NCBI GenBank assembly: GCA_964584025.1 | Contig: CAZOYE010000010.1 | Span: forward strand, 14,515 to 78,514 | Direction: 5' to 3' | Source: an uncultured Ignavibacteria bacterium | GTDB lineage: Bacteria; Zixibacteria; MSB-5A5; CAIYYT01 | DNA length: 64,000 nt | In this document: one piece after another, positions 1 through 64,000 of the stretch | Layout of the letters: each line of letters begins with the position of its first letter | How positions within the stretch are numbered: position 1 is the stretch's first letter | Made by a program: the position numbers and the translations under genes | The notes under the pieces: generated by a model | What the model was told of the DNA's origin: nothing | The model's input: the letters and a program-made list of their open reading frames with translations, nothing else | Database searches by the model: none

Positions 1-1347
1 GAGTCTGAAGCCGGCGTGCGCCGCTATTGTTATGAAGATTCGAGCATGGGAATCGCCGGACTTTCCGGCAAGACCGGTCGGTCGCCTGCGAACATGAAGC
101 GCGCCTCGATCGCAGACTGGCTGCGGCGAAACAACCCGGAGAGCCGAACGATCGCAGTGGCGATCAAAGACCGCGCGGCGATTCCGATGGCCGGCTACTT
201 CGCAAATGGTGCGTACTGGTACAACGCCGACGATGGCCGCTACTACACCTCGTTGCATTACTCTTCGGTGTATCCCCCGTGGCTAACCGAGCTTCTCGAT
301 ACACGTCCGGCGGATGACTATTTCGTCGGAATCTGGGATCGATTCTTGGAGCCAGGGGACTACGAAGTTCAGGGCCCGGATTCAGTGACCGCAGAAGCGG
401 ACGGCGTTCACACGACGTTTCCCCACGATTTTAGTCCGGGGCCAAACGAAGAACCGAGAAGCTATTATGACAAGCTGCTTGACACCCCCTTCGGCGATCA
501 CCTGACATTGCGGGTAGCGCGACGGGCAGTCACCGGCGAAAACCTCGGCAGCGACGAAAATGTGGATCTGCTGATGATTGGTTGTTCGGCCGCGGACTAC
601 GTGGGGCATCGGTATGGTCCCGACAGCCACGAGGTGATGGACTACTATGTTCGTCTTGACCGCTACCTCGGCGAGTTTTTCGCCTTCCTCGATTCAACGG
701 TCGGTAGCAAATCGTATGTAGTGGCGTTAAGTTCCGATCATGGTGTAGCGAACTTCCCGGAGTTACTGCGCGCTCGCGGCGAAGATGCGGGGCGCATCCG
801 CCCAGACTCGTTTACCACCTTAGTGAACAAAGCCTGCAATGAAGCCGGCTCGCAACTCGGCCTGAAAAAGCCGGTGGTAAAGAAGATTCTGCGTGGCGTG
901 TACCTCGACTATGCTGAGGCTGCTGCGGCCGGGATTTCGCGCGAGCAGTTCCAGGCTGCAGTAGCGAACGAAATACGCAAAGTCTGGTTTGTCGCGGATG
1001 TGTTCACGGAAGCCGAGATGCAATCCGGTGCGTCGGACACCCGTGAGTATCTAGACCAATTTCGCAACAACTACTTCCCTGGTCGTAGCCCGGAGGTGGC
1101 GCTTCGGCTGCGAAAGAACTACTTCCTTGATGATTCCGACAACGGCACGACGCACGGCACGTGCTACCACTATGATTGCATCGTGCCGATGATCTTCTGG
1201 GGCGCCGGAATCAGCAGTGAGAACGACTCGACAGCGATTGAAGTTGTCGATCTGGCGCCGACGCTGGCCGAGCTTCTGGGAATCCCCTTGCCCGACGGGC
1301 TGGACGGCCACAGCCTGCTCGAGAGACTAAAGAAAATCGGCGAATAA
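1..1347 (+). CDS. Alkaline-phosphatase-superfamily nucleotide pyrophosphatase/phosphodiesterase (5' end outside window; frame open to nt 1)
   Basis: Motifs LLMIGCSAADYVGHRYGPDSHEV and YVVALSSDHGV are typical of type I phosphodiesterase/NPP metal-site regions. The frame has no stop between nt 1 and the first Met. Confidence 0.6.
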   Translation, partial: ESEAGVRRYCYEDSSMGIAGLSGKTGRSPANMKRASIADWLRRNNPESRTIAVAIKDRAAIPMAGYFANGAYWYNADDGRYYTSLHYSSVYPPWLTELLDTRPADDYFVGIWDRFLEPGDYEVQGPDSVTAEADGVHTTFPHDFSPGPNEEPRSYYDKLLDTPFGDHLTLRVARRAVTGENLGSDENVDLLMIGCSAADYVGHRYGPDSHEVMDYYVRLDRYLGEFFAFLDSTVGSKSYVVALSSDHGVANFPELLRARGEDAGRIRPDSFTTLVNKACNEAGSQLGLKKPVVKKILRGVYLDYAEAAAAGISREQFQAAVANEIRKVWFVADVFTEAEMQSGASDTREYLDQFRNNYFPGRSPEVALRLRKNYFLDDSDNGTTHGTCYHYDCIVPMIFWGAGISSENDSTAIEVVDLAPTLAELLGIPLPDGLDGHSLLERLKKIGE

Positions 1348-1475
1348 GATTCGTCGCGCCGTCCCTCAACAGCAATTCTGCCGAATTTTAATCTTGAGGA
1401 TTTCGCAGGCAGCCATTATAGTGGCCGAAATCAATTAGTACTTCCGGCTGAAGATCATGGCACCAAGGAGGTGGA

Positions 1476-3038
1476 ATGACGAGAGAGCGATGGGGCACCA
1501 AGATCGGTTTGATTCTTGCGGTTGCCGGTAACGCTGTCGGTCTCGGCAATTTCCTGCGATTTCCGGTACAGGCAGCCGAAAACGGCGGTGGCGCATTTAT
1601 GATCCCATACTTTGCGGCGCTGATTTTTCTCGGGATCCCGTTGATGTGGGTTGAGTGGGGGATGGGGCGTTTCGGCGGGCGCTTCGGCTACGGCAGCACA
1701 CCGGGGATGTTCCACGCGATGTGGCGGCATCCAATTTCGAAGTATCTCGGTGCGCTCGGTCTTTTCTTGTCAATCGGAACCCTGATATTCTACGCCTACA
1801 TCCAGTCTTGGACTCTCGGATTCAGTTTCTTCTCCTTAACCGGGGAGTATCTGCACGAGAACACGTTTGAGACGATGCGCAGCTTCTTGGGGAGTTACCA
1901 GGGCGTCACTGAGGGACACTTCTCGAGTATCCTCCCTGCCTACATCTTTCTCATCATTACCCTGGCGCTGAACCACTATGTACTGCAACGCGGGATTTCG
2001 AAAGGTATTGAAAAGCTCGCTCTATTCGCGATGCCGGCGCTGTTTCTGTTCGCTATCATTCTCCTGATCCGAGTAATCTTCCTGGGCACGCCTGACCCGG
2101 TGAATCATCCTGATTGGAGTGTGTCGTCCGGATTTGCTTTTATCTGGAACCCTGACCTCTCCCAACTCTCCTCTCCGAAAGTCTGGCTGGCGGCGGCAGG
2201 GCAAATATTCTTTACGCTATCGCTCGGGTCGGGGCTGATTCAGACTTACGCCAGCTACGTCCGCGAAAACGATGATATTGCCCTTGGCGGGTTGGCGACG
2301 TCCAGCTTGAACGAGTTCGCAGAGGTTGTGCTTGGTGGAAGCATCGCGATTCCGATTGCGGTGGCGTTCTTCGGCACGGTAACGACCCAGGAAATCGCCG
2401 CGCGCGGTTCGTTTGATCTGGGATTCGTCTCGATGCCGATCATTTTCAGCCAAATTCCCTTTGGACAGTTTTTCGGATTCCTCTGGTTCCTGTTGCTGTT
2501 CTTTGCGGCAATAACCTCATCAGTGGCGATGGGGCAACCCCTGTTGGCGTTCCTGAAAGAGGAATTCAATTGGAGCCACAAGAAGGCGACCTGGATGGTC
2601 ACGTTGATCGTGTTCGTGTGCATCCAGTTCATTGTCTTCTTTATGGCCAACGGTTTCCTCGACGAACTGGACTATTGGGTCGGGACGTTCGGACTGGCGG
2701 CCTTTGCCCTCCTGGAGACCATCGTCTTTGCGTGGATTTTCGGTATGGACAAGGGCTGGGAAGAGATCACGCGGGGAGCGGAAATCAAAGTGCCGCGGTT
2801 TTTCTACTACTGCATCAAGTACATAACGCCGGTATACCTGATCTTCATCTTCATCAATTGGCTGATTATTGATGCGCTGCCGATTCTCTTCCTGGAGGGT
2901 GTCAACGAGGGCGATCTCGTCGTCCGCTGGGGCGCGCGGATCATGATGCTGGTCTTGTTTGTGATATTGTCCTTGATGGTACGGTATGCCTGGCGGCATC
3001 GCGAGGACGGGAAACTTCATGCGGAGCGTGGAAAATGA
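1476..3038 (+). CDS. Sodium-dependent transporter, neurotransmitter:sodium symporter (NSS/SLC6) family
   Basis: N-terminal NSS signature WGTKIGLILAVAGNAVGLGNFLRFP. About 12 predicted TM segments. RBS AAGGAGG lies upstream of the ATG. Confidence 0.85.
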   Translation: MTRERWGTKIGLILAVAGNAVGLGNFLRFPVQAAENGGGAFMIPYFAALIFLGIPLMWVEWGMGRFGGRFGYGSTPGMFHAMWRHPISKYLGALGLFLSIGTLIFYAYIQSWTLGFSFFSLTGEYLHENTFETMRSFLGSYQGVTEGHFSSILPAYIFLIITLALNHYVLQRGISKGIEKLALFAMPALFLFAIILLIRVIFLGTPDPVNHPDWSVSSGFAFIWNPDLSQLSSPKVWLAAAGQIFFTLSLGSGLIQTYASYVRENDDIALGGLATSSLNEFAEVVLGGSIAIPIAVAFFGTVTTQEIAARGSFDLGFVSMPIIFSQIPFGQFFGFLWFLLLFFAAITSSVAMGQPLLAFLKEEFNWSHKKATWMVTLIVFVCIQFIVFFMANGFLDELDYWVGTFGLAAFALLETIVFAWIFGMDKGWEEITRGAEIKVPRFFYYCIKYITPVYLIFIFINWLIIDALPILFLEGVNEGDLVVRWGARIMMLVLFVILSLMVRYAWRHREDGKLHAERGK

Positions 3039-3151
3039 CAATTACAACAGGTGGCTACATTTTCTTGATTCTCGCCTGGGGATCGATCGTCGGACTGGCG
3101 GCGTATTGCATGCTCAAAGTCTTGAGAGGCGAAAAGGACAAACAGAAATAG
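3035..3151 (+). CDS. Small (38 aa) single-TM protein, ATGA-overlapping the NSS stop; putative NSS small subunit (MetS-like)
   Basis: ATG at 3035 overlaps the TGA at 3036-3038. Sequence is MTITTGGYIFLILAWGSIVGLAAYCMLKVLRGEKDKQK: a hydrophobic helix plus a basic tail. It is followed by a terminator. Confidence 0.4.
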   Translation: MTITTGGYIFLILAWGSIVGLAAYCMLKVLRGEKDKQK

Positions 3152-3173
3152 GCTATAGGAACGAAAAGCACAA

Positions 3174-3212
3174 AAGGCAGCAGAACCTGAACCTGCTGCC
3201 TTTTCTGTTTTC
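3174..3212. terminator. Bidirectional rho-independent terminator between the NSS operon and pilQ
   Basis: Stem GGCAGCAG / CTGCTGCC with loop aacctgaac, followed by TTTTCTGTTTT. It lies between convergent genes. Confidence 0.55.
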
Positions 3213-3232
3213 CGGTCTGTTGCTGCCAATGC

Positions 3233-4504
3233 TCAGGGATTGACAATCCGCGGAGTGATAAACACCGCCAGGTCGGTCTTTTCCGATTGCAGGGAACGGT
3301 GTTGAAAGATCTTCCCCAGAAACGGGATATCACCCAGAAGCGGCAATTTCTTGATCCTCTCGAAGTTCGTGTCCTTGAGTAACCCGCCGATGACCAGCGT
3401 CTCGCCCTGCTTGACGCGCACGCTGGTTGTCAACGTCCGTTTCGAGGTAATCGGCCGCTGATTGTCGACAGGACCGGTGTAGCCGGTGATTTCCTCGATC
3501 TCCGGGTTGACGTCGAGGATGATATAGTTCGAGTCCGCAACGCGACCGGTGACACGCAGCGTGATTCCAACGTCCAAGTCCTGAAACGAAACGATATCCT
3601 GAATGACCGAGCCCTCGGTAAAGCGGTTGAGTGTCTGAATTGGAATTGTCGTCGTGACACCGATCTCTGCCGGCCGATTGGCGACGGTGGTCAGATTCGG
3701 GTCGGAGAGCAGGCGGGAGTTGCCGGACTTGAGCATGAAGTCAAGCGCGGCCTCGACGCTCGCTGCCGAAAACGTTCCCCAAGTTGCTTTGGCATCGAGA
3801 TCGTCAAGCGGAAAAGTCATCAACGGAACAGTATTCCCTTCCGCATCGGCGACGCCACCGGCAACCAGATTGATTGTTTCCGGCCAGTTGACGCCGATCT
3901 TGCTTTCGTCGGTAATGTTCGACTCGACGAGTTTGACGGAGATGTTCAACTGCGGTTGGGCCTGGTCAAGTTCCGCAAGAAGTCTTGACGCTGCCTCGAC
4001 GACATCACCGCGATCAGAGAGCGCCAGGATACTGGGCACGGCGCGTTTGCGCACCGGGTCTTCGCTCTCGACGAGAATTTCGATCTTGCCTGCCGGCGAC
4101 AGCAACGGCGTCAAAGCCAGCCGCGCTTCCTCAGGGGAAGTGTGGCGGAGGTTGAATAGCCTGGTCACGCGTTCGTCGATCGCCAGTGTACCCGCCGGTT
4201 TGACGACCATCAGGTTTTCTTTCATGTACCAGGACAGGTTGTTCGGGAGCAGGATGGCGTCGAGCGCTTCGTGCAGCGGCACGTTGGTCAGCGTCATCGA
4301 GACTTCGCCGGTCACTTCCCCGGCGATCGCGACATTAAACGCATTCTGCCGCGCCAGGAGACGAATCACGGACTCGACTTCGGAGCGATCGAGCGTTAAT
4401 GAGACCGGCTTCTGCAGGAAGGCGCGATCGCCGGCTACGGCCGGCGCGAGCGCGATCATTCCCAGGAGGCCGCTGACGACAAAACTAATCAGTTTCATTC
4501 TCAT
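3233..4504 (-). CDS. pilQ: Type IV pilus secretin PilQ
   Basis: Signal peptide. C-terminal secretin motif VIGGLLKDTNFERIKKLPLLGDIPFLGKIFQHRS...AVFITPRIV. Last gene of the pilus cluster. Confidence 0.85.
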   Translation of the reverse strand: MRMKLISFVVSGLLGMIALAPAVAGDRAFLQKPVSLTLDRSEVESVIRLLARQNAFNVAIAGEVTGEVSMTLTNVPLHEALDAILLPNNLSWYMKENLMVVKPAGTLAIDERVTRLFNLRHTSPEEARLALTPLLSPAGKIEILVESEDPVRKRAVPSILALSDRGDVVEAASRLLAELDQAQPQLNISVKLVESNITDESKIGVNWPETINLVAGGVADAEGNTVPLMTFPLDDLDAKATWGTFSAASVEAALDFMLKSGNSRLLSDPNLTTVANRPAEIGVTTTIPIQTLNRFTEGSVIQDIVSFQDLDVGITLRVTGRVADSNYIILDVNPEIEEITGYTGPVDNQRPITSKRTLTTSVRVKQGETLVIGGLLKDTNFERIKKLPLLGDIPFLGKIFQHRSLQSEKTDLAVFITPRIVNP

Positions 4505-4512
4505 ATCCTTAA

Positions 4513-4950
4513 CTATTCACCAAGATTCAGGACCAATTGCCGCCCACCGGATTCGACCATCGCGCTGCGTTTGCTCAACGATACGACTGTCCAGCCGTCG
4601 ACAACGTCGCCACGGGCAACGGCGTGGCCGTTGATTATCGCCATGACGATTCCATCGGCTTCTGAGACGGCGGTCAGGCGCAATCCCACTCGTTGTTCCG
4701 GTTCATCGGGAGCAACGGTAGCGGCGCCGTACGCAAACGGATCGCGCCCCCAGTCGTCGTTATGGGCCTCGGCTATGGCGGATTCGCTTGGCGCCGCCGG
4801 TAGGGGCACCAGAGGTTCGATTGTCGGAACAGTGACGGCAGCCTCGTTGGCGCTGCGTGTGCGGGGCACCAGGTTGACGACGCCATAGATGATGGCCGCC
4901 ACGAAGACGAGATAGACGATTCGCTTACGCGTTTTTTCTTCGAACTTCAT
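4513..4950 (-). CDS. PilP-like pilus assembly lipoprotein/inner-membrane protein (start trimmed to the internal Met MKFEEK...)
   Basis: Single N-terminal TM (IVYLVFVAAIIYGVVNL). Position between pilO and pilQ. Start at 4950 gives a 4-nt ATGA overlap with the pilO stop. Confidence 0.45.
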   Translation of the reverse strand: MKFEEKTRKRIVYLVFVAAIIYGVVNLVPRTRSANEAAVTVPTIEPLVPLPAAPSESAIAEAHNDDWGRDPFAYGAATVAPDEPEQRVGLRLTAVSEADGIVMAIINGHAVARGDVVDGWTVVSLSKRSAMVESGGRQLVLNLGE

Positions 4951-5513
4951 TCGGCTCCCCTCAGGTACGCCAAGAACTGGATCTGACAAAGCACGTCCGG
5001 GTTGGTACCGTCGTTGTGCGAGATACTGAGGTTGGAGATGCGCGAGAAGTAGCGCTGACTTTCCAATAACTCGATAAAGCGTCCGATCTCGAGAAAACCG
5101 GCCTGAGCCTCGATGGCAAAGCGGAGCGGTCGCAAGCGGACATTTTCCAGATTGACAGTGGAGGCAGAAAGGAGTTCCTCGATAACCGGCGCCACGTGGG
5201 CGTGCGTGAAACCGAGCGCTGCCATCTCATGGCCAAGTTGATCGACGAAAGTCTCAAGCGAGTCGGCGGAAGCGAACTCCAGAAAAGTCGCGCGGCGTTC
5301 TGCCTGAAGAGTAGAGTCGCGATCCCCGGTGTTATTGGCCCGCAAGAGAAATGCCTGCTCGGCATTGAGCTCTTGTTCGAGGGCCTCCAGTTGCACCCGC
5401 GCGTGTTCGATACGGGAACGAATCGGGAAAACCTCGATGTAGGCCAGCAGCGCCGTGAGCGCAAGACAGACCGCGATGAAAATCAGGACGCGGCTGCGAC
5501 GGTAGTTCTTCAT
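4947..5513 (-). CDS. pilO: PilO-like type IV pilus assembly protein
   Basis: N-terminal TM (VLIFIAVCLALTALLAYI) followed by a coiled coil. Gene order is pilMN-pilO-pilP-pilQ. Confidence 0.5.
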   Translation of the reverse strand: MKNYRRSRVLIFIAVCLALTALLAYIEVFPIRSRIEHARVQLEALEQELNAEQAFLLRANNTGDRDSTLQAERRATFLEFASADSLETFVDQLGHEMAALGFTHAHVAPVIEELLSASTVNLENVRLRPLRFAIEAQAGFLEIGRFIELLESQRYFSRISNLSISHNDGTNPDVLCQIQFLAYLRGAE

Positions 5514-7117
5514 TCGGCCACCTCCATTGAGACCGTGAAGTGCAGTCGCCGGCCGGCATCGCTGATGCCGACATACTGATTTCGCAGCAGTACCTGCGTC
5601 AAGTGCGGCCGCGCAGAGAGGGATTTGATATAGCGCGCCAATTGAATCTCGGGATAGGCAGTCGCATCACTGACGAACCCGGTGAGCGAAACGGCGGCGC
5701 GCCGCGCACCGTCCTCGCCCGTGATCGCCTGGACCTGCAGGTCGCTGAGATAGACCGCGGCGGGCGTGAGTTGGCTCAGGACTTTAAGCAGCCGGGCCAC
5801 TGACCAATCATCGCGATTCAGCGCCGAATACTGGGACAACCAGTGCTCGCTTTGCACGACCATATATTGAAGATCCTGATAGGCTGACGAGCCGCGAACG
5901 GCCTGGAGGTTTTGTTCCATGCCGGCTGCCGACTCGGTCAGCGTACTCAAGCGCGTGCGTTGCGCAATCACGGCGGCAACGACAACCAATAAGATGAGCG
6001 CTGTACACGCTGCAGCAACGCTGAGGATCTTGCGCTCGCGTCGGCCGCGACGATACGCCGCGGGAGTCAGGTCGAGGCCGGTGTGCTTCCGGCAGTAGAC
6101 TCGCTCCGCCGGAGCGAACAACTGCGGGGCGGATTCGTCAGACGGACCCGGCTCGCAGATCGGGTCAACGCCTACACCAAGAGCCGCAACCAGAGCCTCC
6201 TGGACAGAGGCGCAGATCTGCGGGGGCACGGACAAATAGATGCGTTCGATGATGCGCTGCGAGAACCGGCCATAGTAGTAATCCAGTTCTTCGGCAACGA
6301 GACCGGCCAGTGCTTCCACGTTGACGCTGACATAGCTGTGCGGGTCGCGATCGTAGGACTCAGCCTGCTGGAGAAAATTGAGGGAAGCGTCGAAGTCGTC
6401 GCCGGTCACAGCGGCATCCAGGTGAGATTCGCGGGTAAATTCCAGACTGCCGTTATTGAAGCACAATACGGTCAGCCGTTGGCCAAAGTAGCGGACCACG
6501 GCAACCGCCTTGTCGCGCGGCAGGTTACTTTGCTTCATCTGCGCGAGAAGGAACGGCTCCCAGATCAGCGGCGTCAGGGAGATACCGTCCAACACGAAAC
6601 GCTCGGTCAAGACGTTGCAGATCGGTTCGATACGCTGCGGCGGGATAGCCACCGCCTGGATCTGGTGCTTGCGCACTCCGCCCCACTCCAGAGTGTTGAT
6701 GACGCGCCAGGCAAACCAGTTGGGATCCGGGAGAAACGGGAAGATCTTGGTGGCCTCCCAATGTACCACCTGCCCCAATTCGTTGGACGGGACCGCCGGA
6801 ACAAAGAAGCTGCGCAGCACGGCTTCCGAAACCGAGAGCTGCAGGAAGACCCGGCACTGATCCCGGGTGATGATTGCCAAGTCTGTGAGGTACCGCTGGG
6901 CAACGGCGGGGTCACGCAATTGGCTGTCCAGAATGACGCCGCACCCGCGCAGTTTTGACTTCGTCAGTTCTCCGCCGCGCGCCGACCAGACCAAAAAGTC
7001 GTCGCCAAGTTCAAGACTGAGAAAGCGCGCCTGGCTAAGCACGGCAGCGCCGGCGGTCTCCGAGCGCGGCGGCGTGGGTTCGATCTCTGGTTTAGGCAGT
7101 GTCGTTGCAGAGTTCAT
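5510..7117 (-). CDS. Fused PilM (actin-like ATPase fold)-PilN type IV pilus assembly protein
   Basis: 535 aa. The N-terminal ~360 aa are cytoplasmic and PilM-like, then a TM (ILSVAAACTALILLVVVAAVIA) and a PilN-like periplasmic tail. Sits immediately upstream of pilO. Confidence 0.5.
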   Translation of the reverse strand: MNSATTLPKPEIEPTPPRSETAGAAVLSQARFLSLELGDDFLVWSARGGELTKSKLRGCGVILDSQLRDPAVAQRYLTDLAIITRDQCRVFLQLSVSEAVLRSFFVPAVPSNELGQVVHWEATKIFPFLPDPNWFAWRVINTLEWGGVRKHQIQAVAIPPQRIEPICNVLTERFVLDGISLTPLIWEPFLLAQMKQSNLPRDKAVAVVRYFGQRLTVLCFNNGSLEFTRESHLDAAVTGDDFDASLNFLQQAESYDRDPHSYVSVNVEALAGLVAEELDYYYGRFSQRIIERIYLSVPPQICASVQEALVAALGVGVDPICEPGPSDESAPQLFAPAERVYCRKHTGLDLTPAAYRRGRRERKILSVAAACTALILLVVVAAVIAQRTRLSTLTESAAGMEQNLQAVRGSSAYQDLQYMVVQSEHWLSQYSALNRDDWSVARLLKVLSQLTPAAVYLSDLQVQAITGEDGARRAAVSLTGFVSDATAYPEIQLARYIKSLSARPHLTQVLLRNQYVGISDAGRRLHFTVSMEVAE

Positions 7118-7129
7118 TCGTTCATTCCG

Positions 7130-8284
7130 TCAAGGTGTCGTGAAGTTGATCGTCGTGCCGTCAGAGAAAGTGACTGTGAATGCCGTGGCGGTCATGTTGA
7201 CTCGGGAGCCGCCCGAAACGGTGGCGCGGAAGTCCTCGACGCTCACACGGAGTGTTTGACCCGGAAAAATCATCTTGCTTGCGGTGAACGCTGTAACCGC
7301 ACCGCTGCCGGGACGCGGGTTATTGCGGTTGAAGACGGTCGTACCATCCCAGCGAACGTAGCGATAGTACGCGGTCTTGGCATAAGTGAGACTGATGGTG
7401 CTGATGGTCGCCGCGGCGGCGCCGGTATTGGCGATATCGAAGCGGATACTCGACTGGTTGTTCCCAAAAGTCTGCACGCTTCCGGTCACATAGCTGACAG
7501 CGGCACCGCCTCCGCCGCCACCCCCGCCACCTCCGGTTGCGGCAAATAGGGCACCCGGTAACCGCAGTGCCGTGTTGATCGTTGAATTGGGCGTGACGGA
7601 GACCAACGACTGAACCGTGTCGTTGGTCGATGAATAGATGGCACGAATGGTGTGGTTCCCGATCGGGACACAGCTATTAAACGTAAATGCTCCGGCGGAA
7701 CTGGGGTGCAACGTCGAGTCGCGGTAGCTGCCAGTGCCATTCGGGTAGCGCAAGACCACATTGACCTTGCTGGCCGAGTCGCCGGGGGGATTGCCGGCGG
7801 CATCGGTGATAATGCCGGTGACGCTATTGGCCGTTAGATCGGTCGCTGCGACGGCAATAATGCGGGTCAGCGTGTCTTCACCGCCTGTGGACACAAGCGT
7901 GTTTGATCCGGTGTAGGTGTAGACGGCGCCCCAGGCGTCGCGCTTGTAGTCGTCGGAGAAATTGCCAAAGTCAGACGCGATATACGGTCCGCGCCACGTG
8001 GCGTAGCCCGGACTCGTTACCAGAGCATCGAGGGTTGGAGGCAAGCTGCCGACATCGCCGACATAGCCGAAATCGGTTCGGACGCCATTGGAATAGAGAT
8101 TGGGGTTACCGGCAATGGCGGCAACAAGCTGGTTGAGTTCATTGCGTGTCTCTTCGACTCGCGCCGATTCAAGACCGGAATCGAGCGATTTCATCGCCAC
8201 GGCGGTTATGATGCCGAGGATGATAATCACCATCACCACCTCGACGAGCGTGAAACCCGCTTCCTTGTTCTTCAGCGACTGCAT
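7130..8284 (-). CDS. Large pilin/pseudopilin-like protein: prepilin N-terminus, GspG-like globular part, Gly10 linker, ~180-aa C-terminal extension
   Basis: MQSLKNKEAG|FTLVEVVMVIIILGIITAVAM class-III signal. WRGPYIASDF...AWGAVYTY resembles the GspG WGxPY motif. Ten consecutive Gly are encoded around 7505-7540. Start chosen at the internal ATG 8284 (the track's 8356 start overlaps the next gene). Confidence 0.6.
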   Translation of the reverse strand: MQSLKNKEAGFTLVEVVMVIIILGIITAVAMKSLDSGLESARVEETRNELNQLVAAIAGNPNLYSNGVRTDFGYVGDVGSLPPTLDALVTSPGYATWRGPYIASDFGNFSDDYKRDAWGAVYTYTGSNTLVSTGGEDTLTRIIAVAATDLTANSVTGIITDAAGNPPGDSASKVNVVLRYPNGTGSYRDSTLHPSSAGAFTFNSCVPIGNHTIRAIYSSTNDTVQSLVSVTPNSTINTALRLPGALFAATGGGGGGGGGGAAVSYVTGSVQTFGNNQSSIRFDIANTGAAAATISTISLTYAKTAYYRYVRWDGTTVFNRNNPRPGSGAVTAFTASKMIFPGQTLRVSVEDFRATVSGGSRVNMTATAFTVTFSDGTTINFTTP

Positions 8285-8285
8285 A

Positions 8286-8741
8286 CTAAAACGCCACCGT
8301 GATCGAAGTGCCGCTACCCGAGGACGTAATCGTTCGCGCCACGGGGTCAAGCGCATAGGCGGCTCCCCAGGGATCGATGAGGTAATCGCCGCCGGTGGAG
8401 TCGACGTAAGGGCCGTTCCAACCGAGTCGCGAGATCGGATTGTAAGCCGGGACTGCGGCGGGTTTGCGCACGAGTTCGGTCAGCGCCGTCGGCACTTGCC
8501 CGACGTCGCCCAGGAAGCCCACATCCGTATAGCGGCCTCCGGCAGTGACTTGCGGATTGCCGACAATGGCCCGTTTGAGAGTCTGCAGTTCGGCTTCGCA
8601 CGCCTCAATCTTGGCGGACTGCAAGAAGTCGGAATACTTGACGAGAGCGACCGTCGAGATAATCCCGAGAACGACAATAATGATGACGAGTTCGATGAGC
8701 GTGAAGCCGGACCGCGACAGTAGTGGCAGCGGCTTGGTCAT
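8286..8741 (-). CDS. Type IV pilin / GspG-like pseudopilin
   Basis: SRSG|FTLIELVIIIVVLGIISTVALV prepilin cleavage/methylation motif. Also has GWNGPYV...DPWGAAYAL. Confidence 0.7.
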   Translation of the reverse strand: MTKPLPLLSRSGFTLIELVIIIVVLGIISTVALVKYSDFLQSAKIEACEAELQTLKRAIVGNPQVTAGGRYTDVGFLGDVGQVPTALTELVRKPAAVPAYNPISRLGWNGPYVDSTGGDYLIDPWGAAYALDPVARTITSSGSGTSITVAF

Positions 8742-8747
8742 TGACGC

Positions 8748-9182
8748 TTACCAGCTATTCTCGCCGACCGTGTTCGTATTCGCCCAGACCTCTCCGGTCG
8801 TGGGATTGTAGGCCCAGCCGCCGCGCGTGCCGACGGTCACGCCCTTGGTCACGCCGGTGACGACCGAATCGGGGGCGCGCGAAGCGTCCTGGTACGGATT
8901 CGGCGGCAGCGACTGCATCATCACCGTGCCGATGCGCCGCAGGCTATCGATCGGCGGCCAGTTGGCCGTACCGGTCTTGACGGCGGTGTTGGCGTAATAA
9001 ATGGAGACGCCGCTCCGCAGACTGGAGAGAGAACCCTTCGCCGCGGCCGCTTTGGCTTCGGCAGAGATGTCTTGATACTTCGGAATCGCCACCGCAGCCA
9101 AGATCCCCAAGACCACGATGATGATCACCAATTCGATCAGAGTAAAACCTGAACGATCATTGAGACGAGTGGGCATGTGCAA
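8748..9182 (-). CDS. pilA: Type IV major pilin (PilA-like)
   Basis: DRSG|FTLIELVIIIVVLGILAAVAIPKY. 144 aa. RBS AGGAGG upstream. Immediately downstream of pilC. Confidence 0.7.
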   Translation of the reverse strand: MHMPTRLNDRSGFTLIELVIIIVVLGILAAVAIPKYQDISAEAKAAAAKGSLSSLRSGVSIYYANTAVKTGTANWPPIDSLRRIGTVMMQSLPPNPYQDASRAPDSVVTGVTKGVTVGTRGGWAYNPTTGEVWANTNTVGENSW

Positions 9183-9254
9183 ACCTCCTGGTAATAGTTC
9201 ACCGCGCCCCGCTGGTTACGTTGATATTTTCGACCAATTTTGGACTGAGTTAAG

Positions 9255-10475
9255 TTATCGAGGGCGAAATACTTCGACCAGGTTCCACATGGGCAGAAAT
9301 ATCGCCAATGCCATGACCAGCACCACGGCGCCCAGGAACATGATCAACAGCGGCTCGATCAGAGTCAGCAGCCGGCGCGTCGTATAGTCGACTTCCCTGT
9401 CGAAGAAGGCAGCGACTTGTTGCAACATGAAATCGAGCGAGCCCGACTCGAGGCCAACCTGCATTAAGGAGACCGCCAAACTGGGAAAGTGCGGCAATTG
9501 GCTGCGGATTGCGGATATCGACTGTCCCTGTTGTACCTGGTTGCGAATGCGTTCGATTTCGCTTTCGACCACCCGATTTCCCACCGCACTCTTTACCGAG
9601 TCGATCGCCGAGAGCAGCGGCGCGCCGGAGGAAAATGCCACGCCAAGCAAATGCGAGAAGCGGGCGACATAAATCTTGTTCAGTAGGCGTCCGAAAATCG
9701 GCAGTTTCAGGACGAGGCCGTCCAGGCGGACACGAACTTGTTTCATTTTGAACAGCTTGATCGCTACCGGGATCAGCACCACGCCGATGACCAGCAGCAC
9801 CGGCCAATAACCGCTAATCAGCCGGTTGAGGTCGAGCATGATCTGCGTCGGCAACGGCAAAGCGGCGTTGTTCTTGGCGTAGAACTGGGCGAAGCGCGGC
9901 ACGACGAAAGTGACCAGACCAAAGAAGGCCAGGATGACCATCACCACGACAATGATGGGATAGCGGATGGCGGTCTTGATCTGTTCGCGCGTTTCGAGAT
10001 CGCGCTCAAGCGTCGTCGCCAGCCGCTCCATGACGACATCCAATCGGCCCGTTTCTTCCGCGACGCGGACCGCGTTAACGTAGGTTTCGTTGAAGACCCC
10101 CGGATGTTGTGCGACGGACTCGGAAAACGAATATCCCTGCTCAAGATCGGAGCGCAGGCGCGAAGCGACATCGGCGAAGCGCGGTGTACCCTCCTGGTCG
10201 GCGATAATACCGAGGGCTCCGCTCAGTGGGATACCGGCACGGTAGAGAGCATTGAGCTTGCGGGTGAAGAGAATCAGGTCCTCGCGCGAGGATTTCTTCT
10301 GCATTTGTGTCTTGAGCTGTTGCAGCAGGCTGTCGGTCCGCGGGCGAATGTCGATCGGAATCAGGTTTCTTTCGGCGAGAAAATCGCGGACAGCTTCCTT
10401 GGAGTCGAGGCGCGCCACACCGTTGACGGCGGCTCCCTGGTAATCGCGCGCCTTATAGGCAAATTCAGTCGGCAT
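9255..10475 (-). CDS. pilC: Type IV pilus assembly platform protein PilC (GspF family)
   Basis: 406 aa polytopic membrane protein with the duplicated GspF architecture. Adjacent to pilB. Confidence 0.85.
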   Translation of the reverse strand: MPTEFAYKARDYQGAAVNGVARLDSKEAVRDFLAERNLIPIDIRPRTDSLLQQLKTQMQKKSSREDLILFTRKLNALYRAGIPLSGALGIIADQEGTPRFADVASRLRSDLEQGYSFSESVAQHPGVFNETYVNAVRVAEETGRLDVVMERLATTLERDLETREQIKTAIRYPIIVVVMVILAFFGLVTFVVPRFAQFYAKNNAALPLPTQIMLDLNRLISGYWPVLLVIGVVLIPVAIKLFKMKQVRVRLDGLVLKLPIFGRLLNKIYVARFSHLLGVAFSSGAPLLSAIDSVKSAVGNRVVESEIERIRNQVQQGQSISAIRSQLPHFPSLAVSLMQVGLESGSLDFMLQQVAAFFDREVDYTTRRLLTLIEPLLIMFLGAVVLVMALAIFLPMWNLVEVFRPR

Positions 10476-12186
10476 GGCTTACCATCAACGGCTGCTCATC
10501 CTGCTGCGTAACGCGCACGATCTCGCGATAGGTGGTGATGCCTTGAATGCCCTTGGCGATCACCTGTTCGCGCATCGTTCTCATGCCGGCTGCCTGAGCC
10601 GCCTGCTTGATGGCGGCTGAAGACGTATTCGCGAGGATCATGTCGCGGATGCGGTTGGAAACGCGCAAGTACTCGTAGACCCCGATTCGTCCCTGGTAGC
10701 CGGTATTGCCGCACTCCTCGCAGCCTGCCCCGGTTCGGAAGTCTTGCTCGTGACCCCTCAGGTCGGAGCCGAGCGCCTCGAGGACGCTGGGAGGTATCGT
10801 GTCCTGGGTCTTGCAGGCCGGACAGATTGTGCGCACGAGTCGCTGCGCGAGAATACCCAACAAACAACTGGCGACAAGATAGTCGTCGACGCCCATATCG
10901 AGCAATCGCGCCACAGCCCCCGCGGCGTCGTTGGTGTGAATGGTGCTCAGGACGAGATGTCCCGTCAAGGCCGCGCGCACAGCCATCTGCGCGGTCTCGG
11001 CGTCGCGGATTTCTCCGACCATAATGACGTCGGGGTTCTGCCGCAGGATCGAGCGCAGGGCAGAGGCGAAAGTGAGTCCTGCCTTCTCATTGATTTGAAC
11101 CTGGTTGATCAATGCCAGGCTGTATTCCACCGGATCCTCAATAGTGATGATGTTCTTCTCGATGCTCTTGATTTCATTGAGCGCCGCATAGAGCGATGTG
11201 GTTTTTCCGGAACCGGTCGGCCCGGTGATCAGGATCAAGCCCTCGGGCTTGCGGATACATTCCTCGAAATCGCGCTGCGTGAGCTGGTCAAAACCCAGGT
11301 TGTTTAAGCCAATCAGCAGGTTGCGCCGGTCGAGAATGCGGAGAACGACTTTTTCCCCATGAATTGTCGGCAAAGTCGAGGCGCGGACATCGATATCGGC
11401 GGAGCCGACCTTCACGACGAAGCGGCCATCCTGGGGAACTCGTTTCTCCGAGACGTCCATATGCGCCATGACCTTGATGCGCGAAACCATGCTGGCGTGG
11501 AGGTTGCGGGGCGGCGCTTGTTGATCCTTGAGAAGACCGTTGATCCGGTAACGCACGCGCAAACGGGACTCCTCCGGCTCAATGTGGATGTCGGACGAGC
11601 GCTCCTTGATCGCCTGGACGATCAGCAAATTGACGAGCTTAATAAGGGGCGCTTCCGAGGCCGCCCCTTCGGCTTCGCTAATGGTAGCCGCCAGTTCATT
11701 CGAACCGGGCACGGCTTCGTCGCCAATGTCCTTGATGACTTCCGCCATCGACTCGCGCAAGGAGTAATACTGGTCAATGGCGCGGGCGATCGATTCGCCG
11801 GAAGCGACGGCACGATTGAGCTTGAGCTTGGTGACGTACTTGAGTTCGTCGAGCGCGATGATATCGAGCGGGTCCGACATGGCAATGGTCAGTGTGGAGC
11901 CGATGCGGAAGACCGGAATCAGGCCATGCTTCTTGGCAATCGAAAGCGGCACCAGTTCGATGACGTTGGGGTCGATGACGATGTTTTCCAGAGAGAGCTT
12001 GGGAATGCCAAGGCGCTCGTGAATCACATCAACGAGGTCGGACTCAGAAATCAGCCCCTTGGTCAGGAGGATCTGGCCAAGGCGCAGCCCGGTACGGGTT
12101 TGCTCTTCCAACACAGCCTGGAGCTGGTTGGTCGTGAGCAAGCCGCGTTCGACCAAGAGATCGCCGATGCGTTTTGTTGTGCTCAT
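10465..12186 (-). CDS. pilB: Type IV pilus assembly ATPase PilB (GspE family)
   Basis: N-terminal GspII_E domain. Walker A GPTGSGKTT. Asp box, Walker B and His box. Tetracysteine CPACK...CEECGNTGYQGR. Confidence 0.9.
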   Translation of the reverse strand: MSTTKRIGDLLVERGLLTTNQLQAVLEEQTRTGLRLGQILLTKGLISESDLVDVIHERLGIPKLSLENIVIDPNVIELVPLSIAKKHGLIPVFRIGSTLTIAMSDPLDIIALDELKYVTKLKLNRAVASGESIARAIDQYYSLRESMAEVIKDIGDEAVPGSNELAATISEAEGAASEAPLIKLVNLLIVQAIKERSSDIHIEPEESRLRVRYRINGLLKDQQAPPRNLHASMVSRIKVMAHMDVSEKRVPQDGRFVVKVGSADIDVRASTLPTIHGEKVVLRILDRRNLLIGLNNLGFDQLTQRDFEECIRKPEGLILITGPTGSGKTTSLYAALNEIKSIEKNIITIEDPVEYSLALINQVQINEKAGLTFASALRSILRQNPDVIMVGEIRDAETAQMAVRAALTGHLVLSTIHTNDAAGAVARLLDMGVDDYLVASCLLGILAQRLVRTICPACKTQDTIPPSVLEALGSDLRGHEQDFRTGAGCEECGNTGYQGRIGVYEYLRVSNRIRDMILANTSSAAIKQAAQAAGMRTMREQVIAKGIQGITTYREIVRVTQQDEQPLMVSHAD

Positions 12187-12437
12187 AAATTGCGCTCACT
12201 TCCTCTTGTCGGGAAATTCCCGGTGCGCTTGAGCGAGGTTTCGCTATGTTGCGTTGCCCAAGCTACTTGCCTGCTGAACTGCTGCGCGGGCTGCTGTTTC
12301 CCTTCGAAATTCCGCTGTTCCAGAAGTGATGTGGCATTTGTGCACACCCCCGCGAGCAATTGCACCGGGCTCCGATACTGTGCAGTGACGAGCGAACTCA
12401 TCAGCCTCAATTAGTCAGTGGATACGGAGGTACAATC

Positions 12438-12872
12438 ATGCCGACTATCGAATGGAGCAACGGACTCGAAATCAACGTACCGGAGATCGACCAGCAGCAC
12501 CGGCAGTACGTGACGTTAATGAATGATTTGCATCAGGCCGTAGAAGCTCGACAGGAAAAGGCCGATTTGATAGCGATTGTTGCGCGCATGGTCAACCACG
12601 GCGAGCGGCAGTTTGTCGACGAGGAAGCGTTGATGTATCGCGTCGGCTACCCGCAATTACAGGCGCACCGGACAGCGCATCGGCGACATTTGGACCGCAT
12701 CCTGGAATTCAAGTCCGAGATCCAGAAATCGGGCGCGGCAAGCGCGCAGGAAATGTTGCTCTACCTCAAAAATTGGGTGATAACCCACTTTCAGCACGAA
12801 GACAACGGGTATGGCCAGTTCATTGCAAAGCAGAAGGATGCGACACAGAAGATCCCGACGGCCCTGCGTTAG
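12438..12872 (+). CDS. Hemerythrin-like (bacteriohemerythrin) protein
   Basis: IEWSNGLEINVPEIDQQHRQYV and HF..E..LM..VGYP.L..H...H motifs. Start placed at the ATG 12438, which has a GGAGG RBS. Confidence 0.8.
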   Translation: MPTIEWSNGLEINVPEIDQQHRQYVTLMNDLHQAVEARQEKADLIAIVARMVNHGERQFVDEEALMYRVGYPQLQAHRTAHRRHLDRILEFKSEIQKSGAASAQEMLLYLKNWVITHFQHEDNGYGQFIAKQKDATQKIPTALR

Positions 12873-13016
12873 CGACGGGAATAAGCGTCGGCGGCTGTCC
12901 CAGCAAAGTTAAGGGCACTCACTTCTCCCGGTAACTGGATTAGAGGAGCGATTTGCCGACAGAGATCGGAAAGAACACGCGACATGGTAATCTACTGACG
13001 ATAACTCGGAGGATGT

Positions 13017-13433
13017 ATGGCATTCTTTGACTGGAACGACAAGCTCAGCGTCCAGGTCCCGGAAATGGACCAGCAACACAAGAAGCTGATTGCGATCATC
13101 AATGAACTTCACGAAGCGATGTCGAATCGTCGCGCCGCGAATATGATCGACGGCACGATTGCGCGCCTGGTCGACTACACCAAGACGCATTTTGGCGATG
13201 AAGAACGTTTCCTGCAACGCATCAACTATCCGAAGCTGCAAGCGCAGAAAAGCTCGCATGTCCGTTTTGTCGACCGCATCAACCAATTCAAGGCGGAATA
13301 CGAGAGGAACCAGGCGGTGTCCGCGCCGGAGATGATGATGTTCCTGAAAAACTGGCTGACCGGCCACATCCAGAGTGACGACGCCGAATACGGCAAGTTC
13401 GTCACAAGCAATCAGAAGACCGGCGTCCGCTAG
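13017..13433 (+). CDS. Hemerythrin-like (bacteriohemerythrin) protein, paralog
   Basis: FDWNDKLSVQVPEMDQQHKKLIAIINELHEA...HFGDEERFL...H..FV. RBS GGAGG upstream. Confidence 0.8.
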   Translation: MAFFDWNDKLSVQVPEMDQQHKKLIAIINELHEAMSNRRAANMIDGTIARLVDYTKTHFGDEERFLQRINYPKLQAQKSSHVRFVDRINQFKAEYERNQAVSAPEMMMFLKNWLTGHIQSDDAEYGKFVTSNQKTGVR

Positions 13434-13448
13434 CGGCGCAGAACCGGA

Positions 13449-14198
13449 CTACTTGTCGCGGGGTTGGCAGCACGACGACTCGGTTTGCGCCGTCTGCTCG
13501 TTATAGCTGATCTTGGGGCTGAGGATCGGGATCCCCAGTGACATGCCGCGGAGAATGAACAATAACGCCAGGACGCTCGCGAGCACCGGGAGCGTCCGGC
13601 GCAGCGCATGCCGCCAGCGCTGCCCGATAAAGTCCCCGACATACGAAAACGCCAGCAGGATCGGGATTGTACCGAGTCCAAACGCGGCCATGTAACCGGC
13701 GCCTATGGCGGCGCTTCCCGTGGCCACCGCGCCAGCCAGCGCAAGGTAAACGAACCCGCACGGCAGAAATCCGTTCAGGACGCCGATGGCGTAGAGAGAG
13801 GACTTGGAGTTGTTGCGAAAGAGGCGTCCCCACCAACCGCTGATTCGGGCATACAGCCGACCCAGCCCAAGCGTGTCTATCAGCCGTTGCGAGTAGCGTG
13901 ACGGAACAACAAGAACCAGCACGATCAGCACACCGAGAGCGATCGAGAGTCCCTGTTGGTAGCCGGCGATAAAAATCGAGTGGCCGATCAGACCGAAGAC
14001 CAATCCGATAATGGCGTAAGTCGTAACCCGGCCTAGATTGTAGACGAGGCGACCGAGCAGAAACGAGAGACGAGTACGATGGTCTGCGGGAAGAGCAGCG
14101 ACGATCGGCCCGCACATGCCCACGCAGTGAAGGGATCCAGCCAAGCCCACGATAAAACCGGCGATAATGGCAGTCATCGCAATATTACTCCAAATCAA
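13449..14198 (-). CDS. Polytopic membrane protein with HCxGMCGP motif (TauE/SafE- or DsbD-like), associated with the cbb3 cluster
   Basis: LAGSLHCVGMCGPIV and FLPCGFVYLALAGAV are repeated half-motifs. About 8 TM. Lies downstream of ccoH. Confidence 0.45.
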   Translation of the reverse strand: MIWSNIAMTAIIAGFIVGLAGSLHCVGMCGPIVAALPADHRTRLSFLLGRLVYNLGRVTTYAIIGLVFGLIGHSIFIAGYQQGLSIALGVLIVLVLVVPSRYSQRLIDTLGLGRLYARISGWWGRLFRNNSKSSLYAIGVLNGFLPCGFVYLALAGAVATGSAAIGAGYMAAFGLGTIPILLAFSYVGDFIGQRWRHALRRTLPVLASVLALLFILRGMSLGIPILSPKISYNEQTAQTESSCCQPRDK

Positions 14199-14688
14199 TG
14201 TTCAGTTCTGAATAGAGTTCTTCGGCGCCGAGGTGCCACATAAATTTGAGCTTCCAGGCGCCGCGCGGCAGGCGAGTGCAATCGATCACTTGCCGATTCT
14301 TGTCGTCGAGCGAGATGTCGTAACTGCGGTCGGAGGCGGCATTGGCCGGACGAAAGAGCATGAGCTTGCCGCTCACTTGATCCCGCGGCAGCCCGGCAGG
14401 ATAATCGACAATAATACTATTGGTCTGCCGATCGAAGTTGGCGATGATGAGATGTCCCAGCTCGGCGGTGCGCCTAAGGCGGTCGATCTGATCCTGGTAC
14501 TTCACTTCCTGTTCATAGTAGTCGCGAGCCACCAGATCACTCCGCTGAAACCTCGAGGCGATTACCAAGCCGACCATGAGCAGCATGAATGCGCCGTAGA
14601 CGACGGCAATCCCGATTCCCCAATGGCTCTTCTTAGTCGTCGTCATCCCGATGGTCCTCCTTCTCGTGCTTTGCGATTCGTGGACCAA
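14185..14688 (-). CDS. ccoH: FixH/CcoH-like cbb3 oxidase assembly protein
   Basis: N-terminal TM (GIGIAVVYGAFMLLMVGLVIA) plus a periplasmic domain. Position after ccoG. Confidence 0.55.
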   Translation of the reverse strand: MVHESQSTRRRTIGMTTTKKSHWGIGIAVVYGAFMLLMVGLVIASRFQRSDLVARDYYEQEVKYQDQIDRLRRTAELGHLIIANFDRQTNSIIVDYPAGLPRDQVSGKLMLFRPANAASDRSYDISLDDKNRQVIDCTRLPRGAWKLKFMWHLGAEELYSELNIDLE

Positions 14689-16078
14689 GGAACTTGGTCT
14701 TGACTTCTTCCATCAATATATTGCCCGCCCAAACTTGAACTGTGAGATCATCATGCGAGGACAGCAGATCGGCCCGCGGCCGATCAATGAAAAACGCCTG
14801 TTCAGCCAGACCCTGGGGCTCGAGACTGATTGCGCCGGCAACCATGGTGATGCTGCCGCTGACATCTTTCAGCTTGAGCTCGATCTCCATCGGATCGAAT
14901 GTCTTATTGATGACCTTGAAGGAATAAAGATTGCGAATCAAGTCACCCTCCGTCTCCTGGTACATAACGCCCGGAGTGCGAAAGATCGTGGTCTCAATGT
15001 CACTGCGCCCTGCCAGAAACACGATCAGCAGAGTAAGCAACGCCGCGAGCACGAGCGAATATCCGATGATTCTCGGCGTCAGACGCAGGCGTTCGCCCTG
15101 GGCAATGCCGCGATGGGAGGCGTAGCGCACCAGCCCCTTTGGCAGGCCGACCTTGTCCATGACCTTGTTGCAGGCGTCGATGCAGGCCGTGCAGTTGACG
15201 CATTCGAGTTGCGTGCCATTGCGGATGTCGATGCCGGTCGGACAAACTTCGACGCATTGGTTGCACTCAATGCAGTTGCCGGCCTTGCGTTCGGCAAGCG
15301 GTGTCTTGGGCGAGAGCGGCGCGCGCGGCTCGCCGCGCTTAAAATCGTAGGAGACGACGATCGAGCGGGCGTCGAGCAGCACCGATTGCAGCCGACCGTA
15401 GGGGCAGACGATGAAGCAGACCTGCTCGCGAAAGCGCGCGAAGACGCCGTAAGTAATCAGGCTGAAGATGACGACGGCGATGAAGGCGCCCAGATGCGGT
15501 CCTGGACCGTCGGCAACCAATTGCATGAGTTTGTCGACTCCGACCATCCAGGCCACGACGGTGTTTCCAACCAGAAAGGAAATCGCGAGGAAGATCGCGT
15601 GCTTGGAAAGCTTCTTGAAAGCCTTGCTGCCGCTCCAGGGGGCGCGATCGAGAGCGCGCTGCTTGCCGGAATTGCCTTCGATCCAGTACTCAACTTTACG
15701 GAAGACCATCTCCATGAAGATGGTCTGGGGACAGGCCCAGCCGCACCAGAGTCGGCCGAAGATCACCGTGAACAGCACGATGAAGACCACAAAGGTGAGG
15801 GTCGCGAGAACGAAGAGGTGAAAATCCTGCGGCCAGAATGCGAGCCCAAACAAAACGAATTTGCGCTCGAAGACATTGAAGAGCAGCAAAGGGTGATCGC
15901 CGACCTTGATAAACGGCGCCCCGAACATGAACGCGAGCAGCGCTACCGCGACCCAGGCGCGCGCGCGGTGAAACGGACCGCGCGGTTTGGAGGGATAGAT
16001 GACGACGCGCTTGCCCTGATCGTCGACCGTGGCAATATGGTCACGATACGAGTTCTTGTCCTGCCTGGCCGTTGACAA
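14633..16078 (-). CDS. ccoG: CcoG/FixG 4Fe-4S ferredoxin-type cbb3 oxidase accessory protein
   Basis: CIECNQCVEVCPTGIDIR and CVNCTACIDACN ferredoxin motifs. Multiple TM. Confidence 0.8.
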   Translation of the reverse strand: MSTARQDKNSYRDHIATVDDQGKRVVIYPSKPRGPFHRARAWVAVALLAFMFGAPFIKVGDHPLLLFNVFERKFVLFGLAFWPQDFHLFVLATLTFVVFIVLFTVIFGRLWCGWACPQTIFMEMVFRKVEYWIEGNSGKQRALDRAPWSGSKAFKKLSKHAIFLAISFLVGNTVVAWMVGVDKLMQLVADGPGPHLGAFIAVVIFSLITYGVFARFREQVCFIVCPYGRLQSVLLDARSIVVSYDFKRGEPRAPLSPKTPLAERKAGNCIECNQCVEVCPTGIDIRNGTQLECVNCTACIDACNKVMDKVGLPKGLVRYASHRGIAQGERLRLTPRIIGYSLVLAALLTLLIVFLAGRSDIETTIFRTPGVMYQETEGDLIRNLYSFKVINKTFDPMEIELKLKDVSGSITMVAGAISLEPQGLAEQAFFIDRPRADLLSSHDDLTVQVWAGNILMEEVKTKFLGPRIAKHEKEDHRDDDD

Positions 16079-16178
16079 TTCTAACTCACTTTGTCAAAGC
16101 GACTGTGGCAGAGCACTCGGCTGCTCCGCCTCCGTAACAGGCTGCGCAAAGCGATACCGCAGCCTGGTGCTACTCCCG

Positions 16179-16886
16179 TTATGGGACTACTTTCTCTCCC
16201 TGCGGCGCCTTCCCGTTCGGCGGGTTGGTGCCATACAGGGTCAAAACGTAACTGGCGACCTGGTGGATTTCTTCTTGTTTGAGGAATCCGCGCCAGGCGA
16301 TCATCCCTTTGGCAGGGACACCGAATTTGATCGTCTTGAGTACATTATTGACTCCGGCGCCGTGCAACCAATAATCGTCCGTCAGGTTCGGTCCGATGCC
16401 GCCTTCACCGACAGCGCCGTGGCACTGGACGCAGTTTTTCTTGTATGTCGCCTGCCCTGCCGCCAACGCCGCCTCATCAGTGAGTGCGGCATATTCCGGT
16501 TCATCCTCCGGTCGCTCTTCGACAAATGCCTGTCGTGGGCCGCTCATGGCAATCGAGTAGGGCGTTTCATCCCCACCCGGCCGGTGCCAGGGCGACTGGA
16601 ACGGCGTAAAGACCGTGGAGGGAGAGTAATTGGGGTTCATGTCGCGCGTGTACTTGGGATTGACTTCACTCTGGTACTCGTCGTAGCTGGTGTATCCTGC
16701 CCCGACGATATGGTAAAAAGTGAAGTACAACACGGCCCAGACGATGGTGATATAGAACATGTAGAGCCACCAGGGCGGCAGATCGTTATCAAGCTCCTGA
16801 ATCCCATCGTAGTCGTGGTCGAGCAGTTCGTCTTTATGCTTGGCCATTCTATCTATCTCCGCAATCGTCGAGAGTAGTTGAGTCAT
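16179..16886 (-). CDS. ccoP: cbb3-type cytochrome oxidase c-type cytochrome subunit (CcoP-like, single CxxCH detected)
   Basis: N-terminal TM. Heme motif CVQCHGAVGEGGIGPNLTDDYWLHG. Confidence 0.7.
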   Translation of the reverse strand: MTQLLSTIAEIDRMAKHKDELLDHDYDGIQELDNDLPPWWLYMFYITIVWAVLYFTFYHIVGAGYTSYDEYQSEVNPKYTRDMNPNYSPSTVFTPFQSPWHRPGGDETPYSIAMSGPRQAFVEERPEDEPEYAALTDEAALAAGQATYKKNCVQCHGAVGEGGIGPNLTDDYWLHGAGVNNVLKTIKFGVPAKGMIAWRGFLKQEEIHQVASYVLTLYGTNPPNGKAPQGEKVVP

Positions 16887-17037
16887 CGAGCGGCAGCCGG
16901 CTGAGCCGGACCACTTCCTGTTTGCGCATGCGCAGCGCCCAGATCACGACGCCAATGAAGGCGCCAAAGAAGAGCAGCAACGTGATGATCGGGTACAACT
17001 GGACGCCGCCGATGGAGCTGAGGACTTCGCTGATCAT
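16849..17037 (-). CDS. CcoQ-like small membrane subunit
   Basis: 62 aa with one TM (LYPIITLLLFFGAFIGVVIWAL). Lies between ccoNO and ccoP. Confidence 0.4.
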   Translation of the reverse strand: MISEVLSSIGGVQLYPIITLLLFFGAFIGVVIWALRMRKQEVVRLSRLPLDDSTTLDDCGDR

Positions 17038-19169
17038 TGGGCCACCTGTGTTCCGACTTTGATGTCTGTTCCCAAGCGCTGCAAATAGGCGATCAGTGCG
17101 ATGATTTCATCGTCCCAGTTGGCGATGATCTTCGACTCTTCCAGCCTCTTGGTGATTTCCATCCCCTGCTTCTGCATATCGTCCAGGGCCTGCGCTTCAT
17201 AACCCTCCGGGTACGGCACGCCGAGCGAGCGCATGGCGCCGATCTTGCCGACCGTGTGATCGGTGTTGAGCTTGTCGGTTAGCAGCCACGGGTAAGGCGG
17301 CATAATCGAACCGGGCGACATCGAGGTTGGGATTTCCATATGCTGGTAGTGCCAGGCATCAGGATACTTTCCGCCGACGCGGTGCAAGTCCGGCCCGGTG
17401 CGTTTTGATCCCCAGAGAAACGGATGATCATAAACGAATTCGCCGACCTTGGAGTACTCGCCGTAGCGCTCAGTCTCTGAGCGGAATGGCCGCACCATCT
17501 GCGAGTGGCAATTGTTGCAGCCTTCGCGAATGTAGATGTCGCGTCCTTCAAGTTCGAGCGGCGTGTACGGCTTAACCGAGGCGATCGTGGGGACGTTCGA
17601 CTTCACCAGGAAAGTCGGGATGAACTCGATCACGCCGCCAATCGCTACGGCGACGAGAGAAAGAAGCATGAAGCGTACCGGCTTGGACTCGATCCAGCGG
17701 TGACCGTAGCCTTCCTTGAGGTCGAAACGCTCTTCGTGGTGCGCAACCAGACCCGGCGCCTGCGCTTCCTCGTTATCAACGGCTTTCCCGGTTTTGATCG
17801 TCTTAAAGAGGTTGTAGCCCATCACAAAGACGCCGGCCAGAAACAACGTGCCGCCGAAGGCGCGGATCGCGTACATCGGCGTGATTTGCGAGACGATTTC
17901 CAGGAAGTTCGGATACTGAAGCAATCCGACATCGTTGAATTGCTTCCAGAGCAATCCTTCCGTCCAGCCGGCAAAATACATCGGCACGGCATAGAAGACG
18001 ATGCCCAGCGTCGAAATCCAGAAGTGGAAGTTTGCCATCTTGCGCGAATAGAGCTGGGTGTTGAACATTCGGGGAACGAGCCAGTAGAGCATACCAAAGG
18101 TCAGCAATCCGTTCCAGCCAAGTGCGCCGACGTGAACATGGGCGATCGTCCAACTGGTGTAGTGCGAGATGGCGTTGACGCTCTTGATCGAGAGCATCGG
18201 TCCTTCGAAGGTCGCCATGCCATACGCTGTAACGGCAACGACCATGAACTTGAGCACGGGATCTTCGCGCACTTTGTCCCAGGCGCCGCGCAGGGTTAAC
18301 AAACCGTTGATCATACCGCCCCAGGAGGGCGCGATGAGCATGATCGAGAAGACGGTACCGAGCGACTGTGCCCAGTCGGGAAGCGCCGTGTAGAGCAAGT
18401 GGTGCGGCCCGGCCCAGATGTAAATGAAGATCAGCGCCCAGAAGTGAATGATCGAGAGTCGGTAGGAAAACACCGGACGTCCCGACATCTTCGGAATGAA
18501 GTAGTACATCAATCCGAGGTAGGGCGTTGTCAGGAAGAACGCGACAGCGTTGTGTCCGTACCACCACTGCACGAGCGCATCCTGAACCCCGGCATAGACC
18601 GGATAGCTCTTGAAGAGGTTGACGGGGATTTCAATCGAGTTCACGATGTGCAGCATCGCGACCGTTACGACAGTCGCGATGTAGAACCAGATCGCGACGT
18701 ACATGTGCCGCTCGCGCCGCTTGATGATGGTGCCGAACATGTTGATGGCAAAGATCACCCAGACGGCGGCGATCAGGATGTCGATCGGCCACTCGAGTTC
18801 CGCGTATTCCTTGCTCGTCGTCATCCCCAGCGGCAGTGTAATTGCGGCGAGCACGATAATCAGTTGCCAGCCCCAGAAGTGCAGGTGGCTGAGCACGTCC
18901 GAGAACATCCGGGCCTTACACAGGCGCTGGAGCGAGTAGTAGACTCCCGTGAAGATGCCGTTGCCGACGAAGGCAAAGATCACCGCGTTGGTATGCAGCG
19001 GCCGCAGCCGGCCGTAGGTGAACCACGAGATGCCGTGATTGGCGCCGGGCAGGAATATCTGCAGGGCGATGATCACCCCGACCAGCATCCCGACGGCACC
19101 CCAGACAACCGTGGCGTACGTAAAGTATCTGACAATCTTGTTGTCATAACTAAACGTTTCGAGTTGCAT
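17034..19169 (-). CDS. ccoNO: cbb3-type cytochrome c oxidase, fused CcoN (catalytic heme-copper subunit)-CcoO (monoheme cytochrome c)
   Basis: 711 aa. 12+ TM with His ligands (HVHVGALGW). C-terminal CNNCHSQMVRPF heme c site. Confidence 0.9.
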   Translation of the reverse strand: MQLETFSYDNKIVRYFTYATVVWGAVGMLVGVIIALQIFLPGANHGISWFTYGRLRPLHTNAVIFAFVGNGIFTGVYYSLQRLCKARMFSDVLSHLHFWGWQLIIVLAAITLPLGMTTSKEYAELEWPIDILIAAVWVIFAINMFGTIIKRRERHMYVAIWFYIATVVTVAMLHIVNSIEIPVNLFKSYPVYAGVQDALVQWWYGHNAVAFFLTTPYLGLMYYFIPKMSGRPVFSYRLSIIHFWALIFIYIWAGPHHLLYTALPDWAQSLGTVFSIMLIAPSWGGMINGLLTLRGAWDKVREDPVLKFMVVAVTAYGMATFEGPMLSIKSVNAISHYTSWTIAHVHVGALGWNGLLTFGMLYWLVPRMFNTQLYSRKMANFHFWISTLGIVFYAVPMYFAGWTEGLLWKQFNDVGLLQYPNFLEIVSQITPMYAIRAFGGTLFLAGVFVMGYNLFKTIKTGKAVDNEEAQAPGLVAHHEERFDLKEGYGHRWIESKPVRFMLLSLVAVAIGGVIEFIPTFLVKSNVPTIASVKPYTPLELEGRDIYIREGCNNCHSQMVRPFRSETERYGEYSKVGEFVYDHPFLWGSKRTGPDLHRVGGKYPDAWHYQHMEIPTSMSPGSIMPPYPWLLTDKLNTDHTVGKIGAMRSLGVPYPEGYEAQALDDMQKQGMEITKRLEESKIIANWDDEIIALIAYLQRLGTDIKVGTQVAQ

Positions 19170-19172
19170 GCC

Positions 19173-19358
19173 TCAATTCTCCCTCACTGTATGTGAATCG
19201 TTATTTTGCGGACTTAATGGCGGGTCGTCGTGCAGCATCCGCACACTCGGTGTGTAGGTATCCTCGTATTGCCCGTGACGCACCGCCCAGATAAACATGA
19301 ACAGAAAGCCAACAGCGGCCAGTAGGCTGAATCCGATGAGCAGAAAGAGCGCCGACAT
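19173..19358 (-). CDS. ccoS: CcoS cbb3 oxidase maturation protein
   Basis: 61 aa: MSALFLLIGFSLLAAVGFLFMFIWAVRHGQYED, the typical CcoS. Immediately downstream of ccoI. Confidence 0.7.
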   Translation of the reverse strand: MSALFLLIGFSLLAAVGFLFMFIWAVRHGQYEDTYTPSVRMLHDDPPLSPQNNDSHTVREN

Positions 19359-21823
19359 CAGTTCAACCCCAGCCTGCGTGCCGTCAGGCGCGTGCCCAGG
19401 ACGGCGAATCCGACGACGGAGATCGAGCTAACCGGCATCAGGATCGCCGCAATCAATGGCGAAAGACTGCCGCTCACGGCAAAATAGAGCCCGACCAGGT
19501 TATAAAGAAGCGAGATCACGAGGCTGGCGATCACAATGCGCGCCGCCGCGCGGCTGAGCCTCACGAAGCGCGGCAAATCGCGCAGCGCGGTAGCCGACAA
19601 GATTCCGTCGCAAGCGGGTGAAAACGCGGAGACTTCGTCTGAAACGGCAATTCCGACATCCGCCGCCGCCAGTGCCCCGGCGTCATTCAGGCCGTCGCCC
19701 ACCATGACGACTTTGCGACCCGATTCTCGTAAATTCTCAATGAAAGAAAGCTTCTCATGCGGTGACTGGCGAAACTTCATCTTGTCGTGCGTTTCGAACA
19801 ACGGCAGCAGCGCTTCCGCAGCGGCCGCGGGATTGTCGCCCGAAAGCAGCCAAAGATTGTGACTCTGCCTGAGTTCCGGAACGATTTGAGTTGCGCTCTC
19901 GCGAAATGTCGGGGCCAATTCGAAGCGACCGACAAATTCGTTCCCGATCGCAATGTGTACCCGCGACATCTCGCCCTGGGTTTCGGAGGGCACCGCAATG
20001 TTGAATTCGTTTAGCCAGGCGGCCGAGCCGACCAGGATCTCGCTGCCCGCGACAGTCGCTTTGACACCTTGTCCGATTGATTCATGAAAATCCCTGACGT
20101 CAACCACATCGGCGTCTGCAAGATGGCCGTCAACGGCACGACTCAGCGGGTGGGTCGACTGCCGGGCTACGGAGCGCACGGCAGCGCGCTCAGAACCGGA
20201 TAGCACACGGCCTTCGTAGCGGACCGTCGCCGCCTGGGCGTCGGTCAGAGTCCCGGTCTTGTCGAAGACGATGGTGTCGCTCGAAGACATCTTCTCGATC
20301 ACTGCCTGATCGCGCAAGAATAAATGACGCCGGCCGAGGATCGTCATCGCCGTGCCGAAAGTAAACGGAATCGCCAGCGCCAATGCGCACGGACAGGCGA
20401 CGATTAGAACGGCCGTAGCGTTCGTGACGGCCTCGCCGATTCCACCCTTGAGCCAATAGACAAACGTCAATGAAGCGATCGTGATGACGGCGTAGGTAAA
20501 CTTGTCTGCGACTTGCAGCGAGATGCGAGTGGCCAGACCATCCTGCCGCCGCGCGAATTTCTCAGAATCCCACAGACTAACCAGGTAACTTTGTGAGACC
20601 TCTTTGACGGTCTCCAATTGCGCTGCGCCACCCGTGATTCGTCCGCCGGCGTAGATCGTGTCGCCGGAATTCCGGATCACCGGGGTTGACTCGCCCGTGA
20701 CGAAGCTGTAATCGATCGCGGCGGAACCACCGATCAAGATTGCATCAGCCACTACCAGTTCACCACCACGCACCAGAATCCGGTCTCCGACTTCGAGACG
20801 CTGGACGCCGATCTGCTCCTCGCGACCAGACCTAAGGCGCGTTACAAACAAAGGAAAGTACGACTTGTAGTCCCTGTCGAACGAGAGCGCCTGAAAGGTC
20901 TTGGCCTGTACCACGCGCCCGATCAGGAGCAGAAACACCAGCCCGGACATTGAATCGAAGTAACCCGACCCGACACCGGCAATGACTTCGTACGCGCTGC
21001 GCAGAAAGAGCGCTGCGATGCCGAGCGAGATGGGGACGTCGAGATTGATCTGGCGCTGCTTGAGTCCTGTAACGGCGGTCCGGAAAAAGTCGGCACTCGA
21101 ATAGAAGAGAACCGGAAAAGCCAAGAGCAAGCTGAGATAACCGAAATAGGCGGCAAATTCGTGCGGCAAAGCGGCGACTGTCGCCAGATAGTCCGGGAAG
21201 CTGAAGAGCATGATGTTGGCGAAAGCGAATCCCGCAACACCGGTTCGGAGAATCAGTTTGCGATTGTCCTGGAAGAAGGACCGTTTCTCCAAGTCCCCCA
21301 TCGTCAACTTCGGCGTGTAGCCCAACATGGCAAGGAGCTCGACCAATCCGCGAAGCGTGAGATCCTGAGAGCGAAAGGTCACCGACAAGCGCCGACGCGG
21401 GAAATTCACGCGCGACTCCATGATAGCCGGATTGAGCCGCTGCAGGTTCTCGAGAAGCCAGATGCATGCCGAACAGTACATTTGCGGAACGTAGAAGGTC
21501 ACCCGACTGGTGTTGCCATCGGCAAAATCGAGCAAGCGGCGCGCCACCAACTCGTCATCCAAATAGCTGAACTGATCGGTGACGTTGCGGCCTTTGAGCG
21601 AAAGCCCGCCTCCCCCGGCGATGTCATAGAAACTATCGAGTTTATTATCGCGGAGAAGTTGGTAGACAGCTTTGCAACCGGTGCAGCAGAAGTGCAGATC
21701 GCCCAAAGCAACCGAGCCATCGGAGCAGGGGTCACCGCAATGCGCGCACGGCGTTTTACTCGCGGTGTCCGCGACAGGAACTGCATTATTGCCAGTCACA
21801 GCTTGCTTTGTGAATTTCTGCAC
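19358..21823 (-). CDS. ccoI: Copper-translocating P1B-type ATPase (CcoI/FixI-like)
   Basis: CPC motif (IVACPCALALAIP). DKTGTLT phosphorylation site. GDGLNDAGALAAADVGIA. N-terminal Cys-rich metal-binding region. Confidence 0.85.
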   Translation of the reverse strand: MQKFTKQAVTGNNAVPVADTASKTPCAHCGDPCSDGSVALGDLHFCCTGCKAVYQLLRDNKLDSFYDIAGGGGLSLKGRNVTDQFSYLDDELVARRLLDFADGNTSRVTFYVPQMYCSACIWLLENLQRLNPAIMESRVNFPRRRLSVTFRSQDLTLRGLVELLAMLGYTPKLTMGDLEKRSFFQDNRKLILRTGVAGFAFANIMLFSFPDYLATVAALPHEFAAYFGYLSLLLAFPVLFYSSADFFRTAVTGLKQRQINLDVPISLGIAALFLRSAYEVIAGVGSGYFDSMSGLVFLLLIGRVVQAKTFQALSFDRDYKSYFPLFVTRLRSGREEQIGVQRLEVGDRILVRGGELVVADAILIGGSAAIDYSFVTGESTPVIRNSGDTIYAGGRITGGAAQLETVKEVSQSYLVSLWDSEKFARRQDGLATRISLQVADKFTYAVITIASLTFVYWLKGGIGEAVTNATAVLIVACPCALALAIPFTFGTAMTILGRRHLFLRDQAVIEKMSSSDTIVFDKTGTLTDAQAATVRYEGRVLSGSERAAVRSVARQSTHPLSRAVDGHLADADVVDVRDFHESIGQGVKATVAGSEILVGSAAWLNEFNIAVPSETQGEMSRVHIAIGNEFVGRFELAPTFRESATQIVPELRQSHNLWLLSGDNPAAAAEALLPLFETHDKMKFRQSPHEKLSFIENLRESGRKVVMVGDGLNDAGALAAADVGIAVSDEVSAFSPACDGILSATALRDLPRFVRLSRAAARIVIASLVISLLYNLVGLYFAVSGSLSPLIAAILMPVSSISVVGFAVLGTRLTARRLGLN

Positions 21824-22003
21824 AATCTCATTCTCTCAAAGACGCGCTAATCATAACGAACACAACGATTCTGTCAAGCCAATTTGTCGGATGAAATAGG
21901 TTAATTGGAGCGTTGTTGTCATCAATCGACGCGGTCTCAATCGTTTGCCGGCGACGACTGTGTCTGGAAGGATGTCAACTCAACCGAAGAAAATTCTTGA
22001 AGA

Positions 22004-22092
22004 TGGTGCCGGAGGGGGGAATCGAACCCCCACGGGGTTTAGGCCCCGCCGGATTTTGAGTCCGGTGCGTCTACCAATTTCACCACTCCGGC
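22004..22092 (-). tRNA. tRNA-Leu (anticodon CAA), long variable arm, encoded CCA
   Basis: Reverse complement is GCCGGAGTGGTGAAATTGGTAGACGCACCGGACTCAAAATCCGGCGGGGCCTAAACCCCGTGGGGGTTCGATTCCCCCCCTCCGGCACCA. Anticodon loop CUCAAAA. T-arm GTTCGATTC. Confidence 0.85.
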
Positions 22093-22256
22093 CTGAAGAG
22101 AGATGAATAAGTGAAGGGCGCTTTAAAGTCAAGCAGTTCTCTGCCGGCGGCCGCCGGAGCCAAATCACTCGACTTGCAGCGCTGCAAAATGTCATTGGCG
22201 AAACTCCTTCGGATTCGTATATACGGCCCTGATATCGGAGGGAGAAGAGCGGCAAC

Positions 22257-22754
22257 ATGACCAAGCGATCTGATTACCTACATTGGGACGACTACTTTAT
22301 GGGAGTCGCGCTGCTCTCGGCACAGCGGAGCAAAGATCCGAATACCCAGGTAGGTGCGTGCATCGTCAGCGCGCAGAATAAAATCGTCGGGATCGGTTAC
22401 AACGGCTTTCCGATCGGCTGCAGCGATGATCTGCTTCCGTGGGAACGCGAAGCCGGCAGCAAGCTTGACACCAAGTATCCCTACGTCTGTCACGCCGAGA
22501 TGAACGCGATCGTCAATTCGACAAAGGCTGATCTCTCGGGATCACGACTCTATGTCAGCCTGTTCCCTTGCAACGAGTGCGCCAAGTTGATCATCCAGGT
22601 CGGTATTAAGAAAGTGATCTTTCTGAGTGACAAGTATGCGCATGAAGATCTCTTCAAGGCCGCGCGGCGGATGTTCGAGCTCGCCGGTGTCGAGTGCGAA
22701 CAACTCCGCCCCTTGACGACCAAGATCAATCTCGATTTCAACAAATTCTCCTGA
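22257..22754 (+). CDS. dCMP deaminase (ComEB/CDA family)
   Basis: HAEMNAI and PCNECAKLI zinc-binding motifs. Confidence 0.85.
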
Positions 22755-22764
22755 TACAAATGAA

Positions 22765-22788
22765 AGCGCCGTCAACGATGACGGCGCT
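22765..22788. terminator. Hairpin between convergent genes (candidate terminator, mainly for the minus-strand gene)
   Basis: AGCGCCGTC aacgat GACGGCGCT. A T-rich run follows on the minus strand. Confidence 0.35.
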
Positions 22789-22820
22789 CGCACTTCACAA
22801 CACGACTCTCTGCGCGACTT

Positions 22821-24776
22821 CTACTTTTTCTCAAGCAGAATCAGGAAATTCTTGGGCGAGGAGTAATCATCGTACGCCTTCTTAAACGCGGGGTATTCGT
22901 CGGTGTCGATGTCGATATCACTGATCGTAACCAGCCCGCTGTAATAGACTTCGGTCGAGTCAGCGTTCAGCGACAACTGGGACTGCCAGATACCGAACTC
23001 ATTTTCGATCTTGAGCGGGTCTGCAACGTAGACGGCCTTGTAGCCCGCCGGCAGGTGTACAACGCCTTCTTTCTTGACGGTTAGATGATCCTCCAACTTC
23101 ATGTCGTAGTTCCGGACGTCCTGCCCGGGATTCACCGGAATCTGGGCGAACGAAAACGGCACGTCTTTCATCCGAAAGATCATCATATCTCCCTGCACGA
23201 TGCCGAACTCGGGAGTCCAGTAATCCTGAGCAACTTGCACGCTCGCCATCAGGTTCGCCAGGTCGGAGACCTGGTAATCGCGATTCAGCGAACCTTCGCC
23301 CATGTCGTTGGCAGTAGCGAGGAAGAACTGCTCGCGCTCCTTGGGAGTAGCGTCTTTCAGGGTTGCGCGCGCCATGTAATCGAATAGTCCGGTTAACTGG
23401 CAGCCGGCGGACCCATCCACGTCGCCGTTGGCCTTGACGAGCATCTCGAAGCGGCAGTCGGCCAGATTGGCATCGGCCGGCAAATCTGCTACAGGCAGCA
23501 ATTCGCTGGAGTCATCTCTAACCAGCAGTCCGGTTGAACCCTGGCCGTTGGGAGTATAACCGAATTGCGCTTCGCTGCTGAAGGGATCGATCCAAAGAGC
23601 GCGGCCGCGAAAGTTGGGGACGTAGACATAAACCGCGTCAAACTGCTTCATTGCCGGATGCTCCTGCGCCAACACGGCGTCGCTGCGATTGACGTAATGC
23701 GGGAAACACTCGATTCCCGCAGAGCGCAACAACGAGACCAGCAGCACGCTCTTGTCGCGCCAATCGCCGTACTTGTTTGCCAGCACGAGATTGGCATCGT
23801 TGGGCTCATACCCGGCGAGTCCGAGCGGCAGGGAGTTTCCGGCGACGCTGCGAATTTCCTTAATCACAAAGAGGCCGAGCCGCTCGATCTTTTCATCGGC
23901 CGAGGTCGCGCCCTTGGTTAGTGCCGCAGCCTTCTTCGCGATGTCACCGTCGGTCTTGACGTGCTTGTAGAACTTGGCGCCAACCCACTTGCCTATCTGA
24001 TCCCAGTCAAGAGCGTTGGTGTATACCAGTCGCGGGGCGATTCGGTTCATGTCGGGCATCGACGGCTCAGAAATCACCTGCGCAATGTTGGTAGCAGTCC
24101 AGTTGTGAGTCACCTTGCCGTTCTCGGTCGAGGTCGAGTAATCAACGCCTTCATTTTGGTAGGTATAGCGAATCGCGAACTCCTCCGGCACGGTGAGCGA
24201 AATCTCCTTGAATCCAATCGGATCGAATCCCTGGAAAAGGTCAGCTCCCCAGGTGAAGCGCTCCTCATCGGACTCGGGGGCCTTGTGGAAGACCCGCAGG
24301 TGGAGTTCGATCGTCACGCCAGTCGCCATCGCCGGGAAGTTCACGACCTTCTGCATGATATTCGAATAAATCGCGGCATTGGCGAGTCCCGCCGGCGTGA
24401 GATCATGAATTGCCTTGGCTTCGACCGGCATGATACTGCCGTCGGCCCTGTGCGTAACCGCCTTGATCACAACGACACTATCGTTGTCCTTGTTGTACTT
24501 GTACTTTACGTCACCCAGGGTCTCTTTACCGCGATCGGCCAGAATCTTCACAACGTAAAGCCAATCGGTCGTTCCGCTGCCATCGTCATTGAGCACAGTA
24601 GCCCTCTGATTAACGAGCGTGTAACCGGCGGCCTGCGGGTAGCGTTCAGCGGTCGGCGCGGAAGCGATCAACCGCGAGATCTCTTCATCGGTAAACGTTT
24701 TCGTGACCGCCCCTGACGATGCGCATAGTGAGAGTGCGATAGCGGCAGCGAGTATTACCAGGAATGTCTTGTTCAT
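22821..24776 (-). CDS. Secreted DUF3857/transglutaminase-like protein, predicted catalytically inactive paralog (Cys to Trp)
   Basis: Signal peptide. KYGDWRDKSVLLVSLLRSAGI aligns to KYGVCRDVATMMVAMLREVGIP of the neighbouring paralog, with the catalytic Cys replaced. Confidence 0.55.
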   Translation of the reverse strand: MNKTFLVILAAAIALSLCASSGAVTKTFTDEEISRLIASAPTAERYPQAAGYTLVNQRATVLNDDGSGTTDWLYVVKILADRGKETLGDVKYKYNKDNDSVVVIKAVTHRADGSIMPVEAKAIHDLTPAGLANAAIYSNIMQKVVNFPAMATGVTIELHLRVFHKAPESDEERFTWGADLFQGFDPIGFKEISLTVPEEFAIRYTYQNEGVDYSTSTENGKVTHNWTATNIAQVISEPSMPDMNRIAPRLVYTNALDWDQIGKWVGAKFYKHVKTDGDIAKKAAALTKGATSADEKIERLGLFVIKEIRSVAGNSLPLGLAGYEPNDANLVLANKYGDWRDKSVLLVSLLRSAGIECFPHYVNRSDAVLAQEHPAMKQFDAVYVYVPNFRGRALWIDPFSSEAQFGYTPNGQGSTGLLVRDDSSELLPVADLPADANLADCRFEMLVKANGDVDGSAGCQLTGLFDYMARATLKDATPKEREQFFLATANDMGEGSLNRDYQVSDLANLMASVQVAQDYWTPEFGIVQGDMMIFRMKDVPFSFAQIPVNPGQDVRNYDMKLEDHLTVKKEGVVHLPAGYKAVYVADPLKIENEFGIWQSQLSLNADSTEVYYSGLVTISDIDIDTDEYPAFKKAYDDYSSPKNFLILLEKK

Positions 24777-24797
24777 ATCGTTAGATCCTCGCCTCCG

Positions 24798-26786
24798 CTA
24801 ATTCGTGGTACCGTTTTCACGCTGCATGATCAACTCGCCCCGCGCGGACTTGGAGGCTGCTCTCATCACGGCTTTGAACTGGGCATACTCCGCCGGAGAC
24901 ATCTCCTTCGCGTTGATGAGCAGTTCCTTCTGGTAGGTCACCTTCGTGCCTCCGGTCGCCAGTTCTTCGGCCTGTGCGCTGCCGTAGGTCATCCGGTATT
25001 CAACCGGCCCATCACTCAGCGCGACCGGGTCTGGCATCGACTTGACCTTCATGCCGGGTGGAAGATTGATGATTTCTTCTTCGCTGGCGCCAAACGTAAA
25101 ACCGAGCAGGTACGGATATTTGCGTTCGGGGAGCGAGGCATTGGCGAGAAGGAATTTGGAAATCAGTTCGAAGGCGCCCATGGAGACCGGGCTTTTCATC
25201 AGGACGAACTCGCCGGCCTCGGTCGGGTAGTTGTCGACCTGGTAGCTGAATTTGACTTCAAACGGCTTGGTCAGATCTTCGGGATCGCTAACCTTAAATC
25301 CGGTCAGTCGGGTACCGGGATAAACCGCCTGAACCACGTAGTTCCAGATCATCGACATCTGCGCCGAGGGCATCGACTTGGCCCAGGAGCGAAGCGCCAG
25401 ATCGTAGATGCCGTCGGTGGCGATCGTCACATCCGAAGTGAACAGACCTGTCTCAGTGAGATTCGAAACGGCTTTGATCGTCCCCATGTTTTCGCGAGCC
25501 GGGGTCAGCGGCGTATCGGCCAATGTCTTCCCTTGATCGTCACAGACAAGCACTTGCTGTTGGCTTTCCACGGCAGGCAGCCAGTCGATCGAGTTGTCAA
25601 CCGTCGGATCGGCGTACGTGTAGCTGCCGTCGGCGTTTTTGATCGCCACAATCGCGTGGTTGAAGTAAATATGCGGAATGTCGTAGCTGACCTTGTCTCC
25701 CATCATTGTTAGCACGACGTCGGAGGGAATTCCGACCTCGCGCAGCATGGCCACCATCATAGTCGCTACGTCGCGGCAGACACCGTACTTCGTTTCAAAC
25801 GTCTCGTTAACCGGCTTGGGTTCGAAGCCTTTCTTCTTGCCCGTTCCCAACCCCATATAGCGCACCTTCTGCGCGACGTAGTGATAAATCGCGTCGATCT
25901 TCTCGTCCTGCGACGTTTTGCCGGCAACCAGATTGTTCACCTCGGCCTTGAACTCGTCGCTCATCACCATTTGCTTGCCCGCCATCTCATTCCACCAGCG
26001 GCTGATCTTCTCCCACGACTCGATAGTGCTGAATATCACGGTTGGAGCGACATCCGTGAGCGGCGGCATCGCCGGCTCTTGAATAATGCGATCGACGTTC
26101 TCAACCGACCAGGTATACTTGATCTTGTCGCCCTGCTCCTTTTGCGAGAACTTCACCTTGCCATTCTTGACGAGGTGACGCAGCGGCTTTGATTTCGGGC
26201 CGATAACGGTGACTTCCTTGTTCAGAATCGGATTGAAGTTCTGGAAGACCTGCAGGCCGTCGAATTCGCCCTCCATCGGCGTGTGAAAAAGATAATCGTT
26301 AACTGACAGTTCAATGCAGTCGCCGACTTCCAGGTTCTTGAAGGGGATCACGCGCTCCAGTGCATCGCTCTCGTAGATGTTCATATATTCGGACGAAGTC
26401 GAAGAGATATCCTTCATGTCTTCGGCCGGGACATCAATCACGCTGCCGTCCTGCTTGATGACGCGTGCCGCCGTTACGACAAGGCTGTCGTAAATGCGAT
26501 AGTATGGTATGCGGATTTCGCCGTAGTCCTTGAGTCCGGCTTCGGTGACGATGCGAGCAAGCATGTAGTCGCGGGTAACACAACTCCCGTCATCCTGGTA
26601 CTCATAGTCCGTTTGATTCTTGATCATAATGGCGTTGGCATCGGGATACTTTTCGAGCCCTCCCGCCTTCTTGATCAATTCTGCCGTCTCCTTACTCAGT
26701 TCCGAAGCTTGCAGCGGCGCCAGCAGCATGAGAGCCAGAGCCAGCGTCGCAAGCAGCAAGCCGGAAATCGAAATGATCCGCTTCAT
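24798..26786 (-). CDS. Secreted DUF3857/transglutaminase-like protein (intact Cys-His core)
   Basis: Signal peptide. Transglutaminase core YGVCRDVATMMVAMLREVGIPSDVV...HIYFNHAIVAI. Confidence 0.65.
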   Translation of the reverse strand: MKRIISISGLLLATLALALMLLAPLQASELSKETAELIKKAGGLEKYPDANAIMIKNQTDYEYQDDGSCVTRDYMLARIVTEAGLKDYGEIRIPYYRIYDSLVVTAARVIKQDGSVIDVPAEDMKDISSTSSEYMNIYESDALERVIPFKNLEVGDCIELSVNDYLFHTPMEGEFDGLQVFQNFNPILNKEVTVIGPKSKPLRHLVKNGKVKFSQKEQGDKIKYTWSVENVDRIIQEPAMPPLTDVAPTVIFSTIESWEKISRWWNEMAGKQMVMSDEFKAEVNNLVAGKTSQDEKIDAIYHYVAQKVRYMGLGTGKKKGFEPKPVNETFETKYGVCRDVATMMVAMLREVGIPSDVVLTMMGDKVSYDIPHIYFNHAIVAIKNADGSYTYADPTVDNSIDWLPAVESQQQVLVCDDQGKTLADTPLTPARENMGTIKAVSNLTETGLFTSDVTIATDGIYDLALRSWAKSMPSAQMSMIWNYVVQAVYPGTRLTGFKVSDPEDLTKPFEVKFSYQVDNYPTEAGEFVLMKSPVSMGAFELISKFLLANASLPERKYPYLLGFTFGASEEEIINLPPGMKVKSMPDPVALSDGPVEYRMTYGSAQAEELATGGTKVTYQKELLINAKEMSPAEYAQFKAVMRAASKSARGELIMQRENGTTN

Positions 26787-26942
26787 AATGTTCTTCTCCT
26801 CACCAGTGAAGATGCGATATAATTTTTCAATTCTTTTCAGATCCTTGGTACTTCCCGAAGAGTGCAGTTTAGCAGGCGGGACGTCGCCTGGACAACTGCA
26901 GATTCACTCGGCGTAATATACTTGGTGCCCGATGAATTTGTT

Positions 26943-27242
26943 TCAGTTCTTGTTCTCATTGTCGTTTCGAAGCTCCACTAACGTTGCCCCCCAGGAAGAA
27001 CTCGATTGGCTGTCGAGTCTAAAGCTCTGGACATGCTCGTTTCGTTCGAGCAAGGCGTGGACGGTGCGTCTTAGATTGCCGATTCCCTTGCCGTGAATAA
27101 TCCGGAGCTGGCGAATCTTCCTGGCGAGACAAGCCTCGATATACGCCGGAATCAACTCGCGGACATCACGCGGCGCGAATTCGTGGAGATCAAGTACACC
27201 ATTGATCGGGTACTCATGAATCGGTTCAGAATCATCGCTCAT
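26943..27242 (-). CDS. Smr domain protein
   Basis: LDLHEF...ARKIRQLRIIHGKGIGNLRRTVHALL Smr/MutS2-C-like motif. Confidence 0.75.
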   Translation of the reverse strand: MSDDSEPIHEYPINGVLDLHEFAPRDVRELIPAYIEACLARKIRQLRIIHGKGIGNLRRTVHALLERNEHVQSFRLDSQSSSSWGATLVELRNDNENKN

Positions 27243-27415
27243 TTGACTGACAGATAAAGTGCTACTTTAGGCTTGCTCCACAAGCGATTTTTCCTATATT
27301 AGCGGAGCCATTTGGTTTGGCATCTTGGGCGCGACCCGGGAAACAGGTACCTCGCACTTTTCACGAGCTATTGTCTACTACTTCAACCGCTTGGTAAACA
27401 CCAGGCTAACAACAA

Positions 27416-29443
27416 GTGACTGTCATCGTGATCCGTCTGGCTTTTGCCATCGGCCTATTCTGCTCCCTGCACACCCACATCTGGGCTTACTCGGTATCGA
27501 CTTCCGGAACCGACATTCTGCCAAGCGTTACCATTCCCGCGAACCTGCAGGTCTCGGATCGCTCCGCTCTGCCTGTGGCATTCGAACTTCCGCGGCACTT
27601 CCCCACCGACACCTCAGGTCTCAAGTTTGATGTGGAGGCGTATCAACCGGACAATCCCCGCCACCTTCTTGACCAAGCTTTGGGCGACGGAGATCGAGGC
27701 TCAGGCGGGTTGGGTCCCTGCAAAAGCTTCAGTGGCGCAACATACACGGGCTGGGACCCTCCGGATCCGCAGATTGCGGTCGGCCCGAACCACATCGTTG
27801 AAGTCGTCAATAGTGCGATCTCTGTCTTCGACAAGAATACCGGGAATTTGCTGCTCAGCGCCTCCGCGCAATTCTGGTTTGCCGGCGTGCAGCCGGCGCC
27901 GCCGAGCACGTTTATTTACGACCCCAAGGTGATTTATGATCGCGTGTCGGGACGATTCGTGTTGTTGTTCTTGTGCACCGACGGTGTCGAGAAGGCGGCA
28001 TTCTTGCTTTCGGCCTCACAAACATCAAGTCCACTCGGAAACTGGTGGAGCTACTGTCTTGATGCGACGCTTAATGGAGCAAGTCCGAGCGGGAGTTGGC
28101 CCGACTATCCAGGGTTGGCTTGCGATTATGATGAAGCTGTCTATCTCAGCGCCAATATGTGGGATTTTGCCGGCACTTACATGTACCCCAAGGTCAGGAT
28201 TATTCCCAAGAACCGGTTGTATAGCGGTATGTCTCTGACCTACTCAGATATCTGGGATATCCGTTACCACAACGCAATGGCTGCCTTTGCCGTCAAGCCG
28301 GCGACAATGACGAGCGACGCCAACGGCATGTTCCTCTGGAGCAATCAATGGGCCGGTGGAGACTATGTAACGTATTGGAAGATCACCAACCCGCTTTCAA
28401 CGCCGGTGCTGACAATCCGGCCGAAGGTCAATGTCGCGGCGTACTCGATGCCGCCCAACGCAGCGCAAATGGGCGGGAGTAGCATTGGGATGATCGGCCC
28501 GATGACTCAAGATGTGATCTTTCGCAACGGCAAACTCTATAGCGCCTTCGATCAGGCATTCAATTGGGGTGGCGGAGCCGTCGCCGCCATTCGCCTGCTC
28601 GGCATTGATACTACGATATCGTCGGCGGTCGTCGATTACGTCATCGGCGGTCCGGGGAAACACTACTATCTGCCGAACATCTATGTCGATGCCGACAACC
28701 GCATTTTCGCGGCCTTCAATCGGTCCGGCGCCGATGAGTACGTTGGAGTCCACTATATCGAGAATTTGTCGGGCGATGTTCGTTCCCGGCCGCTCAAGAA
28801 CGGTGAGGGTCCGCGAGGCGGCAGCGCTCCGGTGCGCTGGGGCGATCACTGCGGGATTTCCGGGGATCCAAACGACGCGTCCAAGGTCTGGATGTGCGGC
28901 GAATATAACACGAGCTCTCCATTCCACTGGGGGACGTGGATCGGCAACCTGCCTTCGGGTGTTCCCTCTCCCGCCGTCGCCACACCCGCCCCTGGCAGCG
29001 GTCAGAAACCGCCGGTGAAGCTTGCCTGGGATCCGGAACTTCCCGCCGAGAGTTATTCACTGCAAATCGACGACGACTCCAGTTTTGCCTCTCCCCAGAT
29101 TAGTGTGGTTGTCGACACCAACGTTTATGTCGCCGCTAACCTGTCGGTTGGGACCGTCTATTTCTGGCGGGTCAGGGGCATGACGGCGTGTCCGGACAAC
29201 CCCTGGTCAAACACCTTTTCATTCAAGGCTTGCAGTCGACAGCCCGGCGATGTTGACGGTAACGGAATCGTCACAATCAGCGACGCTGTCTACCTGATTA
29301 CATTCATCTTTTCCAACGGGCCGATGCCGACGCCGCAAGAGGCGGGCGACTCGGACTGCAACGCGATCGTCAACGTGTCTGACGCCGTTCGCGTCATCGG
29401 CTATATCTTCTCCAGCGGCGTGGCGCCTTGCGGTCCATGTTGA
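27416..29443 (+). CDS. Secreted protein of unknown function with Fn3-like module and Cys-capped double dockerin-like C-terminal domain (CTD)
   Basis: Hydrophobic N-terminus. C-terminus [28 protein letters not shown]...[32 protein letters not shown]. Confidence 0.5.
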
Positions 29444-29481
29444 AGGGGGATTTCCAGCGAGCCTGTCATCGACGATCTTCA

Positions 29482-29510
29482 TTGACAAAATGCGTCGATT
29501 ATCGTATCTT
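29482..29510 (+). promoter_or_regulatory. Candidate sigma70-type promoter (TTGACA-17-TATCTT) upstream of the reprolysin-like gene
   Basis: Direct sequence match. The -10 element lies 43 nt upstream of ATG 29553. Confidence 0.35.
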
Positions 29511-29552
29511 ATTGTCCAACAACGCCAATCAACCCATAATATTGGGAGTCTC

Positions 29553-31355
29553 ATGCGCATTGCATTTATCGCATTGACCGCAGTACTGATCGCGGCTGCT
29601 GGCTCCGGCCTGCTCGCGGCTCGACCCGACACAATTCGCGTCGAAGTCGACTACATGGTGGGCAACGGCCACTCGCACAAGCTGCAGCCTGCCGAAGTGG
29701 ATATGATCGTGGAGGCCTTTGCCTGCCAGGGGATCGTGATGATTATTGAAGTCTCCGACTCCGTTCCGCACTTCGACAATATGACCGGAGCTTCGTTCTT
29801 CACAAATACAGCGCCAAACGGCTTCGCCTGGTACAAGAACAATTACATGGATCATCTTGGCGACCCGGGTTGGCATTACTGCATCATGGTTCACCAGTAC
29901 AACGGTTCGGGCAGTTCGGGACTGGGAGAAATATTCGGGGACGATTTTATTGTCTCACTCGGCAGTTGGTCGGGCCAGATTGGAACGCCCTTCGATCGCG
30001 CGGGCACTTTCATGCACGAACTCGGGCACAATCTGGGACTGCGCCATGCCGGAAACCAGGATGAAGGCGCGATTGGGCAGTACAAGCCCAACTATGCCAG
30101 CGTGATGGCTTATCGTTACCAGGTCGACGCGGTGCGGCGCGGCATGCTCTGCACCGAGTTGGCGGATCTTCTGCTGATCGACCGCAAGAATCTCGATTAC
30201 TCCGACGGCACCCGGCCGTCGCTTGATGAAAATGCGCTGATCGAGGCCGACGGCATCGGATACGGTCCGGTCGATTGGAACTGCAACGGCATTATCGATG
30301 CCGGCCCCGTCTCACAAGACCTAAGGAATCCCGGCTGGTGTTCGTCGTCTTCGACGCTGCAAGTACTGAACGACTACGATGACTGGGACAATCTCACAGA
30401 TGTTACGCTATTCAAGTCGGGGCATATTCACCAGAGTGACGAAATAGTAGAGTGCATCACCTACGAAGAAGTGCTGGCGATGCGAGCGGCCAAAGCGGAT
30501 GTCTGTGATGGGCCGTTTGTCGAAGTCGAAGACTGTACCTTCCAGTACATTTGTAACGACGTCGACCAGGACGGCTGGGGCGACCCGGACGACACGCTGA
30601 ACAATTGCGAACTCGACAACTGCGGTACCGCATTCAATCCGGATCAATCAGACGTCGACGGCGACAGTCTTGGCGATGTCTGTGACCCGGACGCCGACGG
30701 CGACGGCCTGCTGAATGCTGCCGACAACTGCTGGCTGGTTGTCAACCTCGGCCAGGAGGATGCCGATGCCGACAGCGTTGGCGACGCCTGCGACAATTGC
30801 CCCGCGGTTTACAACCCGGAGCAACTAGATGAAGACGACGACGGCAACGGCGATCTTTGCGACGGCCGCGTGCACATTTACACGCCGACTACGCTTCCGA
30901 CGGCTTACAAGAACCAGCCGTATTTCTACCAGTTCGTCGGGGTCGGCGGTATCGGTACGCTCACGTGGACATTCCTCGGCGGCGACACACCGTTCGGATG
31001 CGATTTCAATGGCGGCACAGTCGGTACCTTGACCGGTACACCGTTCTTCTCGGCGCAGTTCTTCTTCACGGTGGAGTTGTCCGACTCGAATGTCCCGGCC
31101 TCGAAGGACACGATCAGCGTTTCAATTACCGTTGTCGACCCGCCCTATCTCTGCGGCGACGCCGACGACAGCGAGATCATAACAATTTCGGATGCCGTGT
31201 ACCTGATCAACTACATCTTCGGCGGAGGTCCAGCGCCATCGCCGCTCGAGGCCGGTGATGCGGATTGCAGCGGGATTGTGACAATCTCTGATGCCGTATA
31301 CCTCATTGCTTTCATCTTCGGTGGCGGTCCGGCGCCTTGCGCAGCCTGTCCATAG
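29553..31355 (+). CDS. Secreted reprolysin (M12B)-like metzincin with thrombospondin type-3 (TSP3) Ca-binding repeats and Cys-capped double dockerin-like CTD
   Basis: Signal peptide [36 protein letters not shown] matches HExxHxxGxxH. Repeated DxDxDGxGDxCDNC / NPxQxDxD units. CTD ends ...[14 protein letters not shown]. Confidence 0.7.
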
Positions 31356-31387
31356 GCTGACAGAAATTCAATCTCCGAACTTTGCGA

Positions 31388-31417
31388 AGAGGAACGCCGG
31401 GCGTTCCTCTTTTTTAT
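31388..31417 (+). terminator. Rho-independent terminator after the reprolysin-like gene
   Basis: GAGGAACGCC gg GCGTTCCTC followed by TTTTTTAT. Confidence 0.6.
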
Positions 31418-31528
31418 CCCTCTGCCAAACCTGCGAGCGAACGCGTCAAAAAACAATACCTAAATCGATGTATATACTCTATATTAACTGACGATCGCAG
31501 TTGCAGACACGGACCCGGGGAGAATTCG

Positions 31529-34500
31529 ATGAACTCACGTTTCTATCTCAGCCTTTTGTTGGCCGGACTTGCGGCTCTCTATGCGTACACGCCGTCGGCG
31601 AGCGCCGATGATTGCGGCACGGAGCTGACTGCCGCCGACATACAGGCCATATCATCTCTGCTTGACGAGCAATCGCTGGCCCGCGAAACGCGCTCCAACG
31701 ACTTCTATGACCTGCCGATCGCCATGCACATCGTGCGGCAAAGCAATGGTACCGGCGGAATCAGCGCCGCAGAAGTCGAGGCGTCCATCGACAGCGCGAT
31801 CATTCTGTTTGCGCAGGTCAACGTCTCGATCTACGAAATTCAGCCGGTGAACTTCATCGACGAAGATTTCTTCTATTTTGATATGTCGAGCAGCACGCAG
31901 ATGGACAGTCTCAAGCGCTACGACAAGGTCGCCAATGCGGTGAATATCTACTGGGTGCCGAGCTCTTCCGGATTTGGCTATTGCGGTATTTCGTCGTTTC
32001 CTTCGTCCGGTGTTCAGGGGATCATCATGAACAATAATTGCGGCGGCCTGCTCTCGAAAAACTCGACATTGGTGCACGAAATCGGCCATTACTTCAACTT
32101 AATGCATACTCACGAGCCGGCCTTTGGCATCGAGTGTCCTAACGGCAGCAACTGCACAACAGCGGGAGACCTGGTTTGCGATACGCCGGCCGATCCCAAC
32201 GTCAGCGGACACGTGGGCTTGCCGCCGGATTGCCTCTACGACAACTTCGCTTCTCCGCCGGGCGGCTGCGACGCAACACCCTATAGCCCGCCGGTCGACA
32301 ATATCATGTCCTACTCACGCCAATCATGCCGCGACATCTTGACTCCCGGACAGGTCGACCGTTTTCGTTTCGCCGTCGAGAAGCTGCGGCCGGAGCTGGC
32401 AACCTTGATTAACGGCGTCCTGATCACTCCCCTCGCGGTCAATCCGCTGATTGTGCCACTGGCAACAAAGCAGGACTCGGCGATTGTGCTTCAGAATTTC
32501 GGAGGCAGTGCCGTGACCTTCAACAGCGCGACCTCGGTCTTCGGGAATGTGGTCGTGACCGGAGGAACCCCGGTGACCCTGATGCCGTCGGAAGTCGGCA
32601 ATGTAACCTTCGAGTACGATGCCCTGGCGCTCACGTCGAGCTGCGATCTCGGAGTCGTCACCGATACGATTGTCATCACGATTTCGGCTCCGACCGTGTG
32701 GGAAGTGCGTATTCCTGTTACCGTGAATATTGCTTATGCGATTCCCGCGCAGGCGCAAAACTCATTTCAATCGACCTGTTTGACCTTCACCGTGCCGAAT
32801 ACGCCCGCCCTCGGCGACCGCACTTCGGCTGCATTCTTGGATCCCATCAGCAACGTGCTTTACGACGGTTCATTGTTGCTGGGCCTTATCGACGGGTCAG
32901 ATACCACCGTCTACATGGACATGTTCTCGCAAAGCGATTATCTCGCGGCCGATGGGTTCGTGGCCGGCACCGACGAATACGGCCGCACGACCCAGACCTT
33001 GCGCTTCGCGACCAACGATGCGCGCTTGAGCGGCGAAGTCATATATCATCTTGGCGGCGATATCGGGACCCCGGATAGCTGCCAGGTCATTGAAATCGAA
33101 TATCGCGTGCGCAATGATTGCGATACAAACTTGCAGGTCGTTGCCGGGATCGCCGCGGATTTTGATATCGACGGCTCAGGGTCGAACAACGCCCTTGTCG
33201 ATGGCGTCAACCACATTGTCTATGTCGATCAAGGCGCTCATGCGGCGGGTTTTGCGAATTTGATGCCTTGCCCGGAACAGGGTTCCTTGCGGACGATCTC
33301 CAACGCAGTCTCTATTTACCCCACCAACGGCCTCATTGACGGCGCGACGTACCTGGAGATGGTTTCTCCGAACAGCGGCGATATATTTGCGCAAGACGTC
33401 TCCGTGCTGCTCTCATTCGGCAAATTCCATCTTCACACCGGTACGGAGCGGACATTGCGCGCGGCATTGATGTCTTCCCAGTTCACGGGAGTCGGTCTGC
33501 AAGCTGCCGCCAATGGATTGCGTACTCTGAGCCCACCCGGGCCGTGCTTCCTCGAAGTTCCTCAAATCTACGGTACGATTCAAGAGGCAATCACGGCAGC
33601 GGTTGATGCTGACACGATCGTTCTCGCACCCGGGACCTACACCGGGTTCGGCAACAAAGACCTTGATTTCCAGGGCAAAAAGATCGTCGTGCGCGGCGCC
33701 GGGCCAACATCAACGTTTATCGACTGCGCCGGTTCGGCGGGAAGTCCGAGTCGTGGATTGCGCTTTGACGACGCCGCTGAGAACAGCAGTGTTCTGATTG
33801 AAGGGTTGGCGATCAAGAACGGATATGCTCCTGCTGACGGCCCGAGTTTTCGTCCGAACGGGGGCGCGGTTATTGTCATGAACGGCGCTTCGCCGACTTT
33901 CCGCAACTGCCGCTTCGAGTTGAACTTTGGCAAGCGCAATGGCGGTGCGATTTCCGTCGAGGTCGGGTCAAGTGTGGCACTTGAAAACTGTCTCTTCGTT
34001 GACAACTCCGTCTTCGACCCCCTGGACAACGAGTATTGGGGAGGCGCAGTCTATCTTGGGTCATCAACTTCCGCGGTGATCACCGCTTGCGAATTCATCA
34101 ACAACTCGGCATTTGCCGGCGGCGCACTCGCGTTAGACAATAGCGCTGTAACGATTGTTTCCGGTTGTCGGTTCATCGCCAACAGCGCCCAGTTTGCCGG
34201 CGTCGTGATTTGCGACGCTGCGGCAGCCGACTTCAACGGCTGCGCCTTCGCCGATAACTTCGCGGAGATTGCAGCGGGGGTTGGCTACTCGTTTAACGAG
34301 ACATTGTCGTCAAACTTCACGAATTGTACATTCGTCGGCAACTTCCTGTCGACCCCAAATCCAAATTCAGGAAGCGTCTATTATGCCCAGGATGCGGCTG
34401 TCGATTTCAGCCGCAGCATTTTCTATGACAACAGCGGCGATGAAGTGCTGGTGTGCAGTGGCACTGGCGCTTTCACAATCGACTGCTCCAACATTTTTGG

Positions 34501-35269
34501 CAATGCATCCGGTGATTGGACCGGCTGCGTCGCCAGTCAGTCGAGCAGCAACGGCAATTTCTCGGCTGATCCGATCTTTTGTGACCTGCCAGGGGATGAT
34601 TTCCGGGTCAGAAGTTCTTCGCCCTGCGCGCCGGCAAACAACTCATGCGCCGTTCTGGTCGGCGCTGGATCGCCCGCCTGCGGCAATACGCCAGCAGGAA
34701 GCGACGTAGCTGTCGCTGTGACCGACAGCGTGACGGTGACATTCAACACCGTGACCGACGACGGTGAAACTTCGGTGACGATCTCCGAAAGTGGACCGAA
34801 TCCGCCGGCCGGATTTGAAATTGTGCCATCGACGCCGGAGGCCTACTACGAGATTTCGACGACAGCACCGTACTCTGGCGTGATCGAGATCTGCATCTAC
34901 TACGATCCGGCACAGGTTACCCCCGGTAACGAGGCTGACTTAAAGCTCTTCCACTACGATGGATCAAACTGGTCCGATATCACCAGTACCATTGATCAAG
35001 GCGCCAATGTGATATGCGGCGAAACGACGTCGCTGTCGCCGTTTATCGTCGCGCGGCCGTCGTACATTTGCGGCGACGCCGACGGCACGGCGATTGTAAC
35101 GATCTCTGATGCAGTGTACCTGATCGGCTACATTTTTGGCGGCGGCCCGGCTCCTTCCCCACTGGCGAGCGGCGACGTCGATTGCAGCGGCATCGTGACG
35201 ATTTCGGATGTAGTCTACTTGATCAACTACATCTTCGGCGGCGGCCCGGCACCGTGCGCGGGGTGTTGA
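31529..35269 (+). CDS. Secreted M43 (pappalysin/ulilysin)-like metzincin fused to right-handed beta-helix repeats and Cys-capped double dockerin-like CTD
   Basis: Signal peptide MNSRFYLSLLLAGLAALYA. VHEIGHYFNLMHTHE plus CDTPADP. Repeated NxxAxxGGA(I/L)xxxxS beta-helix-type units. CTD ...[13 protein letters not shown]. Start moved to ATG 31529 because the terminator at 31388 lies inside the longer ORF. Confidence 0.7.
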   Translation: MNSRFYLSLLLAGLAALYAYTPSASADDCGTELTAADIQAISSLLDEQSLARETRSNDFYDLPIAMHIVRQSNGTGGISAAEVEASIDSAIILFAQVNVSIYEIQPVNFIDEDFFYFDMSSSTQMDSLKRYDKVANAVNIYWVPSSSGFGYCGISSFPSSGVQGIIMNNNCGGLLSKNSTLVHEIGHYFNLMHTHEPAFGIECPNGSNCTTAGDLVCDTPADPNVSGHVGLPPDCLYDNFASPPGGCDATPYSPPVDNIMSYSRQSCRDILTPGQVDRFRFAVEKLRPELATLINGVLITPLAVNPLIVPLATKQDSAIVLQNFGGSAVTFNSATSVFGNVVVTGGTPVTLMPSEVGNVTFEYDALALTSSCDLGVVTDTIVITISAPTVWEVRIPVTVNIAYAIPAQAQNSFQSTCLTFTVPNTPALGDRTSAAFLDPISNVLYDGSLLLGLIDGSDTTVYMDMFSQSDYLAADGFVAGTDEYGRTTQTLRFATNDARLSGEVIYHLGGDIGTPDSCQVIEIEYRVRNDCDTNLQVVAGIAADFDIDGSGSNNALVDGVNHIVYVDQGAHAAGFANLMPCPEQGSLRTISNAVSIYPTNGLIDGATYLEMVSPNSGDIFAQDVSVLLSFGKFHLHTGTERTLRAALMSSQFTGVGLQAAANGLRTLSPPGPCFLEVPQIYGTIQEAITAAVDADTIVLAPGTYTGFGNKDLDFQGKKIVVRGAGPTSTFIDCAGSAGSPSRGLRFDDAAENSSVLIEGLAIKNGYAPADGPSFRPNGGAVIVMNGASPTFRNCRFELNFGKRNGGAISVEVGSSVALENCLFVDNSVFDPLDNEYWGGAVYLGSSTSAVITACEFINNSAFAGGALALDNSAVTIVSGCRFIANSAQFAGVVICDAAAADFNGCAFADNFAEIAAGVGYSFNETLSSNFTNCTFVGNFLSTPNPNSGSVYYAQDAAVDFSRSIFYDNSGDEVLVCSGTGAFTIDCSNIFGNASGDWTGCVASQSSSNGNFSADPIFCDLPGDDFRVRSSSPCAPANNSCAVLVGAGSPACGNTPAGSDVAVAVTDSVTVTFNTVTDDGETSVTISESGPNPPAGFEIVPSTPEAYYEISTTAPYSGVIEICIYYDPAQVTPGNEADLKLFHYDGSNWSDITSTIDQGANVICGETTSLSPFIVARPSYICGDADGTAIVTISDAVYLIGYIFGGGPAPSPLASGDVDCSGIVTISDVVYLINYIFGGGPAPCAGC

Positions 35270-35296
35270 GGATCGCTTACAAGGATCTGCCATCGC

Positions 35297-37396
35297 TTAG
35301 TTGTTTGACTCAGCGAACTCCACAAGAGTCTGGCGCAAAATCGCGTGGAGTTCGCTTCTCTGACTACTGGTCAGCCCATCGTCGTGCGGCGGCCAAATCA
35401 TCGCGATCTCCCCAAGAGCCTCGATTCGTCGTCCCGAGTTGTGTTCGAACTGCAGTGCCTGCAATGCGGCATCGAGTTCACCATATCGCGCGAGGGCCAT
35501 GGCACAGCCAGCCACTTCTTTATCGATAATCGGGTCTAAAGTCCCGATCAATCTTGAAGTGGATATTGCGAGGTACCTGTTGATCAACTGAATTGCGCGG
35601 TTCGCACAGCCACTGGCGTGTTGCGCGTCTGCTATTCTGATAATCATATCCGGCCTTATTCTCATCAAGACCGAATCGCGGGCATCAATTAGAGTAGACG
35701 TCGCTTTATCAATGTAGAACTTCACTCGCCCTTTCTTCAGCCAGATATTGCTCGGATTTCCAAGCGATAGCCAATAGTCCAGTTGCTGGGGGATCTCCAA
35801 TTCCTTGCATTTCTGATCAGCTGCTACGAGAACACGTTCAGCCTCGCTGGGATCAGGCCCGTCATACGGCTCTTGAAACCACTCCATGACAAAGCCGACG
35901 TAATCTTCTGGTGCTTTGACCAACTCAAGAATTGTAAGAAAGTCATCAGTGCTTGCGCCGATATCCTGCAATTCGGATGCAACCTTCGCCAGCATCCAGG
36001 AGCGCAACTGAGCATCGCGAATCCTTGCGATTACACGAAGCGCATGCCCCTTGTTGCTGGTGCGGATGCTGGTGTGTATGTATTGACCCAGTTCGTAGCT
36101 GAAGTCCTGTGTCGAAATCGAATCCTGCAACAGGTCTCTCAGTGGACCATAGGAGGGCACCAGTTCATACAAGTTGGTTGCGACAGGGTACCAAGCATCG
36201 CGAGCTCTTGCACTTGGGACTTTCGGTAGTTCCTTCAGATGCGACTCAATAAGTGCCCGCACGTCATCGATTCGCCCACAGATCAGGAATATTCTCGCCA
36301 GTTGCTCTGTAATCTCGAAATGAGTCCATGGATTTGTTACCGATTCAAACGACTCACGTCCTCTCGCGAGCAAGGTCCGGGTGAGAGCAGAGTCTCCGCT
36401 CGCGTGCGCAGCTGACACGACTGGAAGTGCCAGTCGACAGAAGTCATCGCGTTTTGCCCCCAAAGTTATCTCGGAAGCAACAGCGAGCGCTTCATGTGCC
36501 CCCTCCGAATCGCCCGCCAGGACGAACCGGTCGTACGCCGATAGCAACGCGCGAAGCGACCAAGTCGGGAATTGGTCAGCAGCGCGCCGAGCTTTCTCTA
36601 CGGCCTGACTCAGGTCAACATCGAGATACGCCTCCGCAAGTCTCAAGTCAGCCGATGCCTCCTCACTAGGTAAGGTTGCAAGACTTTCTAATTGCTCCAG
36701 GAGAGCCCGGCGTTCGTGAATTCCAAGCAATGGTGAGACCGCCTCGTAAATCAAGTCGAAACGACCCAAGTACCATTTGGGAAATCGTTGCTTGGCAACG
36801 ACAGTCGCGAGCGCGCTATCGGTTAACTCCCGCTGCAGTTGCTTGTCTCCAAGTCTTGCTGCAAGACTCGCTCCCCGTGAGAAGAGCAAGTACTTTCGGT
36901 CATTAAGCGATGGAGTACACAGTGCCTTCAAGCCACGATCAAGATCGCCATAGTCTAAACTAGTTTGAGTGAGGGCGAAAATCAGACTGTGCCGCGTCGA
37001 GATGTGCGTTCCCTCAACAAGTTCGTGCCTTTGTCCCGTTTTAGGGTCGATAGTCTCCACGCGAGGGAATGATTTTGCCAAATATAAGGCCGCACTAAAC
37101 AAGTCCCCTTCTGCCCCTGCACGCTCTCTAAACATCGGCGCCACCGAATCCATTATGGTCGTGGCACTCATCTCGCGCCCGTTGACCACAAAGCGACTAT
37201 CCGGAGCGAGACTGTGGAGTGCCGACAATGCGCGCTCCAGATATTCCCGAGCTTGAGCAAAGCTGGTGCCCTCTGCGACTACCGCACTGTCGAGTACCGC
37301 CTGGATTTTCGCGCTCGAATCAGCGATCAAGTCGCTGTTATAGAAAGCAAGGACGATGACAATCACCGACCTGAATATTGAATTGGACCCTTTCAT
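35297..37396 (-). CDS. Hypothetical secreted alpha-helical repeat protein (no recognisable catalytic motif)
   Basis: Start at the internal Met MKGSNSIFRSVIVIVLAFYNS (signal/TM). Leu/Ala-rich helical composition. Lower local GC. Confidence 0.4.
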   Translation of the reverse strand: MKGSNSIFRSVIVIVLAFYNSDLIADSSAKIQAVLDSAVVAEGTSFAQAREYLERALSALHSLAPDSRFVVNGREMSATTIMDSVAPMFRERAGAEGDLFSAALYLAKSFPRVETIDPKTGQRHELVEGTHISTRHSLIFALTQTSLDYGDLDRGLKALCTPSLNDRKYLLFSRGASLAARLGDKQLQRELTDSALATVVAKQRFPKWYLGRFDLIYEAVSPLLGIHERRALLEQLESLATLPSEEASADLRLAEAYLDVDLSQAVEKARRAADQFPTWSLRALLSAYDRFVLAGDSEGAHEALAVASEITLGAKRDDFCRLALPVVSAAHASGDSALTRTLLARGRESFESVTNPWTHFEITEQLARIFLICGRIDDVRALIESHLKELPKVPSARARDAWYPVATNLYELVPSYGPLRDLLQDSISTQDFSYELGQYIHTSIRTSNKGHALRVIARIRDAQLRSWMLAKVASELQDIGASTDDFLTILELVKAPEDYVGFVMEWFQEPYDGPDPSEAERVLVAADQKCKELEIPQQLDYWLSLGNPSNIWLKKGRVKFYIDKATSTLIDARDSVLMRIRPDMIIRIADAQHASGCANRAIQLINRYLAISTSRLIGTLDPIIDKEVAGCAMALARYGELDAALQALQFEHNSGRRIEALGEIAMIWPPHDDGLTSSQRSELHAILRQTLVEFAESNN

Positions 37397-37421
37397 TCCT
37401 CTCCTCCCAAAGTAGTGCAGA

Positions 37422-38057
37422 TCACTTGTCTCTATGAGGATGACGAATCTGTGTCCGTAATGCAAAATCTTTGCGACCACTTGCACCTGCGTTTCGCTTC
37501 GCTATCATGGGAGCGGTTCTCGAGTCGAGCTCCCGGCTTCCGGTCAACCAAATTCGGCCAAAATCACTCTCCCCTCCTTGCCAAATGCTAACAATTCCGT
37601 CCCAAAACACGATTCTCAGGCTGCCATAAACCCCCGAGTCAAGTATGCCGATCTTGACTTCGGCGCTGCCCGTTTCATATTTCCACGCCTCCGGTGCGTT
37701 AATATCAGCGTCTTCAGTGCCGCCGAACTGGCCGGTATTGTCCAGCGCCCACTGCTGCGAGACTGAATCGTCATCTACAACCGCACCGTGCCAGTCGATG
37801 ATTCCGTTCTGTACCGCGCTCAGTACGTCTTCACTCGATTCTAACTCCTGCGCGGCCCGAGAGGCGCTTGCCGAATCTTCAAAGGTCAGGTTGTAAACAC
37901 CTTTCAGAGTCGGCTTCTCAACCCATATCCCGTCACGACCCTCAACCAAGACATAGTCCGAGTCATTGTCCTCAAAGGTTCGATTGATATAAACCGCGTG
38001 AAACGGTTCGAGAGCGTGCAATATCTCTTCAGATAGGATTGTTGATGTGTCACACAA
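37422..38057 (-). pseudogene. Truncated S8 subtilisin gene fragment (propeptide plus the first catalytic Asp region only)
   Basis: QQWALDNTGQFGGTEDADINAPEAWKYETGSAEVKIGILDSGV parallels QYALNNTGQSGGTVDADIDAPEAWDITTGG...VAIVDGG of the full subtilisin at 59707-63540, then diverges. No ATG start (the track's start is TTG), no signal peptide, and no His/Ser regions. Confidence 0.5.
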
Positions 38058-38148
38058 GTGAAGAGATTTTCCTGCCGGCAGATTGACTATCTCGCCGTGG
38101 AAAATTACACTGACGCTCTTGTGAATTTCAGCCCCAACGAGTGCTGAA

Positions 38149-38172
38149 GAGAGAGAGAGAGAGAGAGAGAGA
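38149..38172. repeat. (GA)12 dinucleotide microsatellite
   Basis: gagagagagagagagagagagaga read directly. It is intergenic, about 90 bp upstream of the subtilisin fragment. Confidence 0.9.
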
Positions 38173-38306
38173 CGACAAGAACGAGGATACGAGTAACCAC
38201 GTTCGTTGTGGCGTCTTGAGATGCCCGAGTACAGTTGACGCTCTGCGCCATATTGCCTCCTGTGCTTCTACTGTACCTTGTCTTTTTAGCCCAATTTCAA
38301 ACGTAC

Positions 38307-39215
38307 TTAGAAAGTAATCTGGTGTTTTTCGCTGCCATCCGGCCGCATCAACCAGAGATGACCATTGTCAGGATCGATCTCCGTAAAGACGATCCATTCT
38401 CCATCGGGCGACCATGCCGGATATCCACCTCCTTTCGATGTAAGTCTCCTGTATTCCTGCGTCCTACAGTCAAAATTCCAGATATTGATCAAACTCGTGC
38501 CCTCAATCCGGCTGATCAGTATCTCTTTACCATTGGGGCTTGCGGCAGCGTAGCGTTTGAGTTGATCCAAGAAAGGGAGCGAAATTGACTCCTGCGCCGA
38601 GATCGAGTAGAGTGAGAGTTCTCCCTGCCAAGTAACCGCGAAGCTGAGTACTGCGATAGAGTCGCAACTTCCGAGCCAATCCCCATACGAAGCGTACTGC
38701 AGAATCAAATTCTGTGCGCCAGATGCTGTGTTGAATTGGTGCATTCCGGCAGTCTGACCAACTCGGATAAAGTAAACGATCTTATCACCGCACGGCGACC
38801 AGCGCGGAAAATGGGCACTCTCGTCGGTTTCAATGTGCTCAACACTATCCTTGGCCAGATTGGTGATGTAGATTTGCCCACCTGTTTTCATCGCGATTCG
38901 AGTGCCATCAGGCGACCAGTCAAAGTCCGAGGCCCAGAAGTTTTCCCACAACAGGGAATCAGAACCTGACTCAACATCATGCAGGAACACCCCCCACACC
39001 CATTGCGTGTCTTTCTGATCAGAGTCATTGTTGAAACTTTTGAAGTAGATGATCTTCTTTCCATCCGGCGACCAGGCGGGAGAGATGTCGATCTCCGTTT
39101 GAGGAATCGGCGGCCAGAATCCATCCTTGTCGTTGTTTCCTTTGTCGCTGCAACCGACTAAGAGTGCCGCCGATAGGCACAGCATAGAAATGAATAGAAA
39201 TCGAATCACAATCAC
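38307..39215 (-). CDS. TolB-like PD40 beta-propeller lipoprotein
   Basis: Lipobox LLVGC. Repeated WSPDG motifs (AWSPDGKKIIYF, FDWSPDGTRIAM, PRWSPCGDKIVYF, AWSPDGEWIVF). Confidence 0.7.
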   Translation of the reverse strand: MIVIRFLFISMLCLSAALLVGCSDKGNNDKDGFWPPIPQTEIDISPAWSPDGKKIIYFKSFNNDSDQKDTQWVWGVFLHDVESGSDSLLWENFWASDFDWSPDGTRIAMKTGGQIYITNLAKDSVEHIETDESAHFPRWSPCGDKIVYFIRVGQTAGMHQFNTASGAQNLILQYASYGDWLGSCDSIAVLSFAVTWQGELSLYSISAQESISLPFLDQLKRYAAASPNGKEILISRIEGTSLINIWNFDCRTQEYRRLTSKGGGYPAWSPDGEWIVFTEIDPDNGHLWLMRPDGSEKHQITF

Positions 39216-39378
39216 CCCCGGGAGCCCACGCCCCGAATTTCAATGTTGTGAATTAGTTCACATCTAATTCAACGCGCGAACTGCGATTTTGTCAAGTGCA
39301 AACTCGCATTCGTTGACAGCACTTTTTGGCGGCAGCGATTGTCGGACGCTACTGCCCAGTTCTGCAAGCGAAGACATT

Positions 39379-39450
39379 ATCTCCGAATCTTGCGTCGTGA
39401 CTGACCGTTACATCTTCGGCGGCGGTCCGGTACCGTGCGCGGGGTGTTGA
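39379..39450 (+). pseudogene. Orphan 3' remnant of a dockerin-like CTD gene (last ~24 codons plus stop)
   Basis: Translates IISESCVVTDRYIFGGGPVPCAGC*. The nucleotides are near-identical to 35220-35272 (acatcttcggcggcggcccggcaccgtgcgcggggtgttga). There is no upstream ORF. Confidence 0.55.
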
Positions 39451-39560
39451 GGGTTTCGGTGACATGTCGTTACTGACAAATACACAACAGCCGCCCGAAT
39501 CGCTTCGGACGGCTGTTTGTTTCCCGGTCCCTGGATCTGGTCAGATCAGATGCGCTAATC

Positions 39561-40940
39561 CTACCCGAATACATCCTTGTTAGTATCGATTTCGTACTTC
39601 TTGATCTTCTCAAATAGAGTGGTATAGTCGATTTGCAGAATGTCAGCGGTCTTGCGCTTGTTGCCGCGCGTCTGGTTGAGTACGCGAATGATCATCGCGC
39701 GCTCAGCCTGCATTTGCGCCAACTGGCCGACTTCCTTGAGGCCCGCACCTTCACGAAGGCGGACATCTTCAGATGTCGACAGACGAATCGCCAGATGCTC
39801 CGGCTTGATCTTCTTGCCTTCCGCCAGAATAATCGCGCGCTCCATCGTATTTTCCAGCTCGCGCACATTGCCCGGCCAGTGATAGCGCTCGAGGATCTGC
39901 AGCGCCTCACGCGAGAGCGATTTCTCACCCTTCTTCATCTGGCGCCAATACTTGTTGATGAAGTAGTTCGCCAACGGAATGACATCCTCGCGGCGCTCGC
40001 GCAGCGGCGGAATATGAATCGGGAATACCGAGAGGCGATAGAACAGGTCTTCGCGGAATTTCTTCTTACCGATGGCTTCTTGAAGATTCATGTTGGTCGC
40101 CGTGATGATGCGGACATCCACCTTGATCGGCTTGGTGCCGCCGAGGCGTTCGAAAGTCTGCTCCTGAAGCACACGCAGGAGCTTGGCCTGCAGCGAGAAT
40201 TCCAGATCGCCGATTTCATCGAGAAAGATCGTGCCGCCGGAAGCGATCTCGAACTTGCCCATCTTGCGGGCGTGCGACGAGGTAAATGCGCCCTTCTCCG
40301 AACCAAACAACTCGTTTTCAAGCAGCTCGCCGGGGATCGCGGCGCAATTGATCGTGATATAGGGTTTGGTCTTGCGCGCCGAAAGCGAATGGATCGCCCG
40401 CGCGAACAGCTCTTTACCCGTGCCCGATTCGCCGGTGAGGAGGATCGTCGTGTCCGAGGAGGCCACCTTCTGGACCAGCCGCATGACATCGATCATCTTC
40501 TCGCTGGTGCCGATGATATCGGTGAAGCCGAGCGATTCGGCCAGTTCCTCGCGCAGGAGGTTGTTTTCCGCGACCAGGCGTTGATTTTCCAGCGCGCGCT
40601 CGACGATCATGCGCAGATGGCTGGTGTCGAACGGCTTTTGCAGGAAATCAAACGCGCCGCGCTTCATGGCCTCGACAGCGGTCTCGATCGTGCCGTAGGC
40701 GGTCATCACGATTACCGCCGAGTCGGGATCAACGTTGCGCACCTGTGACAGTACGTCCATTCCGGAGATATCCGGCATACGCAAATCGGTCAGGATAACG
40801 TCGAAGTGCTTTTCACGTGAGCGCGCGACGCCGACATCGCCGGTTTCTGCGGTTTCGACATCGTAACCGTCCGCGGACAGCGACGCCTTGAGCATTTCGC
40901 GCATGCTGTCTTTGTCATCGATGACAAGAATGTTAGACAC
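39561..40940 (-). CDS. Sigma-54-dependent response regulator (NtrC/Fis family)
   Basis: REC domain (DLRMPD). AAA+ core with GESGTGKELFA and GAFTSS. C-terminal HTH. Confidence 0.9.
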   Translation of the reverse strand: MSNILVIDDKDSMREMLKASLSADGYDVETAETGDVGVARSREKHFDVILTDLRMPDISGMDVLSQVRNVDPDSAVIVMTAYGTIETAVEAMKRGAFDFLQKPFDTSHLRMIVERALENQRLVAENNLLREELAESLGFTDIIGTSEKMIDVMRLVQKVASSDTTILLTGESGTGKELFARAIHSLSARKTKPYITINCAAIPGELLENELFGSEKGAFTSSHARKMGKFEIASGGTIFLDEIGDLEFSLQAKLLRVLQEQTFERLGGTKPIKVDVRIITATNMNLQEAIGKKKFREDLFYRLSVFPIHIPPLRERREDVIPLANYFINKYWRQMKKGEKSLSREALQILERYHWPGNVRELENTMERAIILAEGKKIKPEHLAIRLSTSEDVRLREGAGLKEVGQLAQMQAERAMIIRVLNQTRGNKRKTADILQIDYTTLFEKIKKYEIDTNKDVFG

Positions 40941-41048
40941 GGATATCCCTTCACCTTCAGGTGAATGCCGTTAATCGATCACTCCTCGATTATCGACAGA
41001 TCGGGGAAATCCTTAAGTGCGTGATTTGTATTCGGATATAGCGTTTCG

Positions 41049-41720
41049 CTAAGGCTTGCAATTGCGGCACGGCGAATAGCACTCGTCGAGAAACTCCTCG
41101 CGGCTATCGCGACGGATCAGGTGCTTGCTTTCACCGCTCGTCACGGCGTCGCAAGTCGAGCGGTGGAAGCGGCGACTTTCGGTGTTGCCGAAGTAGGCCG
41201 TGTCGGGCCTCTCCGCCGGCAGCGACCAGATTCCCAGCTTCAACCGCAGCGCCGAACGTTGGGCGGCACAGAGCTCCTGAAAGGCCGCATTCGCCAGCTG
41301 GCCTTCGAAGAAGTAGGCTGCGGCCAGCCCCTCTTCGACCAGACGCTCGTTGACGAAAACAGTATCGACGTACACAAACGCGAGCGTTCGTTGATAGCGG
41401 TCGCGGCGTTCCTTACCGTACTCGTAGCGCAACTGGCTTCCGGAATTCAACATCTCTTGAAGTGCTACTTCAGCTTCGCGGGCGAAAGGCTGGCCCTTTT
41501 CAGGAGTGTCGATCCCGAGCAGCCGGATCGTGTTCCCTTCTGAATCACTAAACGTGTCGCCGTCGACGACCTTGATTCCGGCGCCCGCAGGGACGACGTC
41601 GCGCTCGGGAATGTCGGGTTTCTTGCTAATTTCCCGGTAAAGCAGGACGGCAAGGATCAGGAGAATTACGACGAAGAGATGCGAAAACCGAAGGCGCCTG
41701 GAAGAGCGGGATTTGCTCAA
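41049..41720 (-). CDS. Membrane-anchored thermonuclease (SNase)-like nuclease with C-terminal Cys/His-rich tail
   Basis: VVDGDTF...[10 protein letters not shown]... matches the SNase motif. N-terminal TM. Tail HRSTCDAVTSGESKH...CYSPCRNC. Confidence 0.65.
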   Translation of the reverse strand: MSKSRSSRRLRFSHLFVVILLILAVLLYREISKKPDIPERDVVPAGAGIKVVDGDTFSDSEGNTIRLLGIDTPEKGQPFAREAEVALQEMLNSGSQLRYEYGKERRDRYQRTLAFVYVDTVFVNERLVEEGLAAAYFFEGQLANAAFQELCAAQRSALRLKLGIWSLPAERPDTAYFGNTESRRFHRSTCDAVTSGESKHLIRRDSREEFLDECYSPCRNCKP

Positions 41721-43075
41721 TACGACTCGCCCCGGAGCCTTTCGCGCAGCAGCCGCATCTCCTCGGTATCGCGGCCATATTCCTCTGCTTCACCCAGGTG
41801 ATGCTGAGCGCGTTTGTGCTCCCCTTTTTCGTAGAAGATCTCCGCCGCGACGATGTGTGCCGGTTGGTGTGCCGGATTCAAGCGGATGGCCGTATCGATG
41901 GCTTCCGCCGCTTTGTCGAGACGATTAAGAATCAGGTTGTATTCCGCGATAACGATCAACGGTTCCGGATAGGACGGATCAAGTTCCTGAGCGCGGCGAA
42001 CCAACTGCAGCAAGCGCTCGTCGTCACCCACATCCGTCGACTTGATGCGTTCGAGGTGGGCGTAGGCCAAGCCAATTAGGTATCCCGGATCGTAGGGATT
42101 CTTGCGGATCGCCTTCACGAACTCGGCCTCGGCATCATCAATCCGGTCCTGCATGAGATAGACCCAGGCGAGCGCGAAGTTGACCTGCGAACTCTCCGGA
42201 TTCGAACGAAAAGCGCGTCGAATAAACTCTTCCGCCTTATCGTATTGCTGCATCTCCTTGAAGTTGTAGGCGATCCCCATCAGCATTTCGAAATCGACCG
42301 GGTTAAGATCAAGCGCCTCTTCAAACGCCTCGCGGGCGGCTTCGTGATTGCCCTTGCCCAGCAGGAATTCGGCGCGTTGCCGGCAATCGGACTCCAGTTC
42401 CAGCGCCAGATGGAGAAGCGAGTGAACCTCGCGCTTATCGTAATCGAGCTCGAGCGCGCGCAGAAACGCCTCGCGAGCCGCTGCGGCGCGACCCGATTCC
42501 AGCAGGCACTGCCCTAACCCGAGAAGCGCCTTGTGGCTGTATTCGCGGCTTTCGGTGAGATCGCACTCGACGGCTTGCTCGAAATAGTGCACCGCCTCGT
42601 CACGATAAGACATCGCCGCAAGCGTCAGCCCCATTTCTGTAAGATACTTCGACGAATTGGGAAATTCAGAGAGTGAACTTTCCAGCTCCGTCCGGCTCGA
42701 CTTCAGCCGCCCGGACCGTTGATAAACCAGCGAGCGGTGGTAATGAGCTTCGGAAGCCTCCGGGAATTCCCAGCGCACGAATGACTGGGTAGGATTGTGG
42801 CGGATGAAATTATTGTACTCCTCGGCGGAATTGAATTTCATCGCCTGGCTCACGCGTCGGCGGAGGATCCGCGTAATCGAGCTGTTGCGGGAAATGATGC
42901 GATCGGTTTCGCGCAAGACCGTATCGTAGTCGCCGGCCTCCAGGGCCAGGTTAATCGAATCAAAAGGCGCCTGGGGGTCGCCGGCACGCCGGATTCGACG
43001 GACAACTGCCTGCACGAGGTTCCGGAGTCGTTCGATCATACGGGAGCAATGTACGGCACTTTGCCGGATCGTCAA
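41717..43075 (-). CDS. TPR repeat protein
   Basis: Multiple 34-aa TPR-like units (AEAEFVKAIRKNPYDPGYLIGLAYAHL and others). 4-nt overlap with the nuclease gene. Confidence 0.6.
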   Translation of the reverse strand: MTIRQSAVHCSRMIERLRNLVQAVVRRIRRAGDPQAPFDSINLALEAGDYDTVLRETDRIISRNSSITRILRRRVSQAMKFNSAEEYNNFIRHNPTQSFVRWEFPEASEAHYHRSLVYQRSGRLKSSRTELESSLSEFPNSSKYLTEMGLTLAAMSYRDEAVHYFEQAVECDLTESREYSHKALLGLGQCLLESGRAAAAREAFLRALELDYDKREVHSLLHLALELESDCRQRAEFLLGKGNHEAAREAFEEALDLNPVDFEMLMGIAYNFKEMQQYDKAEEFIRRAFRSNPESSQVNFALAWVYLMQDRIDDAEAEFVKAIRKNPYDPGYLIGLAYAHLERIKSTDVGDDERLLQLVRRAQELDPSYPEPLIVIAEYNLILNRLDKAAEAIDTAIRLNPAHQPAHIVAAEIFYEKGEHKRAQHHLGEAEEYGRDTEEMRLLRERLRGESY

Positions 43076-43085
43076 GGCTAAAAGT

Positions 43086-43108
43086 TGATAGTATTATTGA
43101 TACTAATC
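43086..43108. promoter_or_regulatory. Palindromic motif copy 1 (AGTATTATTGATACT)
   Basis: Inverted half-sites AGTAT...ATACT. Lies 10 bp upstream of the TPR gene start. Confidence 0.3.
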
Positions 43109-43265
43109 CAGACAACTCGTCGGCGCCCGAGTTGAGAGCGGCCCGTTTCTTTGTAAGCCTTTGATTAATAACGCCGCCATGGCAAGACGGCGAATCTGCA
43201 GATATGACCTGTCTGGCAATTCTGGTCGAAACGACCAGTCGCCGTTGTTGCCTTGGTCATTATTT

Positions 43266-43280
43266 AGTATTAGTGATACT
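43266..43280. promoter_or_regulatory. Palindromic motif copy 2 (AGTATTAGTGATACT)
   Basis: Same 7-1-7 palindrome, 180 bp from copy 1. Confidence 0.3.
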
Positions 43281-43464
43281 TATTAATCTCTCGCGACACA
43301 CCGATTTCATCGTAATGGAGATCGATGCCTCCCGAGCCGTCTTTGCGGGCGTTACACCACTTGTGTTGCTTTGCAAGCAGTTAGCCTGGGCGACCTTTGT
43401 AGAAGCGCCCGCGGGGGGTGCGAATCAACCCGACGCGGCGTCCTGTCTTGGAGCTGATATTGAA

Positions 43465-43479
43465 AGTATTAATGATACT
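43465..43479. promoter_or_regulatory. Palindromic motif copy 3 (AGTATTAATGATACT)
   Basis: Same palindrome, 199 bp from copy 2. Confidence 0.3.
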
Positions 43480-43752
43480 ATATGCTCATTTAGGGCGTGT
43501 CTTCGCGATGCCATTGCGAAGAGGCTTTCGGTGCCGGGCCTTTCGGCCAAACACCCTTCAAATCCGACTATTCAGTTGCGCTCACTCTATAAGACTGAAG
43601 ATTGGGTCAGAAAAGCCGGAACTGGCTGGCCATGCGAGGCAGACACCACAGCCCGTAGCCGTGAATTGGGAGAAACTTAAGCCGGCTCCCTCCGGCCAGC
43701 CGGCGGCTCGCTTGACCGGCAGCTGCTGGGCCTGAGAAAACCAAAAATTTTC

Positions 43753-43780
43753 TTGACAATTTCTTGTCCGACTGTACATT
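43753..43780 (+). promoter_or_regulatory. Candidate promoter TTGACA-16-TACATT far upstream of the giant gene
   Basis: Direct sequence match. Would yield a ~600-nt leader. Confidence 0.25.
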
Positions 43781-44374
43781 GTTGCCGGTTGGTTGAACGT
43801 TTTGATGTACCTACCGTACATTACTCTCAGCACAAACAGCACGTTTTAGTTAACGAATTAGTTAACAGCACAAGCCTCTCACACTAGGCACTGTCATTTC
43901 GATGCGATTTTTGTTACACAAGATCGTGCTCGTGGTGAACTGCGTCCTCCTATTCTCTTTATTCACCAAATCCTCATTCGCTTGACTTGTCGCAACTACT
44001 AACTGATTGAAGCAAGACGCAGTCTTGAGGAGGTGTGATCGCTTCGGGCGGTTCACAGTCGATAAAGCTATCGAGACGAAAATTACTGTGTACGACCTTA
44101 CCCGGGGAAACTAATGCTACGTTCGGAAGTACCGAAACTATTAGCAGAGGTAACCCCAATCTCCAAGATTAGGAATCCTTGAGACAAGTAGTTGGCCTGC
44201 TGACCCACAACCCTAGACAAGTTACGGGTCGCCGCCAGCTCCAAGGTCCCTGATCGGCTGTCGCAGGCTACATGATCTGCTGCAACGACAGGGTACTTAG
44301 GTTGGTGTGCCGCAGCTTTGAGCTGCAAGGCCGGACTACAAACGTATTTTCCTAACTGTGTAAGGAGGAAGTAC

Positions 44375-47300
44375 ATGTTCAAAAGACTTTTGCTGGTCGT
44401 GTTGACTTTGGCCTTGATTCTGGGCCTGAGCAGCATGGCTTTTGCAACCAAGGATCCGAGTTCCTTTAAAGTTGGCACGTATACGATCGGCACTCCTGGA
44501 GCCGGCCGCGCGCTACATCAGCCGCAGCCGATCCATCCGCCGACGACTCCGTATTCAGGCGGCATTGCTCAACCTTTGCCGAATCCGCAGCAGCCGGCCG
44601 CTCGTTCGAGCGCGGCCACCTGCGACTGGCAGGCCCAGTATGGCACCATTAGCTTCTATTTTAATGGTTCCGCTGGATTCGGCCAGGCAGTGCGTTGGTC
44701 ACAGACCAATTCTGCTGAAGTCTGTTCCCTGAAGACGATTAGTCTGTTGATTTACGGCGCCGCGAGCACCTTTGGTGCTTCGGCGGGCGTAACCTCCTAC
44801 GTATGGGCCGACGATGGAACCGGACTTCCTGGTGCCGTCATCTACTCAGTGAACGTTCCGCATGCGAGCATTCTGTTCTATCCGTCATACACGGATGTCG
44901 ATGTCTCGTCTGCGAATCTTGTTTTCTCCGGTGTGACTGAATACCACACTGGTTTCATTCCGAACAGCATTGCCGACACCTACGCCTGCTTGATGGATAA
45001 CGGCGACGGCGGACCGAACGCGTCCACCAGTCTCTACATCCAGGGCACGGGTTGGTTCGGTAACGGCGGCGTGTTCGTGAGCGGTGACATCAACTGGGCG
45101 CAAGAGATCTACACCTGCTGCTACGAAGCTGGTGACCCGGGTATCTGCGATACTCAGTTGTGGCATTGCGGTGTTGTGTATCGCTGGCCCGGTTTCTGGG
45201 CTGCCGAGCGCTTCACTGCCGCTGGCGAATGCACGCTGAAGACGGTGCGTCTGAGCATCTCTTCGTTCGGTACTGCCGCTTATGTCGGTGGTATTGACGC
45301 TCTCATTTACGCCGACAACGGCGGCCTTCCGGGAACGATTCTCGGCAGCGTCCACGTCCCGGATGCATCGATTACGTTTGCTCCTGGCATGACGTCAGTC
45401 GACGTTTCGGGTCTGGGCCTCGTGTTCAATAACGAGGACTACCACGTCGGTTATCGCCCGGTCAATCCGGCTGAAGATTATCAGCCGATTGGCGACGACG
45501 GCGAAATTCCGGCGACCTGTCCCGAGGGCGGCGTCCTTCGTGGTTCCGCGTCCCTTGATTTGGGCGCCACCTGGGATTACATGGCCAACATCGACATCGG
45601 TTACGATGATAACTGGGTGTTTGAAGTTGACTATTGCTGCGCGGCTGTCGTGAACCTTTGCGACAACCTCAACTATGCTGGTTCTCCGTTCTATTACTGG
45701 ACTGAGCCGGACGTTTATGGCGACCAGTTCCGTAACATGCGGTTTACCAACGCCGAATACTGCACGCTGAAGACCGTCAACCTGAACTTCTATGCTCCGG
45801 GTTCAGTCGGTGCTCCGGGCGCGCAAATCTACATTTGGAATTCGGACGGCCAGTTCCCGACTTCCGTGATCACGACCTACAACGTGAACCCGGTTGTTGA
45901 TTACTTCCCGACCGCGACCAGTGTCGATGTTTCGGCTGCGAACATTCTTCTGGCGGGTGACTACCACGTCGGATATTCCACGATTCTTAACGCCCCGACC
46001 GATGTGTTGGCGATTCTTTCGGACGACGGAACCACAGGTTCGCTTCGTTCGAGCGAGTTCTACTCCGGTCAGTGGTGGTTAATGGCGAACAGCTGGGGTG
46101 CGGATGTCAACTTCTTGATTGACGTCGACCGCTGCTGCACGCCTCCGGGTTATTGCCCGATCTTCTGCTCGCCGACCGATCAGTGGCCGACCTTCTCGCA
46201 CGACTATGCTCGTACGGGCCAGTCGCAACTGACTCTGGGCGACCTTTGCGGTATCGTGAAGGTTTGGCAGTATGACGGTCCCGCGGCTGTCAACGGCCTC
46301 AACTTCACCCAGCCCTTGATCTACAATGACCTGGTTTATGCTGCTTACAACGATCGCGTTGTCGCTGTCGACCTGCAGACCGGCGCGCTGGTGTGGGATA
46401 CCTTTACCCTCGGGTATGGTCTCATCATCACCAACTCGCTGCGTTGCCAGATGACGATCGACCCGACCGGCTTGTACTTTGGTACTGGTGCTCTCCGCGG
46501 ATTCGCGAAAGCAGATCTGGCGACCGGTGCGAACATCTGGGCGCGCGGCGTTGGCGTTGCCAACCCGCTTCCGGGTACGCCGGGCCAGACTCGTTTCGCC
46601 GGTTCCGTGATCGTCGGCAACGAAGTGTACTTTGGTTGCGAAAACTCCCAGATCTACGCTCTCAATGCCACGACCGGTGCCGACCTGTACTCAGCCCAGC
46701 TTTACACCGATGCCGGCAACACCGTGAAGGGTTCGATCTACGGACCGGCCACGACCGACGGCAGCGATTTGTTCTTCGGGTTGACCGCCAACCTTCTGGG
46801 CGCGACCAACGGCCTTGGCGCCGTGATCTCGGTCAGCTACGGTGGTGCGTTTACCCAGAACTGGAAGCACATCAGCGCTTTCCAGGCTGTGCTGCATGAG
46901 AACTTTGCGGCAGGCACAACCTATCGTTGTGACAACCTGTTCGTTCACGCTTCGTTTGCCTTCGGCAACCAGGGCGACTATTCCGGTTACCGTCAGAACC
47001 TCGATCCGGCTACGGGTACCCCGATCTGGACTTCGACGTTCCTGATGGGCCAGAATATCTTCTGCCCGCCGGCTGCCGGCAACGAACTGGTGTTCTTCCC
47101 GAACATCAATAACGGCTTCGGCAGCCCGAACGCCGGAACCCGCGGCGTGCGTGCGGTCAACTTTGCGAACAGCACGGTTTGGCTCAATGCCGCTTCCGAT
47201 GCCGCGAACAACAACGTGTTCAACTCGCCGGCGGTCACCTGCGATCCGTACGTCATGTATGGTTCGTATGACCTGATCGGCTTTGACTACCACTGGGGTA

Positions 47301-49267
47301 TCTTCGATGCCAATACTGGTGCGAACCTGATCGATTACATCGTCAGCGGTAACATCATGGGCACGGCGATTGCCAGTGGCACCGATGGCAACAACTACAT
47401 CGTCACCGCGATCCGCAACGCCAACGACGCCCAATCGGGCCGTCTGCTTTGCTTCGCGAACGGTGGCCCGCGTCCGCGTCTGAATATCCCTGAACTCCTG
47501 GTCCAGTTCACCGGCACCAATACGTCGGAAGCTGCTCCGGTTCAGAGAACCGACAATGACGCCGTTGTCAACACCGGTTGCGCGACTCTTAACGTTACGG
47601 CCACGCTTGAAGCCGGCGCTCCGCCGACCGCTCGCGTCATCTCCGACATTCATCCGGCTCTGGCGAACAAGGCGGAAGCTTTGGTTGCCGACTTGACGGA
47701 TTACACGGTCGAATCGATGATGGGCCGCGTTGCTCAGTCGATCAACACCAAGGGCGCTTCGATGTTCGAAGTGACCTCGGATGGCGAGACGATTGAAAAG
47801 GCGATCACGGCTGTGAAGCCGGCGATGGCCAATTCCGAGAGACTGGCTCCCCCGACCTGGGTGAGTTGGATTCTGCCGCTTTCGGGTGGCGCTTCGGTCA
47901 ACTTCGCAGTTGCCGGTGGTGGAAGTCAGGACTTTACGTTTGAGTTCGACCGCAGTGGAATGAACTTCCTTGCCCCGAACTACTACTATGTGTACATCGA
48001 TTCGGATGATCCGGATTACTTCGTCGAACAGTCCCCGCAGCCGTCCCCGCAGGCGATCATCGAGTACCAGATTGCGTACGAGTATTGTGCAAAAGACACA
48101 AGCCGTATCGACTTTGGTGCCGCTGGTAGCGCTTGGGCGACGAACTACGGCGCTCTGGCCGACGGCAACGTCGCGTTCGAATTCTCGCTGGATTCGAGCT
48201 CTGACGGCGCCTACGCCTACGAAGGCACCATGTTCTTCATGACGTCGATGGACGACGCCGCCTGGAACGTGTTTGGTAGCTTTGATGCTCAGTATCTCTA
48301 CCCGTTCTATGTCGGCCCGTTTGTCAACGGTGATTGTGGTGGCTGCGATATCGGCGTGAATCTCCCTGTCGAATACACAACTAATGGCGGCGCGACCTAC
48401 GCCCCGACCGTTGGTGATATTTGCACCTTCGCGATGATCGACTCGTTGCAGGGTATCCTGAATGCTCACCAGGCTGGTCCGTCGATCGGCTTGTTGATCG
48501 ATACCCGCGAAATCGGCACCTACGGCGCTGACTTCGCTGACTTCGCGTTGTTCGTCGTCGATGTTAACGAACGTAACGGCAACCCGATCACGGGTATGTA
48601 TTACGGCTCCTTCATGGATTGGGACATTGGCACAGACGGTGGCGGCGGCGACGTTGCCAAGGGCTTTGTCTACCAGAACGACGGCGTAGAAGTGCGCGGC
48701 TTTATCGGCCTGCCGCTTGCCGGTTCGTACTGGCCGGACGGCACCAAGACCGACCCGATGTACAATGCTCATATCCTTGAGAACTCGCTCGTTGTCTATC
48801 CGACCGCTCCGTGCTCCGACTGCTTACCGGATTCTCTGTATGCATTCGTGGACGGCGTGGCCGAAGGCGCTCTGGTTATCATGCCAGACGGCACCGGCCC
48901 GGATAAGTCGACGATTGCTACCTTCGGCAAGGCAAACATTGCCGGCGGCGGCACGCATAGCTACGGCTTCGCCATCTTCGGTCATGCCAACTCGGCTGAC
49001 CCGAACGGCGACACCGAAGCCATGAGCAAGTTCATCAACAAGTACGCCGGTTTCGCTCGCGGTGACGTGAACGACGACGACTTGATTGATCTCCGCGACC
49101 TGGTCAAGCTGAGCAACTACGTTGGCTCAGGCGGCCCTGGTCCGGCTCCGTTCAAGCACCTTGGCGACGTGAACAACGACGGCGTTGTTGACGCTGCTGA
49201 CTGCGCTTACCTGGCGGCTTACTACTTCACCGGTGGTGCCCCGCCGCAGAGCGCGTTCGTGTTCTAA
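44375..49267 (+). CDS. Giant secreted protein (~1630 aa): Pro/Gln-rich linker, three Cys-rich tandem ~165-aa modules, PQQ-like beta-propeller, divergent double dockerin-like C-terminus
   Basis: RBS AAGGAGG 7 nt before ATG 44375. Signal peptide MFKRLLLVVLTLALILGLSSMAFA. Three repeats each containing ECTLKT...(W/Y)ADxGG(L)PG...VDVS.ANL...HVGY...CC. PQQ-type motifs AVDLQTGALVWD, ALNATTGADLYS, KADLATGANIWA. C-terminus GDVNDDDLIDLRDLVKLSNYVGSGGPGP...GDVNNDGVVDAADCAYLAAYYFTGGAPP. Confidence 0.75.
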   Translation: MFKRLLLVVLTLALILGLSSMAFATKDPSSFKVGTYTIGTPGAGRALHQPQPIHPPTTPYSGGIAQPLPNPQQPAARSSAATCDWQAQYGTISFYFNGSAGFGQAVRWSQTNSAEVCSLKTISLLIYGAASTFGASAGVTSYVWADDGTGLPGAVIYSVNVPHASILFYPSYTDVDVSSANLVFSGVTEYHTGFIPNSIADTYACLMDNGDGGPNASTSLYIQGTGWFGNGGVFVSGDINWAQEIYTCCYEAGDPGICDTQLWHCGVVYRWPGFWAAERFTAAGECTLKTVRLSISSFGTAAYVGGIDALIYADNGGLPGTILGSVHVPDASITFAPGMTSVDVSGLGLVFNNEDYHVGYRPVNPAEDYQPIGDDGEIPATCPEGGVLRGSASLDLGATWDYMANIDIGYDDNWVFEVDYCCAAVVNLCDNLNYAGSPFYYWTEPDVYGDQFRNMRFTNAEYCTLKTVNLNFYAPGSVGAPGAQIYIWNSDGQFPTSVITTYNVNPVVDYFPTATSVDVSAANILLAGDYHVGYSTILNAPTDVLAILSDDGTTGSLRSSEFYSGQWWLMANSWGADVNFLIDVDRCCTPPGYCPIFCSPTDQWPTFSHDYARTGQSQLTLGDLCGIVKVWQYDGPAAVNGLNFTQPLIYNDLVYAAYNDRVVAVDLQTGALVWDTFTLGYGLIITNSLRCQMTIDPTGLYFGTGALRGFAKADLATGANIWARGVGVANPLPGTPGQTRFAGSVIVGNEVYFGCENSQIYALNATTGADLYSAQLYTDAGNTVKGSIYGPATTDGSDLFFGLTANLLGATNGLGAVISVSYGGAFTQNWKHISAFQAVLHENFAAGTTYRCDNLFVHASFAFGNQGDYSGYRQNLDPATGTPIWTSTFLMGQNIFCPPAAGNELVFFPNINNGFGSPNAGTRGVRAVNFANSTVWLNAASDAANNNVFNSPAVTCDPYVMYGSYDLIGFDYHWGIFDANTGANLIDYIVSGNIMGTAIASGTDGNNYIVTAIRNANDAQSGRLLCFANGGPRPRLNIPELLVQFTGTNTSEAAPVQRTDNDAVVNTGCATLNVTATLEAGAPPTARVISDIHPALANKAEALVADLTDYTVESMMGRVAQSINTKGASMFEVTSDGETIEKAITAVKPAMANSERLAPPTWVSWILPLSGGASVNFAVAGGGSQDFTFEFDRSGMNFLAPNYYYVYIDSDDPDYFVEQSPQPSPQAIIEYQIAYEYCAKDTSRIDFGAAGSAWATNYGALADGNVAFEFSLDSSSDGAYAYEGTMFFMTSMDDAAWNVFGSFDAQYLYPFYVGPFVNGDCGGCDIGVNLPVEYTTNGGATYAPTVGDICTFAMIDSLQGILNAHQAGPSIGLLIDTREIGTYGADFADFALFVVDVNERNGNPITGMYYGSFMDWDIGTDGGGGDVAKGFVYQNDGVEVRGFIGLPLAGSYWPDGTKTDPMYNAHILENSLVVYPTAPCSDCLPDSLYAFVDGVAEGALVIMPDGTGPDKSTIATFGKANIAGGGTHSYGFAIFGHANSADPNGDTEAMSKFINKYAGFARGDVNDDDLIDLRDLVKLSNYVGSGGPGPAPFKHLGDVNNDGVVDAADCAYLAAYYFTGGAPPQSAFVF

Positions 49268-49295
49268 TCTGACAGATATCTGTTAGGATAGATCG

Positions 49296-49329
49296 CCGGG
49301 GTCTCGGAAACGAGACCCCGGTTTTTTTT
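49296..49329 (+). terminator. Rho-independent terminator after the giant gene
   Basis: CCGGGGTCTCG gaaa CGAGACCCCGG followed by TTTTTTTT. Confidence 0.7.
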
Positions 49330-49410
49330 CGCCCTGATTGCCGCTTGCCGTAAAGCTGTTGGCGAATCTGGAACTGCCGATTCATATTAGGTGTTGAAGA
49401 AAGAGACACT

Positions 49411-50478
49411 ATGGCTACCTCAGTTGCAGAATCCGTGATAAATGACATCATCGCAGTCGTTGCGCGCTACGTGACCGTCGACGGCTATTATTCTCGGCGG
49501 CGGGAGATCAATATTCGCGCCAGTCTCGAGCAGGCGCCCGCGGACTGGAAGCTGCAGTTATCGCGCGAACTGGCTCCCCTCGGCTACTCGCTGTCGGTGC
49601 ATGTCAACGGAATGACGGCGCATCTTCAGATCTATCCCGGCGGCAAGCGCTTCCCGTGGCTGAATATCCTGCTGTTCGTCTTAACGGCGATTTCCGTCTC
49701 GATCCTGCCCGGGCTTTTCAGTGAAGGCACCCGTATCTTCAGCGAGCCCGCCGTGTTTCTGCACTGGCAGAAGTTTGCCGTTCCACTGCTCTTGATTCTG
49801 CTCTTTCATGAATTCGGCCATTACCTGGCGGCGCGACGCCGGGGGATTCGCGTATCGTTGCCGTACTTTCTGCCCGCACCGACGATCATTGGGACATTCG
49901 GCGCCTTCATCAAGTCGAACTCTCCGTTTCCGTCGCGCCGCGATTTAATGGAGGTCGGCGCTTACGGACCGATCGCGGGGTTTGTCGTCGCCGTGGGCGT
50001 GCTCGCTGTGGCTCTGGCGGACGTGACCTACCGTCTGACGCCACCGATTGCAGAGGGCGGTATGCTGGTGGAGCCGCTGATTATGCGGCTACTTGAGGCG
50101 CTCATCTGGACACATCCCTCGCCCGCAGGATACAATATCTATCTGCAGGACAATCCGCTGCTTTTCGCTGCCTGGGTCGGAATGATCGTGACCGCCCTCA
50201 ATCTTCTGCCGGTGGGTCAGCTCGACGGCGGGCATATCGTCTATTCACTTTCGCCGCGCTGGCACTATTGGATTTCGCGCCTCATGTTTGGCTTCATGGT
50301 GGCGATGGGATTCATGTGGGAGGGCTGGTGGATCTGGGCGGCGATGGTTTTCTTCGTGATTCGCTTCGCTCATCCGCCGACGCTCAACGATTATGAGCCG
50401 ATTGACCGCCGCACGCGCTGGACCGGATTTGCCGCGCTGGCGATCTTTGTTCTGACGTTCTCGCCGGTACCGTTCTGA
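49411..50478 (+). CDS. Site-2 protease family (M50) intramembrane metalloprotease
   Basis: HEFGHYLAARRRG (HExxH) in a TM segment. LNLLPVGQLDGGHIV matches the LDG motif. Multiple TM. Confidence 0.8.
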   Translation: MATSVAESVINDIIAVVARYVTVDGYYSRRREINIRASLEQAPADWKLQLSRELAPLGYSLSVHVNGMTAHLQIYPGGKRFPWLNILLFVLTAISVSILPGLFSEGTRIFSEPAVFLHWQKFAVPLLLILLFHEFGHYLAARRRGIRVSLPYFLPAPTIIGTFGAFIKSNSPFPSRRDLMEVGAYGPIAGFVVAVGVLAVALADVTYRLTPPIAEGGMLVEPLIMRLLEALIWTHPSPAGYNIYLQDNPLLFAAWVGMIVTALNLLPVGQLDGGHIVYSLSPRWHYWISRLMFGFMVAMGFMWEGWWIWAAMVFFVIRFAHPPTLNDYEPIDRRTRWTGFAALAIFVLTFSPVPF

Positions 50479-50509
50479 TTGCGTGAAAATCCGAAAACTG
50501 AGGCGTGGG

Positions 50510-52033
50510 CTACGAGACGTTGGCGTGGGCATGCTGCTCGTCCGTCTCAGCGACGAAATTGTAGATCGTGTCGAGCTTGTCGCGGTTCTTCTGGATTGCT
50601 TCGATGAAGATCTCAACGATCTGGGGATCAAATTGCCTGCCGGCGAAATCGCGCAGTTCCTGTACGGCCGCTGCGATGCTCTTGCCGCGCCGATACGGGC
50701 GGTCGGTAACGATGGCGTCAAACGTGTCGGCGACCGCGAGAATGCGCCCCTCGACGGGTATGCCCTCGGCCGTTAATCCGGCTGGATAGCCGGAACCATC
50801 CCACTGCTCGTGATGCGACATGATATAGGGGAGACACGGCTGCAGAAAGGGAATGCCTTCGATCATGCGGGCGCCGACTTCGGTGTGGCGCTGCATAATG
50901 ACGCGCTCGGAATCGGTGAGGCGGCCCGGTTTGTTAAGAATCGAATCGGGTACGCCGATCTTGCCGATGTCGTGAAGAGAACAGCCCATCGTCAGAGTGA
51001 AAATCCTCTCGTCATCCCACTCGAGCTGTTTGGCGATGAGTTCCGCCAGATAGGTAACGCGCACGGTGTGCCCGGAAGTGTAGCGGTCGCGGGCTTCAAC
51101 GGCATTGGCGAGCGCGATGATCGTCGACAAGTACGCCTTTTCGAGGTCATCGTAGAGTTTCGAATTGGAAATGGCGTAGGCCGCTTTGGAGGCGATCACC
51201 TTCAAGCATTGCAGTTCTCCCGTTGAAAATTCGCGATAGAGGCTGTTGCGGGCGATATTGAGCACGCCTAAGACCCGGCCGCGTACCAGCAGCGGGCAGG
51301 ACAACAGCGACTCCACACGCGACTGGCTGGCGGCGTCGATTAAAGCGGGGTTCTCGAAGTAGATATTCTCGATTTCGATCACGCGGGATTCGGCGGCAGC
51401 CTGCGAGTGCCGCGTCCGTCCTTCGAGAAACTCCCGATCGACCGGAATCTCCGGAACCGTTTGAATCGCCTGGAGAATGAAGCGATTGGCCAACGCCTGG
51501 TCGTAGAAGAGGATCGAAGCGCCGTCGGCGTTGAATTCTTTGATTGTCAGCCGCAGCACCTGATTGAGAGCGGTTCCGAGATGAATCGTCGACCCCATCG
51601 CTTCGGCGATCTTGAACAGGGCGAGTTGTTCCTTGAGGTGGATGTTCTCGCGCGCCAGCATCTGCTTGCGCAGCCCGCGTTCCACGATCGCGAGGAGATT
51701 CTCCATCTTGAACGGCTTAACGATATAGTCGTAGGCGCCATGCTTGAGCGCGTCGATGGCGTTCTCCATCGTCGGGTAGCCGGTCATGAGAATGACAATG
51801 GTATCCTCGGCATGTTCAAGGGCGGCTTCGATCATTTGCATGCCGGAATGCGAGCCCATCATCAGGTCGGTGAGCACGAGGTCGAACTGGCTGGATTTGA
51901 GCATCGCCAGAGCCTTCTGAGGGTCGCTTTCGGCGATGACGCGATAGGAGTCGTGGACCTGGATCATCTCCCGGACGACATCACAGACGATCGGCTCGTC
52001 GTCGATTACTAGGACCCTGTGTTTGTGGATCAT
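50510..52033 (-). CDS. Response regulator with GAF and HD-GYP (c-di-GMP phosphodiesterase) domains
   Basis: REC (VLVIDDEP...DLVLTDLMM). HD-GYP motifs HTVRV...LHDIGKIGVPD...GYP. Confidence 0.8.
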   Translation of the reverse strand: MIHKHRVLVIDDEPIVCDVVREMIQVHDSYRVIAESDPQKALAMLKSSQFDLVLTDLMMGSHSGMQMIEAALEHAEDTIVILMTGYPTMENAIDALKHGAYDYIVKPFKMENLLAIVERGLRKQMLARENIHLKEQLALFKIAEAMGSTIHLGTALNQVLRLTIKEFNADGASILFYDQALANRFILQAIQTVPEIPVDREFLEGRTRHSQAAAESRVIEIENIYFENPALIDAASQSRVESLLSCPLLVRGRVLGVLNIARNSLYREFSTGELQCLKVIASKAAYAISNSKLYDDLEKAYLSTIIALANAVEARDRYTSGHTVRVTYLAELIAKQLEWDDERIFTLTMGCSLHDIGKIGVPDSILNKPGRLTDSERVIMQRHTEVGARMIEGIPFLQPCLPYIMSHHEQWDGSGYPAGLTAEGIPVEGRILAVADTFDAIVTDRPYRRGKSIAAAVQELRDFAGRQFDPQIVEIFIEAIQKNRDKLDTIYNFVAETDEQHAHANVS

Positions 52034-52246
52034 GCTGCCCTGTGAACCTGTCCTCTGTTAACTTAATGCGTCCGGTAAGTACTAACGCTTTTTTGCCTAA
52101 CCCATTCCAACTCACCTCTTGTATCGTCCACTCCGCGAACTCAGATTACCCGGCACGCTGTGCAAATGTTGGCCTAATGCGGCGGATGTGCGAAAAACGC
52201 GCATGAAGTCTTGACAGAAGCGCCGATATTATTAATAGTAAGTTTC

Positions 52247-52795
52247 ATGCTGGTAACACGTACCGATTTGATCATCATGGCCTGCCTGTCAGAGCAACCC
52301 GCGCACGGTTGGGATATCGACCGCCGACTGGTTGAGATGGGCGCCGATCTCTGGGCCGAATACTCACGCCCGAATCTCTACTATGCCTTGCGCAAACTCG
52401 AGCGCGGCGGCATGATTGAACGCGTCAAGCAGGGCGCGCAGGGGCTACGTAAACCGTACCGAATCACTTCGCGCGGGCAGGCGGCGCTGCACGACACCGC
52501 CAATCTGGAACAGCTGTTTCACAGTCGGACTTACTTCGATTTCGATCTGATTCTGGGATTTGCCGGGCAGCTGGCGTCGCGCGATACCGACTGGGCCGCC
52601 TTGATCGAACGCCGTCAGGAAGAGCTCAGCAGCGAACTCGACCGCGCGCAGGAATTGTGGCAGCAGGCGGAAATGACCGCGGGGATATCTTTCGGGCGGC
52701 AGGCTGCCATGCGCCACCGCATCAAGTTTCTCAAGTCGGAAATGGAGTTCGTCAAGTGGCTGGCGAAAAATGCGCCGGAGGACTGGACGAAGTAA
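52247..52795 (+). CDS. PadR-family transcriptional regulator
   Basis: LSEQPAHGWDIDRRL...LYYALRKLERGGMIER winged-helix PadR signature. Start placed at ATG 52247 (the track's 52211 start is a TTG within a TTGACA box). Confidence 0.7.
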   Translation: MLVTRTDLIIMACLSEQPAHGWDIDRRLVEMGADLWAEYSRPNLYYALRKLERGGMIERVKQGAQGLRKPYRITSRGQAALHDTANLEQLFHSRTYFDFDLILGFAGQLASRDTDWAALIERRQEELSSELDRAQELWQQAEMTAGISFGRQAAMRHRIKFLKSEMEFVKWLAKNAPEDWTK

Positions 52796-52801
52796 AACAG
52801 A

Positions 52802-52829
52802 AGATCCGCCCGCGGCTGCAGACGGATCT
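52802..52829. terminator. Hairpin between convergent PadR and trxB genes
   Basis: AGATCCG...CGGATCT inverted repeat with a weak T tract. Confidence 0.3.
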
Positions 52830-52854
52830 TGTATCTTGAGTAATCTGTTCGCGA

Positions 52855-53811
52855 CTACTTGACGCCGGCAGCGCTTACGCCGGCTTCTTTGTCTTCCAAC
52901 TCTTCGATGTACTTCGATGCCGCCATCGCCGCTGTCGTGGCATCGCCAACCGCGTTGGTTACCTGCCGGACAAGTTGGTGGCGAACATCACCGCAGGCGA
53001 AAAGGCCCTTGATCGATGTCTGCATGTTCTCATCAGTCAGTATGTAGCCGTTTTCGTCGGTCGCCACAGGCTCGCGGGTAATCTTGGAGTTAGGGACGAA
53101 ACCGATGAAGACAAAAACGGCGCCGCAGTCGACGCGTTCGCTCTTCCCTGTCCTGGTGTTGCGGACATTAACATGCGTAACCTTGGCATTGCCCTCGATC
53201 GACTCAACCACGCTGTCCCAGATGAACTCCAATTTCGGATTCCGAAAGGCCCGATCTTGAATAATCTTCTGCGCGCGCAGTTTGTCGCGCCGATGAATAA
53301 GAATCACCTTGGAGCCGTACTTGGTGAGAAAGATGCCTTCTTCGACGGCGGCGTCACCGCCGCCGACAACCACGATCACCTGGTTCTTGAAGAACGCGCC
53401 GTCGCAAATTGCGCAGTAGGATACTCCTTTGCCGGCAAATTCCTTCTCACCCGGCACCTTGAGAAGATTCGGCGAGCCGCCCGTGGCAAGTATCACAGTC
53501 TTGCTTGTAAACGAAGATTCCGCCGTCTTGATGAAGAATCGGTCACCTTCTTTGTAGACCTCCTCAACGGTGTCGCTGATGATCTCCAGTCCGAATTTGC
53601 GAGCATGGGATTCAAACCGTGCGGCCAGCTCCGAACCGAGAATGTGCTCGAATCCGGGATAGTCTTCCACCTCCGCCGTATTCGCAATCTGCCCGCCGGG
53701 GAGGTACTTCTCAATGGAGAGCGTCTTGAGATTGGCGCGGGCGCCGTACATTCCTGCTGTCAGCCCGGCCGGTCCGCCGCCAATGATGATGATATCGTAG
53801 TCAGTGTTCAT
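52855..53811 (-). CDS. trxB: Thioredoxin-disulfide reductase
   Basis: IIIGGGPAGLTAG FAD site. Redox-active CAICDG. GGGDAAVEEG NADPH site. Confidence 0.9.
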   Translation of the reverse strand: MNTDYDIIIIGGGPAGLTAGMYGARANLKTLSIEKYLPGGQIANTAEVEDYPGFEHILGSELAARFESHARKFGLEIISDTVEEVYKEGDRFFIKTAESSFTSKTVILATGGSPNLLKVPGEKEFAGKGVSYCAICDGAFFKNQVIVVVGGGDAAVEEGIFLTKYGSKVILIHRRDKLRAQKIIQDRAFRNPKLEFIWDSVVESIEGNAKVTHVNVRNTRTGKSERVDCGAVFVFIGFVPNSKITREPVATDENGYILTDENMQTSIKGLFACGDVRHQLVRQVTNAVGDATTAAMAASKYIEELEDKEAGVSAAGVK

Positions 53812-53908
53812 AAACCCTCAACTGCCTGTTGCTCACGTCCGTACGGGCGGCAAACTCGACAAAACCCACTATGCTATCTAAACCTGATCGAAAGAAATTG
53901 TTCCCCTG

Positions 53909-54457
53909 CTACCAGTCAATGGCTTTCTGAGCCAGTATTCCCTGCTGAAACGGATGTTTGATCTCGCGCATCTCGGTAACGAGGTCAGCCAACTCGATCA
54001 GCTCTGGGGCCGCGTTGCGACCGGTAATGACGAGATGCAACTGGGCAGGTTTGTTTCGGACCAATTCAAGTACGGACTCAAGCGTGATTAACTTCAAGTC
54101 CACCGCCACGTTGAGTTCGTCGAGAATCACGATATCGTATCTACCCGATTGAACTACCGCCGCTGCATTCTCCAAACCTTGCCGGGCAGCCACCTCGTGG
54201 ACTTGGCGGTCTTTGTTATCGTCGATAATTCCTACAAATCCTTCTCCGACCTGCTCCATTTCGACGAATTCCGAGAGGAGTTTGATCCCCTTGAGTTCGC
54301 CATATTTCCAACTGCCCTTGACGAACTGCAGGATCTTGATCTTCTTTCCGTAGCCTGCCGCCCGAATGCACATGCCAAGCGCTGCAGTGGTCTTACCCTT
54401 GCCATTCCCGGTATAAACGATTACTAAACCCTTGTTCTCTTCTACTTTTGCGGTCAT
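53909..54457 (-). CDS. cobO: Cob(I)yrinic acid a,c-diamide adenosyltransferase (CobO/BtuR)
   Basis: VIVYTGNGKGKTTAALG P-loop typical of CobA/BtuR. Start trimmed to ATG 54457, which has a GGAGG RBS. Confidence 0.8.
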   Translation of the reverse strand: MTAKVEENKGLVIVYTGNGKGKTTAALGMCIRAAGYGKKIKILQFVKGSWKYGELKGIKLLSEFVEMEQVGEGFVGIIDDNKDRQVHEVAARQGLENAAAVVQSGRYDIVILDELNVAVDLKLITLESVLELVRNKPAQLHLVITGRNAAPELIELADLVTEMREIKHPFQQGILAQKAIDW

Positions 54458-54806
54458 TTCAACTCCTCGGCACAATCATCAGAAACAATACGAAGCTTTG
54501 CCGGTCTTGTAAAGCTTTAACCACCAAGAGTTAACGAATTCAATCGACTGGTCGTCAATGACTTACAATCAAAGCCAATGTGAAAAAAATCACTAAATAA
54601 TAGTTGACACAAATTATAGTAATTTTTATGTTGAGCCCAGCGATGTATTTGGCGAAAAACACAATATAGAGAAGGAAAGAACTGCGGTAGCCGGCGAGTG
54701 ACGACTTATGCAAGAAAGTATTGTGAAATCTTTCACATTATTGTCGGCGCGCACTGACGCTTGCCGCATGCCATCTGATCTCTAATGCAGGGAAAGAGGT
54801 ATCGCC

Positions 54807-55214
54807 ATGCAGTTCACAAAAGCTGAAGAATACGGAATCTTCGGCATCATGTATCTGGCCGCACAGCAGCCGGGACGGATTACGCCGCTTTCCGAAATTT
54901 CGGAAAACCAGAAAGTCCCGGAGAAGTTTCTGGCCAAGATCTTCCAGTCTCTTTCGCGCTCCGGACTGATACGGTCACACCGCGGCGTTAAGGGCGGATT
55001 TACGCTCGGAAAGACTCCGGAAGAAATCACCATCAAAGAGGTTGTCGAGAGCATTCAGGGACCCTATTTTATCTCCAAGTGCCTCACCGAACCGATCGAC
55101 GGTCAGTCGCCGGCGATGTTGAGCCTGCGCAAGTTGCTGGAAGAAGCCCAGGGCCGACTGCTGCGGGTCTTCTCCGAGCATACGATCAAAGATCTGATCG
55201 ATTGGCAGGACTAA
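54807..55214 (+). CDS. Rrf2-family transcriptional regulator
   Basis: MQFTKAEEYGIFGIMYLA...LAKIFQSLSRSGLIRSHRGVKGGFTL Rrf2 HTH signature. Confidence 0.85.
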   Translation: MQFTKAEEYGIFGIMYLAAQQPGRITPLSEISENQKVPEKFLAKIFQSLSRSGLIRSHRGVKGGFTLGKTPEEITIKEVVESIQGPYFISKCLTEPIDGQSPAMLSLRKLLEEAQGRLLRVFSEHTIKDLIDWQD

Positions 55215-55269
55215 ACCGCCCGTTCTTACCTTGTCGCCGGTTGAGAACTTTGCTTAATATGGATCATAT

Positions 55270-55830
55270 ATGTCGATAAAGCCGGACCACTGGATCGTCC
55301 GCATGGCGCGGACGCACAAGATGATCGAGCCCTTCGCGCACAAACAGGTCGCCCGTAAAGTGATCTCGTTTGGCGTTTCGGCTTACGGCTACGACATGCG
55401 GCTGTCCGATGAGTTCCAAGTCTACACGCCCGTTCATGCGGCGGTTCTGGACCCCAAGGAGCATTCCCCTGATGACTTTGTGAAGATGAAGCGGGCGACG
55501 ATCAAGATTCCGCCTAATTCCTTTGTGCTTGCACGCAGCCTCGAGTATTTCCGCATTCCGCGCGATGTCCTCGCGATCTGCTTCGGCAAATCCACCTACG
55601 CGCGCTGCGGCGTAGTCGTTAATGTGACGCCCCTCGAACCGGAATGGGAGGGCTTCGTCACTATTTCCATTTCCAATACCTCTCCCCTGCCGGTCAAGCT
55701 CTACGCCCGCGAGGGAATCGCCCAGGTGCTGTTCCTCGGCGCCGACGAGATTTGCCGCGTGTCTTATGCCGACAAGAAAGGGAAATATCAGGCGCAGAAA
55801 GCGATTACCAACGCGCGCATCAAGCGTTAG
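55270..55830 (+). CDS. dcd: dCTP deaminase
   Basis: [10 protein letters not shown]...[10 protein letters not shown]...typical Dcd/dUTPase-fold motifs. 186 aa. Confidence 0.9.
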
Positions 55831-55908
55831 ACCGCCGGCGCCATGTTCCAATGAAGATAGTTGCGACGTCGTGTGACGCCGCTTTAAGAAAGGATCAGGT
55901 GATCTTTC

Positions 55909-58900
55909 ATGATACACGAGCAGAAAGCCGATACGAAATCCACCACGACCGCGGCCGAGAACAAGAAACCAAAACGGCGCATGGTCTCCATCGACGGCAA
56001 CACGGCGGTCGCGCATGTCGCGCACGCCACGAACGAAGTTATCGCTATCTACCCGATCACGCCGTCATCGGTGATGGGCGAAATCGCCGACGCGAAGTCG
56101 GCCAAACTCGAACGTAACATCTGGGGGACCATCCCCTCGGTGGTCGAGATGCAATCCGAAGGCGGCGCTTCGGGCGCCTGCCACGGATCATTGACGACCG
56201 GCGCCCTGACCACGACGTTTACAGCCTCCCAGGGCTTGCTCCTGATGATTCCGAACATGTTTAAAATCGCCGGCGAGCTGTCACCGACGGTATTCCACGT
56301 CTCCGCGCGCGCCGTCGCGGTGCAGGCGCTCTCGATTTTCGGCGATCACTCCGACGTCATGGCTACCCGCTCGACCGGCTTTGGCCTGCTGGCCTCCGGC
56401 TCGGTGCAGGAAGTTATGGACAACTCGCTGATCGCGCAGGCGATTGCCCTGCGCTCGCGTCTCCCGTTTGTCCACTTCTTTGACGGTTTCCGAACCTCGC
56501 ACGAGGTTGCCAAGGTTGAAGAGCTGACATTTGACGACATGCGGGCAATGCTCCCGGACGAGTTGATCATCGCCCATCGCATGCGCGCCCTGACACCCGA
56601 TCGCCCGCTCCTGCGCGGTTCGTCGCAAAATCCCGACGTCTACTTCCAGGGCCGCGAACGCGTCAACGAGTTCTATCTCAAAGCGATTCCGCTTGCCCAG
56701 CAGGTGATGGACGAGTTCGCCCAGCTCACCGGTCGCCGGTATCACCTCTTCGACTATATCGGTGCGCCCGATGCCGAGCGCGTCGTCGTGATGATGGGCT
56801 CCGGCGCTGAATGCATGCACGAAACGATTGACCATTTGAAGGCCAAAGGCGAAAAAGTTGGAATGATCAAGGTTCGGCTCTATCGCCCGTTCTCGGTTGA
56901 CGATTTCGCCAAAGCGATACCGGCATCGGTTAAGGCAATTGCCGTGCTCGATCGCACGAAGGAACCGGGCTCGGTAGGTGAGCCGCTCTACACCGACGTG
57001 CAGGCTGCCCTCGAAGAGATGGTTGCCCGCAACATCGCGCCGTTCAAGAAGACGCCGCAGATCGTCGGTGGGCGCTATGGATTGGGTTCCAAGGAATTCA
57101 GCCCGGCGGCTGCCAAGGCCGTACTCGACAATCTCAAGTCAGAAATGTCGAAGAACCACTTCACCGTTGGCATCGTTGACGATGTCACCAACACTTCCCT
57201 GCCGATGGACCCGGATTTTGACACCGAGCCGGCGGATGTGTTCCGCGGTTTGTTCTACGGTCTCGGTTCCGACGGCACCGTCGGTGCGAACAAGAACTCG
57301 ATCAAGATTCTCGGCGAGACCACTGATGGCTATGCCCAGGGTTACTTCGTCTACGACTCCAAGAAGGCCGGCGCGGTAACCGTCTCGCATGTGCGCTTCA
57401 GCCAGCGCCCGATTCAGAGCCCCTATTTGATTTCGCGCGCCAATTTCGTGGCCTGTCACAATTTCTCCTTCGTCGAGAAATACGACATGCTCGGCAAACT
57501 CATCGCCGGCGGGACATTCTTGCTGGCATCGCCGTATTCTGCGACCGAGGTCTGGGATCACCTGCCGATCGAGATGCAGCAGGAGATGATTGACAAGAAG
57601 ATCAAGTTCTACGTGATCGACGCTATCAAGATCGCCAAGGAGCTGGGACTCGGTGCGCGCATTAACATGATCATGCAGACGGCGTTCTTTGAAATCTCGA
57701 AGATTATCCCGCACGACAAAGCGTTCGAGGCAATCAAGAAGGCAATTCATAAGACGTACGGGATCAAGGGTGAGAAGGTCGTGGCAATGAACGTCGCCGC
57801 CGTCGACGCCTCGGCTGCCGGAATTCAGGAAGTCAAGTATCCCGGCAAGGTGACCAGCAAGGCCAAGCGTCCGCCGGTGGTTCCGGATGAGGCTCCTGAC
57901 TTTGTGAAGCTGGTTACCGGTAAGATCATCGAAGGCAAAGGCGACGACCTCCCGGTGAGCGCATTTCCGGATGACGGATCGTACATGACCGCAACGACAC
58001 AATTTGAGAAACGTAACATTGCGATCGATATCCCGGTCTGGGAACCGGAGATTTGTATCCAGTGCAATATCTGCGCGCTGGTCTGTCCGCACGCGGCGAT
58101 TCGTCCCAAAGTTTTTGACCCGGCATTGCTCTCCAAGGCGCCCGCGACCTTTAAGGCAGTTGACGCGATGACCGGACCGATGAAGGGTCTGAAGTACTCA
58201 CTGCAGGTCGCCCCGGAAGACTGCACCGGTTGCGTGGTCTGCGTCGATGCTTGCCCGGCAGTCGCCAAGGACGAACAAGGCAACAAGACCAACCGCAAAG
58301 CGATCAATATGGCGCCGCAGATGCCGCTGCGTGAACAAGAGCGCGTGAACTTTGCGTTCTTCCTTGATCTGCCGGAGCCGGACTATTCGCGTTTCAATAT
58401 GGCGACTGTCAAAGGCAGCCAGTTTGTTACGCCGCTATTCGAATTCTCCGGTGCCTGTGCGGGCTGCGGTGAGACCCCGTACGTGAAACTGATGACGCAA
58501 ATGTTCGGCGACCGCGCCGTGATCGCCAACGCGACCGGCTGCTCGTCGATTTACGGCGGCAACCTGCCGACCACGCCTTACTGCAAACGCTCGGATGGTC
58601 GCGGACCGGCCTGGTCAAACTCGTTGTTTGAGGACAATGCCGAATTCGGATTTGGCATGAGACTGACCATCGACAAAATGCACGAATTCGCGCTCGAGTT
58701 GCTCGCCAAGCTGATGCCGGCGCGAGTGGATGAGTTCCGGCTTGCACCCCAGTCGACGCAAATGGAGATCGAAGCGCTCCGCGTGAAGGTCGACCAATTG
58801 AAGAGCGAGCTGTCGCGGATGAATACTTCTGAAGCAAAGCACTTGCTCGCCGTGGCGGACTACATTGTCAAGAAGTCGGTGTGGATCGTCGGCGGCGACG

Positions 58901-59544
58901 GCTGGGCGTACGATATCGGATTCGGAGGCCTCGACCACGTCATGGCTTCGGGCCGCAACGTCAACTTGCTGGTGCTTGATACCGAGGTTTATTCCAACAC
59001 TGGCGGCCAGATGTCGAAATCGACACCGCTGGGTGCGATCGCGCAGTTCGCCGCGGGCGGACGCCCATCTCCGAAGAAAGATCTCGGATTGGAAATTGCC
59101 AGTTACGGCAACGTTTACGTCGCGCGCGTAGCCATGGGCGCCAGCCCGAATCAGACCGTGAAGGCATTCGCCGAAGCGGAATCTTTCGACGGCCCGTCGC
59201 TGATTATCGCCTACGCTCACTGTATCGCCCACGGCATCGACATGGCCTTCGGTCTCGAAGAGCAGAAGAAGGCCGTGGATTCCGGTCACTGGATCATGTT
59301 TCGCTACGATCCACGCCTGCGCCCCCAGGGCAAGAACCCGTTGCAGCTTGACAGCAAGAAGCCGTCGATACCGTACGCCGAATATGCGTACGGCGAGAAT
59401 CGCTTCCGCGCCCTCAAGTCGCAGAATCCGCAAGCTGCCGCGAAGTTCATCGAGGAAGCGCAAGCGGAAACCAATGCCCGCTGGAGGTACTACGAACAAC
59501 TGGCGGCCATGGATTTCGCGGTCGATCGCGAGTTTCGCAAGTAG
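55909..59544 (+). CDS. nifJ: Pyruvate:ferredoxin (flavodoxin) oxidoreductase, single-polypeptide PFOR
   Basis: 1211 aa. Two 4Fe-4S ferredoxin motifs (CIQCNICALVCPHAAI, CTGCVVCVDACP). TPP-binding GDGW/GGQ region. The biological start may be the internal Met MVSIDGN. Confidence 0.9.
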   Translation: MIHEQKADTKSTTTAAENKKPKRRMVSIDGNTAVAHVAHATNEVIAIYPITPSSVMGEIADAKSAKLERNIWGTIPSVVEMQSEGGASGACHGSLTTGALTTTFTASQGLLLMIPNMFKIAGELSPTVFHVSARAVAVQALSIFGDHSDVMATRSTGFGLLASGSVQEVMDNSLIAQAIALRSRLPFVHFFDGFRTSHEVAKVEELTFDDMRAMLPDELIIAHRMRALTPDRPLLRGSSQNPDVYFQGRERVNEFYLKAIPLAQQVMDEFAQLTGRRYHLFDYIGAPDAERVVVMMGSGAECMHETIDHLKAKGEKVGMIKVRLYRPFSVDDFAKAIPASVKAIAVLDRTKEPGSVGEPLYTDVQAALEEMVARNIAPFKKTPQIVGGRYGLGSKEFSPAAAKAVLDNLKSEMSKNHFTVGIVDDVTNTSLPMDPDFDTEPADVFRGLFYGLGSDGTVGANKNSIKILGETTDGYAQGYFVYDSKKAGAVTVSHVRFSQRPIQSPYLISRANFVACHNFSFVEKYDMLGKLIAGGTFLLASPYSATEVWDHLPIEMQQEMIDKKIKFYVIDAIKIAKELGLGARINMIMQTAFFEISKIIPHDKAFEAIKKAIHKTYGIKGEKVVAMNVAAVDASAAGIQEVKYPGKVTSKAKRPPVVPDEAPDFVKLVTGKIIEGKGDDLPVSAFPDDGSYMTATTQFEKRNIAIDIPVWEPEICIQCNICALVCPHAAIRPKVFDPALLSKAPATFKAVDAMTGPMKGLKYSLQVAPEDCTGCVVCVDACPAVAKDEQGNKTNRKAINMAPQMPLREQERVNFAFFLDLPEPDYSRFNMATVKGSQFVTPLFEFSGACAGCGETPYVKLMTQMFGDRAVIANATGCSSIYGGNLPTTPYCKRSDGRGPAWSNSLFEDNAEFGFGMRLTIDKMHEFALELLAKLMPARVDEFRLAPQSTQMEIEALRVKVDQLKSELSRMNTSEAKHLLAVADYIVKKSVWIVGGDGWAYDIGFGGLDHVMASGRNVNLLVLDTEVYSNTGGQMSKSTPLGAIAQFAAGGRPSPKKDLGLEIASYGNVYVARVAMGASPNQTVKAFAEAESFDGPSLIIAYAHCIAHGIDMAFGLEEQKKAVDSGHWIMFRYDPRLRPQGKNPLQLDSKKPSIPYAEYAYGENRFRALKSQNPQAAAKFIEEAQAETNARWRYYEQLAAMDFAVDREFRK

Positions 59545-59568
59545 GCGGTCGGCGCAGAGCTGAGTAAG

Positions 59569-59601
59569 AACGGGCGGAGAGTTCTCCGCCCGTTTTCGTT
59601 G
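59569..59601 (+). terminator. Rho-independent terminator after PFOR
   Basis: AACGGGCGGAGAG ttc TCCGCCCGTT followed by TTCGTT. Confidence 0.55.
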
Positions 59602-59632
59602 CAGCAGAAGTTCTCGATCACGTACCGAAACA

Positions 59633-59667
59633 CAACGGGCGACCCCTTGGGGTCGCCCGTGTTGTTT
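59633..59667. terminator. Second hairpin in the convergent intergenic region (candidate terminator for the minus-strand subtilisin gene)
   Basis: ACAACGGGCGACCCC ttg GGGTCGCCCGTGTTGT. Confidence 0.35.
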
Positions 59668-59706
59668 ATCCGCTACTACCGGAGCGCGGGAGCAGGTTGC
59701 CAATGA

Positions 59707-62700
59707 CTACGGACAGGCCGCGCAAGGCACGCTGCCGCCCGAGAAGATGTAGCCGATCAGGTACACCGCATCCGAGATGTTCACCAGCGCATCGCAGTTC
59801 GAATCGCCCGCTTCCAGCGGATTCGGCGCCGGACCACCAGAGAAGATATAGGAGATCAGGTACACTGCGTCTGAGATATTCACGATCTCATCCTCGTTGC
59901 AGTCGCCGCACATGTAGAATGGCCCCGGAGGCAACACGTTCAGCGTCGCCGGCAGAATCAGCGGATTGTTCTGCGGCAACGGATCGTTCGACGTGATCTT
60001 CACGTTCGCCTGATAGGTTCCCGTATCCAAATCGGTAGAGACAAACTTCAAGCTCAGCGTGTCCGCTTCTCCCGGCGCCACCGTCCCCGACAGCGGCTCG
60101 ACATACAGCCACTGTTTCGGCTTGGCAAACTCGATCGCCAGGTTCGGATGGATGTAGCTCGTGTTCAGCGACACCTGCAAGCCGTCGGTGCCCCCCAGGT
60201 TCTCCGTCCCGATCGTGTTGCTCGTCAGGTCAAAACCCGCCCCCATGCTCTGGTACTGCAGCTTGATCCCGCCGTCCGGCGACAAGATCATCTGCGCCGT
60301 GATCACATCCCCCGGATTCACCCCCGACTCATATTCGGGATAATTGATCCAGGAAATCACTAAAGCGCCGCCCACGTTCTGATACAGCACCTTCCCCCCC
60401 GGATTGTCCGCATCGTCCGGGTTCAAGTCGGTCCAGCACCAGTAAATCGCGTTGTTCGGCGTCGCCGCCGCCGGAATCGCGGCGTTAAACCGGCTGCCGT
60501 AGTTGTCCGTCGGCCCAAAGCCGATATACCCGTTCGACGCCATGTAAAACTGCGTGTAATTGCCGTCGTAGTACGGGAAGGTGAAACCGATCGGATACGG
60601 CCCGGAGAAGTTGTCGTCATTGAGCGCGCCGATAATATCGGTGCCGGTCGCCGAGATGTCGATCCAGTTGTAGGTCGGGCCGCCCGGATCATCCGAGTCG
60701 ATCCAGATGTAACCAAACGTGTCGGGACCACCCGCATCGTAGATCACGTCCGGACCCCGCGGCGCCTTGTCGCGCTGATCCTTCGGCAACTCGATCGCCG
60801 GCAGCTCGCTCTCACCGTGCGCCGTCTGCACCCGGTCCTGAGCTGCCAGCTCCGCAAAGCGCGCTTCGCTCTTGGTCAGCAGCGGCTGCACCACCACCGA
60901 GTAACTCAGACCGCCCAGACCCGAGTTGTCGATTACCAGTTCATCGTAGGTCGAATCGTCTTCGTGCAGGTTCTCGACGAAGCTGCCCGGGTTGACCGCG
61001 ATCGCCGGACCAAAGTCGATATTGATGTTGTCGACGAACCAGTCATCCAACGCGCCCGCCGTCGCCACCGTGCGGAAGCGGATGCGGAACGCCGAGTGAT
61101 AACCGTTGCTCGGCACGCCGGTCGAGAAGTACGAATAGGCCGTCATATCCGCGCTCGAACCGAGATGGCGCGTCAGTTCTGCCCAGGCGCCGGCATCGGT
61201 GTAGTACTCGACGATCAGATCGTCGCCCGCTTCGGGGCTGTCGCCGCCGCCCTTCTTCTCGTAGTAGTAGCCGATGTTCACCCCGGAGGCGACATTCATA
61301 TTGATCGCCTGCGACATCAGCGTATCGGCCCCCGTCGGATTGCCGTTTAAGCGCACGCTGTTGGGTTCCGACGGTTCGGCGATACCCACCCCGTCGATCG
61401 TCACGTTGGTCCATTGCACCCACAGGCTCGGGTCAACCGTCGTCGTCACGAAGTTGTCGACAAACGGCAGTTCCACCGGTTGTCCCGCCGAGGTCGTGCG
61501 CAGCGACGAACTCTGCGACACCAGCGCATCGGCCTGCGAAGTCGCCGTCACCGTAGCAGTATCAACTTGCCCGTAGAAACTCGCCGGGATAATCACCCGC
61601 GCCTTAAAGTCGAATGTAGCATTCGGCGTCAGGTTCGGCGTTGCCGTGATCTGCGACGACTGCGTCTCATCCCACAACGTCGTCGCCCAGTCCGCGCCAA
61701 ACAGCGACAGATTGTAAGCGTCGTCAAACAAACCGTCGTTCGTCACGGTCAGATCATGCCACACCGTGTCATCTACCGCCCCGGAGCCGAGGGAGATGTC
61801 CGGCGAAAGTAGCACTGCATAGTCGATAACGCTGAACGAGTAGACTTCGGTCGTATCACCCTTGCCGTTGATGGCGTGGGCTTCCATGTAATATGAGATA
61901 TCCGTGCCGGGTCCCTGCGCCGGAATGTATCCGACGTACTCGTTTGGATTGCCGGTCGCAACCAGAGTATCGAGGTAATTTGTTGCCGAAATCGTGTAAT
62001 GCAGAAGCAGCGAATCCGCAATCAGCGCGGCATCGCCAACGATGTTGGCCACGACAGGATAAGGATTCACTGTCTCTTTGGTATCCGGCAAACCTTCGTG
62101 CGAGATAGCAACACCGCAAGGATAGGACTGCACCAGCAACAAGCTGTTGTACACATTGAGTCGTCCACCGGTGACCGTTATGCCGGCCAGCGACGGCTTA
62201 GGATCGGTGCCGTCGAGCAGGTAATCGCGCATGATCAGCGCCAGCGCCCCCGGATTCTGCTTGTAGGCATTTATCATCGTCGGACAGGCTTCCGACCACA
62301 ACAGGGCGATCGCGCCGCAAACGTGCGGCGTCGCCATCGAGGTGCCGGTCAGCGTGGAATAACTCGAGCCCGGAACCGTCGAAAGCACATCGGTGCCCGG
62401 CGCGCCAAGGTCGATCGTCGTAGCACCATAGGCGGCACCGCTGTTCTTCGTATCGGTGCGTGTGGTATTGGTCACCGCAATCATGTAAGGGCTCGGGCAA
62501 GCTGTCGGGATATCGCCCTGAGCGTCAATGTCGATATTGAGATTTGCGGTCGCGCCGGCGTTAAGAACACCGACCGAACCGAGCGAATCATACATCGCGC
62601 ACCAGATCGGGAAATTTGCCGGTTGGCCGAAGTCGACGCCGAACGAGGCATTGGTGGCCACGACAAACGCCCCTTTCAGTCCGTTGGTCTGGTTGTACAG

Positions 62701-63540
62701 GCGCCGCATGGTCAGCGCATACTGGTACGCGCGGACGGCGATCGACTCGGTGCCGGAGGAACCGGCAATAGCCATAACCTTGGCGCCCCAGTTCACGCCA
62801 CTGACGCCGAGGGCGTTATTGCCGCGCGCAGCCGCGATACCGGCCACGTGCGTTCCGTGCGTGTTGCTCGGGATTGAGCCGTCCATCGCGTAGGCATCCC
62901 AGCCGTCATAATCGTCGATGTAACCATTGAGATCATCGTCGATGCCGTTACCGGCGATTTCATTGCGATTCTTGAAGTAGACAATATCGGCGTGGTTGAT
63001 ATCAAAGCCGCCGTCGACGATGGCAACGACGATGGTGTCGCCCGTCGATGTCACGCCGCCCGTCGTGATATCCCAGGCTTCCGGCGCGTCAATGTCGGCG
63101 TCAACTGTGCCGCCTGACTGGCCGGTGTTATTCAGCGCGTACTGCTGGCCGAACTGCGTATCGTTCGGGATCGTCGCGCGCATGGCAATGTGGTGGTTGA
63201 ACTGAACCGCCAGAACGCCGGGATGATATTTCACGTTTTCGAGAAGTTGCTCGCGATCGGCCTTCTGCATTCCCGCATCGTCAAACTCGTAAAGCCAGAC
63301 GTTCAGATCCGGCGCGAGGAGTTCGACCGGGTGAAGATTCACCCCGAAGAAAGCGTCGCCAACAGCTTTGGCGTCCGCATCGCGGGCGACTTGAATCATT
63401 AGCTGATTGGGTTCGTAGGTCGGCTCCTTGATTTGAATGGGTTGGGCCTGGATCGCTGTGGCGACAGCCAATAGCAGAATGGCCATTGCCGTCCACACGC
63501 GCAAATGAGTGCGGGAGGACATTAACGCTCGATCGTTCAT
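59707..63540 (-). CDS. Secreted subtilisin-like serine peptidase (S8) with large C-terminal extension and Cys-capped double dockerin-like CTD
   Basis: Signal peptide. Catalytic triad regions VAIVDGG, HGTHVAGIAAARG, GTSMATPHVCG. C-terminus [29 protein letters not shown]...[33 protein letters not shown]. Confidence 0.85.
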   Translation of the reverse strand: MNDRALMSSRTHLRVWTAMAILLLAVATAIQAQPIQIKEPTYEPNQLMIQVARDADAKAVGDAFFGVNLHPVELLAPDLNVWLYEFDDAGMQKADREQLLENVKYHPGVLAVQFNHHIAMRATIPNDTQFGQQYALNNTGQSGGTVDADIDAPEAWDITTGGVTSTGDTIVVAIVDGGFDINHADIVYFKNRNEIAGNGIDDDLNGYIDDYDGWDAYAMDGSIPSNTHGTHVAGIAAARGNNALGVSGVNWGAKVMAIAGSSGTESIAVRAYQYALTMRRLYNQTNGLKGAFVVATNASFGVDFGQPANFPIWCAMYDSLGSVGVLNAGATANLNIDIDAQGDIPTACPSPYMIAVTNTTRTDTKNSGAAYGATTIDLGAPGTDVLSTVPGSSYSTLTGTSMATPHVCGAIALLWSEACPTMINAYKQNPGALALIMRDYLLDGTDPKPSLAGITVTGGRLNVYNSLLLVQSYPCGVAISHEGLPDTKETVNPYPVVANIVGDAALIADSLLLHYTISATNYLDTLVATGNPNEYVGYIPAQGPGTDISYYMEAHAINGKGDTTEVYSFSVIDYAVLLSPDISLGSGAVDDTVWHDLTVTNDGLFDDAYNLSLFGADWATTLWDETQSSQITATPNLTPNATFDFKARVIIPASFYGQVDTATVTATSQADALVSQSSSLRTTSAGQPVELPFVDNFVTTTVDPSLWVQWTNVTIDGVGIAEPSEPNSVRLNGNPTGADTLMSQAINMNVASGVNIGYYYEKKGGGDSPEAGDDLIVEYYTDAGAWAELTRHLGSSADMTAYSYFSTGVPSNGYHSAFRIRFRTVATAGALDDWFVDNINIDFGPAIAVNPGSFVENLHEDDSTYDELVIDNSGLGGLSYSVVVQPLLTKSEARFAELAAQDRVQTAHGESELPAIELPKDQRDKAPRGPDVIYDAGGPDTFGYIWIDSDDPGGPTYNWIDISATGTDIIGALNDDNFSGPYPIGFTFPYYDGNYTQFYMASNGYIGFGPTDNYGSRFNAAIPAAATPNNAIYWCWTDLNPDDADNPGGKVLYQNVGGALVISWINYPEYESGVNPGDVITAQMILSPDGGIKLQYQSMGAGFDLTSNTIGTENLGGTDGLQVSLNTSYIHPNLAIEFAKPKQWLYVEPLSGTVAPGEADTLSLKFVSTDLDTGTYQANVKITSNDPLPQNNPLILPATLNVLPPGPFYMCGDCNEDEIVNISDAVYLISYIFSGGPAPNPLEAGDSNCDALVNISDAVYLIGYIFSGGSVPCAACP

Positions 63541-63818
63541 GATTTGCTCCTAAAAGTCCCGGGTTGAGGGGTTAAAACGTTCGTCATCGTTGCTCGCATC
63601 GGTGCATGGAAAAGACGTTTCCGCCCAGTGACTTGGGGCCGCTGGGGCGGCGTAAGTATATATCCAGCTTGGCTAAACTAATATAAAGCGTTTAACGCGC
63701 TTGTCAACGAAAGACAACAACAATTCCGGCGCCAATTTGGGGGATTCAACAGATTGCCGACCAAGCCGTTAGCACCCCTGCGGCCTCCCGGATCTCTGGT
63801 CTGAATCAACGTCGGCGC

Positions 63819-64000
63819 CTACGGACATGCCGAGCAAGGGCTGGCGCCGAAATTGAAGAAATAGTTCAACAAAAACACCGCATCTGAAATATCCAAACGC
63901 AGGTCGCAATTCACATCAGCCGATTCAAACTGACTCGGTGCCGCTCCCGCCGCAAAAATGTAGTTCACGATAAACACCGCATCTGAGAAGTTCACCTGCT
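63819..64000 (-). CDS. 3' end of a further gene with Cys-capped double dockerin-like CTD (partial; continues beyond window end; not in supplied ORF track)
   Basis: Reverse-complement translation is QVNFSDAVFIVNYIFAAGAAPSQFESADVNCDLRLDISDAVFLLNYFFNFGASPCSACP*. Confidence 0.6.
   Translation of the reverse strand, partial: QVNFSDAVFIVNYIFAAGAAPSQFESADVNCDLRLDISDAVFLLNYFFNFGASPCSACP

Follow-up and report, generated by a model that had tools for sequence, protein, structure and literature searches.

Three consecutive plus-strand genes in the window, as we call the whole 64-kb stretch of DNA analysed here, share a duplicated C-terminal module of about 66 residues, and the locus raises the question of what this module is and what it does for the proteins that end in it. 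An earlier note, made from the sequence alone, had reported the array and its common C-terminus, and both were confirmed, with the following features.

27416–29443, plus strand: ORF1, 675 aa; signal peptide, uncharacterised domain of about 550 aa, Fn3-like segment, C-terminal dockerin
29243–29443, plus strand: dockerin module of ORF1; PGD...DSDC...PCGPC-stop; Dockerin_1 28.6 bits in isolation
29553–31355, plus strand: ORF2, 600 aa; signal peptide, reprolysin/M12-like metzincin, TSP3 repeats, He_PIG Ig domain, dockerin
31152–31355, plus strand: dockerin module of ORF2; CGD...DADC...PCAACP-stop; Pfam 25.5 bits
31529–35269, plus strand: ORF3, about 1246 aa; signal peptide, M43-like metzincin, beta-helix/DUF5123 region, dockerin
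35069–35269, plus strand: dockerin module of ORF3; CGD...DVDC...PCAGC-stop; Pfam 25.1 bits

The likely true starts of ORF2 and ORF3 are 29553 (MRIAF..., 600 aa by gene callers) and 31529 (MNSRFYL...), and once these are used all three proteins have signal-peptide-like N-termini. The view that the array encodes three secreted hydrolases is supported for ORF2 and ORF3, which carry peptidase signatures, and not for ORF1, which carries none. The N-terminal 550 or so residues of ORF1 have no match in Pfam, NCBIfam or PDB sequences, and the ORF1 family is kept across Zixibacteria as 'hypothetical proteins' of about 680 aa. A promoter and terminator scan of 26800–35700 gave signals no better than those in shuffled sequence. 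The module had been described as two repeats of about 28 aa with CGD at its start; the internal repeat proved to be 33 aa, the two halves of the ORF2 module being 70% identical to each other, and CGD opens the modules of ORF2 and ORF3, whereas that of ORF1 has PGD with the N-terminal cysteine four residues upstream (CSRQPGD).

Pfam score, profile search of the PDB and predicted fold agree in making the module a genuine type I dockerin, and all three contradict the implication of the earlier note that it lies outside the dockerin family. In isolation, the modules of ORF1, ORF2 and ORF3 score 28.6, 25.5 and 25.1 bits with Pfam Dockerin_1 (PF00404), above the gathering threshold of 22.9, and within the full proteins 22.4, 19.2 and 19.2 bits, slightly under it; the same model matches 107 of 134 related ORFs at E <= 1e-3. 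Searching PDB sequences with a profile of the module yielded eight matches, dockerins only. The AlphaFold2 model of the ORF2 module (pLDDT 94) has three helices, at residues 16–28, 36–39 and 49–61, and the top 32 entries of a Foldseek PDB search with this model are dockerins (TM 0.59–0.81, rmsd 1.6–3.7 Å). The tandem loop-helix segments with EF-hand-like Ca ligands that mark a type I dockerin are present: across 363 modules, positions 1, 3, 5, 9 and 12 of the Ca loop are D, D/N, S/D/N, T/N/D/S and D, conserved in both loops to 93–94, 95–96, about 90, 94–96 and 98–99%, respectively. Homologues already bear the NCBI name 'dockerin type I domain-containing protein'. The module is C-terminal in 155 of 159 full modules, most of these within a few residues of the stop codon. 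Its profile matches 56,300 proteins at E <= 1e-3, from very diverse sources, and one of these, a Parcubacteria protein, has 12 tandem copies. Within Zixibacteria the Cys-braced dockerin is massively expanded: 279 kb of the closest MAG contain at least 30 genes that end in a dockerin.

Like the type I dockerins of clostridial cellulosomes (PF00404; 1OHZ, 4DH2, 3UL4), the module has a duplicated loop-helix (F-hand) with a 12-residue Ca loop and a predicted three-helix fold, is C-terminal on secreted enzymes and has near-symmetrical helices, suggesting a dual binding mode. It differs from them in that each helix is followed by an invariant GGPAP turn, the module runs right up to the stop codon, the host is a diderm of the FCB superphylum, and four conserved cysteines make up a frame that probably forms two disulfides, one of them an N–C clasp.

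This frame, noticed at first in the array, stands up in a wider sample: the exact arrangement, with cysteines at position −2 (C1), loop-2 position 4 (C2), F+7 (C3) and F+10 (C4), is found in 127 of 155 C-terminal modules drawn from about 12 related MAGs and the window. Of the two findings that together were to tell against the earlier note, an ordinary dockerin score and non-conserved cysteines, only the first was therefore made. Cys pairing was judged from covariation, in place of Cys–Cys distances in the model. Over the 363 modules, in statistics that ignore kinship, C2 is associated with C3 (phi 0.79, p 8.5e-50) and C1 with C4 (phi 0.48, p 4e-19), and in 38 modules C2 and C3 alone are retained, C1 and C4 having been lost together. 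These patterns support two pairs, the loop-2 cysteine with that seven residues after helix 3 and the N-terminal cysteine with the last, and fit the suggestion that the module is disulfide-stabilised. The idea that the terminal Cys pair is covalently modified finds no support, since covariation pairs each terminal cysteine with a different upstream one, which indicates that the two are not a free CxxC motif.

We consider it quite improbable that the four cysteines make up a tetrahedral metal (Zn/Fe) site, or that the terminal CxxC has a redox function or serves as a modification motif. Four conserved cysteines including a C-terminal CxxC would suit such a function, as would anaerobic traits such as the PFOR encoded at 55909–59544; however, the joint loss of C1 and C4, together with the existence of alternative four-Cys arrangements (CxCGD...C-L-GD...HCP), argues for independent Cys pairs and against one site with four ligands, export is through Sec, and 13449–14198 codes for a thiol-disulfide membrane protein of the DsbD/CcdA type (Pfam DsbD_2). 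The organism probably inhabits low-oxygen settings, in which disulfides outside the cell would be less secure, and this counts against the disulfide staple that we favour. Solved dockerins are without these cysteines: they have glycine at the C2 position, and their alignments end before the Cys-bearing tail. In some ruminococcal dockerins the N- and C-terminal ends are in contact, forming an intramolecular clasp by non-covalent stacking that stabilises the fold, whereas the clasp here would be a covalent C1–C4 disulfide.

Its position could also make the module a cleavable outer-membrane sorting signal, analogous to a T9SS CTD or to tags of the PEP-CTERM/LPXTG type. It is strictly C-terminal and mutually exclusive with T9SS CTDs (no ORF has both, with 169 dockerin and 12 CTD ORFs), and in P0290, P0295 and P0296, distant homologues of ORF1, a T9SS CTD (PF18962) takes its place. 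We nevertheless regard such a signal as highly improbable: the module matches neither Por_Secre_tail nor any NCBIfam sorting-signal model, the CTD models find nothing in ORF1–ORF3 either, the fold is predicted to be a three-helix Ca-binding dockerin and not a beta-sandwich, there is neither a hydrophobic helix nor a basic tail, and the module also occurs internally, adjoining cohesins. As judged from its helical predicted fold and the lack of any CTD-model match, the module is not a T9SS CTD (PF18962/TIGR04183), which was the other finding that would have told against the earlier note. PEP-CTERM, LPXTG, MYXO-CTERM and GlyGly-CTERM tags were rejected as candidates, the module ending in ...GGPAPCxxC(P) at the stop codon with no hydrophobic segment. 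ORF2 gives sub-threshold matches to two CTERM-named proteins, MtsC and SVAGG, located in the TSP3 and metzincin regions, outside the module.

A domain of about 170 aa recurs in dockerin proteins of the lineage and is a divergent cohesin, as seen by PDB profile search, AlphaFold2 and Foldseek. Its profile matches cohesins only among PDB sequences (best 4dh2_A, E 1.2e-6), and its AlphaFold2 model (pLDDT 92.4) has cohesins throughout the Foldseek top 50; 2xdh, the cohesin of Archaeoglobus fulgidus, is among the fold matches. At E <= 0.01 the Pfam Cohesin model overlooks most of these cohesins and finds nothing on P0150 and P0159, and the assignment was therefore made with our own profile and with PDB sequence and fold searches. 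The cohesins occur in four contexts, namely in Coh-Doc adaptors, interleaved with dockerins in multi-module proteins, in a lipoprotein (L056, with a lipobox) and in small T9SS-sorting-domain proteins. Cohesin and Por_Secre_tail are combined in L064, L047 and L022 (37.5, 27.9 and 34.2 bits, threshold 27), and many full-length homologues of the L064 protein have precomputed PF00963 and PF18962 matches. Cohesin proteins with a predicted surface-anchoring module are found in relatives rather than in the window. L064 and L056 both come from the closest MAG, CAZNWJ, whose contig L001 shares synteny with the window (81–89% nucleotide identity), and P0326, a 90%-identical cohesin-CTD protein, is present in run SRR14787577, which also contains exact ORF1. 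No cohesin is encoded within the 64-kb window; from the closest MAG and the co-occurrence in one sample we infer that its own genome has one, to which the window dockerins would bind. The complex-assembly or surface-display role proposed in the earlier note is likely, because cohesin partners are found in the lineage, some of them with T9SS surface-anchoring domains.

For many 'orphan' dockerins in genomes without cohesins a cohesin-free role has been suggested, and the module might likewise be a Ca2+-dependent stabilising, solubility or glycan-binding domain. The numbers would favour this, dockerin ORFs far exceeding detected cohesin ORFs (169 versus 11, about 15 to 1, in a sample selected for dockerins, and none of the latter in the window), as would the diverse sources of the 56,300 profile matches, the Parcubacteria protein with its 12 copies among them. 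We find it fairly unlikely all the same, given that cohesins share MAGs, and often polypeptides, with the Cys-framed dockerins, and that the two helices are near-invariant across paralogues with unrelated cargo, which fits a common protein partner.

The dockerin and cohesin identities, the Cys frame with its covariation, the range of cargo and the presence of T9SS tails on cohesin proteins are established by computation, and on this basis we think it likely that we are dealing with a lineage-specific type I dockerin, stapled by disulfides, that plugs into divergent cohesins in a cellulosome-like, cell-associated assembly. The enzymes would reach the periplasm through Sec, where the dockerin would fold round two Ca2+ ions and probably be locked by two disulfides, the first from the cysteine at loop-2 position 4 to that seven residues after helix 3, the second clasping the N-terminal cysteine (CGD) to the last one. 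Outside the cell, the dockerin would plug into divergent cohesins encoded elsewhere in the genome, of which those on small T9SS type A sorting-domain proteins or lipoproteins would be anchored at the cell surface and the remainder carried by Coh-Doc adaptors and interleaved dockerin-cohesin proteins. The outcome would be a cellulosome-like cell-associated assembly, with mainly peptidases, beta-propeller and adhesin-like proteins as cargo.

A surface location would require a route across the outer membrane, and no recognisable outer-membrane export signal was found on dockerin proteins. In the sampled loci, dockerin proteins outnumber T9SS-CTD proteins by about 14 to 1, and small single-cohesin proteins make up a quarter of the CTD proteins sampled. 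One conceivable but very doubtful route is 'hitch-hiker' export, by which the dockerin, locked by its disulfides, would bind a cohesin-CTD carrier in the periplasm and the folded complex would pass through T9SS, the cohesin then becoming surface-anchored. Such export would account for the strict C-terminal position and for the interchange with CTDs in homologous proteins, and would give the dockerin, besides its part as an assembly tag, that of an indirect signal for T9SS targeting.

The cargo consists mostly of peptidases, beta-propellers and adhesin-like proteins or TSP3/Ig repeats, not of glycoside hydrolases. Common Pfam families among the 134 dockerin ORFs are TSP_3, He_PIG, PAD_porph, SBBP, FG-GAP and GSDH, with M43, M12, M1, M28, M14, M4 and S8 as common peptidase families, and in neither batch of 67 dockerin ORFs does any GH family rank among the top 25 Pfam families by frequency. 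Peptidases and propellers thus stand where clostridial dockerins have CAZymes, and a cellulosome sensu stricto was rejected as a description, the cargo not being CAZyme-dominated.

We thus see here a lineage-specific form of a surface-assembly system that is already known, and no new class of sorting tag. The finding assigns to the Zixibacteria, an uncultured Gram-negative phylum common in sediments and soils, a large cohesin-dockerin system with an apparent focus on proteolysis and adhesion. Non-cellulosomal cohesin and dockerin modules outside the cellulolytic Firmicutes, in proteins unrelated to cellulose degradation, are said to have been described by Peer et al. in 2009; the scale of expansion, the Cys stapling and the T9SS link set the present system apart from these. 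Literature searches combining Zixibacteria with dockerin or with type IX secretion found no reports, and with cellulosome nothing relevant. The closest parallel in kind is the cellulosome-like system inferred for 'Ca. Stygibacter' of the Cloacimonadota (Williams et al. 2021, PMC8542988), in which signal-peptide enzymes, S8 and C25 peptidases included, carry C-terminal dockerins, as here, and the cohesin scaffoldin has a T9SS-type CTD for surface attachment, again as here. That system has a single giant scaffoldin with tandem cohesins and CBMs and no reported Cys frame (PMC8542988), whereas the present lineage has small single-cohesin T9SS-CTD proteins, a lipoprotein cohesin, Coh-Doc adaptors and interleaved Doc-Coh proteins, a Cys frame, and dockerins expanded to dozens per genome. 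With a putative covalent staple absent from solved dockerins and cohesins largely invisible to Pfam, such systems are undercounted by standard annotation. The Cys-stapled dockerin and the small cohesins could serve as more robust affinity parts in synthetic assemblies, and the cohesin-T9SS link offers a testable model of how diderm bacteria display enzyme complexes.

Beyond the array, the window holds three more copies of the module and one relic.

39400–39447, plus strand: orphan relic of a dockerin 3' end, YIFGGGPVPCAGC followed by a stop codon; no gene body upstream
44318–49267, plus strand: beta-propeller (PQQ_2-like) protein, 1649 aa; Cys-less, classical-looking dockerin at about 49061–49267, Dockerin_1 35.2 bits
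59707–63540, minus strand: S8 subtilase, 1277 aa, ending in the same Cys-framed dockerin (module at about 59707–59922)
63822–63998, minus strand: 3' part of another gene, truncated at the window edge; Cys-framed dockerin, ...ADVNCD...PCSACP-stop

The Cys-less dockerin of the propeller protein is a second dockerin type in the same genome. A four-copy HMM run against the six-frame translation finds each copy at E ~1e-40, and the similarity among the copies is far beyond chance. At the nucleotide level the copies are 60–74% identical, with a synonymous difference in 40–56% of codons for identical residues. They are old paralogues under protein-level selection, the high synonymous divergence ruling out recent duplication or gene conversion as the source of their similarity.

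The three consecutive plus-strand ORFs reported in the earlier note, each ending in a ~66-aa module, are present as follows:

27416–29443, + strand: ORF1, maximal ORF, ~550-aa N-terminal domain, Fn3-like part; module at 29243–29443
29490–31355, + strand: ORF2, maximal ORF (likely true start 29553), reprolysin/M12-like metzincin; module at 31152–31355
31382–35269, + strand: ORF3, maximal ORF (likely true start 31529), M43-like metzincin with beta-helix; module at 35069–35269

The starts at 29553 and 31529 give all three proteins signal-peptide-like N-termini, and ORF2 is 600 aa long in public gene calls. The module, composed of two 33-aa halves (70% identical to each other in the ORF2 copy), is a type I dockerin. 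Isolated modules score 28.6 (ORF1), 25.5 (ORF2) and 25.1 bits (ORF3) against Pfam Dockerin_1, all passing its gathering score of 22.9, and match none of the NCBIfam sorting-signal models. A profile of close module copies returns eight matches from all PDB sequences, all eight being dockerins, and across 363 non-identical modules positions 1, 3, 5, 9 and 12 of both Ca loops are D, D/N, S/D/N, T/N/D/S and D. The AlphaFold2 model (45-sequence alignment, pLDDT 94) has the canonical helix 1, short helix 2 and helix 3, with Foldseek returning only dockerins as the top 32 PDB matches (TM 0.59–0.81, rmsd 1.6–3.7 Å) and EF-hand proteins after these, only at E > 3. Homologues already carry the NCBI label ‘dockerin type I domain-containing protein [Candidatus Zixiibacteriota]’.

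Relatives were collected by scanning one genome per species, which gave more than 540 matching stretches, the best 78 loci of which (L001–L078, belonging to about 12 MAGs with the label Zixibacteria, ‘uncultured bacterium’ or ‘uncultured Ignavibacteria’) were used. Over these loci and the window, 1.43 Mb together, a Cys-masked HMM counts 172 modules in 169 ORFs. The position is C-terminal in 155 of 159 full-length modules, mostly with no more than a few residues left before the stop codon, and the exact four-Cys frame occurs in 127 of these 155: C1 two residues ahead of the first Asp, C2 at loop 2 position 4, and C3 and C4 seven and ten residues after the helix-3 Phe. The claim of the earlier note that such a frame is conserved and absent from classical dockerins is correct, since in the PDB profile search the residue at the C2 position of solved dockerins is Gly and their alignments end ahead of the Cys-bearing tail. 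Its description of D-x-D-C in loop 2 and of a terminal PCxxC(P) at the stop codon holds for all three ORFs, while that of a CGD start holds for ORF2 and ORF3 and not for ORF1, which reads PGD with its Cys four residues upstream. In 363 unique modules, by a statistic that ignores phylogeny, the strongest association is C2–C3 (phi 0.79, p 8.5e-50), followed by C1–C4 (phi 0.48, p 4e-19); 38 modules keep C2 and C3 only, and variant frames still have an even Cys number, for example CxCGD...C-L-GD...HCP. Two separate disulfides, one of them clasping the N- to the C-terminal end, would explain this pattern better than one metal site.

Further dockerins in the window, located with an HMM of the module copies, are:

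59707–63540, − strand: S8 subtilase with module
63822–63998, − strand: gene cut by the window end, with module
44318–49267, + strand: 1649-aa beta-propeller protein, dockerin without frame cysteines
39400–39447, + strand: intergenic 3' gene fragment, orphan dockerin relic ‘YIFGGGPVPCAGC*’

The beta-propeller protein's dockerin (GDVNDDD...GDVNNDG...QSAFVF*) scores 35.2 bits with Pfam, above the Cys-framed copies, and may differ from them in specificity, as a second class within this genome. The relic, followed by a GC-rich hairpin and then a T-run, looks like a deletion remnant and so suggests dockerin-gene turnover. Recent duplication of the window modules is ruled out by their 60–74% nucleotide identity and by synonymous differences in 40–56% of identical-residue codons, which mark them as old paralogues under protein-level selection.

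Searching 1.84 billion representative proteins with the module profile gave 56,300 matches at E ≤ 1e-3 and 19,685 at E ≤ 1e-10, the best being multi-dockerin proteins, in many of which a domain of ~170 aa recurs behind internal dockerins. The Pfam Cohesin model does not match this domain at E ≤ 0.01; its profile retrieves nothing but cohesins from PDB sequences (4dh2_A, E 1.2e-6, then 1aoh, 1anu, 1ohz and others), and its all-beta AlphaFold2 model (pLDDT 92.4) has only cohesins in the Foldseek top 50 (E down to 1.4e-8). The sampled loci hold 11 cohesin ORFs, and none was found within the 64-kb window. Six also end in a Cys-framed dockerin and resemble small signal peptide–cohesin–dockerin adaptors. 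In three more the C-terminus is a T9SS sorting domain (Por_Secre_tail 37.5, 27.9 and 34.2 bits, threshold 27). Of the last two, one (L056) has a lipobox and a single cohesin, and the other runs off the locus edge. A dockerin (169 ORFs) and a T9SS C-terminal sorting domain (CTD; 12 ORFs) never occur together in one ORF. The small cohesin-CTD protein (L064) is one of a family of ~280 aa, many members having precomputed PF00963 and PF18962 and one being named as Zixiibacteriota. Both L056 and the cohesin-CTD locus L064 come from MAG CAZNWJ, whose contig L001 shares synteny with the window (81–89% nucleotide identity); run SRR14787577 contains a 90%-identical orthologue of the L064 protein (P0326) and the exact ORF1 protein.

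Among relatives, P0136, P0139, P0141, P0150 (Zixibacteria MCC6964050.1) and P0159, annotated as hypothetical, alternate as [Doc-Coh]n-Doc and could in principle polymerise or bind themselves. P0111 (720 aa, JGI) and P0112 (1187 aa, Parcubacteria, MBI4122260.1, annotated ‘peptidoglycan-binding protein’) are built of 9–12 tandem dockerin modules, each with one Cys at its start and one at its end.

The window is chromosomal, and these genes point to a diderm and probably microaerophilic organism:

3233–12186, − strand: secretin, GspE/GspF-type ATPase and platform proteins, pseudopilins (T2SS or type IV pilus)
13449–19169, − strand: cbb3 oxidase cluster with FixG, FixH and a DsbD_2 protein
13449–14198, − strand: the DsbD_2/CcdA-type protein
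55909–59544, + strand: PFOR

We infer cohesin–dockerin binding, disulfides and location as follows. Enzymes would be exported by Sec to the periplasm, where the dockerin would fold with Ca2+ and its disulfides form; release across the outer membrane would follow, with T2SS as candidate route and the cluster at 3233–12186 as candidate exporter. The dockerin would then dock on cohesins held at the surface by T9SS or a lipid anchor, or chained through cohesin–dockerin adaptors, giving a cell-associated assembly with many peptidases and adhesin-like proteins.

The dockerin family and non-cellulosomal cohesin–dockerin pairs are already known. For Cloacimonadota, earlier work (PMC8542988) had inferred dockerin-tagged peptidases together with a cohesin scaffoldin anchored by a T9SS CTD. 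Our literature search found no paper linking Zixibacteria with dockerin and none describing such a system or Cys frame. Apparently new are a conserved staple of four Cys, the extent to which dockerins have expanded in Zixibacteria, small T9SS proteins with a single cohesin, the lipoprotein cohesin and interleaved dockerin–cohesin architectures, and cohesins diverged beyond Pfam detection.

The most frequent Pfam families among 134 dockerin-ending ORFs of the loci are TSP_3 (43), He_PIG (25), SBBP (11), FG-GAP-like (11), Peptidase M43 (9), Peptidase M1 (7), GSDH (7), M12/reprolysin-like (at least 6), Beta_helix (5), Peptidase M28 (4), BNR (4), Peptidase M14 (3), PAD_porph (3), Peptidase M4 (2) and Peptidase S8 (2), with no glycoside-hydrolase family among them; in the closest MAG, the 279 kb sampled contain no fewer than 30 different ORFs that end in a dockerin. 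PAD_porph is the Porphyromonas-type peptidyl-arginine deiminase domain; the P. gingivalis enzyme is T9SS cargo, whereas in three ORFs of L001–L078 the domain is dockerin-tagged.

The N-terminal domain of ORF1 belongs to an uncharacterised family conserved in Zixibacteria. Distant homologues have a T9SS CTD in place of the dockerin, a swap that is in line with the two being alternative surface-targeting modules. The ORF1 orthologue in the closest MAG (L001, 7708–8301) has an in-frame internal deletion, leaving 197 aa with a signal peptide, ~150 aa and the second dockerin half only; the three-gene array is thus not a conserved unit, although this form may be an assembly artefact.

Two further features of the window are:

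22821–26786, − strand: adjacent paralogues of 651 and 662 aa, DUF3857 plus transglutaminase-like core
37422–38057, − strand: 211-aa ORF containing ...DADINAPEAWKYETGSAEVKIGILDSGV...

The paralogue pair directly precedes the array and is encoded on the other strand. The DADINAPEAWKYETGSAEVKIGILDSGV stretch looks like the beginning of the catalytic domain of a subtilase, after which the ORF is degenerate and overlaps the next; it has no Pfam match at E ≤ 0.01 and may be a truncated S8 pseudogene.

Follow-up and report, generated by a model that had tools for sequence, protein, structure and literature searches.

A short dockerin gene-end relic next to an NtrC-type gene in an uncultured Zixibacteria genome, probably homogenised with the tail of a nearby M43 metallopeptidase gene

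In the window, that is, the whole 64,000-nt stretch of DNA that was analysed, an array of dockerin genes made up of a 675-aa gene (g675), an M12-like gene and an M43 metallopeptidase gene was followed by three ORFs in reversed orientation, a short orphan dockerin tail, a predicted terminator and a convergent gene for a response regulator of the NtrC type (Table 1). The M43 gene appeared as an ORF of 1295 aa, being called as 1246 aa elsewhere. The element labelled CTD in the preliminary description of this DNA was found to be a type I dockerin-like double repeat (PF00404), a family whose members are recognised by two tandem F-hand calcium-binding repeats of ~22 residues each scoring above the gathering score. 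With a cut-off of 22.9 bits, the S8 gene of the window (59707-63540) scored 28.9 bits, and the M43 and M12 genes 19.2 bits each. Overall, at least six dockerin tails were present in the 64 kb.

Table 1. Features of the locus in the window and of the corresponding slot in close relatives (relatives are given with the handle of their contig)
Feature	Position	Strand	Evidence or remarks
M43 metallopeptidase, beta-helix and dockerin gene	31382-35269	+	Pfam PF05572, weak PF00404; orthologues P0003-P0007
Functional tail of the M43-dockerin gene	35228-35271	+	Sequence partner of the orphan
Variable 4.1-kb stretch between the tail copies	35272-39409 (about)		Foreign composition; other content in relatives
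ORFan of 729 aa, convergent with the M43 gene	35297-37486	-	27 nt between the stop codons; no family match
Subtilase (S8) 5' remnant inside a 211-aa ORF (37422-38057)	37632-37826	-	BLASTP to the S8 gene of the window
PD40/TolB-like beta-propeller lipoprotein gene	38307-39215	-	Pfam PD40, 3.4e-16; NCBIfam TolB-propeller, partial match
Spacer upstream of the orphan	39216-39407	+	Not significantly dockerin-like (HMM, nucleotide alignment, PSSM)
Orphan dockerin tail	39408-39452	+	13 codons (YIFGGGPVPCAGC), TGA stop at 39448-39450 and two more bases; gene body absent
GC-rich hairpin, predicted terminator between the orphan and the convergent NtrC-type gene	39486-39517		Terminator scan, RNA fold, alignments
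Sigma-54-dependent response regulator gene, NtrC type	39561-40940	-	Pfam; anchor gene defining the locus across genomes
Fibre-like gene of 518/493 aa filling the slot	L001 12233-13789; L093 13935-15416	- (L001)	Weak NCBIfam and PHROG matches
PilZ-domain gene between the orphan or M43 flank and the terminator	L001 11507-11944; L094 5782-6330	- (L001)	Absent at window 39485/39486 and in L093

The sequence of positions 39379-39450 had been quoted correctly in the preliminary description, and translated to IISESCVVTDRYIFGGGPVPCAGC followed by a stop codon. The near-identity to the 3' end of the M43 gene proposed there was confirmed as well, with 41 of 43 bases being the same between 39410-39452 and 35229-35271. 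By local alignment to 35227-35271, 42 of 44 positions were identical, starting with TACATC and extending to the stop codon plus GG. When up to three mismatches were allowed, the 43-mer of the orphan matched the window at only two places (its own position and the M43 tail), and no match was obtained in 100 shuffles. For comparison, the M12 and M43 genes were identical at 32 of 40 positions over the same tail stretch (~80%), and the intact paralogous dockerin regions of the window showed 73-77% DNA identity over the whole region. As the intact paralogues are only 73-80% identical, the 95% match between the orphan and the M43 tail is specific to this pair.

The orphan had been reported to lack an upstream ORF, in agreement with its position within the 345 nt that separate the minus-strand PD40 and NtrC-type genes, and an independent gene call on the Logan contig L092 placed no gene between those two. 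A mechanical ORF of 53 codons ends in the orphan from a TTG start at 39289, with nothing found in its support; the reading frame opens only 61 codons upstream, and neither ATG nor GTG occurs in it. Having homology to part of a functional gene and being devoid of start, body and called gene, the orphan was classified as a gene relic, and 39289-39450 should not be annotated as a gene. The Pfam search of the fragment ORF returned no match, PF00404 included, and a clade-specific dockerin HMM built with the fragment excluded recognised only its last 18 aa (10.6 bits). The intact genes of this locus end in two F-hand repeats, as type I dockerins do, but with no more than the final 13 of ~65 residues left, the orphan is unable to form the domain.

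The preliminary description had further proposed that the part upstream is degraded and, compared to VVYLINYIF, carries an internal deletion; this claim found no statistical support by HMM, nucleotide alignment or PSSM. The 47 aa upstream scored -2.0 bits in the dockerin HMM built without the fragment, where shuffled sequences had a mean of -1.2 bits and a 99th percentile of 3.1 bits. A score of 21.9 bits obtained for the same residues was rejected as circular, because the fragment had been recruited into the training alignment by tblastn, and the score fell to the -2.0 bits mentioned once the model was rebuilt without it. The local alignment of the upstream nucleotides gave p ~0.04, with a score that was unremarkable against real segments of the window, and the end-anchored PSSM gave 6.5 bits (p ~0.02), compared to 85 bits for a true dockerin. 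Moreover, a DNA profile of 18 dockerin upstream regions produced no nhmmer match in the window, L001 or L093. The best nucleotide match upstream was TTTTTGGCGGC, which is collinear and in frame, 30 codons upstream (33 in M43), with a score that is not significant. Since the match is collinear and in frame, the spacer may possibly include a very old dockerin remnant; the relic that can be demonstrated is 39408-39452.

The two tail copies enclose 4.1 kb of DNA of unusual composition. Its G+C content was 0.519, compared to a mean of 0.566 for the window, which corresponds to the lowest 0.4% of 4.1-kb windows, and its tetranucleotide distance was 0.0228 (mean 0.0131, sd 0.0023), a value unmatched by any other window. 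Furthermore, GC3 ranged from 0.55 to 0.58 in this stretch, compared to 0.67-0.75 in the flanking genes. The 729-aa ORFan had no match in Pfam, NCBIfam or PHROG, and no homologue outside its own cluster was found among 5.8 billion proteins; its cluster mate, from a Logan assembly, lies on contig L092. The translation of the PD40 gene, whose upstream region adjoins the orphan, showed a lipobox (LVGC). On composition, the 4.1-kb stretch was probably acquired horizontally, and most simply it would be recently acquired, already scarred foreign DNA that replaced the fibre-like gene found in relatives (see below). No donor locus for it was found. Its right end lies ~10 nt or less from the 5' edge of the relic, a closeness that would be surprising if the event had been illegitimate and random, and that hints at an involvement of the tail itself in the exchange.

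A second gene fragment occurs in this 4-kb stretch, on the strand opposite to the dockerin relic. Residues 78-142 of the 211-aa ORF matched residues 109-178 of the S8 gene of the window (BLASTP, 43% identity, E 3e-12), a match over the last part of the pro-region and the motif of the catalytic Asp (KIGILDSG), right after which the similarity was lost; no further S8 sequence was found by tblastn in 35000-39600. The idea of the S8 remnant and the orphan being halves of one gene was discarded, given their opposite strands and the lack of relationship between the S8 piece and the S8-dockerin gene found next to NtrC in the relative L008.

The NtrC-type gene was used as the anchor to compare the locus across genomes. 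Its product was 100% identical in amino acids in L001, and its orthologues in Zixibacteria metagenome-assembled genomes (MAGs) were 65-88% identical. By these orthologues the window belongs to Candidatus Zixiibacteriota, several of the records carrying the label uncultured Ignavibacteria. In seven more distant Zixibacteria (L005, L019, L021, L008, L010, L007 and L006), the NtrC orthologue faces a convergent gene with a dockerin end, at a distance of 93-163 nt between the ends of both genes, and the heads of these NtrC-proximal genes were variable (cohesin-like, Laminin_G_3 (LamG), S8 subtilase and beta-helix). The stop codon of the window orphan lies 110 nt from the end of the NtrC gene, and the L093 orphan ~112 nt from it. 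As these distances fall within the range of the relatives, the orphan sits where the 3' end of a dockerin gene lay ancestrally. The intact gene at the equivalent position that the preliminary description advised to look for was thus present in the seven distant loci, the closest relatives having only the relic, and the deletion of an ancestral enzyme gene, one of the readings offered there, gains support from these seven convergent genes as to the existence of such a gene. Among L003-L024, a search for further orphans at a threshold of at least 28/39 identities returned only a real gene tail, in L021. Two distant M43 orthologues (P0008 and P0009, ~55% identity) were considered as a guide to the ancestral NtrC-proximal gene and set aside because they lie in unrelated contexts.

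Three close relatives showed different contents between the M43 gene and the NtrC gene. L093 (GCA_964520555.1, 75% amino acid identity in M43) has the M43 gene, a 493-aa fibre-like gene, the orphan (YIFAGGPAPCAGCP and a stop), the terminator and the convergent NtrC gene. L001 (GCA_964576925.1, 86%) has the M43 gene, the 518-aa homologue of the fibre-like gene, the orphan (HISAGGPAPCAGC and a stop), a PilZ gene, the terminator and NtrC. L094 (GCA_964633215.1, 86%) has the M43 gene, ~136 nt of flank, the PilZ gene, the terminator and NtrC, with neither fibre-like gene nor orphan. The window sequence, taken as 100%, carries the arrangement given above. The terminator hairpin was kept in L001, L093 and L094, according to the alignments. 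The locus can thus be seen as a small hot spot of recombination, each of the four related genomes showing its own state (a fibre-like gene, the fibre-like gene together with a PilZ gene, a deletion or an acquired 4.1-kb stretch). The fibre-like gene matched the N-terminal domain of the Bdellovibrio mosaic adhesive trimer in NCBIfam (23.6 bits, cut-off 60) and, weakly, a PHROG tail protein. In L094, the PilZ insert shows short similar repeats (CCAATACAC and CAACAACAC) on its flanks, beside the terminator.

The alignment between L093 and the window starts exactly at the orphan (L093 position 15480, window position 39409) and continues through the terminator and NtrC, and L093 and L001 are collinear over the M43 gene, the fibre-like gene and the orphan. 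Being orthologous in three genomes, the orphan is older than their split (M43 ~73% DNA identity). L094 retains the M43 3' flank (z = 3.7 against the M43 flank of L093), and its deletion relative to L001 ends ~120 nt past the orphan position; L094 lost the orphan through an ordinary deletion, and as this genome lacks it, the orphan is dispensable. In L001, the orphan copy reads HISAGG, its frame is closed six codons upstream and a 1-nt indel breaks the frame between the fibre-like gene and the orphan. In L093 (13935-15526), the orphan is in frame with the 493-aa gene, one TAG and 20 codons lying between them (…EQKR, stop, TDAGEELSQVKSIVPHRQSENYIFAGGPAPCAGCP, stop); this TAG could be a recent nonsense mutation, a read-through codon or a coincidence.

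Two further rearrangements were observed in the dockerin arrays of the relatives. L093 carries an extra 1205-aa FG-GAP/TSP_3 dockerin gene (6202-9819) between M12 and M43, where the window has only 31355-31382; this indel is bracketed by dockerin repeats with tails identical at 38 of 39 positions, as expected from unequal crossing-over. In L001, the homologue (19732-20325, minus strand) of the 675-aa dockerin gene (window 27416-29443) is only 197 aa long, owing to a 1.43-kb internal deletion (window 27896-29325) that joined the first 215 residues to the second dockerin half, which provides an example of a body deletion leaving a partial dockerin tail.

The tail copies were compared over 39-45 sites in three genomes (the window, L093 and L001), a small sample for a pattern of conversion. 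Over a core of 39 nt, the orphan and the M43 tail of the same genome shared 37 positions in the window, 38 in L093 and 34 in L001, compared to 35, 32 and 33 between orphans (35 and 32 for the window orphan against the other two). The copies are thus closer within a genome than the orthologues are between genomes, as defines concerted evolution, over these 39 sites and three genomes. In particular, the L093 orphan carries the L093-specific states of the functional tails of that genome (GCC (Ala), GGG and GCG), and the window orphan has the window-type states at the same three positions. The L001 orphan appears to be a mosaic, the 22 nt at its 3' side being identical to the resident M43 tail and the 17 nt at its 5' side having five differences, including the L093-type Ala codon. 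Moreover, the orphan core is 82-90% identical (32-35 of 39) among the three genomes, amid flanking non-coding DNA that is essentially unalignable; a neutral 45-nt relic of such age should diverge as the spacers do, which the core does not, and this leads to the conversion reading. The footprint of recombination or gene conversion among dockerin paralogues suggested in the preliminary description is therefore supported, as the orphans are nearer to the resident M43 tail than to each other. We infer from these substitutions that the orphan and the M43 tail bear what is probably the signature of concerted evolution by short-tract gene conversion. On the other hand, with 40-45 bp the homology is close to the minimum for RecA-dependent exchange, which speaks against conversion.

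The M43 tail is likely the donor or the recipient of the orphan sequence. The gene ends in TGT-TGA-G in the window and L094, as in the orphans, and in TGT-CCN-stop in L001, L093 and L095, and conversion may run in both directions. The 39-nt core of the M43 tail was identical at 39 of 39 positions between the window and L001, although the whole genes are 81% identical, and the last 45 nt considered (35219-35263) were 98% identical, in the top 1.3% of 45-nt windows. This rank indicates a nucleotide conservation beyond what the protein alone requires, and being so unusual it may reflect a constraint at the sequence level on the M43 tail.

Our preferred explanation is that the orphan is probably the 3' relic of an NtrC-proximal dockerin gene that was repeatedly homogenised with the M43 tail and is now the right border of the acquired 4.1-kb stretch. 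The orphan marks the ancestral 3' end of the dockerin array, which converges on the NtrC-type gene and shares its terminator, and the gene body that once preceded it would have been lost. Its ancestral owner could be the M43 gene, displaced by the insertion of the fibre-like gene, or a further member of the array that was lost. As suggested by the four genomes, the slot would have held the fibre-like gene in the ancestor of the clade and the acquired 4.1-kb stretch in the window genome, and, as suggested by the common substitutions, short-tract homologous recombination between direct repeats 4.2 kb apart would overwrite the relic repeatedly. The relic itself would have no function of its own, being deleted in one relative and having its 5' half decayed and its frame broken in another.

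Gene relics homogenised by intragenomic conversion resemble this case in that a short non-coding copy of a gene end, placed within a few kb of the functional copy and in the same orientation, is closer to that resident copy than to the orthologous relics, and one lineage may show a mosaic tract. They differ in that the homology block is here very short (~45 nt) and in that the donor belongs to a family of dockerin tails, so that several donors are possible (the tails of L093 are 36-38/39 identical to one another). No publication treating Zixibacteria and dockerins together was found in the literature searched, and so the instance is new, the phenomenon (a gene relic under gene conversion) being known. 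The fragment itself matters little; it offers a clean and well-documented case, from an uncultured phylum, of the relic of a gene end that conversion keeps young, and it marks where a tandem array of genes for dockerin-tagged peptidases ended ancestrally.

An unlikely alternative, though the best placed of those considered, is a cassette exchange free of any recombinase, in which a circle or fragment carrying a tail integrates in the Campbell manner at a dockerin 3' end and duplicates the tail, loop-out removes cassettes, and the orphan is the second copy left by the latest event. It would account for near-identical copies with DNA of foreign composition between them, and for the 5' edge of the relic coinciding with the right junction in both types of cassette. 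The extra dockerin gene of L093, bracketed by near-identical tails, the differing heads of the NtrC-proximal genes over a tail that remains, and the fusion to half a dockerin in the g675 homologue of L001 would fit too. However, the orphan is orthologous in L093 and L001, where another cassette fills the slot, and is thus older than the 4.1-kb stretch, so the event in the window did not create it. Moreover, the left junction probably lies outside the tail, ~14 nt past it, the deletion of L094 does not run from tail to tail, and the 4.1-kb stretch has neither a donor locus found nor, for its 729-aa protein, a homologue. In its general form, this proposal would make dockerin tails, the orphan included, a portable homology marking out a slot for exchange where the array ends, worked by RecA-type recombination with no dedicated recombinase, which we likewise regard as improbable. 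The orphan would then persist because every exchange regenerates it, as genes enter, leave and swap enzyme heads. If true, the slot would be a homology-based analogue of an att site driving the modular turnover of secreted dockerin-tagged enzymes in Zixibacteria, and tail-mediated exchange would help to explain the fast turnover of enzyme heads on dockerin modules.

Less probable still is that both copies are att repeats, an integrase-less element of the cis-mobilisable kind having integrated site-specifically at the M43 3' end, where it brought a replacement end and displaced the original one, now the orphan. Integrase-less cis-mobilisable elements (CIMEs) are known at the 3' end of fda in Streptococcus thermophilus. 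As with the attL and attR sites of such 3'-end-targeting elements, direct repeats of 43-45 nt that include the gene 3' end and stop codon flank the 4.1-kb segment of foreign composition, the target gene is intact, and relatives carry different content (the 518-aa fibre-like gene) between equivalent repeats or, in L094, neither insert nor second copy. Against this, no integrase, transposase or phage-like family was found in the ORFs of the 4.1-kb stretch (Pfam, NCBIfam and PHROG being among the searches), and none is listed within ~10 kb in L001. A search of viral contigs with the 33-nt tail gave no matches, and the 10 loci found in metagenome contigs with the 21-nt core were all chance matches in unrelated sequence. 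Unlike in those elements, a clean empty site was not found either, as L094 keeps the M43 3' flank and its deletion extends beyond the orphan, and the left junction in the window perhaps falls beyond the repeat. Furthermore, the repeat is ancient relative to the insert, and the repeats are 87-97% identical despite the 518-aa insert being old (common to L093 and L001), for which conversion would be needed in any case.

That selection maintains the orphan for a function of its own (small ORF, RNA element or antisense pairing with the 3' end of the M43 mRNA) is very improbable. The identity of its core in three genomes amid unalignable non-coding DNA and its frame in L093, joined to the upstream 493-aa gene but for one TAG and 20 codons, could be taken in its favour. 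Nevertheless, L094 has lost the orphan and L001 has a decayed copy, the genes around the orphan and their orientation vary between genomes, and its substitutions follow the resident M43 tail instead of a consensus of its own. In addition, no Rfam match was found at the orphan, and the fold z-score of the region (-1.7) came mostly from the terminator, the folding being otherwise unremarkable. Finally, an assembly artefact, be it a chimeric join or a repeat collapsed at the common 43-mer, which the preliminary description had named as what could undo its claim, is hardly credible in spite of the window coming from a metagenome-assembled genome and of the copies being near-identical, since the independent Logan contig L092 (SRR14787579; 13,134 nt, equal to window 26752-39885 with no mismatches and no gaps), spanning the NtrC 3' end, the orphan, the three intervening ORFs, M43, M12 and g675, reproduces both copies at 100% identity with their two differences kept, the longest exact run common to both copies (21 nt) is below the usual final k-mers, and the orphan lies at the orthologous position in two other MAGs (L001 and L093) from other assemblies.

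Regarding the dockerins of the window, tails were located at 29402-29443, 31311-31355, 35228-35269, 59707-59751 (minus strand), 63822-63995 (minus strand) and 49061-49252. Most of the dockerin-like domains end in C-x-x-C, sometimes with an additional P, at the extreme C-terminus (CAGC, CAACP and CGPC, each before the stop codon), and the copy at 49061-49252 has no such ending. This C-x-x-C(P), straight after the second repeat, distinguishes the family from type I dockerins, and to our knowledge such an ending has not been described in the classical ones; it could serve for metal binding, disulfide formation or sorting.

Follow-up and report, generated by a model that had tools for sequence, protein, structure and literature searches.

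A conserved array of three putative operators upstream of a TPR-nuclease operon in Zixibacteria-type bacteria, with a PadR-family protein as candidate regulator

Introduction

Characterized PadR proteins bind AT-rich palindromes and regulate their own expression, they use more than one operator, and they may form higher-order complexes on DNA (PMC5728393; PMC5050560). The sequences recognized are varied: the operator of Bacillus subtilis PadR has the form CNTGNA-N6-TNCANG (PMC5728393), that of Clostridioides difficile cdPadR1 has the form TACT-N11-12-AGTA, and ATGT/ACAT half-sites are thus not universal in the family (PMC5050560). In size, PadR operators have outer half-site centers about 10-12 bp apart and, frequently, an AT-rich center (PMC5728393; PMC5050560). 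The only precedent for a PadR protein bridging two sites is provided by the higher-order complexes of cdPadR1 on DNA (PMC5050560).

The locus described here lies in a 64-kb window, the whole stretch of DNA analyzed (64,000 nucleotides), from an uncultured bacterium of the Zixibacteria lineage. It shares several characteristics with the PadR systems of B. subtilis (PadR-padC), Lactococcus lactis (LmrR-lmrCD), and C. difficile (cdPadR1), including a dimeric winged-HTH protein with nearly invariant recognition-helix and wing motifs, an AT-rich palindrome, a site in the regulator's own promoter, and more than one putative operator per target; similar to the cdPadR1 operator, its half-sites are AGTA/TACT-type tetranucleotides. 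It differs from these systems in that the dyad is AGTATTA-N-TAATACT (15 bp, 7-1-7) rather than ATGT-N8/10-ACAT, CNTGNA-N6-TNCANG, or TACT-N11-12-AGTA, in that three putative operators extend over 390 bp with fixed spacing and none on the core promoter, and in that the apparent target is a TPR-nuclease operon rather than detoxification or efflux genes. No paper naming both Zixibacteria and PadR was found in the literature.

A second group of relevant systems consists of the looping switches araO2-araI1 (AraC), galOE-OI (GalR), and lacO1-O2-O3, in which a proximal site is combined with auxiliary sites and, possibly, an IHF-like bend. Similarly, the present locus has a proximal site near -58/-60 with auxiliary sites 176-375 bp off, a distance that is conserved over free spacer sequence, length variants that differ by ~10 bp, and a possible IHF-like site in between. 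In contrast to those switches, the candidate regulator belongs to another family, and phasing gives only a weak signal, of which the distant clade shows none.

Three palindromes in a noncoding region

The motif AGTATTANTGATACT has three exact matches in the window, here designated O1, O2, and O3 (Table 1), all in the same orientation on the + strand. The count expected by chance is 0.09, and none of 100 shuffles attained the observed number. No further match was found in the window with two mismatches allowed, and a looser search with AGTAT-N5-ATACT returned the identical three sites. The original prediction of three palindrome copies is therefore sound, as is its description of locally AT-rich patches, which are seen in the flanks of the copies. 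As to the spacing, the predicted 199 bp between the second and third copies stands, while the predicted 180 bp between the first and second becomes 176 bp (start to start), the first 15-mer being 43090-43104. Similarity between the repeats reaches ~21 nt, with TTGAWAGTATTAWTGATACTA present in copies 1 and 3.

Table 1. Coordinates of the features discussed, numbered from the first letter of the window.
Feature	Position	Strand	Remarks
O1, promoter-proximal operator (putative), AGTATTATTGATACT	43090..43104	.	exact match; center ~58 nt upstream of TPR ATG
O2, middle operator (putative), AGTATTAGTGATACT	43266..43280	.	exact match; 176 bp from O1
O3, distal operator (putative), AGTATTAATGATACT	43465..43479	.	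exact match; 199 bp from O2
O1-O2 spacer	43105..43265	.	length fixed at 161 nt, sequence free
IHF-like bend site (tentative), AATCAAAGGCTTA matching WATCAANNNNTTR	43154..43166	-	between O1 and O2; island in window vs L001
TPR promoter	43048..43075	-	TTGACG 43075-43070, 16 nt, TACATT 43053-43048, 8 nt, ATG
TPR protein gene, 440 aa	41717..43039	-	first gene of regulated operon; Pfam TPR families
Staphylococcal-nuclease-like gene	41049..41720	-	same operon; PF00565, E=1e-20; syntenic in all loci
PadR promoter	52211..52238	+	TTGACA 52211-52216, 16 nt, TAATAG 52233-52238, 8 nt, ATG 52247
Fourth, weaker copy, putative autoregulatory operator, GATATTATTAATAGT	52225..52239	.	overlaps PadR spacer and -10 region
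PadR-family regulator gene, 182 aa	52247..52795	+	PF03551; long type with C-terminal dimerization domain; candidate binder

The 1.3-kb region containing the copies had been described as noncoding, a view with which the present analysis agrees: an ORF of 158 aa (43204-43680) has no Pfam match and no counterpart in orthologous locus L001, whose TPR protein is 96% identical, and is considered spurious. The same holds for a 244-aa ORF called in loci L003-L006, which lies on the opposite strand and is unconserved, and no conserved small leaderless ORF was found directly after each site. An invertible promoter, in which the segment between near-palindromic sites would be inverted, was also considered and rejected, as blastn of the window against L001 gave no reverse-strand match.

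The TPR-nuclease operon and its promoter

Orthologues of the TPR protein (47-96% identity) all begin at the same ATGATCGAAC, and the last 4 nt of the TPR gene are shared with the nuclease gene. The first copy had been placed 10 bp upstream of the operon start, a position that must be revised because the TPR gene starts at ATG 43039 and not at TTG 43075; the latter is part of the -35 box TTGACG. Measured from the edge of O1, the start codon is consequently 50 nt and the -35 box 14 nt downstream.

A consensus scan and comparison of loci revealed a promoter arrangement, CTTGAC(G/C)-16-TACATT-8/9 nt-ATG, that every orthologous locus has conserved; none of these loci has a Shine-Dalgarno sequence before the TPR ATG. 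Since the promoter ends 8 nt before the ATG, the TPR mRNA is probably leaderless, with the transcription start predicted from the position of the promoter.

Conservation across orthologous loci

The comparison set consisted of ~12 orthologous Zixibacteria-type loci in which the TPR protein is 47-96% identical. A 7-1-7 palindrome with the consensus AKTATYA-N-TRATAMT occurs at fixed positions in these loci; the cross-lineage consensus is symmetric (AGTATTA-N-TAATACT, where position 6 tolerates Y), and distant clades carry the variant ATTATCA-N-TGATAAT. From lineage to lineage the C/T asymmetry changes orientation, as a site for a symmetric dimer would predict. Specifically, O1 is present in all loci down to 47% TPR identity, at -64 to -69 from the TPR ATG and 13-14 nt from the CTTGAC(G/C) -35 box in every orthologous locus. 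O2 is found at -241 to -243 from the ATG in L001, L003, L014, L008, and L009, and O3, which is present where TPR identity is 62% or more, lies between -430 and -517; across loci, the two lie ~176 and ~375-400 bp upstream of O1.

The comparison with L001 is particularly informative as to constraint. While the flanks are 89-98% identical, ~490 bp of intergenic DNA cannot be aligned apart from islands, and these islands are O1 and O3, one half of O2, and a further block; in L001, O2 keeps the consensus in one half-site only. That the copies are conserved islands amid diverged DNA supports the original proposal of operator-like sites for a dedicated regulator. In ~314 kb of orthologous loci, PWM scores of at least 19 were obtained only in the TPR array, the PadR promoter, and the N-terminal coding region of the nuclease gene.

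These data leave next to no room for a chance repeat or a dispersed mobile repeat family. The shortness of the motif, taken alone, would favor such an origin, but the expected count is only 0.09, similarity ends at ~21 nt, and the sites hold orthologous positions over deep divergence, other copies in the window and the orthologous loci being confined to the PadR promoter and the nuclease coding region. Unlike a dispersed repeat or MITE, with many copies of extended similarity at non-orthologous places, the copies occur at orthologous positions only.

A reading in which the palindromes are not factor sites at all, being instead UP elements, cryptic -10 boxes (e.g., TATTAT), curved DNA, or RNA hairpins of an upstream transcript, is improbable. 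O1 does occupy the position of an UP element (-50 to -65), all copies include a hexamer close to the -10 consensus, and the copy in the PadR promoter supplies the -10 region. Yet O2 at -234 and O3 at -433 are distant from any promoter and have no conserved -35 box, as RNA the motif would form just a 5-bp A-U-rich stem, and strict dyad symmetry together with compensating orientation flips is the signature of dimer binding. Taken together, the comparisons indicate that the three palindromes are real, evolutionarily conserved putative protein-binding sites, a regulatory element of an ordinary kind.

The array and the neighboring giant gene

The array had also been proposed to control the giant gene on its other side. 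This proposal is not supported: the distance from O3 to the promoter of the giant gene ranges from 288 to 408 bp across lineages with no phase pattern, which rules out that promoter as the anchor of the array, whereas relative to the TPR promoter the array keeps a rigid position. Because the distance on the giant-gene side varies, the array is assigned to the TPR promoter.

The giant gene possesses a conserved, covarying leader RNA of ~600 nt at 43787-44385, with a predicted start near 43787, for which a scan of 42900-44500 against Rfam with E up to 1 gave no match. The gene, which encodes a secreted protein, appears to be under the control of this long structured leader of its own. Within the leader, at 43806-43822, is a perfect palindrome, ATGTAC-N5-GTACAT, which carries the canonical PadR ATGT/ACAT half-sites. 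This hairpin shows compensatory changes and is located in a structured leader RNA, so that a role at the RNA level accounts for it.

A PadR-family protein as candidate binder

The PadR gene sits 9 kb away within the same conserved gene block as the TPR array. The closest solved structures to its product are 8jxk and B. subtilis PadR (5x11), and among orthologues 44-98% identical the recognition-helix segment WAEYSRP(N/H)LYY(A/S)LRKL is invariant except for two substituted positions. Covariation between helix and motif proved uninformative, as the sole variable helix position (N/H) changes independently of the G/T change at motif position 2.

The PadR promoter has the same geometry as the TPR promoter, with a transcription start predicted from sequence and conservation, and its spacer and -10 region are overlapped by a fourth, weaker copy of the palindrome. 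Such a copy occurs at this position in 9 of 11 lineages, including L028, whose PadR is only 44% identical; its PWM score is 15.7 in the window, 19-26 in L008, L009, L030, L011, and L028, and 16.8 in L031. In L031, PadR is encoded on a separate contig from TPR locus L007 of the same assembly, and the motif copy is retained. The fourth copy, found in most lineages and accompanying even the unlinked PadR, points to PadR as the autoregulated binder. In addition, the AT-rich dyad is the best-conserved dyad in the alignment of PadR upstream regions, and it is sized for a winged-HTH dimer, with outer AGTA/TACT blocks ~10-11 bp apart. The favored reading, to which a probability of about 0.55 is assigned, is that O1-O3 are operators of a symmetric dimeric winged-helix regulator, most likely this PadR, with autoregulation and cooperative occupancy of O1 and O2/O3. 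The link to PadR is correlative, consisting of synteny and of the site in the regulator's own promoter.

Of the alternatives, a different dimeric factor encoded elsewhere that co-regulates the TPR-nuclease operon and padR is the one to be taken most seriously, although it is judged unlikely. PadR would then bind another dyad: ATGTAC-N5-GTACAT or ATGTGCG-N5-CGCGCAT could be the real PadR site, and the AT-rich motif would belong to the other factor. The ATGT-N8(10)-ACAT half-sites of PadR/LmrR-type proteins are indeed missing from the motif, which sets it apart from the ATGT-N8/10-ACAT dyad that has been reported in several members of the family (PMC5050560), and canonical-looking dyads do exist in the leader of the giant gene and at 52187-52205, the latter being a second palindrome (ATGTGCG-N5-CGCGCAT) upstream of the PadR -35 box. 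Moreover, L027 and L029 combine an intact TPR array with a degenerate copy in the PadR promoter. Against these observations, the AT-rich dyad is the top conserved palindrome upstream of PadR and accompanies it when unlinked, the ATGTGCG dyad is conserved in only ~5 of 11 lineages, the ATGTAC hairpin has its compensatory changes inside a structured leader RNA, and PadR operators in the literature are diverse (CNTGNA-N6-TNCANG, TACT-N11-12-AGTA).

A Fur-family protein might be thought of as such a factor, given that the Fur box TGATAAT-N-ATTATCA is likewise a 15-bp, 7-1-7, AT-rich dyad and that the distant-clade variant ATTATCA-N-TGATAAT has Fur-box-like heptamers. The order of the half-sites is, however, opposite to that of the Fur 7-1-7 box, the heptamers being reversed and facing outward rather than inward; the near-clade consensus is AGTATTA, and the apparent targets are not metal-homeostasis genes.

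PadR, an Rrf2-family protein, and the nearby sigma-54 activator had all been named as candidate regulators, and only PadR, with a copy in its own promoter, emerges from the comparison. Rrf2 (54807-55214) is a most improbable binder: proteins of its family do bind AT-rich dyads, and its gene is part of the conserved neighborhood within the 64-kb window, but no copy of the motif is found near it, a Rex-type box being located upstream instead. Its neighbors are genes for dCTP deaminase and pyruvate:ferredoxin oxidoreductase, and in L031 the motif goes with PadR and not with Rrf2.

An enhancer (UAS) array, from which an NtrC-type response regulator (39561-40940) would act on a sigma-54 promoter via DNA looping, is very improbable. 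Its appeal lies in the layout, as sigma-54 UAS arrays likewise have dyads 60-430 bp upstream, an IHF-like element, and an adjoining NtrC-type activator gene; here, several dyads lie 100-450 bp upstream with an IHF-like site between them, and in the window, L003, L008, and L012 the gene after the nuclease gene encodes the activator (Response_reg, Sigma54_activat, HTH_8). In contrast to such arrays, the promoter has -35/-10 rather than -24/-12 elements and is of the sigma-70 type throughout. A search for sigma-54 -24/-12 promoters, which an enhancer array would have 80-200 bp downstream of its sites, returned nothing better than three mismatches, with match counts equal to chance, and there is no conserved GG-N10-GC, the best candidate (43372-43387, minus strand) being destroyed in L001. 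Furthermore, L007 and L010 retain the sites although neither locus includes the activator gene, and a copy at the -10 region of PadR makes no sense for an enhancer.

Fixed spacing between O1 and O2

Six lineages have O1 and O2 at a distance of exactly 176 bp, with zero net indels. Length variants are 186 bp (L013), 166 bp (L029), and 158 bp (L007), of which the first two are one helical turn off 176 bp; O2-O3 distances across lineages are 189, 199, and 220 bp. The sequence of the spacer, by comparison, is free: its ungapped identity between the window and L001 is 56% (third codon positions, 77%), and against L008 and L009 it is 24-27%, the random level. Replacement of the spacer by foreign DNA was rejected, as 56% stands against 25% for random sequence, and by this comparison the spacer is fast-evolving homologous DNA.

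The operators are thus more than 90 bp apart at a distance conserved independently of sequence, as in a looping switch, and the suggestion of looping in the original prediction gains plausibility, since 176 bp has stayed fixed while the spacer sequence was randomized; a spacing constraint would fit as well. A Rayleigh-type test of phasing gave P ~0.02-0.05, post hoc and from few independent distances, with no phase signal in the distant clade, and helical phasing of the operators is only suggestive. The IHF-like bend site at 43154..43166, an island between the window and L001, is a tentative, weakly evidenced assignment, and its position in other lineages is semi-conserved (ACCAACAGCTTG, TTCAACAAGATA).

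Proposed mechanism and implications

The sites themselves, their conserved position, spacing, and palindromic consensus, and the copy in the PadR promoter are observed directly; which protein binds them, where transcription starts, whether regulation is negative or positive, and whether the DNA loops is inferred. The favored reading can be put as follows. By binding the weaker fourth copy, which overlaps the -10 region of the probably leaderless padR promoter, PadR would repress itself. It would bind O1, which is centered near -58 and directly precedes the -35 box of the TTGACG-16-TACATT promoter and its UP-like, T-rich tract, and would additionally occupy the auxiliary O2 and O3, 176 and 375 bp upstream of O1. 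Cooperative occupancy of O1 and O2/O3, through a DNA loop or a higher-order PadR complex, would keep the TPR-nuclease promoter regulated. The regulated state is most likely a repressed one, to be relieved by a ligand or signal that frees PadR. Simple occlusion fails to explain repression, as O1 lies outside the core promoter, and the strict distance from O1 to the -35 box would suit an activator equally.

A more specific version, in which PadR dimers on O1-O3 form a fixed-geometry nucleoprotein switch, possibly aided by an IHF-like bend, with a loop of exactly 176 bp gating a leaderless promoter, is offered as speculation and is doubtful at present. We know of no description of DNA looping by a PadR protein. 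If true, the PadR family would gain its first described architecture of the DNA-looping, multi-operator kind. The conservation of such a switch would extend across an uncultured phylum, and it would be coupled to a block of genes encoding PadR, an HD-GYP response regulator, an M50 protease, and a giant dockerin protein.

Whichever version applies, a spacing of 176 bp kept over a randomized spacer constitutes an unusually clean natural experiment on spacing or looping constraint. The analysis also sets the control of the TPR-nuclease operon apart from that of the neighboring giant secreted protein and defines probable leaderless promoters for the lineage (TTGAC-16-TACATT-8-ATG). For the Zixibacteria-type bacteria, which are uncultured and without described regulatory sites, it offers, for one PadR-family regulator, a concrete operator motif and a set of targets that can be tested.

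The palindrome array upstream of the TPR gene

Exact matches to the pattern AGTATTANTGATACT occur at three sites upstream of the TPR gene, designated O1 (promoter-proximal), O2 (middle) and O3 (distal), all in the same orientation, and no further match is found in the 64-kb window when up to two mismatches are allowed. Under a dinucleotide-preserving null 0.09 matches are expected, no shuffle reaches the observed count, and the pattern AGTAT-N5-ATACT returns the same three sites. As the original prediction held, the copies lie within short AT-rich patches. Their mutual similarity ends at about 21 nt, for which reason a dispersed repeat family, looked for as their source, was rejected; an inversion between the sites was rejected by blastn of the window against the related locus L001. 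Start-to-start spacings are 176 and 199 bp, the former having been put at 180 bp by inclusion of bases flanking the first copy. Nor is O1 10 bp upstream of the operon start, as had been proposed: the TTG assumed to be that start (43075) is the -35 box of the TPR promoter, so that O1 lies 14 nt upstream of this box and 50 nt ahead of the start codon.

The 1335-bp gap contains no Rfam match and no conserved ORF. A coding role for its diverged segment was rejected because the long intergenic ORFs are not conserved: one of 158 aa (43204-43680, +) has no Pfam match and is not kept in close relatives, and one of 244 aa, called as a gene on the other strand in related loci L003-L006 (L003 9173-9907), likewise is not conserved and lacks a Pfam match. 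Both probably represent spurious calls in public annotations. Neither the TPR nor the PadR gene has a Shine-Dalgarno sequence; each begins 8 nt downstream of a -10-like hexamer, which makes leaderless mRNAs likely, whereas the giant gene carries a strong AAGGAGGAA. In this lineage (G)TACATT appears to be the -10 consensus.

Features of the array, its neighbouring genes and the related motif copies (positions in the window unless a related locus is named)
Feature	Position	Strand	Details
O1	43090-43104	+	AGTATTANTGATACT
O2	43266-43280	+	AGTATTANTGATACT
O3	43465-43479	+	AGTATTANTGATACT
TPR promoter	43075-43048	minus	TTGACG-16-TACATT; ends 8 nt before ATG; sigma-70-type scan
TPR protein gene	ATG 43039	minus	440 aa; left of gap
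Staphylococcal-nuclease homologue		minus	4-nt overlap with TPR gene
NtrC-type response regulator / sigma-54 activator		minus	left of gap
PD40 protein gene		minus	left of gap
Giant-gene promoter	43753-43780	plus	TTGACA-16-TACATT; ~600 nt before giant gene; sigma-70-type scan
Giant-gene leader	43787-44385	+	~600 nt
Leader 5'-terminal segment	43794-43801	+	UUGAACGU
Leader palindrome	43806-43822		ATGTAC-CTACC-GTACAT, perfect; ATGT-N9-ACAT
UUCCU of predicted hairpin	44349-44353	+
Giant-gene Shine-Dalgarno	44363-44369	+
Start-codon region	44375-44382	+	AUGUUCAA
Giant secreted protein gene	ATG 44375	plus	1630 aa; PQQ-like propeller and C-terminal dockerin
M50 protease, then RR-GAF-HD (minus strand), then PadR genes			right of giant gene
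Blocks upstream of PadR	52112-52118; 52157-52166		TATCGTC; GCTGTGCAAA
Dyad upstream of PadR -35 box	52187-52205		ATGTGCGAAAAACGCGCAT; ATGTGCG-N5-CGCGCAT
PadR promoter	52211-16 (CTTGACA)		CTTGACA-16-TAATAG-8 nt-ATG (52247); no Shine-Dalgarno
PadR-promoter dyad	52225-52239		GATATTATTAATAGT; covers spacer and -10 box
Rex-type box	54721-54738		TTGTGAAATCTTTCACAT
Rrf2 gene	54807-55214
Nuclease-gene copies	L013:2541-2555; L015:1690; L016:3095; L017:4376; L018:4376; L009:11385; L011:11373; L012:2163; L010:2537		related loci

Conservation and geometry of the sites

A genome-collection scan with the TPR protein identified L001 (TPR 96% identical), and protein searches with contig look-ups yielded roughly twelve separate orthologous loci, their TPR identities running from 94% to 47%, labelled Zixibacteria in their source records (L001 is labelled Ignavibacteria). 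Most share the order PadR, RR-GAF-HD, M50, giant protein, a 1.3-1.7-kb gap, TPR and nuclease; at L007 the PadR and RR-GAF-HD genes are on another contig. The key comparative result is the intergenic alignment of the window with L001, in which the TPR start and promoter and the whole giant-gene leader are ~98% identical, and the ~490 bp between TPR promoter and leader are not alignable by blastn, with conserved islands at O1, O3 (one change), half of O2 and a block TAATCAAAGGCTTA. Elsewhere, ~4.2 kb of the window (35266-39486; the PD40 gene and two ORFs without a Pfam match) has no counterpart in L001, where ~2.5 kb of other DNA (13553-16011) lies between flanks of 89-94% nucleotide identity, a local replacement or indel.

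In all orthologous loci examined, a 15-bp dyad at -64 to -69 from the TPR ATG is followed by 13-14 nt, CTTGAC(G/C), 16 nt, TACATT, 8-9 nt and the ATG. Two further dyads, at about -241 and -430 to -517, are present in all lineages with TPR identity of at least 62%, and in the distant clade, too, there are two upstream dyads, though their distances vary more. The pooled consensus, AKTATYA-N-TRATAMT, is a symmetric 7-1-7 palindrome, and the C/T asymmetry of the window copies is turned round from one lineage to another, in keeping with a symmetric dimer. That the sites are protein-binding operators is given a probability of roughly 0.9.

O1 and O2 are exactly 176 bp apart in the window, L001, L003, L014, L008 and L009. 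Compared without gaps, the 161-nt spacer is 56% identical between the window and L001, third codon positions there being 77% identical, and its identity falls to 24-27% against L008 and L009 (random expectation 25%), indicating that its sequence is free and its length constrained. Other lineages have distances of 166 bp (L029), 186 bp (L013) and 158 bp (L007), and O2-O3 distances are 177, 189, 191, 198/199, 220/221 and 264 bp. A looping constraint, as originally envisaged, is plausible; helical phasing is suggestive only. A Rayleigh-type test over helical periods between 10 and 11.2 bp yields P values near 0.02-0.05 for the near clade, the distant clade giving no signal. The stretch separating O3 from the giant-gene -35 box, in contrast, ranges from 288 to 408 bp without a phase pattern; the anchor of the array is the TPR promoter, and the sites are not placed symmetrically between the two divergent units they had been thought to serve.

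Full-strength copies also occur, in some lineages, within sequence encoding the N-terminal membrane helix of the nuclease, at +1372 to +1387 from the TPR ATG. One example, ATA GTA TCA ATA ATA CTA (IVSIIL), uses AT-rich ATA codons although the genome has a GC content of about 55%. No such copy is present in the window, L001, L003, L007 or L008; where present, it could be a downstream auxiliary operator.

Candidate regulators

The orthologous sites were combined into a PWM, and in a scan covering the window plus about 314 kb of fetched loci its strong matches fell only in TPR arrays, in the nuclease N-terminal coding region of some lineages, and just upstream of PadR, whose promoter has the geometry of the TPR promoter. 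The PadR-promoter copy scores 15.7 in the window, L001 and L003, 24.4 in L008, 25.9 in both L009 and L030, 19.4 in L011 and 19-20 in L028, whose PadR is just 44% identical. Among ten aligned PadR upstream regions this dyad, with a CGCCGAT prefix, is the best-conserved palindrome. The inclusion of PadR among the original candidates gains support from this copy, found also (16.8) in L031, a PadR and RR-GAF-HD contig separate from the TPR locus L007 of the same assembly; it is weakened by L027 and L029, where the copy is degenerate and the TPR arrays are intact. The protein is a long-type member of PF03551, distantly related to the solved 8jxk and B. subtilis PadR 5x11, and its recognition segment, WAEYSRP(N/H)LYY(A/S)LRKL, is otherwise invariant among orthologues.

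The palindromes bound by PadR proteins in the literature vary in sequence and need an AT-rich centre; the proteins autoregulate, often use two operators and can form higher-order DNA complexes (PMC5728393; PMC5050560). The site is CNTGNA-N6-TNCANG for B. subtilis PadR (PMC5728393), TACT-N11-12-AGTA around an AT-rich core for C. difficile cdPadR1 and ATGT-N8/10-ACAT for LmrR (PMC5050560). The array motif is compatible with the family, though it is not of the ATGT/ACAT type. The main rival reading is that an unlinked factor controls both padR and the TPR operon while PadR binds one of two other conserved dyads, those in the leader and upstream of the PadR -35 box; the former, however, sits in structured RNA and shows compensatory changes, and the latter is kept in only about half of lineages. 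PadR as binder of the array operators is considered somewhat better than an even bet.

In the same PadR/RR-GAF-HD intergenic region, GCTGTGCAAA and TATCGTC are kept in nearly all lineages and may be the promoter of the divergent RR-GAF-HD gene. Most lineages keep PadR, the RR-GAF-HD (HD-GYP-like) response regulator and the M50 site-2 protease (window 49411-52795) in synteny with the giant dockerin protein, a hint of a signalling module; neither an anti-sigma nor an ECF sigma gene was seen in this block in the window or related loci.

The two other proposed regulators were rejected. The sigma-54 pattern TGGCAC-N5-TTGCW is matched about as often as chance predicts, and every match in the gap has at least three mismatches; the lone gap candidate that contains both GG and GC is disrupted in L001, the activator gene is absent from the locus in L007 and L010, and the conserved TPR promoter is of the -35/-10 type. 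Near the Rrf2 gene there is no motif copy, and a Rex-type box precedes the Rrf2, dCTP deaminase and pyruvate:ferredoxin oxidoreductase genes instead.

The giant-gene leader

The leader between the giant-gene promoter and ATG is conserved in 10 of 10 lineages, more so than flanking coding DNA, and has no Rfam match. In its RNAalifold structure, from a ten-sequence alignment, 39 pairs are changed on both sides, a number reached in 0 of 500 shuffles (18.4 +/- 2.9; slid controls 15-21). Predicted elements include pairing of the 5'-terminal segment with the start-codon region, a UUCCU hairpin sequestering the Shine-Dalgarno sequence, and a 5' hairpin ATGTAC-N5-GTACAT; the leader may be an undescribed cis-regulatory RNA. 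The palindrome forming the 5' hairpin, just downstream of the promoter, carries the half-sites reported for several PadR proteins. It is conserved; L027 shows a double compensatory change (ATGTGA...TCACAT), and the element may be either a 5' hairpin in RNA or a site on DNA. The block around it can also be read as an ECF-type TGAAC-N17-CGTA promoter.

Proposed mechanism and significance

Direct observation covers the sites and their symmetry, where they lie relative to the conserved promoter, the length constraint and the PadR-promoter copy; on this basis a model can be outlined in which PadR would bind all four sites. On its own promoter it would occlude the -10 box and repress itself; at O1, about -58, it would lie on the UP-element side of the TPR promoter, with O2 and O3 stabilising O1 occupancy through a loop or higher-order complex of fixed contour length. 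The TPR promoter core matches the giant-gene promoter, which looks unregulated. Repression is favoured because, to our knowledge, PadR proteins are nearly always repressors and because the core promoter looks intrinsically competent. The strict O1 to -35 distance would suit an activator, or GalR-like contact with RNA polymerase, equally well. There may be a PadR-mediated loop of fixed length, and repression by looping is put forward tentatively, as a proposal with odds somewhat against it. The operator array is an already known kind of element; what these loci add is a new regulon motif, together with a neat case of operator-array conservation, from an uncultured phylum without described regulatory sites.

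Follow-up and report, generated by a model that had tools for sequence, protein, structure and literature searches.

The build of the 1630-aa protein suggests a tethered adhesin on the cell surface and not a cellulosome-style scaffold, because it appears to consist only of binding-type modules and to end in a genuine dockerin. Our preferred reading, to which we give about an even chance of being right, is that this is a non-catalytic, probably abundant, dockerin-tethered surface adhesin. The protein of this Zixibacteria-type bacterium would be exported by the Sec pathway, would be non-catalytic and multi-domain and would be located at the cell surface. A Pro/Gln linker would hold out three N-terminal, lectin-like jelly-roll modules, which would bind a glycan, another polymer or a particle, as their fold suggests, and a BamB-type propeller, a PapD/ASH-like Ig domain and a family-specific beta-rich domain would make up the body of the protein. 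The C-terminal type I dockerin would tether the protein, in a Ca2+-dependent manner, to a partner on the cell surface, as expected from its family membership. On this view, the protein would be one more passenger of the dockerin system, as are the dockerin-tagged proteases nearby, and would not be the scaffold onto which they dock.

The gene lies in the window (the whole stretch of 64,000 nt that we analysed), and its features are listed in the table below. The sequence-only reading had described a secreted protein with a Pro/Gln-rich linker, and we could confirm the open reading frame, the Sec signal peptide and the linker. We read the N-terminal MFKRLLLVVLTLALILGLSSMAFA/TKDP as a Sec signal peptide (aa 1–24) with an AxA site; the Pro/Gln-rich linker follows at aa ~25–82. 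We found 30 homologues, full-length or partial, some of which are labelled Zixibacteria at source. The protein has 32 cysteines and is very acidic and poor in Lys and Arg, and the codon bias of its gene ranks third in strength among 28 window genes. The protein is probably abundant, to judge from codon bias, acidity and the long leader, which are indirect hints. Pfam gave no match to a type IX sorting domain (Por_Secre_tail/CHU_C) in the protein.

Features of the gene, its upstream region and the encoded protein (positions in the window)
Feature	Coordinates	Strand	Remarks
Palindrome 1, AGTATTATTGATACT (AGTAT-N5-ATACT), operator-like	43090..43104	.	15 nt from divergent TPR ORF
Palindrome 2, AGTATTAGTGATACT	43266..43280	.	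Overlaps minus-strand promoter-like site 43286-43259
Palindrome 3, AGTATTAATGATACT	43465..43479	.	Motif count vs chance
Sigma-70-type promoter, TTGACA-16-TACATT	43753..43780	+	10/12 match; conserved A-tract (CAAAAAT) ahead
Conserved structured 5' leader, ~590 nt	43787..44374	+	Start is the inferred transcription start
5' hairpin, UGAUGUAC-CUACC-GUACAUUA	43803..43823	+	Helix 3: 8 pairs, 100% paired, 3 compensatory; z=-3.87
Nearly invariant block GUGUACGACC	44088..44097	+	Complementary to SD/start-codon region GGAAGUACAU; helix 6
Hairpin presenting invariant loop CCCUAGACAAG	44201..44231	+	Helices 10-11
Anti-SD UUUUCCU (44347-44353) and SD AGGAGGA (44363-44369)	44347..44369	+	Helix 13
CDS, 1630 aa	44375..49267	+	ATG at 44375 inside ORF 44318..49267
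Repeat 1, lectin-like jelly roll (predicted), aa 83-255	44621..45139	+	Repeat profile 172.7 bits
Repeat 2, lectin-like jelly roll (predicted), aa 256-425	45140..45649	+	Repeat profile 176.4 bits
Repeat 3, lectin-like jelly roll (predicted), aa 426-598	45650..46168	+	Modelled repeat; most conserved
BamB/PQQ_2-type beta-propeller, aa 599-1027	46169..47455	+	Pfam PF13360 match
PapD/ASH-like Ig domain with ~80-aa low-confidence insertion, aa 1028-1235	47456..48079	+	Tentative
Family-specific beta-rich domain, possibly a galactose-mutarotase-like supersandwich, aa 1236-1555	48080..49039	+	Tentative
Type I dockerin, aa 1562-1620	49058..49234	+	PF00404; Ca loops DVNDDDLIDLRD and DVNNDGVVDAAD, helix after each
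Intrinsic terminator	49295..49332	+	12-bp stem, 9 G-C pairs, then T run

The three tandem repeats lie within a few codons of where they had been placed. BLASTP between repeats (~170 aa each) gave pairwise E values of 1e-15 (R2–R3) to 4e-20 (R1–R3), and the landmarks C(T/S)LKT, (W/Y)AD.G.GLPG, (S/D)VDVS, YH(V/T)G(Y/F) and a terminal CC are present. When repeat 3 was modelled, the predicted fold was a lectin/CBM-type jelly roll (pLDDT 95). Its closest solved fold relatives are phage baseplate proteins and a lectin-like domain (PDB 4ci7/4d59) from Cwp84, a cysteine protease that processes the S-layer of Clostridioides difficile, and PHR domains are also among the structure matches. Identity to the Cwp84 domain is 10–12%, and the repeat profile found only chance-level pyruvate oxidase matches among PDB sequences, with no sequence-level match to Cwp84. 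In contrast to Cwp84, the domain is triplicated here, is framed by conserved Cys/CC and has no attached protease; Cwp84 is anchored by CWB2 repeats, not by a dockerin. The term lectin-like holds for the repeats at the level of the predicted fold, and such jelly rolls also make protein-protein contacts, as in phage baseplates and PHR domains.

To place the repeats in a wider context, we searched with the repeat profile and found no further copy in the window ORFs and matches in 2250 clusters (clustered at 50% identity) at E≤1e-3. Elsewhere, the domain is typically present as a single N-terminal copy in very different secreted proteins. Dockerin_1 occurs in 22 of 45 other proteins with the domain and the T9SS Por_Secre_tail in 7 of the 45; peptidases C25 and C10 are represented by single examples, and one protein comes from Thermoplasmatota archaea. 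One repeat also showed a weak match to DUF4082 (E 0.073). Neither Pfam nor NCBIfam has a model for the domain. By its distribution, the repeat appears to be a widespread accessory module, and it is an undescribed domain family, common to bacterial and archaeal surface proteins, that deserves a family definition.

The sequence-only reading had taken the repeats as possible cohesin-like receptors and the architecture as that of a scaffoldin, and neither claim found support. The structure check that it had suggested, cohesin against other folds, came out as a lectin-like jelly roll with no cohesin among the listed fold matches, and a nine-stranded cohesin-type sandwich is not the nearest structural neighbour in the fold search. 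Pfam Cohesin (PF00963) matched none of 42 repeats, even at E≤1, and when the repeat profile was aligned by hhalign to a cohesin of CipA (validated as 1aoh_A), the probability was 0.1%. Scaffoldin cohesin arrays vary in number and are homogenised; in contrast, the copy number here is fixed at three across species and the repeats are position-wise orthologous (44–60% identity at the same position between species, 31% across positions). Moreover, the domain elsewhere is usually single and on proteins that are themselves dockerin-tagged; other carriers lack a dockerin but have a T9SS tail, and archaea have the domain as well. When orthologous loci were compared, none of the dockerin proteases of the window adjoined the gene in a conserved manner. 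It is thus highly improbable, in our view, that the protein is the primary scaffoldin of a cellulosome-like protease complex, with the repeats as cohesin-like or cohesin-analogous receptors for the C-terminal domains of the neighbours and with its own, different dockerin as the anchor, even though the protein is non-catalytic and modular, jelly rolls can bind protein (the phage baseplate and PHR domain matches), a dockerin is also found on many other repeat-domain proteins, and two dockerin subtypes coexist in the window, as hierarchical cellulosomes use distinct dockerin types. We find it scarcely probable that the Cys-framed repeats form a novel, non-cohesin type of dockerin receptor and that the protein is the scaffold for a surface 'proteolysome' of the dockerin-tagged metallo- and serine proteases of Zixibacteria, with the many single-copy homologues linking dockerin proteins into chains, although jelly rolls of such a type do mediate protein contacts in phage baseplates.

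Like the scaffoldin CipA of Clostridium thermocellum, the protein is large, secreted, non-catalytic and modular, with tandem ~150–170-aa beta-sandwich repeats and a terminal dockerin; however, it lacks the cohesin modules that define CipA-type scaffoldins, and its three repeats show a fixed, position-specific orthology. Lectin/CBM-like folds, a dockerin and a non-catalytic build are also features of ordinary dockerin-bearing binding proteins. CttA of Ruminococcus flavefaciens is a non-catalytic, dockerin-bearing binding protein of a cellulosome producer, and the likeness that we infer to it lies in carbohydrate-binding-type modules combined with a dockerin at the C-terminus, through which the protein and, with it, the substrate would be fixed to the cell surface. 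Homology to CttA is limited to the dockerin, and the 1630-aa protein is much larger, with a propeller and an Ig/supersandwich body.

The tail had been described as a double Ca-loop module (GDVNDDDLIDLRDLVKL.../GDVNNDGVVDAADCAYLAAYY...) that lacks PCxxCP, which is correct, and as divergent, which it is not. It scores 35.2 bits against Pfam Dockerin_1 (PF00404; gathering score 22.9; aa 1563–1616) and matches the solved dockerins 4dh2_B (E=3.6e-7), 2y3n_B (1e-6), 4fl4_A (3.2e-6) and 1ohz_B (2.8e-4). The duplicated EF-hand-like DxNxDxxxDxxD loops, of 12 residues each, can be read directly and are followed by LVKLSNYV and CAYLAAYY, respectively; in the model of the C-terminal region, the dockerin helices are at residues 546–557 and 580–591. 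The dockerin is among the best-kept parts of the protein, with many invariant columns even in orthologues of 24–26% identity. That neighbouring proteases carry related C-terminal modules was borne out: the C-terminal domains of four neighbour proteins are dockerin-like and score 19.2–28.9 bits against Dockerin_1, lower than the tail of the 1630-aa protein, and share a GD.D....(I/V)(T/N)(I/V)SDAVYLI..IF(G/S)GG dockerin variant ending PC(x)xC(P). There are therefore two dockerin subtypes in one window, the canonical one of the 1630-aa protein and the variant of the four neighbours, and dockerin-type tails are present on at least five secreted proteins within 64 kb. As judged from these matches, the tail is a bona fide type I dockerin, nearer to the canonical form than the dockerin-like C-terminal domains of the proteases.

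The tail resembles the type I dockerins of cellulosomal enzymes such as Xyn10B (1ohz_B) in its PF00404 match, its two 12-residue loops and its helices. In contrast to cellulosomal dockerin hosts, its host belongs to a Zixibacteria lineage and not to a cellulolytic Firmicute, and the linker has a PF(K)HLGD motif that is invariant in the family. The window contains no glycoside hydrolases, and cohesin (PF00963) was found neither in window ORFs of ≥200 aa nor in the Pfam lists of the fetched orthologous loci. A literature search on Zixibacteria with dockerin and on related subjects found nothing relevant. Non-cellulosomal dockerins are common in genome data and their function is unexplained, and Zixibacteria are a good place to ask what they bind.

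A PQQ-like propeller had also been proposed, and we found that the segment after the repeats scores 37.9 bits against Pfam PQQ_2 (PF13360; gathering score 27.6), with BamB chains as its only PDB sequence relatives. The propeller appears to belong to the BamB fold family and not to be BamB itself, because its score (33.5 bits) is far below the cut-off of the NCBIfam BamB equivalog (423 bits); in contrast to BamB, it also lies inside a 1630-aa secreted protein and not in a lipoprotein of the BAM complex. Further towards the C-terminus, the model of the last 530 aa is poor (mean pLDDT 59.8), and the C-terminal domain, used as a profile query, retrieved nothing but fragments of the protein's own family. 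We consider it very unlikely that the protein is an extracellular enzyme whose repeats target its substrate, either as a PQQ-dependent dehydrogenase or through a hydrolase or lyase concealed in the beta-rich domain near the C-terminus. A dehydrogenase would be favoured by a weak match to PF01011, the propeller of PQQ dehydrogenases (E 0.0012), but this match is below the gathering score (18.1 against 26.7 bits), and the significant matches are of the non-catalytic BamB type. The low-confidence model of the C-terminal region shows a likeness to N-domains of GH15, GH65 and GH94 enzymes, but this match is confined to the non-catalytic supersandwich domain. The repeat domain does accompany C25 and C10 peptidases in other proteins; however, Pfam, NCBIfam and PDB sequence and profile searches detected no catalytic family in the whole 1630 aa, catalytic domains, (alpha/alpha)6 or other, are absent, and the alignment of homologues shows no conspicuous invariant constellation of His, Cys and Glu. 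The poor model of the C-terminal 530 aa leaves some probability for a cryptic activity there.

To see how the gene is conserved, we compared orthologous loci and found one orthologue with fixed synteny per genome in 12/12 genomes matched. The order SNase ... gene ... M50 protease ... RR-GAF-HD is kept even with an orthologue at 24% identity, and the protein appears to be conserved across uncultured Zixibacteria as a lineage signature. Orthologues are present, for example, in the MAGs GCA_964617645.1, GCA_964537215.1, GCA_019038695.1 and GCA_964552775.1. This pattern would also suit a main structural coat (S-layer-like) protein that self-assembles on the surface and whose modules make lattice contacts instead of capturing a ligand. 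The strong codon bias and the acidic, Lys/Arg-poor composition are consistent with such a coat, as is the S-layer association of Cwp84, the nearest solved relative of the repeats, and this monocistronic gene, in which a long structured leader follows a strong promoter and a strong terminator closes the unit, is laid out like several S-layer and ompA mRNAs. In contrast, Pfam and NCBIfam detected no S-layer family or SLH domain in the protein, and lattice proteins do not usually have so many cysteines or a multi-domain build of the beads-on-a-string kind. We regard a structural coat as rather unlikely and continue to prefer the dockerin-tethered adhesin.

The long leader that had been pointed out before the gene is real and conserved. 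In the alignment of 14 orthologous leaders there are 142 invariant columns, and nucleotide identity is 60–67%, as compared to 48–52% at third codon positions and 40–45% farther upstream. Conservation of the leader does not exceed that of the coding sequence, as overall identity is equal (60–67%). We found 17 compensatory pairs (vs 8.3 ± 1.8) and a folding z of −3.05. The enclosing helix of the loop hairpin is 5–8 bp long in 19/19 leaders, in both clades, with 15 different arm sequences. The anti-SD/SD hairpin is modest (−7.9 kcal/mol, z=−1.4), and the UUUCCUU...AAGGAGGA pairing is retained in the distant clade. Helix 6, between the block GUGUACGACC and the SD region, is 96% paired and shows no covariation because its pairs hardly vary; the block is a putative alternative partner of the SD region. 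The core motifs of the leader outlast the protein sequence, as they are kept in orthologues of just 24% aa identity. By eye, we also saw a possible pairing of a GACAAGU loop with an ACUUGUC block. A conserved uORF starting at the conserved CATGATCTG was rejected, as its length and frame vary, it has 5 codons in locus L003 and it is absent in three loci.

Because the SD can pair with either the local anti-SD or the distant conserved block, we propose that the probable role of the leader is to set the stability of the mRNA, to gate its translation, or both. The leaders of ompA and S-layer mRNAs, SD-sequestering thermometers and riboswitch expression platforms are long stabilising or translation-gating 5' leaders, and the leader here resembles them in being long and lying before a surface-protein gene, in having a hairpin near its 5' end and in an anti-SD/SD helix for which a distal partner offers an alternative. 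However, at ~590 nt it is several times longer, it is kept across a phylum-level lineage with an invariant CCCUAGACA loop (44211–44219), and it has no Rfam family: no match was found in the leader at gathering thresholds, nor at E≤1 in 43650–44420, and the Rfam scan of the entire window returned only a tRNA. With nhmmer and the leader profile, we found no copy elsewhere in the window. The leader is thus a candidate new large cis-acting RNA and, if it gates expression of a main surface protein, would give access to surface biology in an uncultured phylum.

With its strong promoter, ~590-nt leader, coding sequence and strong terminator, the gene appears to be monocistronic and self-contained. 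Across the 14 orthologous leaders, the promoter elements CTTGAC and TA.ATT show little or no variation, and TTGACA is retained in the distant clade too. A sigma-54 promoter, prompted by a syntenic sigma-54 activator gene, was dropped, as the conserved hexamers fit TTGACA-16/17-TA.ATT. Three 15-bp palindromes had been said to precede the gene; they are real, with 3 matches to AGTATTAnTGATACT (43090, 43266 and 43465) as compared to 0.09/0.00 expected by chance, but they lie 270–660 nt upstream of the promoter of the gene, beside the divergent TPR gene. The same type of motif is also present upstream in the orthologous loci L005, L011, L012, L014, L017 and L018.

We read the giant protein (the 1630-aa secreted product of the gene beginning at 44375) as a dockerin-bearing, putative surface binding protein built around an undescribed domain family. 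Its N-terminus (MFKRLLLVVLTLALILGLSSMAFA/TKDP) reads as a Sec signal peptide followed by a Pro/Gln-rich linker. The three tandem repeats share 31-38% mutual identity (BLASTP E 4e-20 and 1e-15) and carry the landmarks described earlier, among them a conserved Cys close to the start and a terminal CC. Only two Pfam families exceed their own gathering scores in this protein, PQQ_2 (37.9 vs 27.6, starting at aa ~629) and Dockerin_1 (35.2 vs 22.9, aa 1563-1616). The overall anatomy proposed by the sequence-only reading, with three tandem modules and a PQQ-like propeller, therefore holds. The propeller (aa 599-1027) has BamB chains as its only sequence relatives in the PDB, NCBIfam gives weak BamB similarity far under the equivalog cut-offs, and the PQQ-dehydrogenase family falls under its Pfam cut-off; that the protein is a cryptic enzyme seems to us very improbable. 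The protein contains 32 cysteines and is very acidic (156 Asp+Glu vs 61 Lys+Arg).

Coordinates of the giant gene, its flanking signals and other window genes discussed here
Feature	Position (nt unless aa given)	Strand	Detail
Giant ORF	44318..49267	+	ATG at 44375, AAGGAGGAAGTAC just before ATG; product 1630 aa
Giant repeats 1, 2, 3	aa 83-255, 256-425, 426-598; nt 44621-46168	+	tandem
Giant gene promoter	43753-43780	+	TTGACA-16-TACATT
Leader	43787-44374	+	~590 nt from promoter to ATG; conserved, structured; also upstream of orthologues in fetched loci (L001-L023)
Giant gene terminator	49295-49322	+	12-bp G+C-rich, T run after
Palindromes	43090-43104, 43266-43280, 43465-43479		AGTAT-N5-ATACT
Second-subtype dockerin, unknown, secreted	27416-29443	+	ends PCGPC
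Second-subtype dockerin, M12/M66-like protease	29490-31355	+	
Second-subtype dockerin, M43-like protease	31382-35269	+	ends PCAGC without final P
Second-subtype dockerin, S8 subtilase	59707-63540	-	
Secretin	3233-4504	-	
Prepilin-type N-methylation protein	7130-8356	-	
T2SS-F	9255-10475	-	
T2SS-E/MshEN ATPase	10465-12186	-	

The repeats had been read as cohesin-like receptors in a scaffoldin; however, none of our comparisons relates them to cohesins. When we modelled repeat 3 with AlphaFold2 from an alignment of 42 repeats, the outcome was a jelly-roll sandwich predicted with confidence (mean pLDDT 95, pTM 0.90), whose best Foldseek match is Cwp84 (E 5e-5), and cohesin is absent from the matches listed in both fold searches. 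Pfam Cohesin matches 0 of the 42 repeats even at E<=1, and hhalign of the repeat profile against a CipA cohesin (validated as PDB 1aoh_A at 296 bits) gives a probability of 0.1%. All members of the giant family have three copies, and repeats at the same position are 44-60% identical across species compared to 31% to neighbouring repeats, which points to a probable old triplication with specialised positions, unlike the cohesin arrays of scaffoldins.

Searching 1.84 billion cluster representatives (50% identity clusters) with the profile, we found the repeat domain in 2250 proteins at E<=1e-3, many with a single copy at aa ~50-220 directly after the signal peptide, and one cluster comes from Thermoplasmatota archaea. 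A dockerin is present in 22 of 45 proteins examined and the T9SS sorting tail Por_Secre_tail replaces it in seven; the remainder of these proteins varies widely (FG-GAP, Big_5, TSP_3, NosD/beta-helix, InhA-like MAM domain, peptidases). For example, one protein (P0093) combines the domain with peptidase C25 and a dockerin, and another (P0061) with peptidase C10 and a T9SS tail. Because secreted proteins of every sort carry the domain, whether or not they have a dockerin, its behaviour is that of a general-purpose accessory binding domain, and this distribution argues against a dockerin-receptor role. The scaffold reading, against which both the distribution and the fixed triplicate copy number point, is the one we consider least probable. 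No Pfam or NCBIfam model describes the domain, which is undescribed, widespread and a candidate new family; a repeat-profile search of the window found it in the giant gene alone.

The tail had been called a divergent dockerin. It is a dockerin, since the family profile matches solved type I dockerins (4dh2_B, E 3.6e-7; also 2y3n_B, 4fl4_A and 1ohz_B), but it is not divergent; both 12-residue Ca loops are canonical. In the tail region many columns remain invariant even where overall identity drops to 24-26%, which implies that a partner is conserved as well. The C-termini of four other window proteins hold a related, less canonical module: the duplicated motif GD.D....(I/V)(T/N)(I/V)SDAVYLI..IF(G/S)GG, with PC(x)xC(P) at the very end. 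Because these C-terminal domains score 19.2-28.9 bits on Dockerin_1, they and the giant tail represent one family with two subtypes. All five proteins have the look of passengers, and the source organism seems to use dockerin-type tails commonly as C-terminal tags; a check for cohesin domains among the window ORFs with 200 aa or more, and in the Pfam annotations precomputed for the fetched orthologous loci, found none. The window also holds a type II secretion/type IV pilus-like gene cluster (3233-12186, -), a possible export route for folded dockerin proteins, and in one fetched locus (L003) the orthologue is followed, 2-6 kb downstream, by similar T2SS F/E genes.

A search of 5.8 billion proteins gave 30 relatives of the giant, nearly all of 1600-1750 aa, and the few that bear names are from Candidatus Zixiibacteriota. 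Orthologue identity ranges from 98% down to 22-27%, and all have the three repeats, the propeller, the middle region and the dockerin in this order. Upstream lies an SNase-like gene, usually with a TPR gene, and the downstream side usually carries genes for an M50 protease and a GAF- and HD-domain response regulator; this gene order is retained even at 24% identity. When we scanned 185,579 species genomes for a 20-base leader motif, we found one copy per genome in twelve genomes, always 5' of the giant gene. The giant gene is a lineage signature gene, neither mobile nor sporadic. Several orthologue-bearing MAGs are labelled 'uncultured Ignavibacteria bacterium', and the gene and leader are shared by others labelled Zixibacteria/Zixiibacteriota; the former label appears to be a submitter-level misassignment. 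Two tandem genes (22821-24776 and 24798-26786, -), each DUF3857 plus transglutaminase-core, recur as a pair in another locus (L002, 183-4154), where the orthologue of the giant gene is a few kb away.

The predicted promoter and terminator frame the giant gene as a monocistronic unit, and its codon bias is third of 28 window genes (ENC 40.1). High expression would fit the monocistronic layout, the strong signals, the codon bias and the acidity, none of which proves it. An S-layer-like structural protein is an unlikely reading. In the reading we favour, to which we give about an even chance, the protein is secreted to the surface, has no catalytic function and is probably abundant; the three lectin-like modules would serve to capture a glycan or particle, while the dockerin would tether the protein to a partner.

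The long leader reported before the gene is real, and its conservation extends over 14 distinct orthologous loci. Their alignment has 142 invariant columns, and the invariant blocks include GGTTGGTTGAACGTT, CTTGTCG, AGGAGGTG, GGGCGGTTC, CCCTAGACAAG and AGGAGGAA. Its identity to the window (60-67%) equals that of the CDS, compared to 48-52% at third codon positions and 40-45% in intergenic DNA farther upstream. The RNAalifold consensus has 73 pairs, with 94.8% of cells paired vs 32-40% with slid partners, and 17 pairs show compensatory changes vs 8.3+-1.8 after shuffling (0/500) and 5-8 in the slid controls, the structure being derived from the same alignment used to score covariation. The window leader folds more stably than shuffles (-186.9 vs -167.3+-6.4 kcal/mol, z -3.05). 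In 19 of 19 leaders, five of them from a clade with proteins only 24-26% identical, CCCU(A/G)GACA (CCCUAGACA) is enclosed by a 5-8 bp helix with 15 different arm sequences. That distant clade retains the TTGACA promoter, ~590-nt length, anti-SD/SD pair and GACUCC motif (ACUCC in two of five). The SD can pair weakly with a local UUUUCCU (-7.9 kcal/mol, z -1.4), and an alternative partner of the SD/start region is the nearly invariant distal block GUGUACGACC. No Rfam family (even at E<=1) or conserved upstream ORF was found in the leader. We infer that it is a candidate new structured cis-acting RNA, mRNA-stabilising and/or translation-gating.

The three 15-bp palindromes noted upstream (AGTATTAnTGATACT) were also confirmed (~0 copies expected by chance), and six related loci have the motif in the corresponding intergenic region. 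The window copies lie 270-660 nt 5' of the giant promoter, adjoin the divergent TPR-SNase genes, to which they are nearer, and overlap promoter-like sites near these genes. The start region of the TPR gene contains a promoter-like TTGACG-16-TACATT (43029-43080, -) and shows a weak match to the promoter portion of the leader profile (nhmmer E 0.013). Because this site sits in the start region, the annotated TTG start (43075) is probably too far upstream. Elsewhere in the window, weaker codon bias and lower GC3 (0.56-0.59 vs ~0.70-0.79 in the rest) mark 35297-37486 (-), whose 729-aa product has no Pfam match, 38307-39215 (-) and 14651-16877 (+), genes that may be recently acquired.
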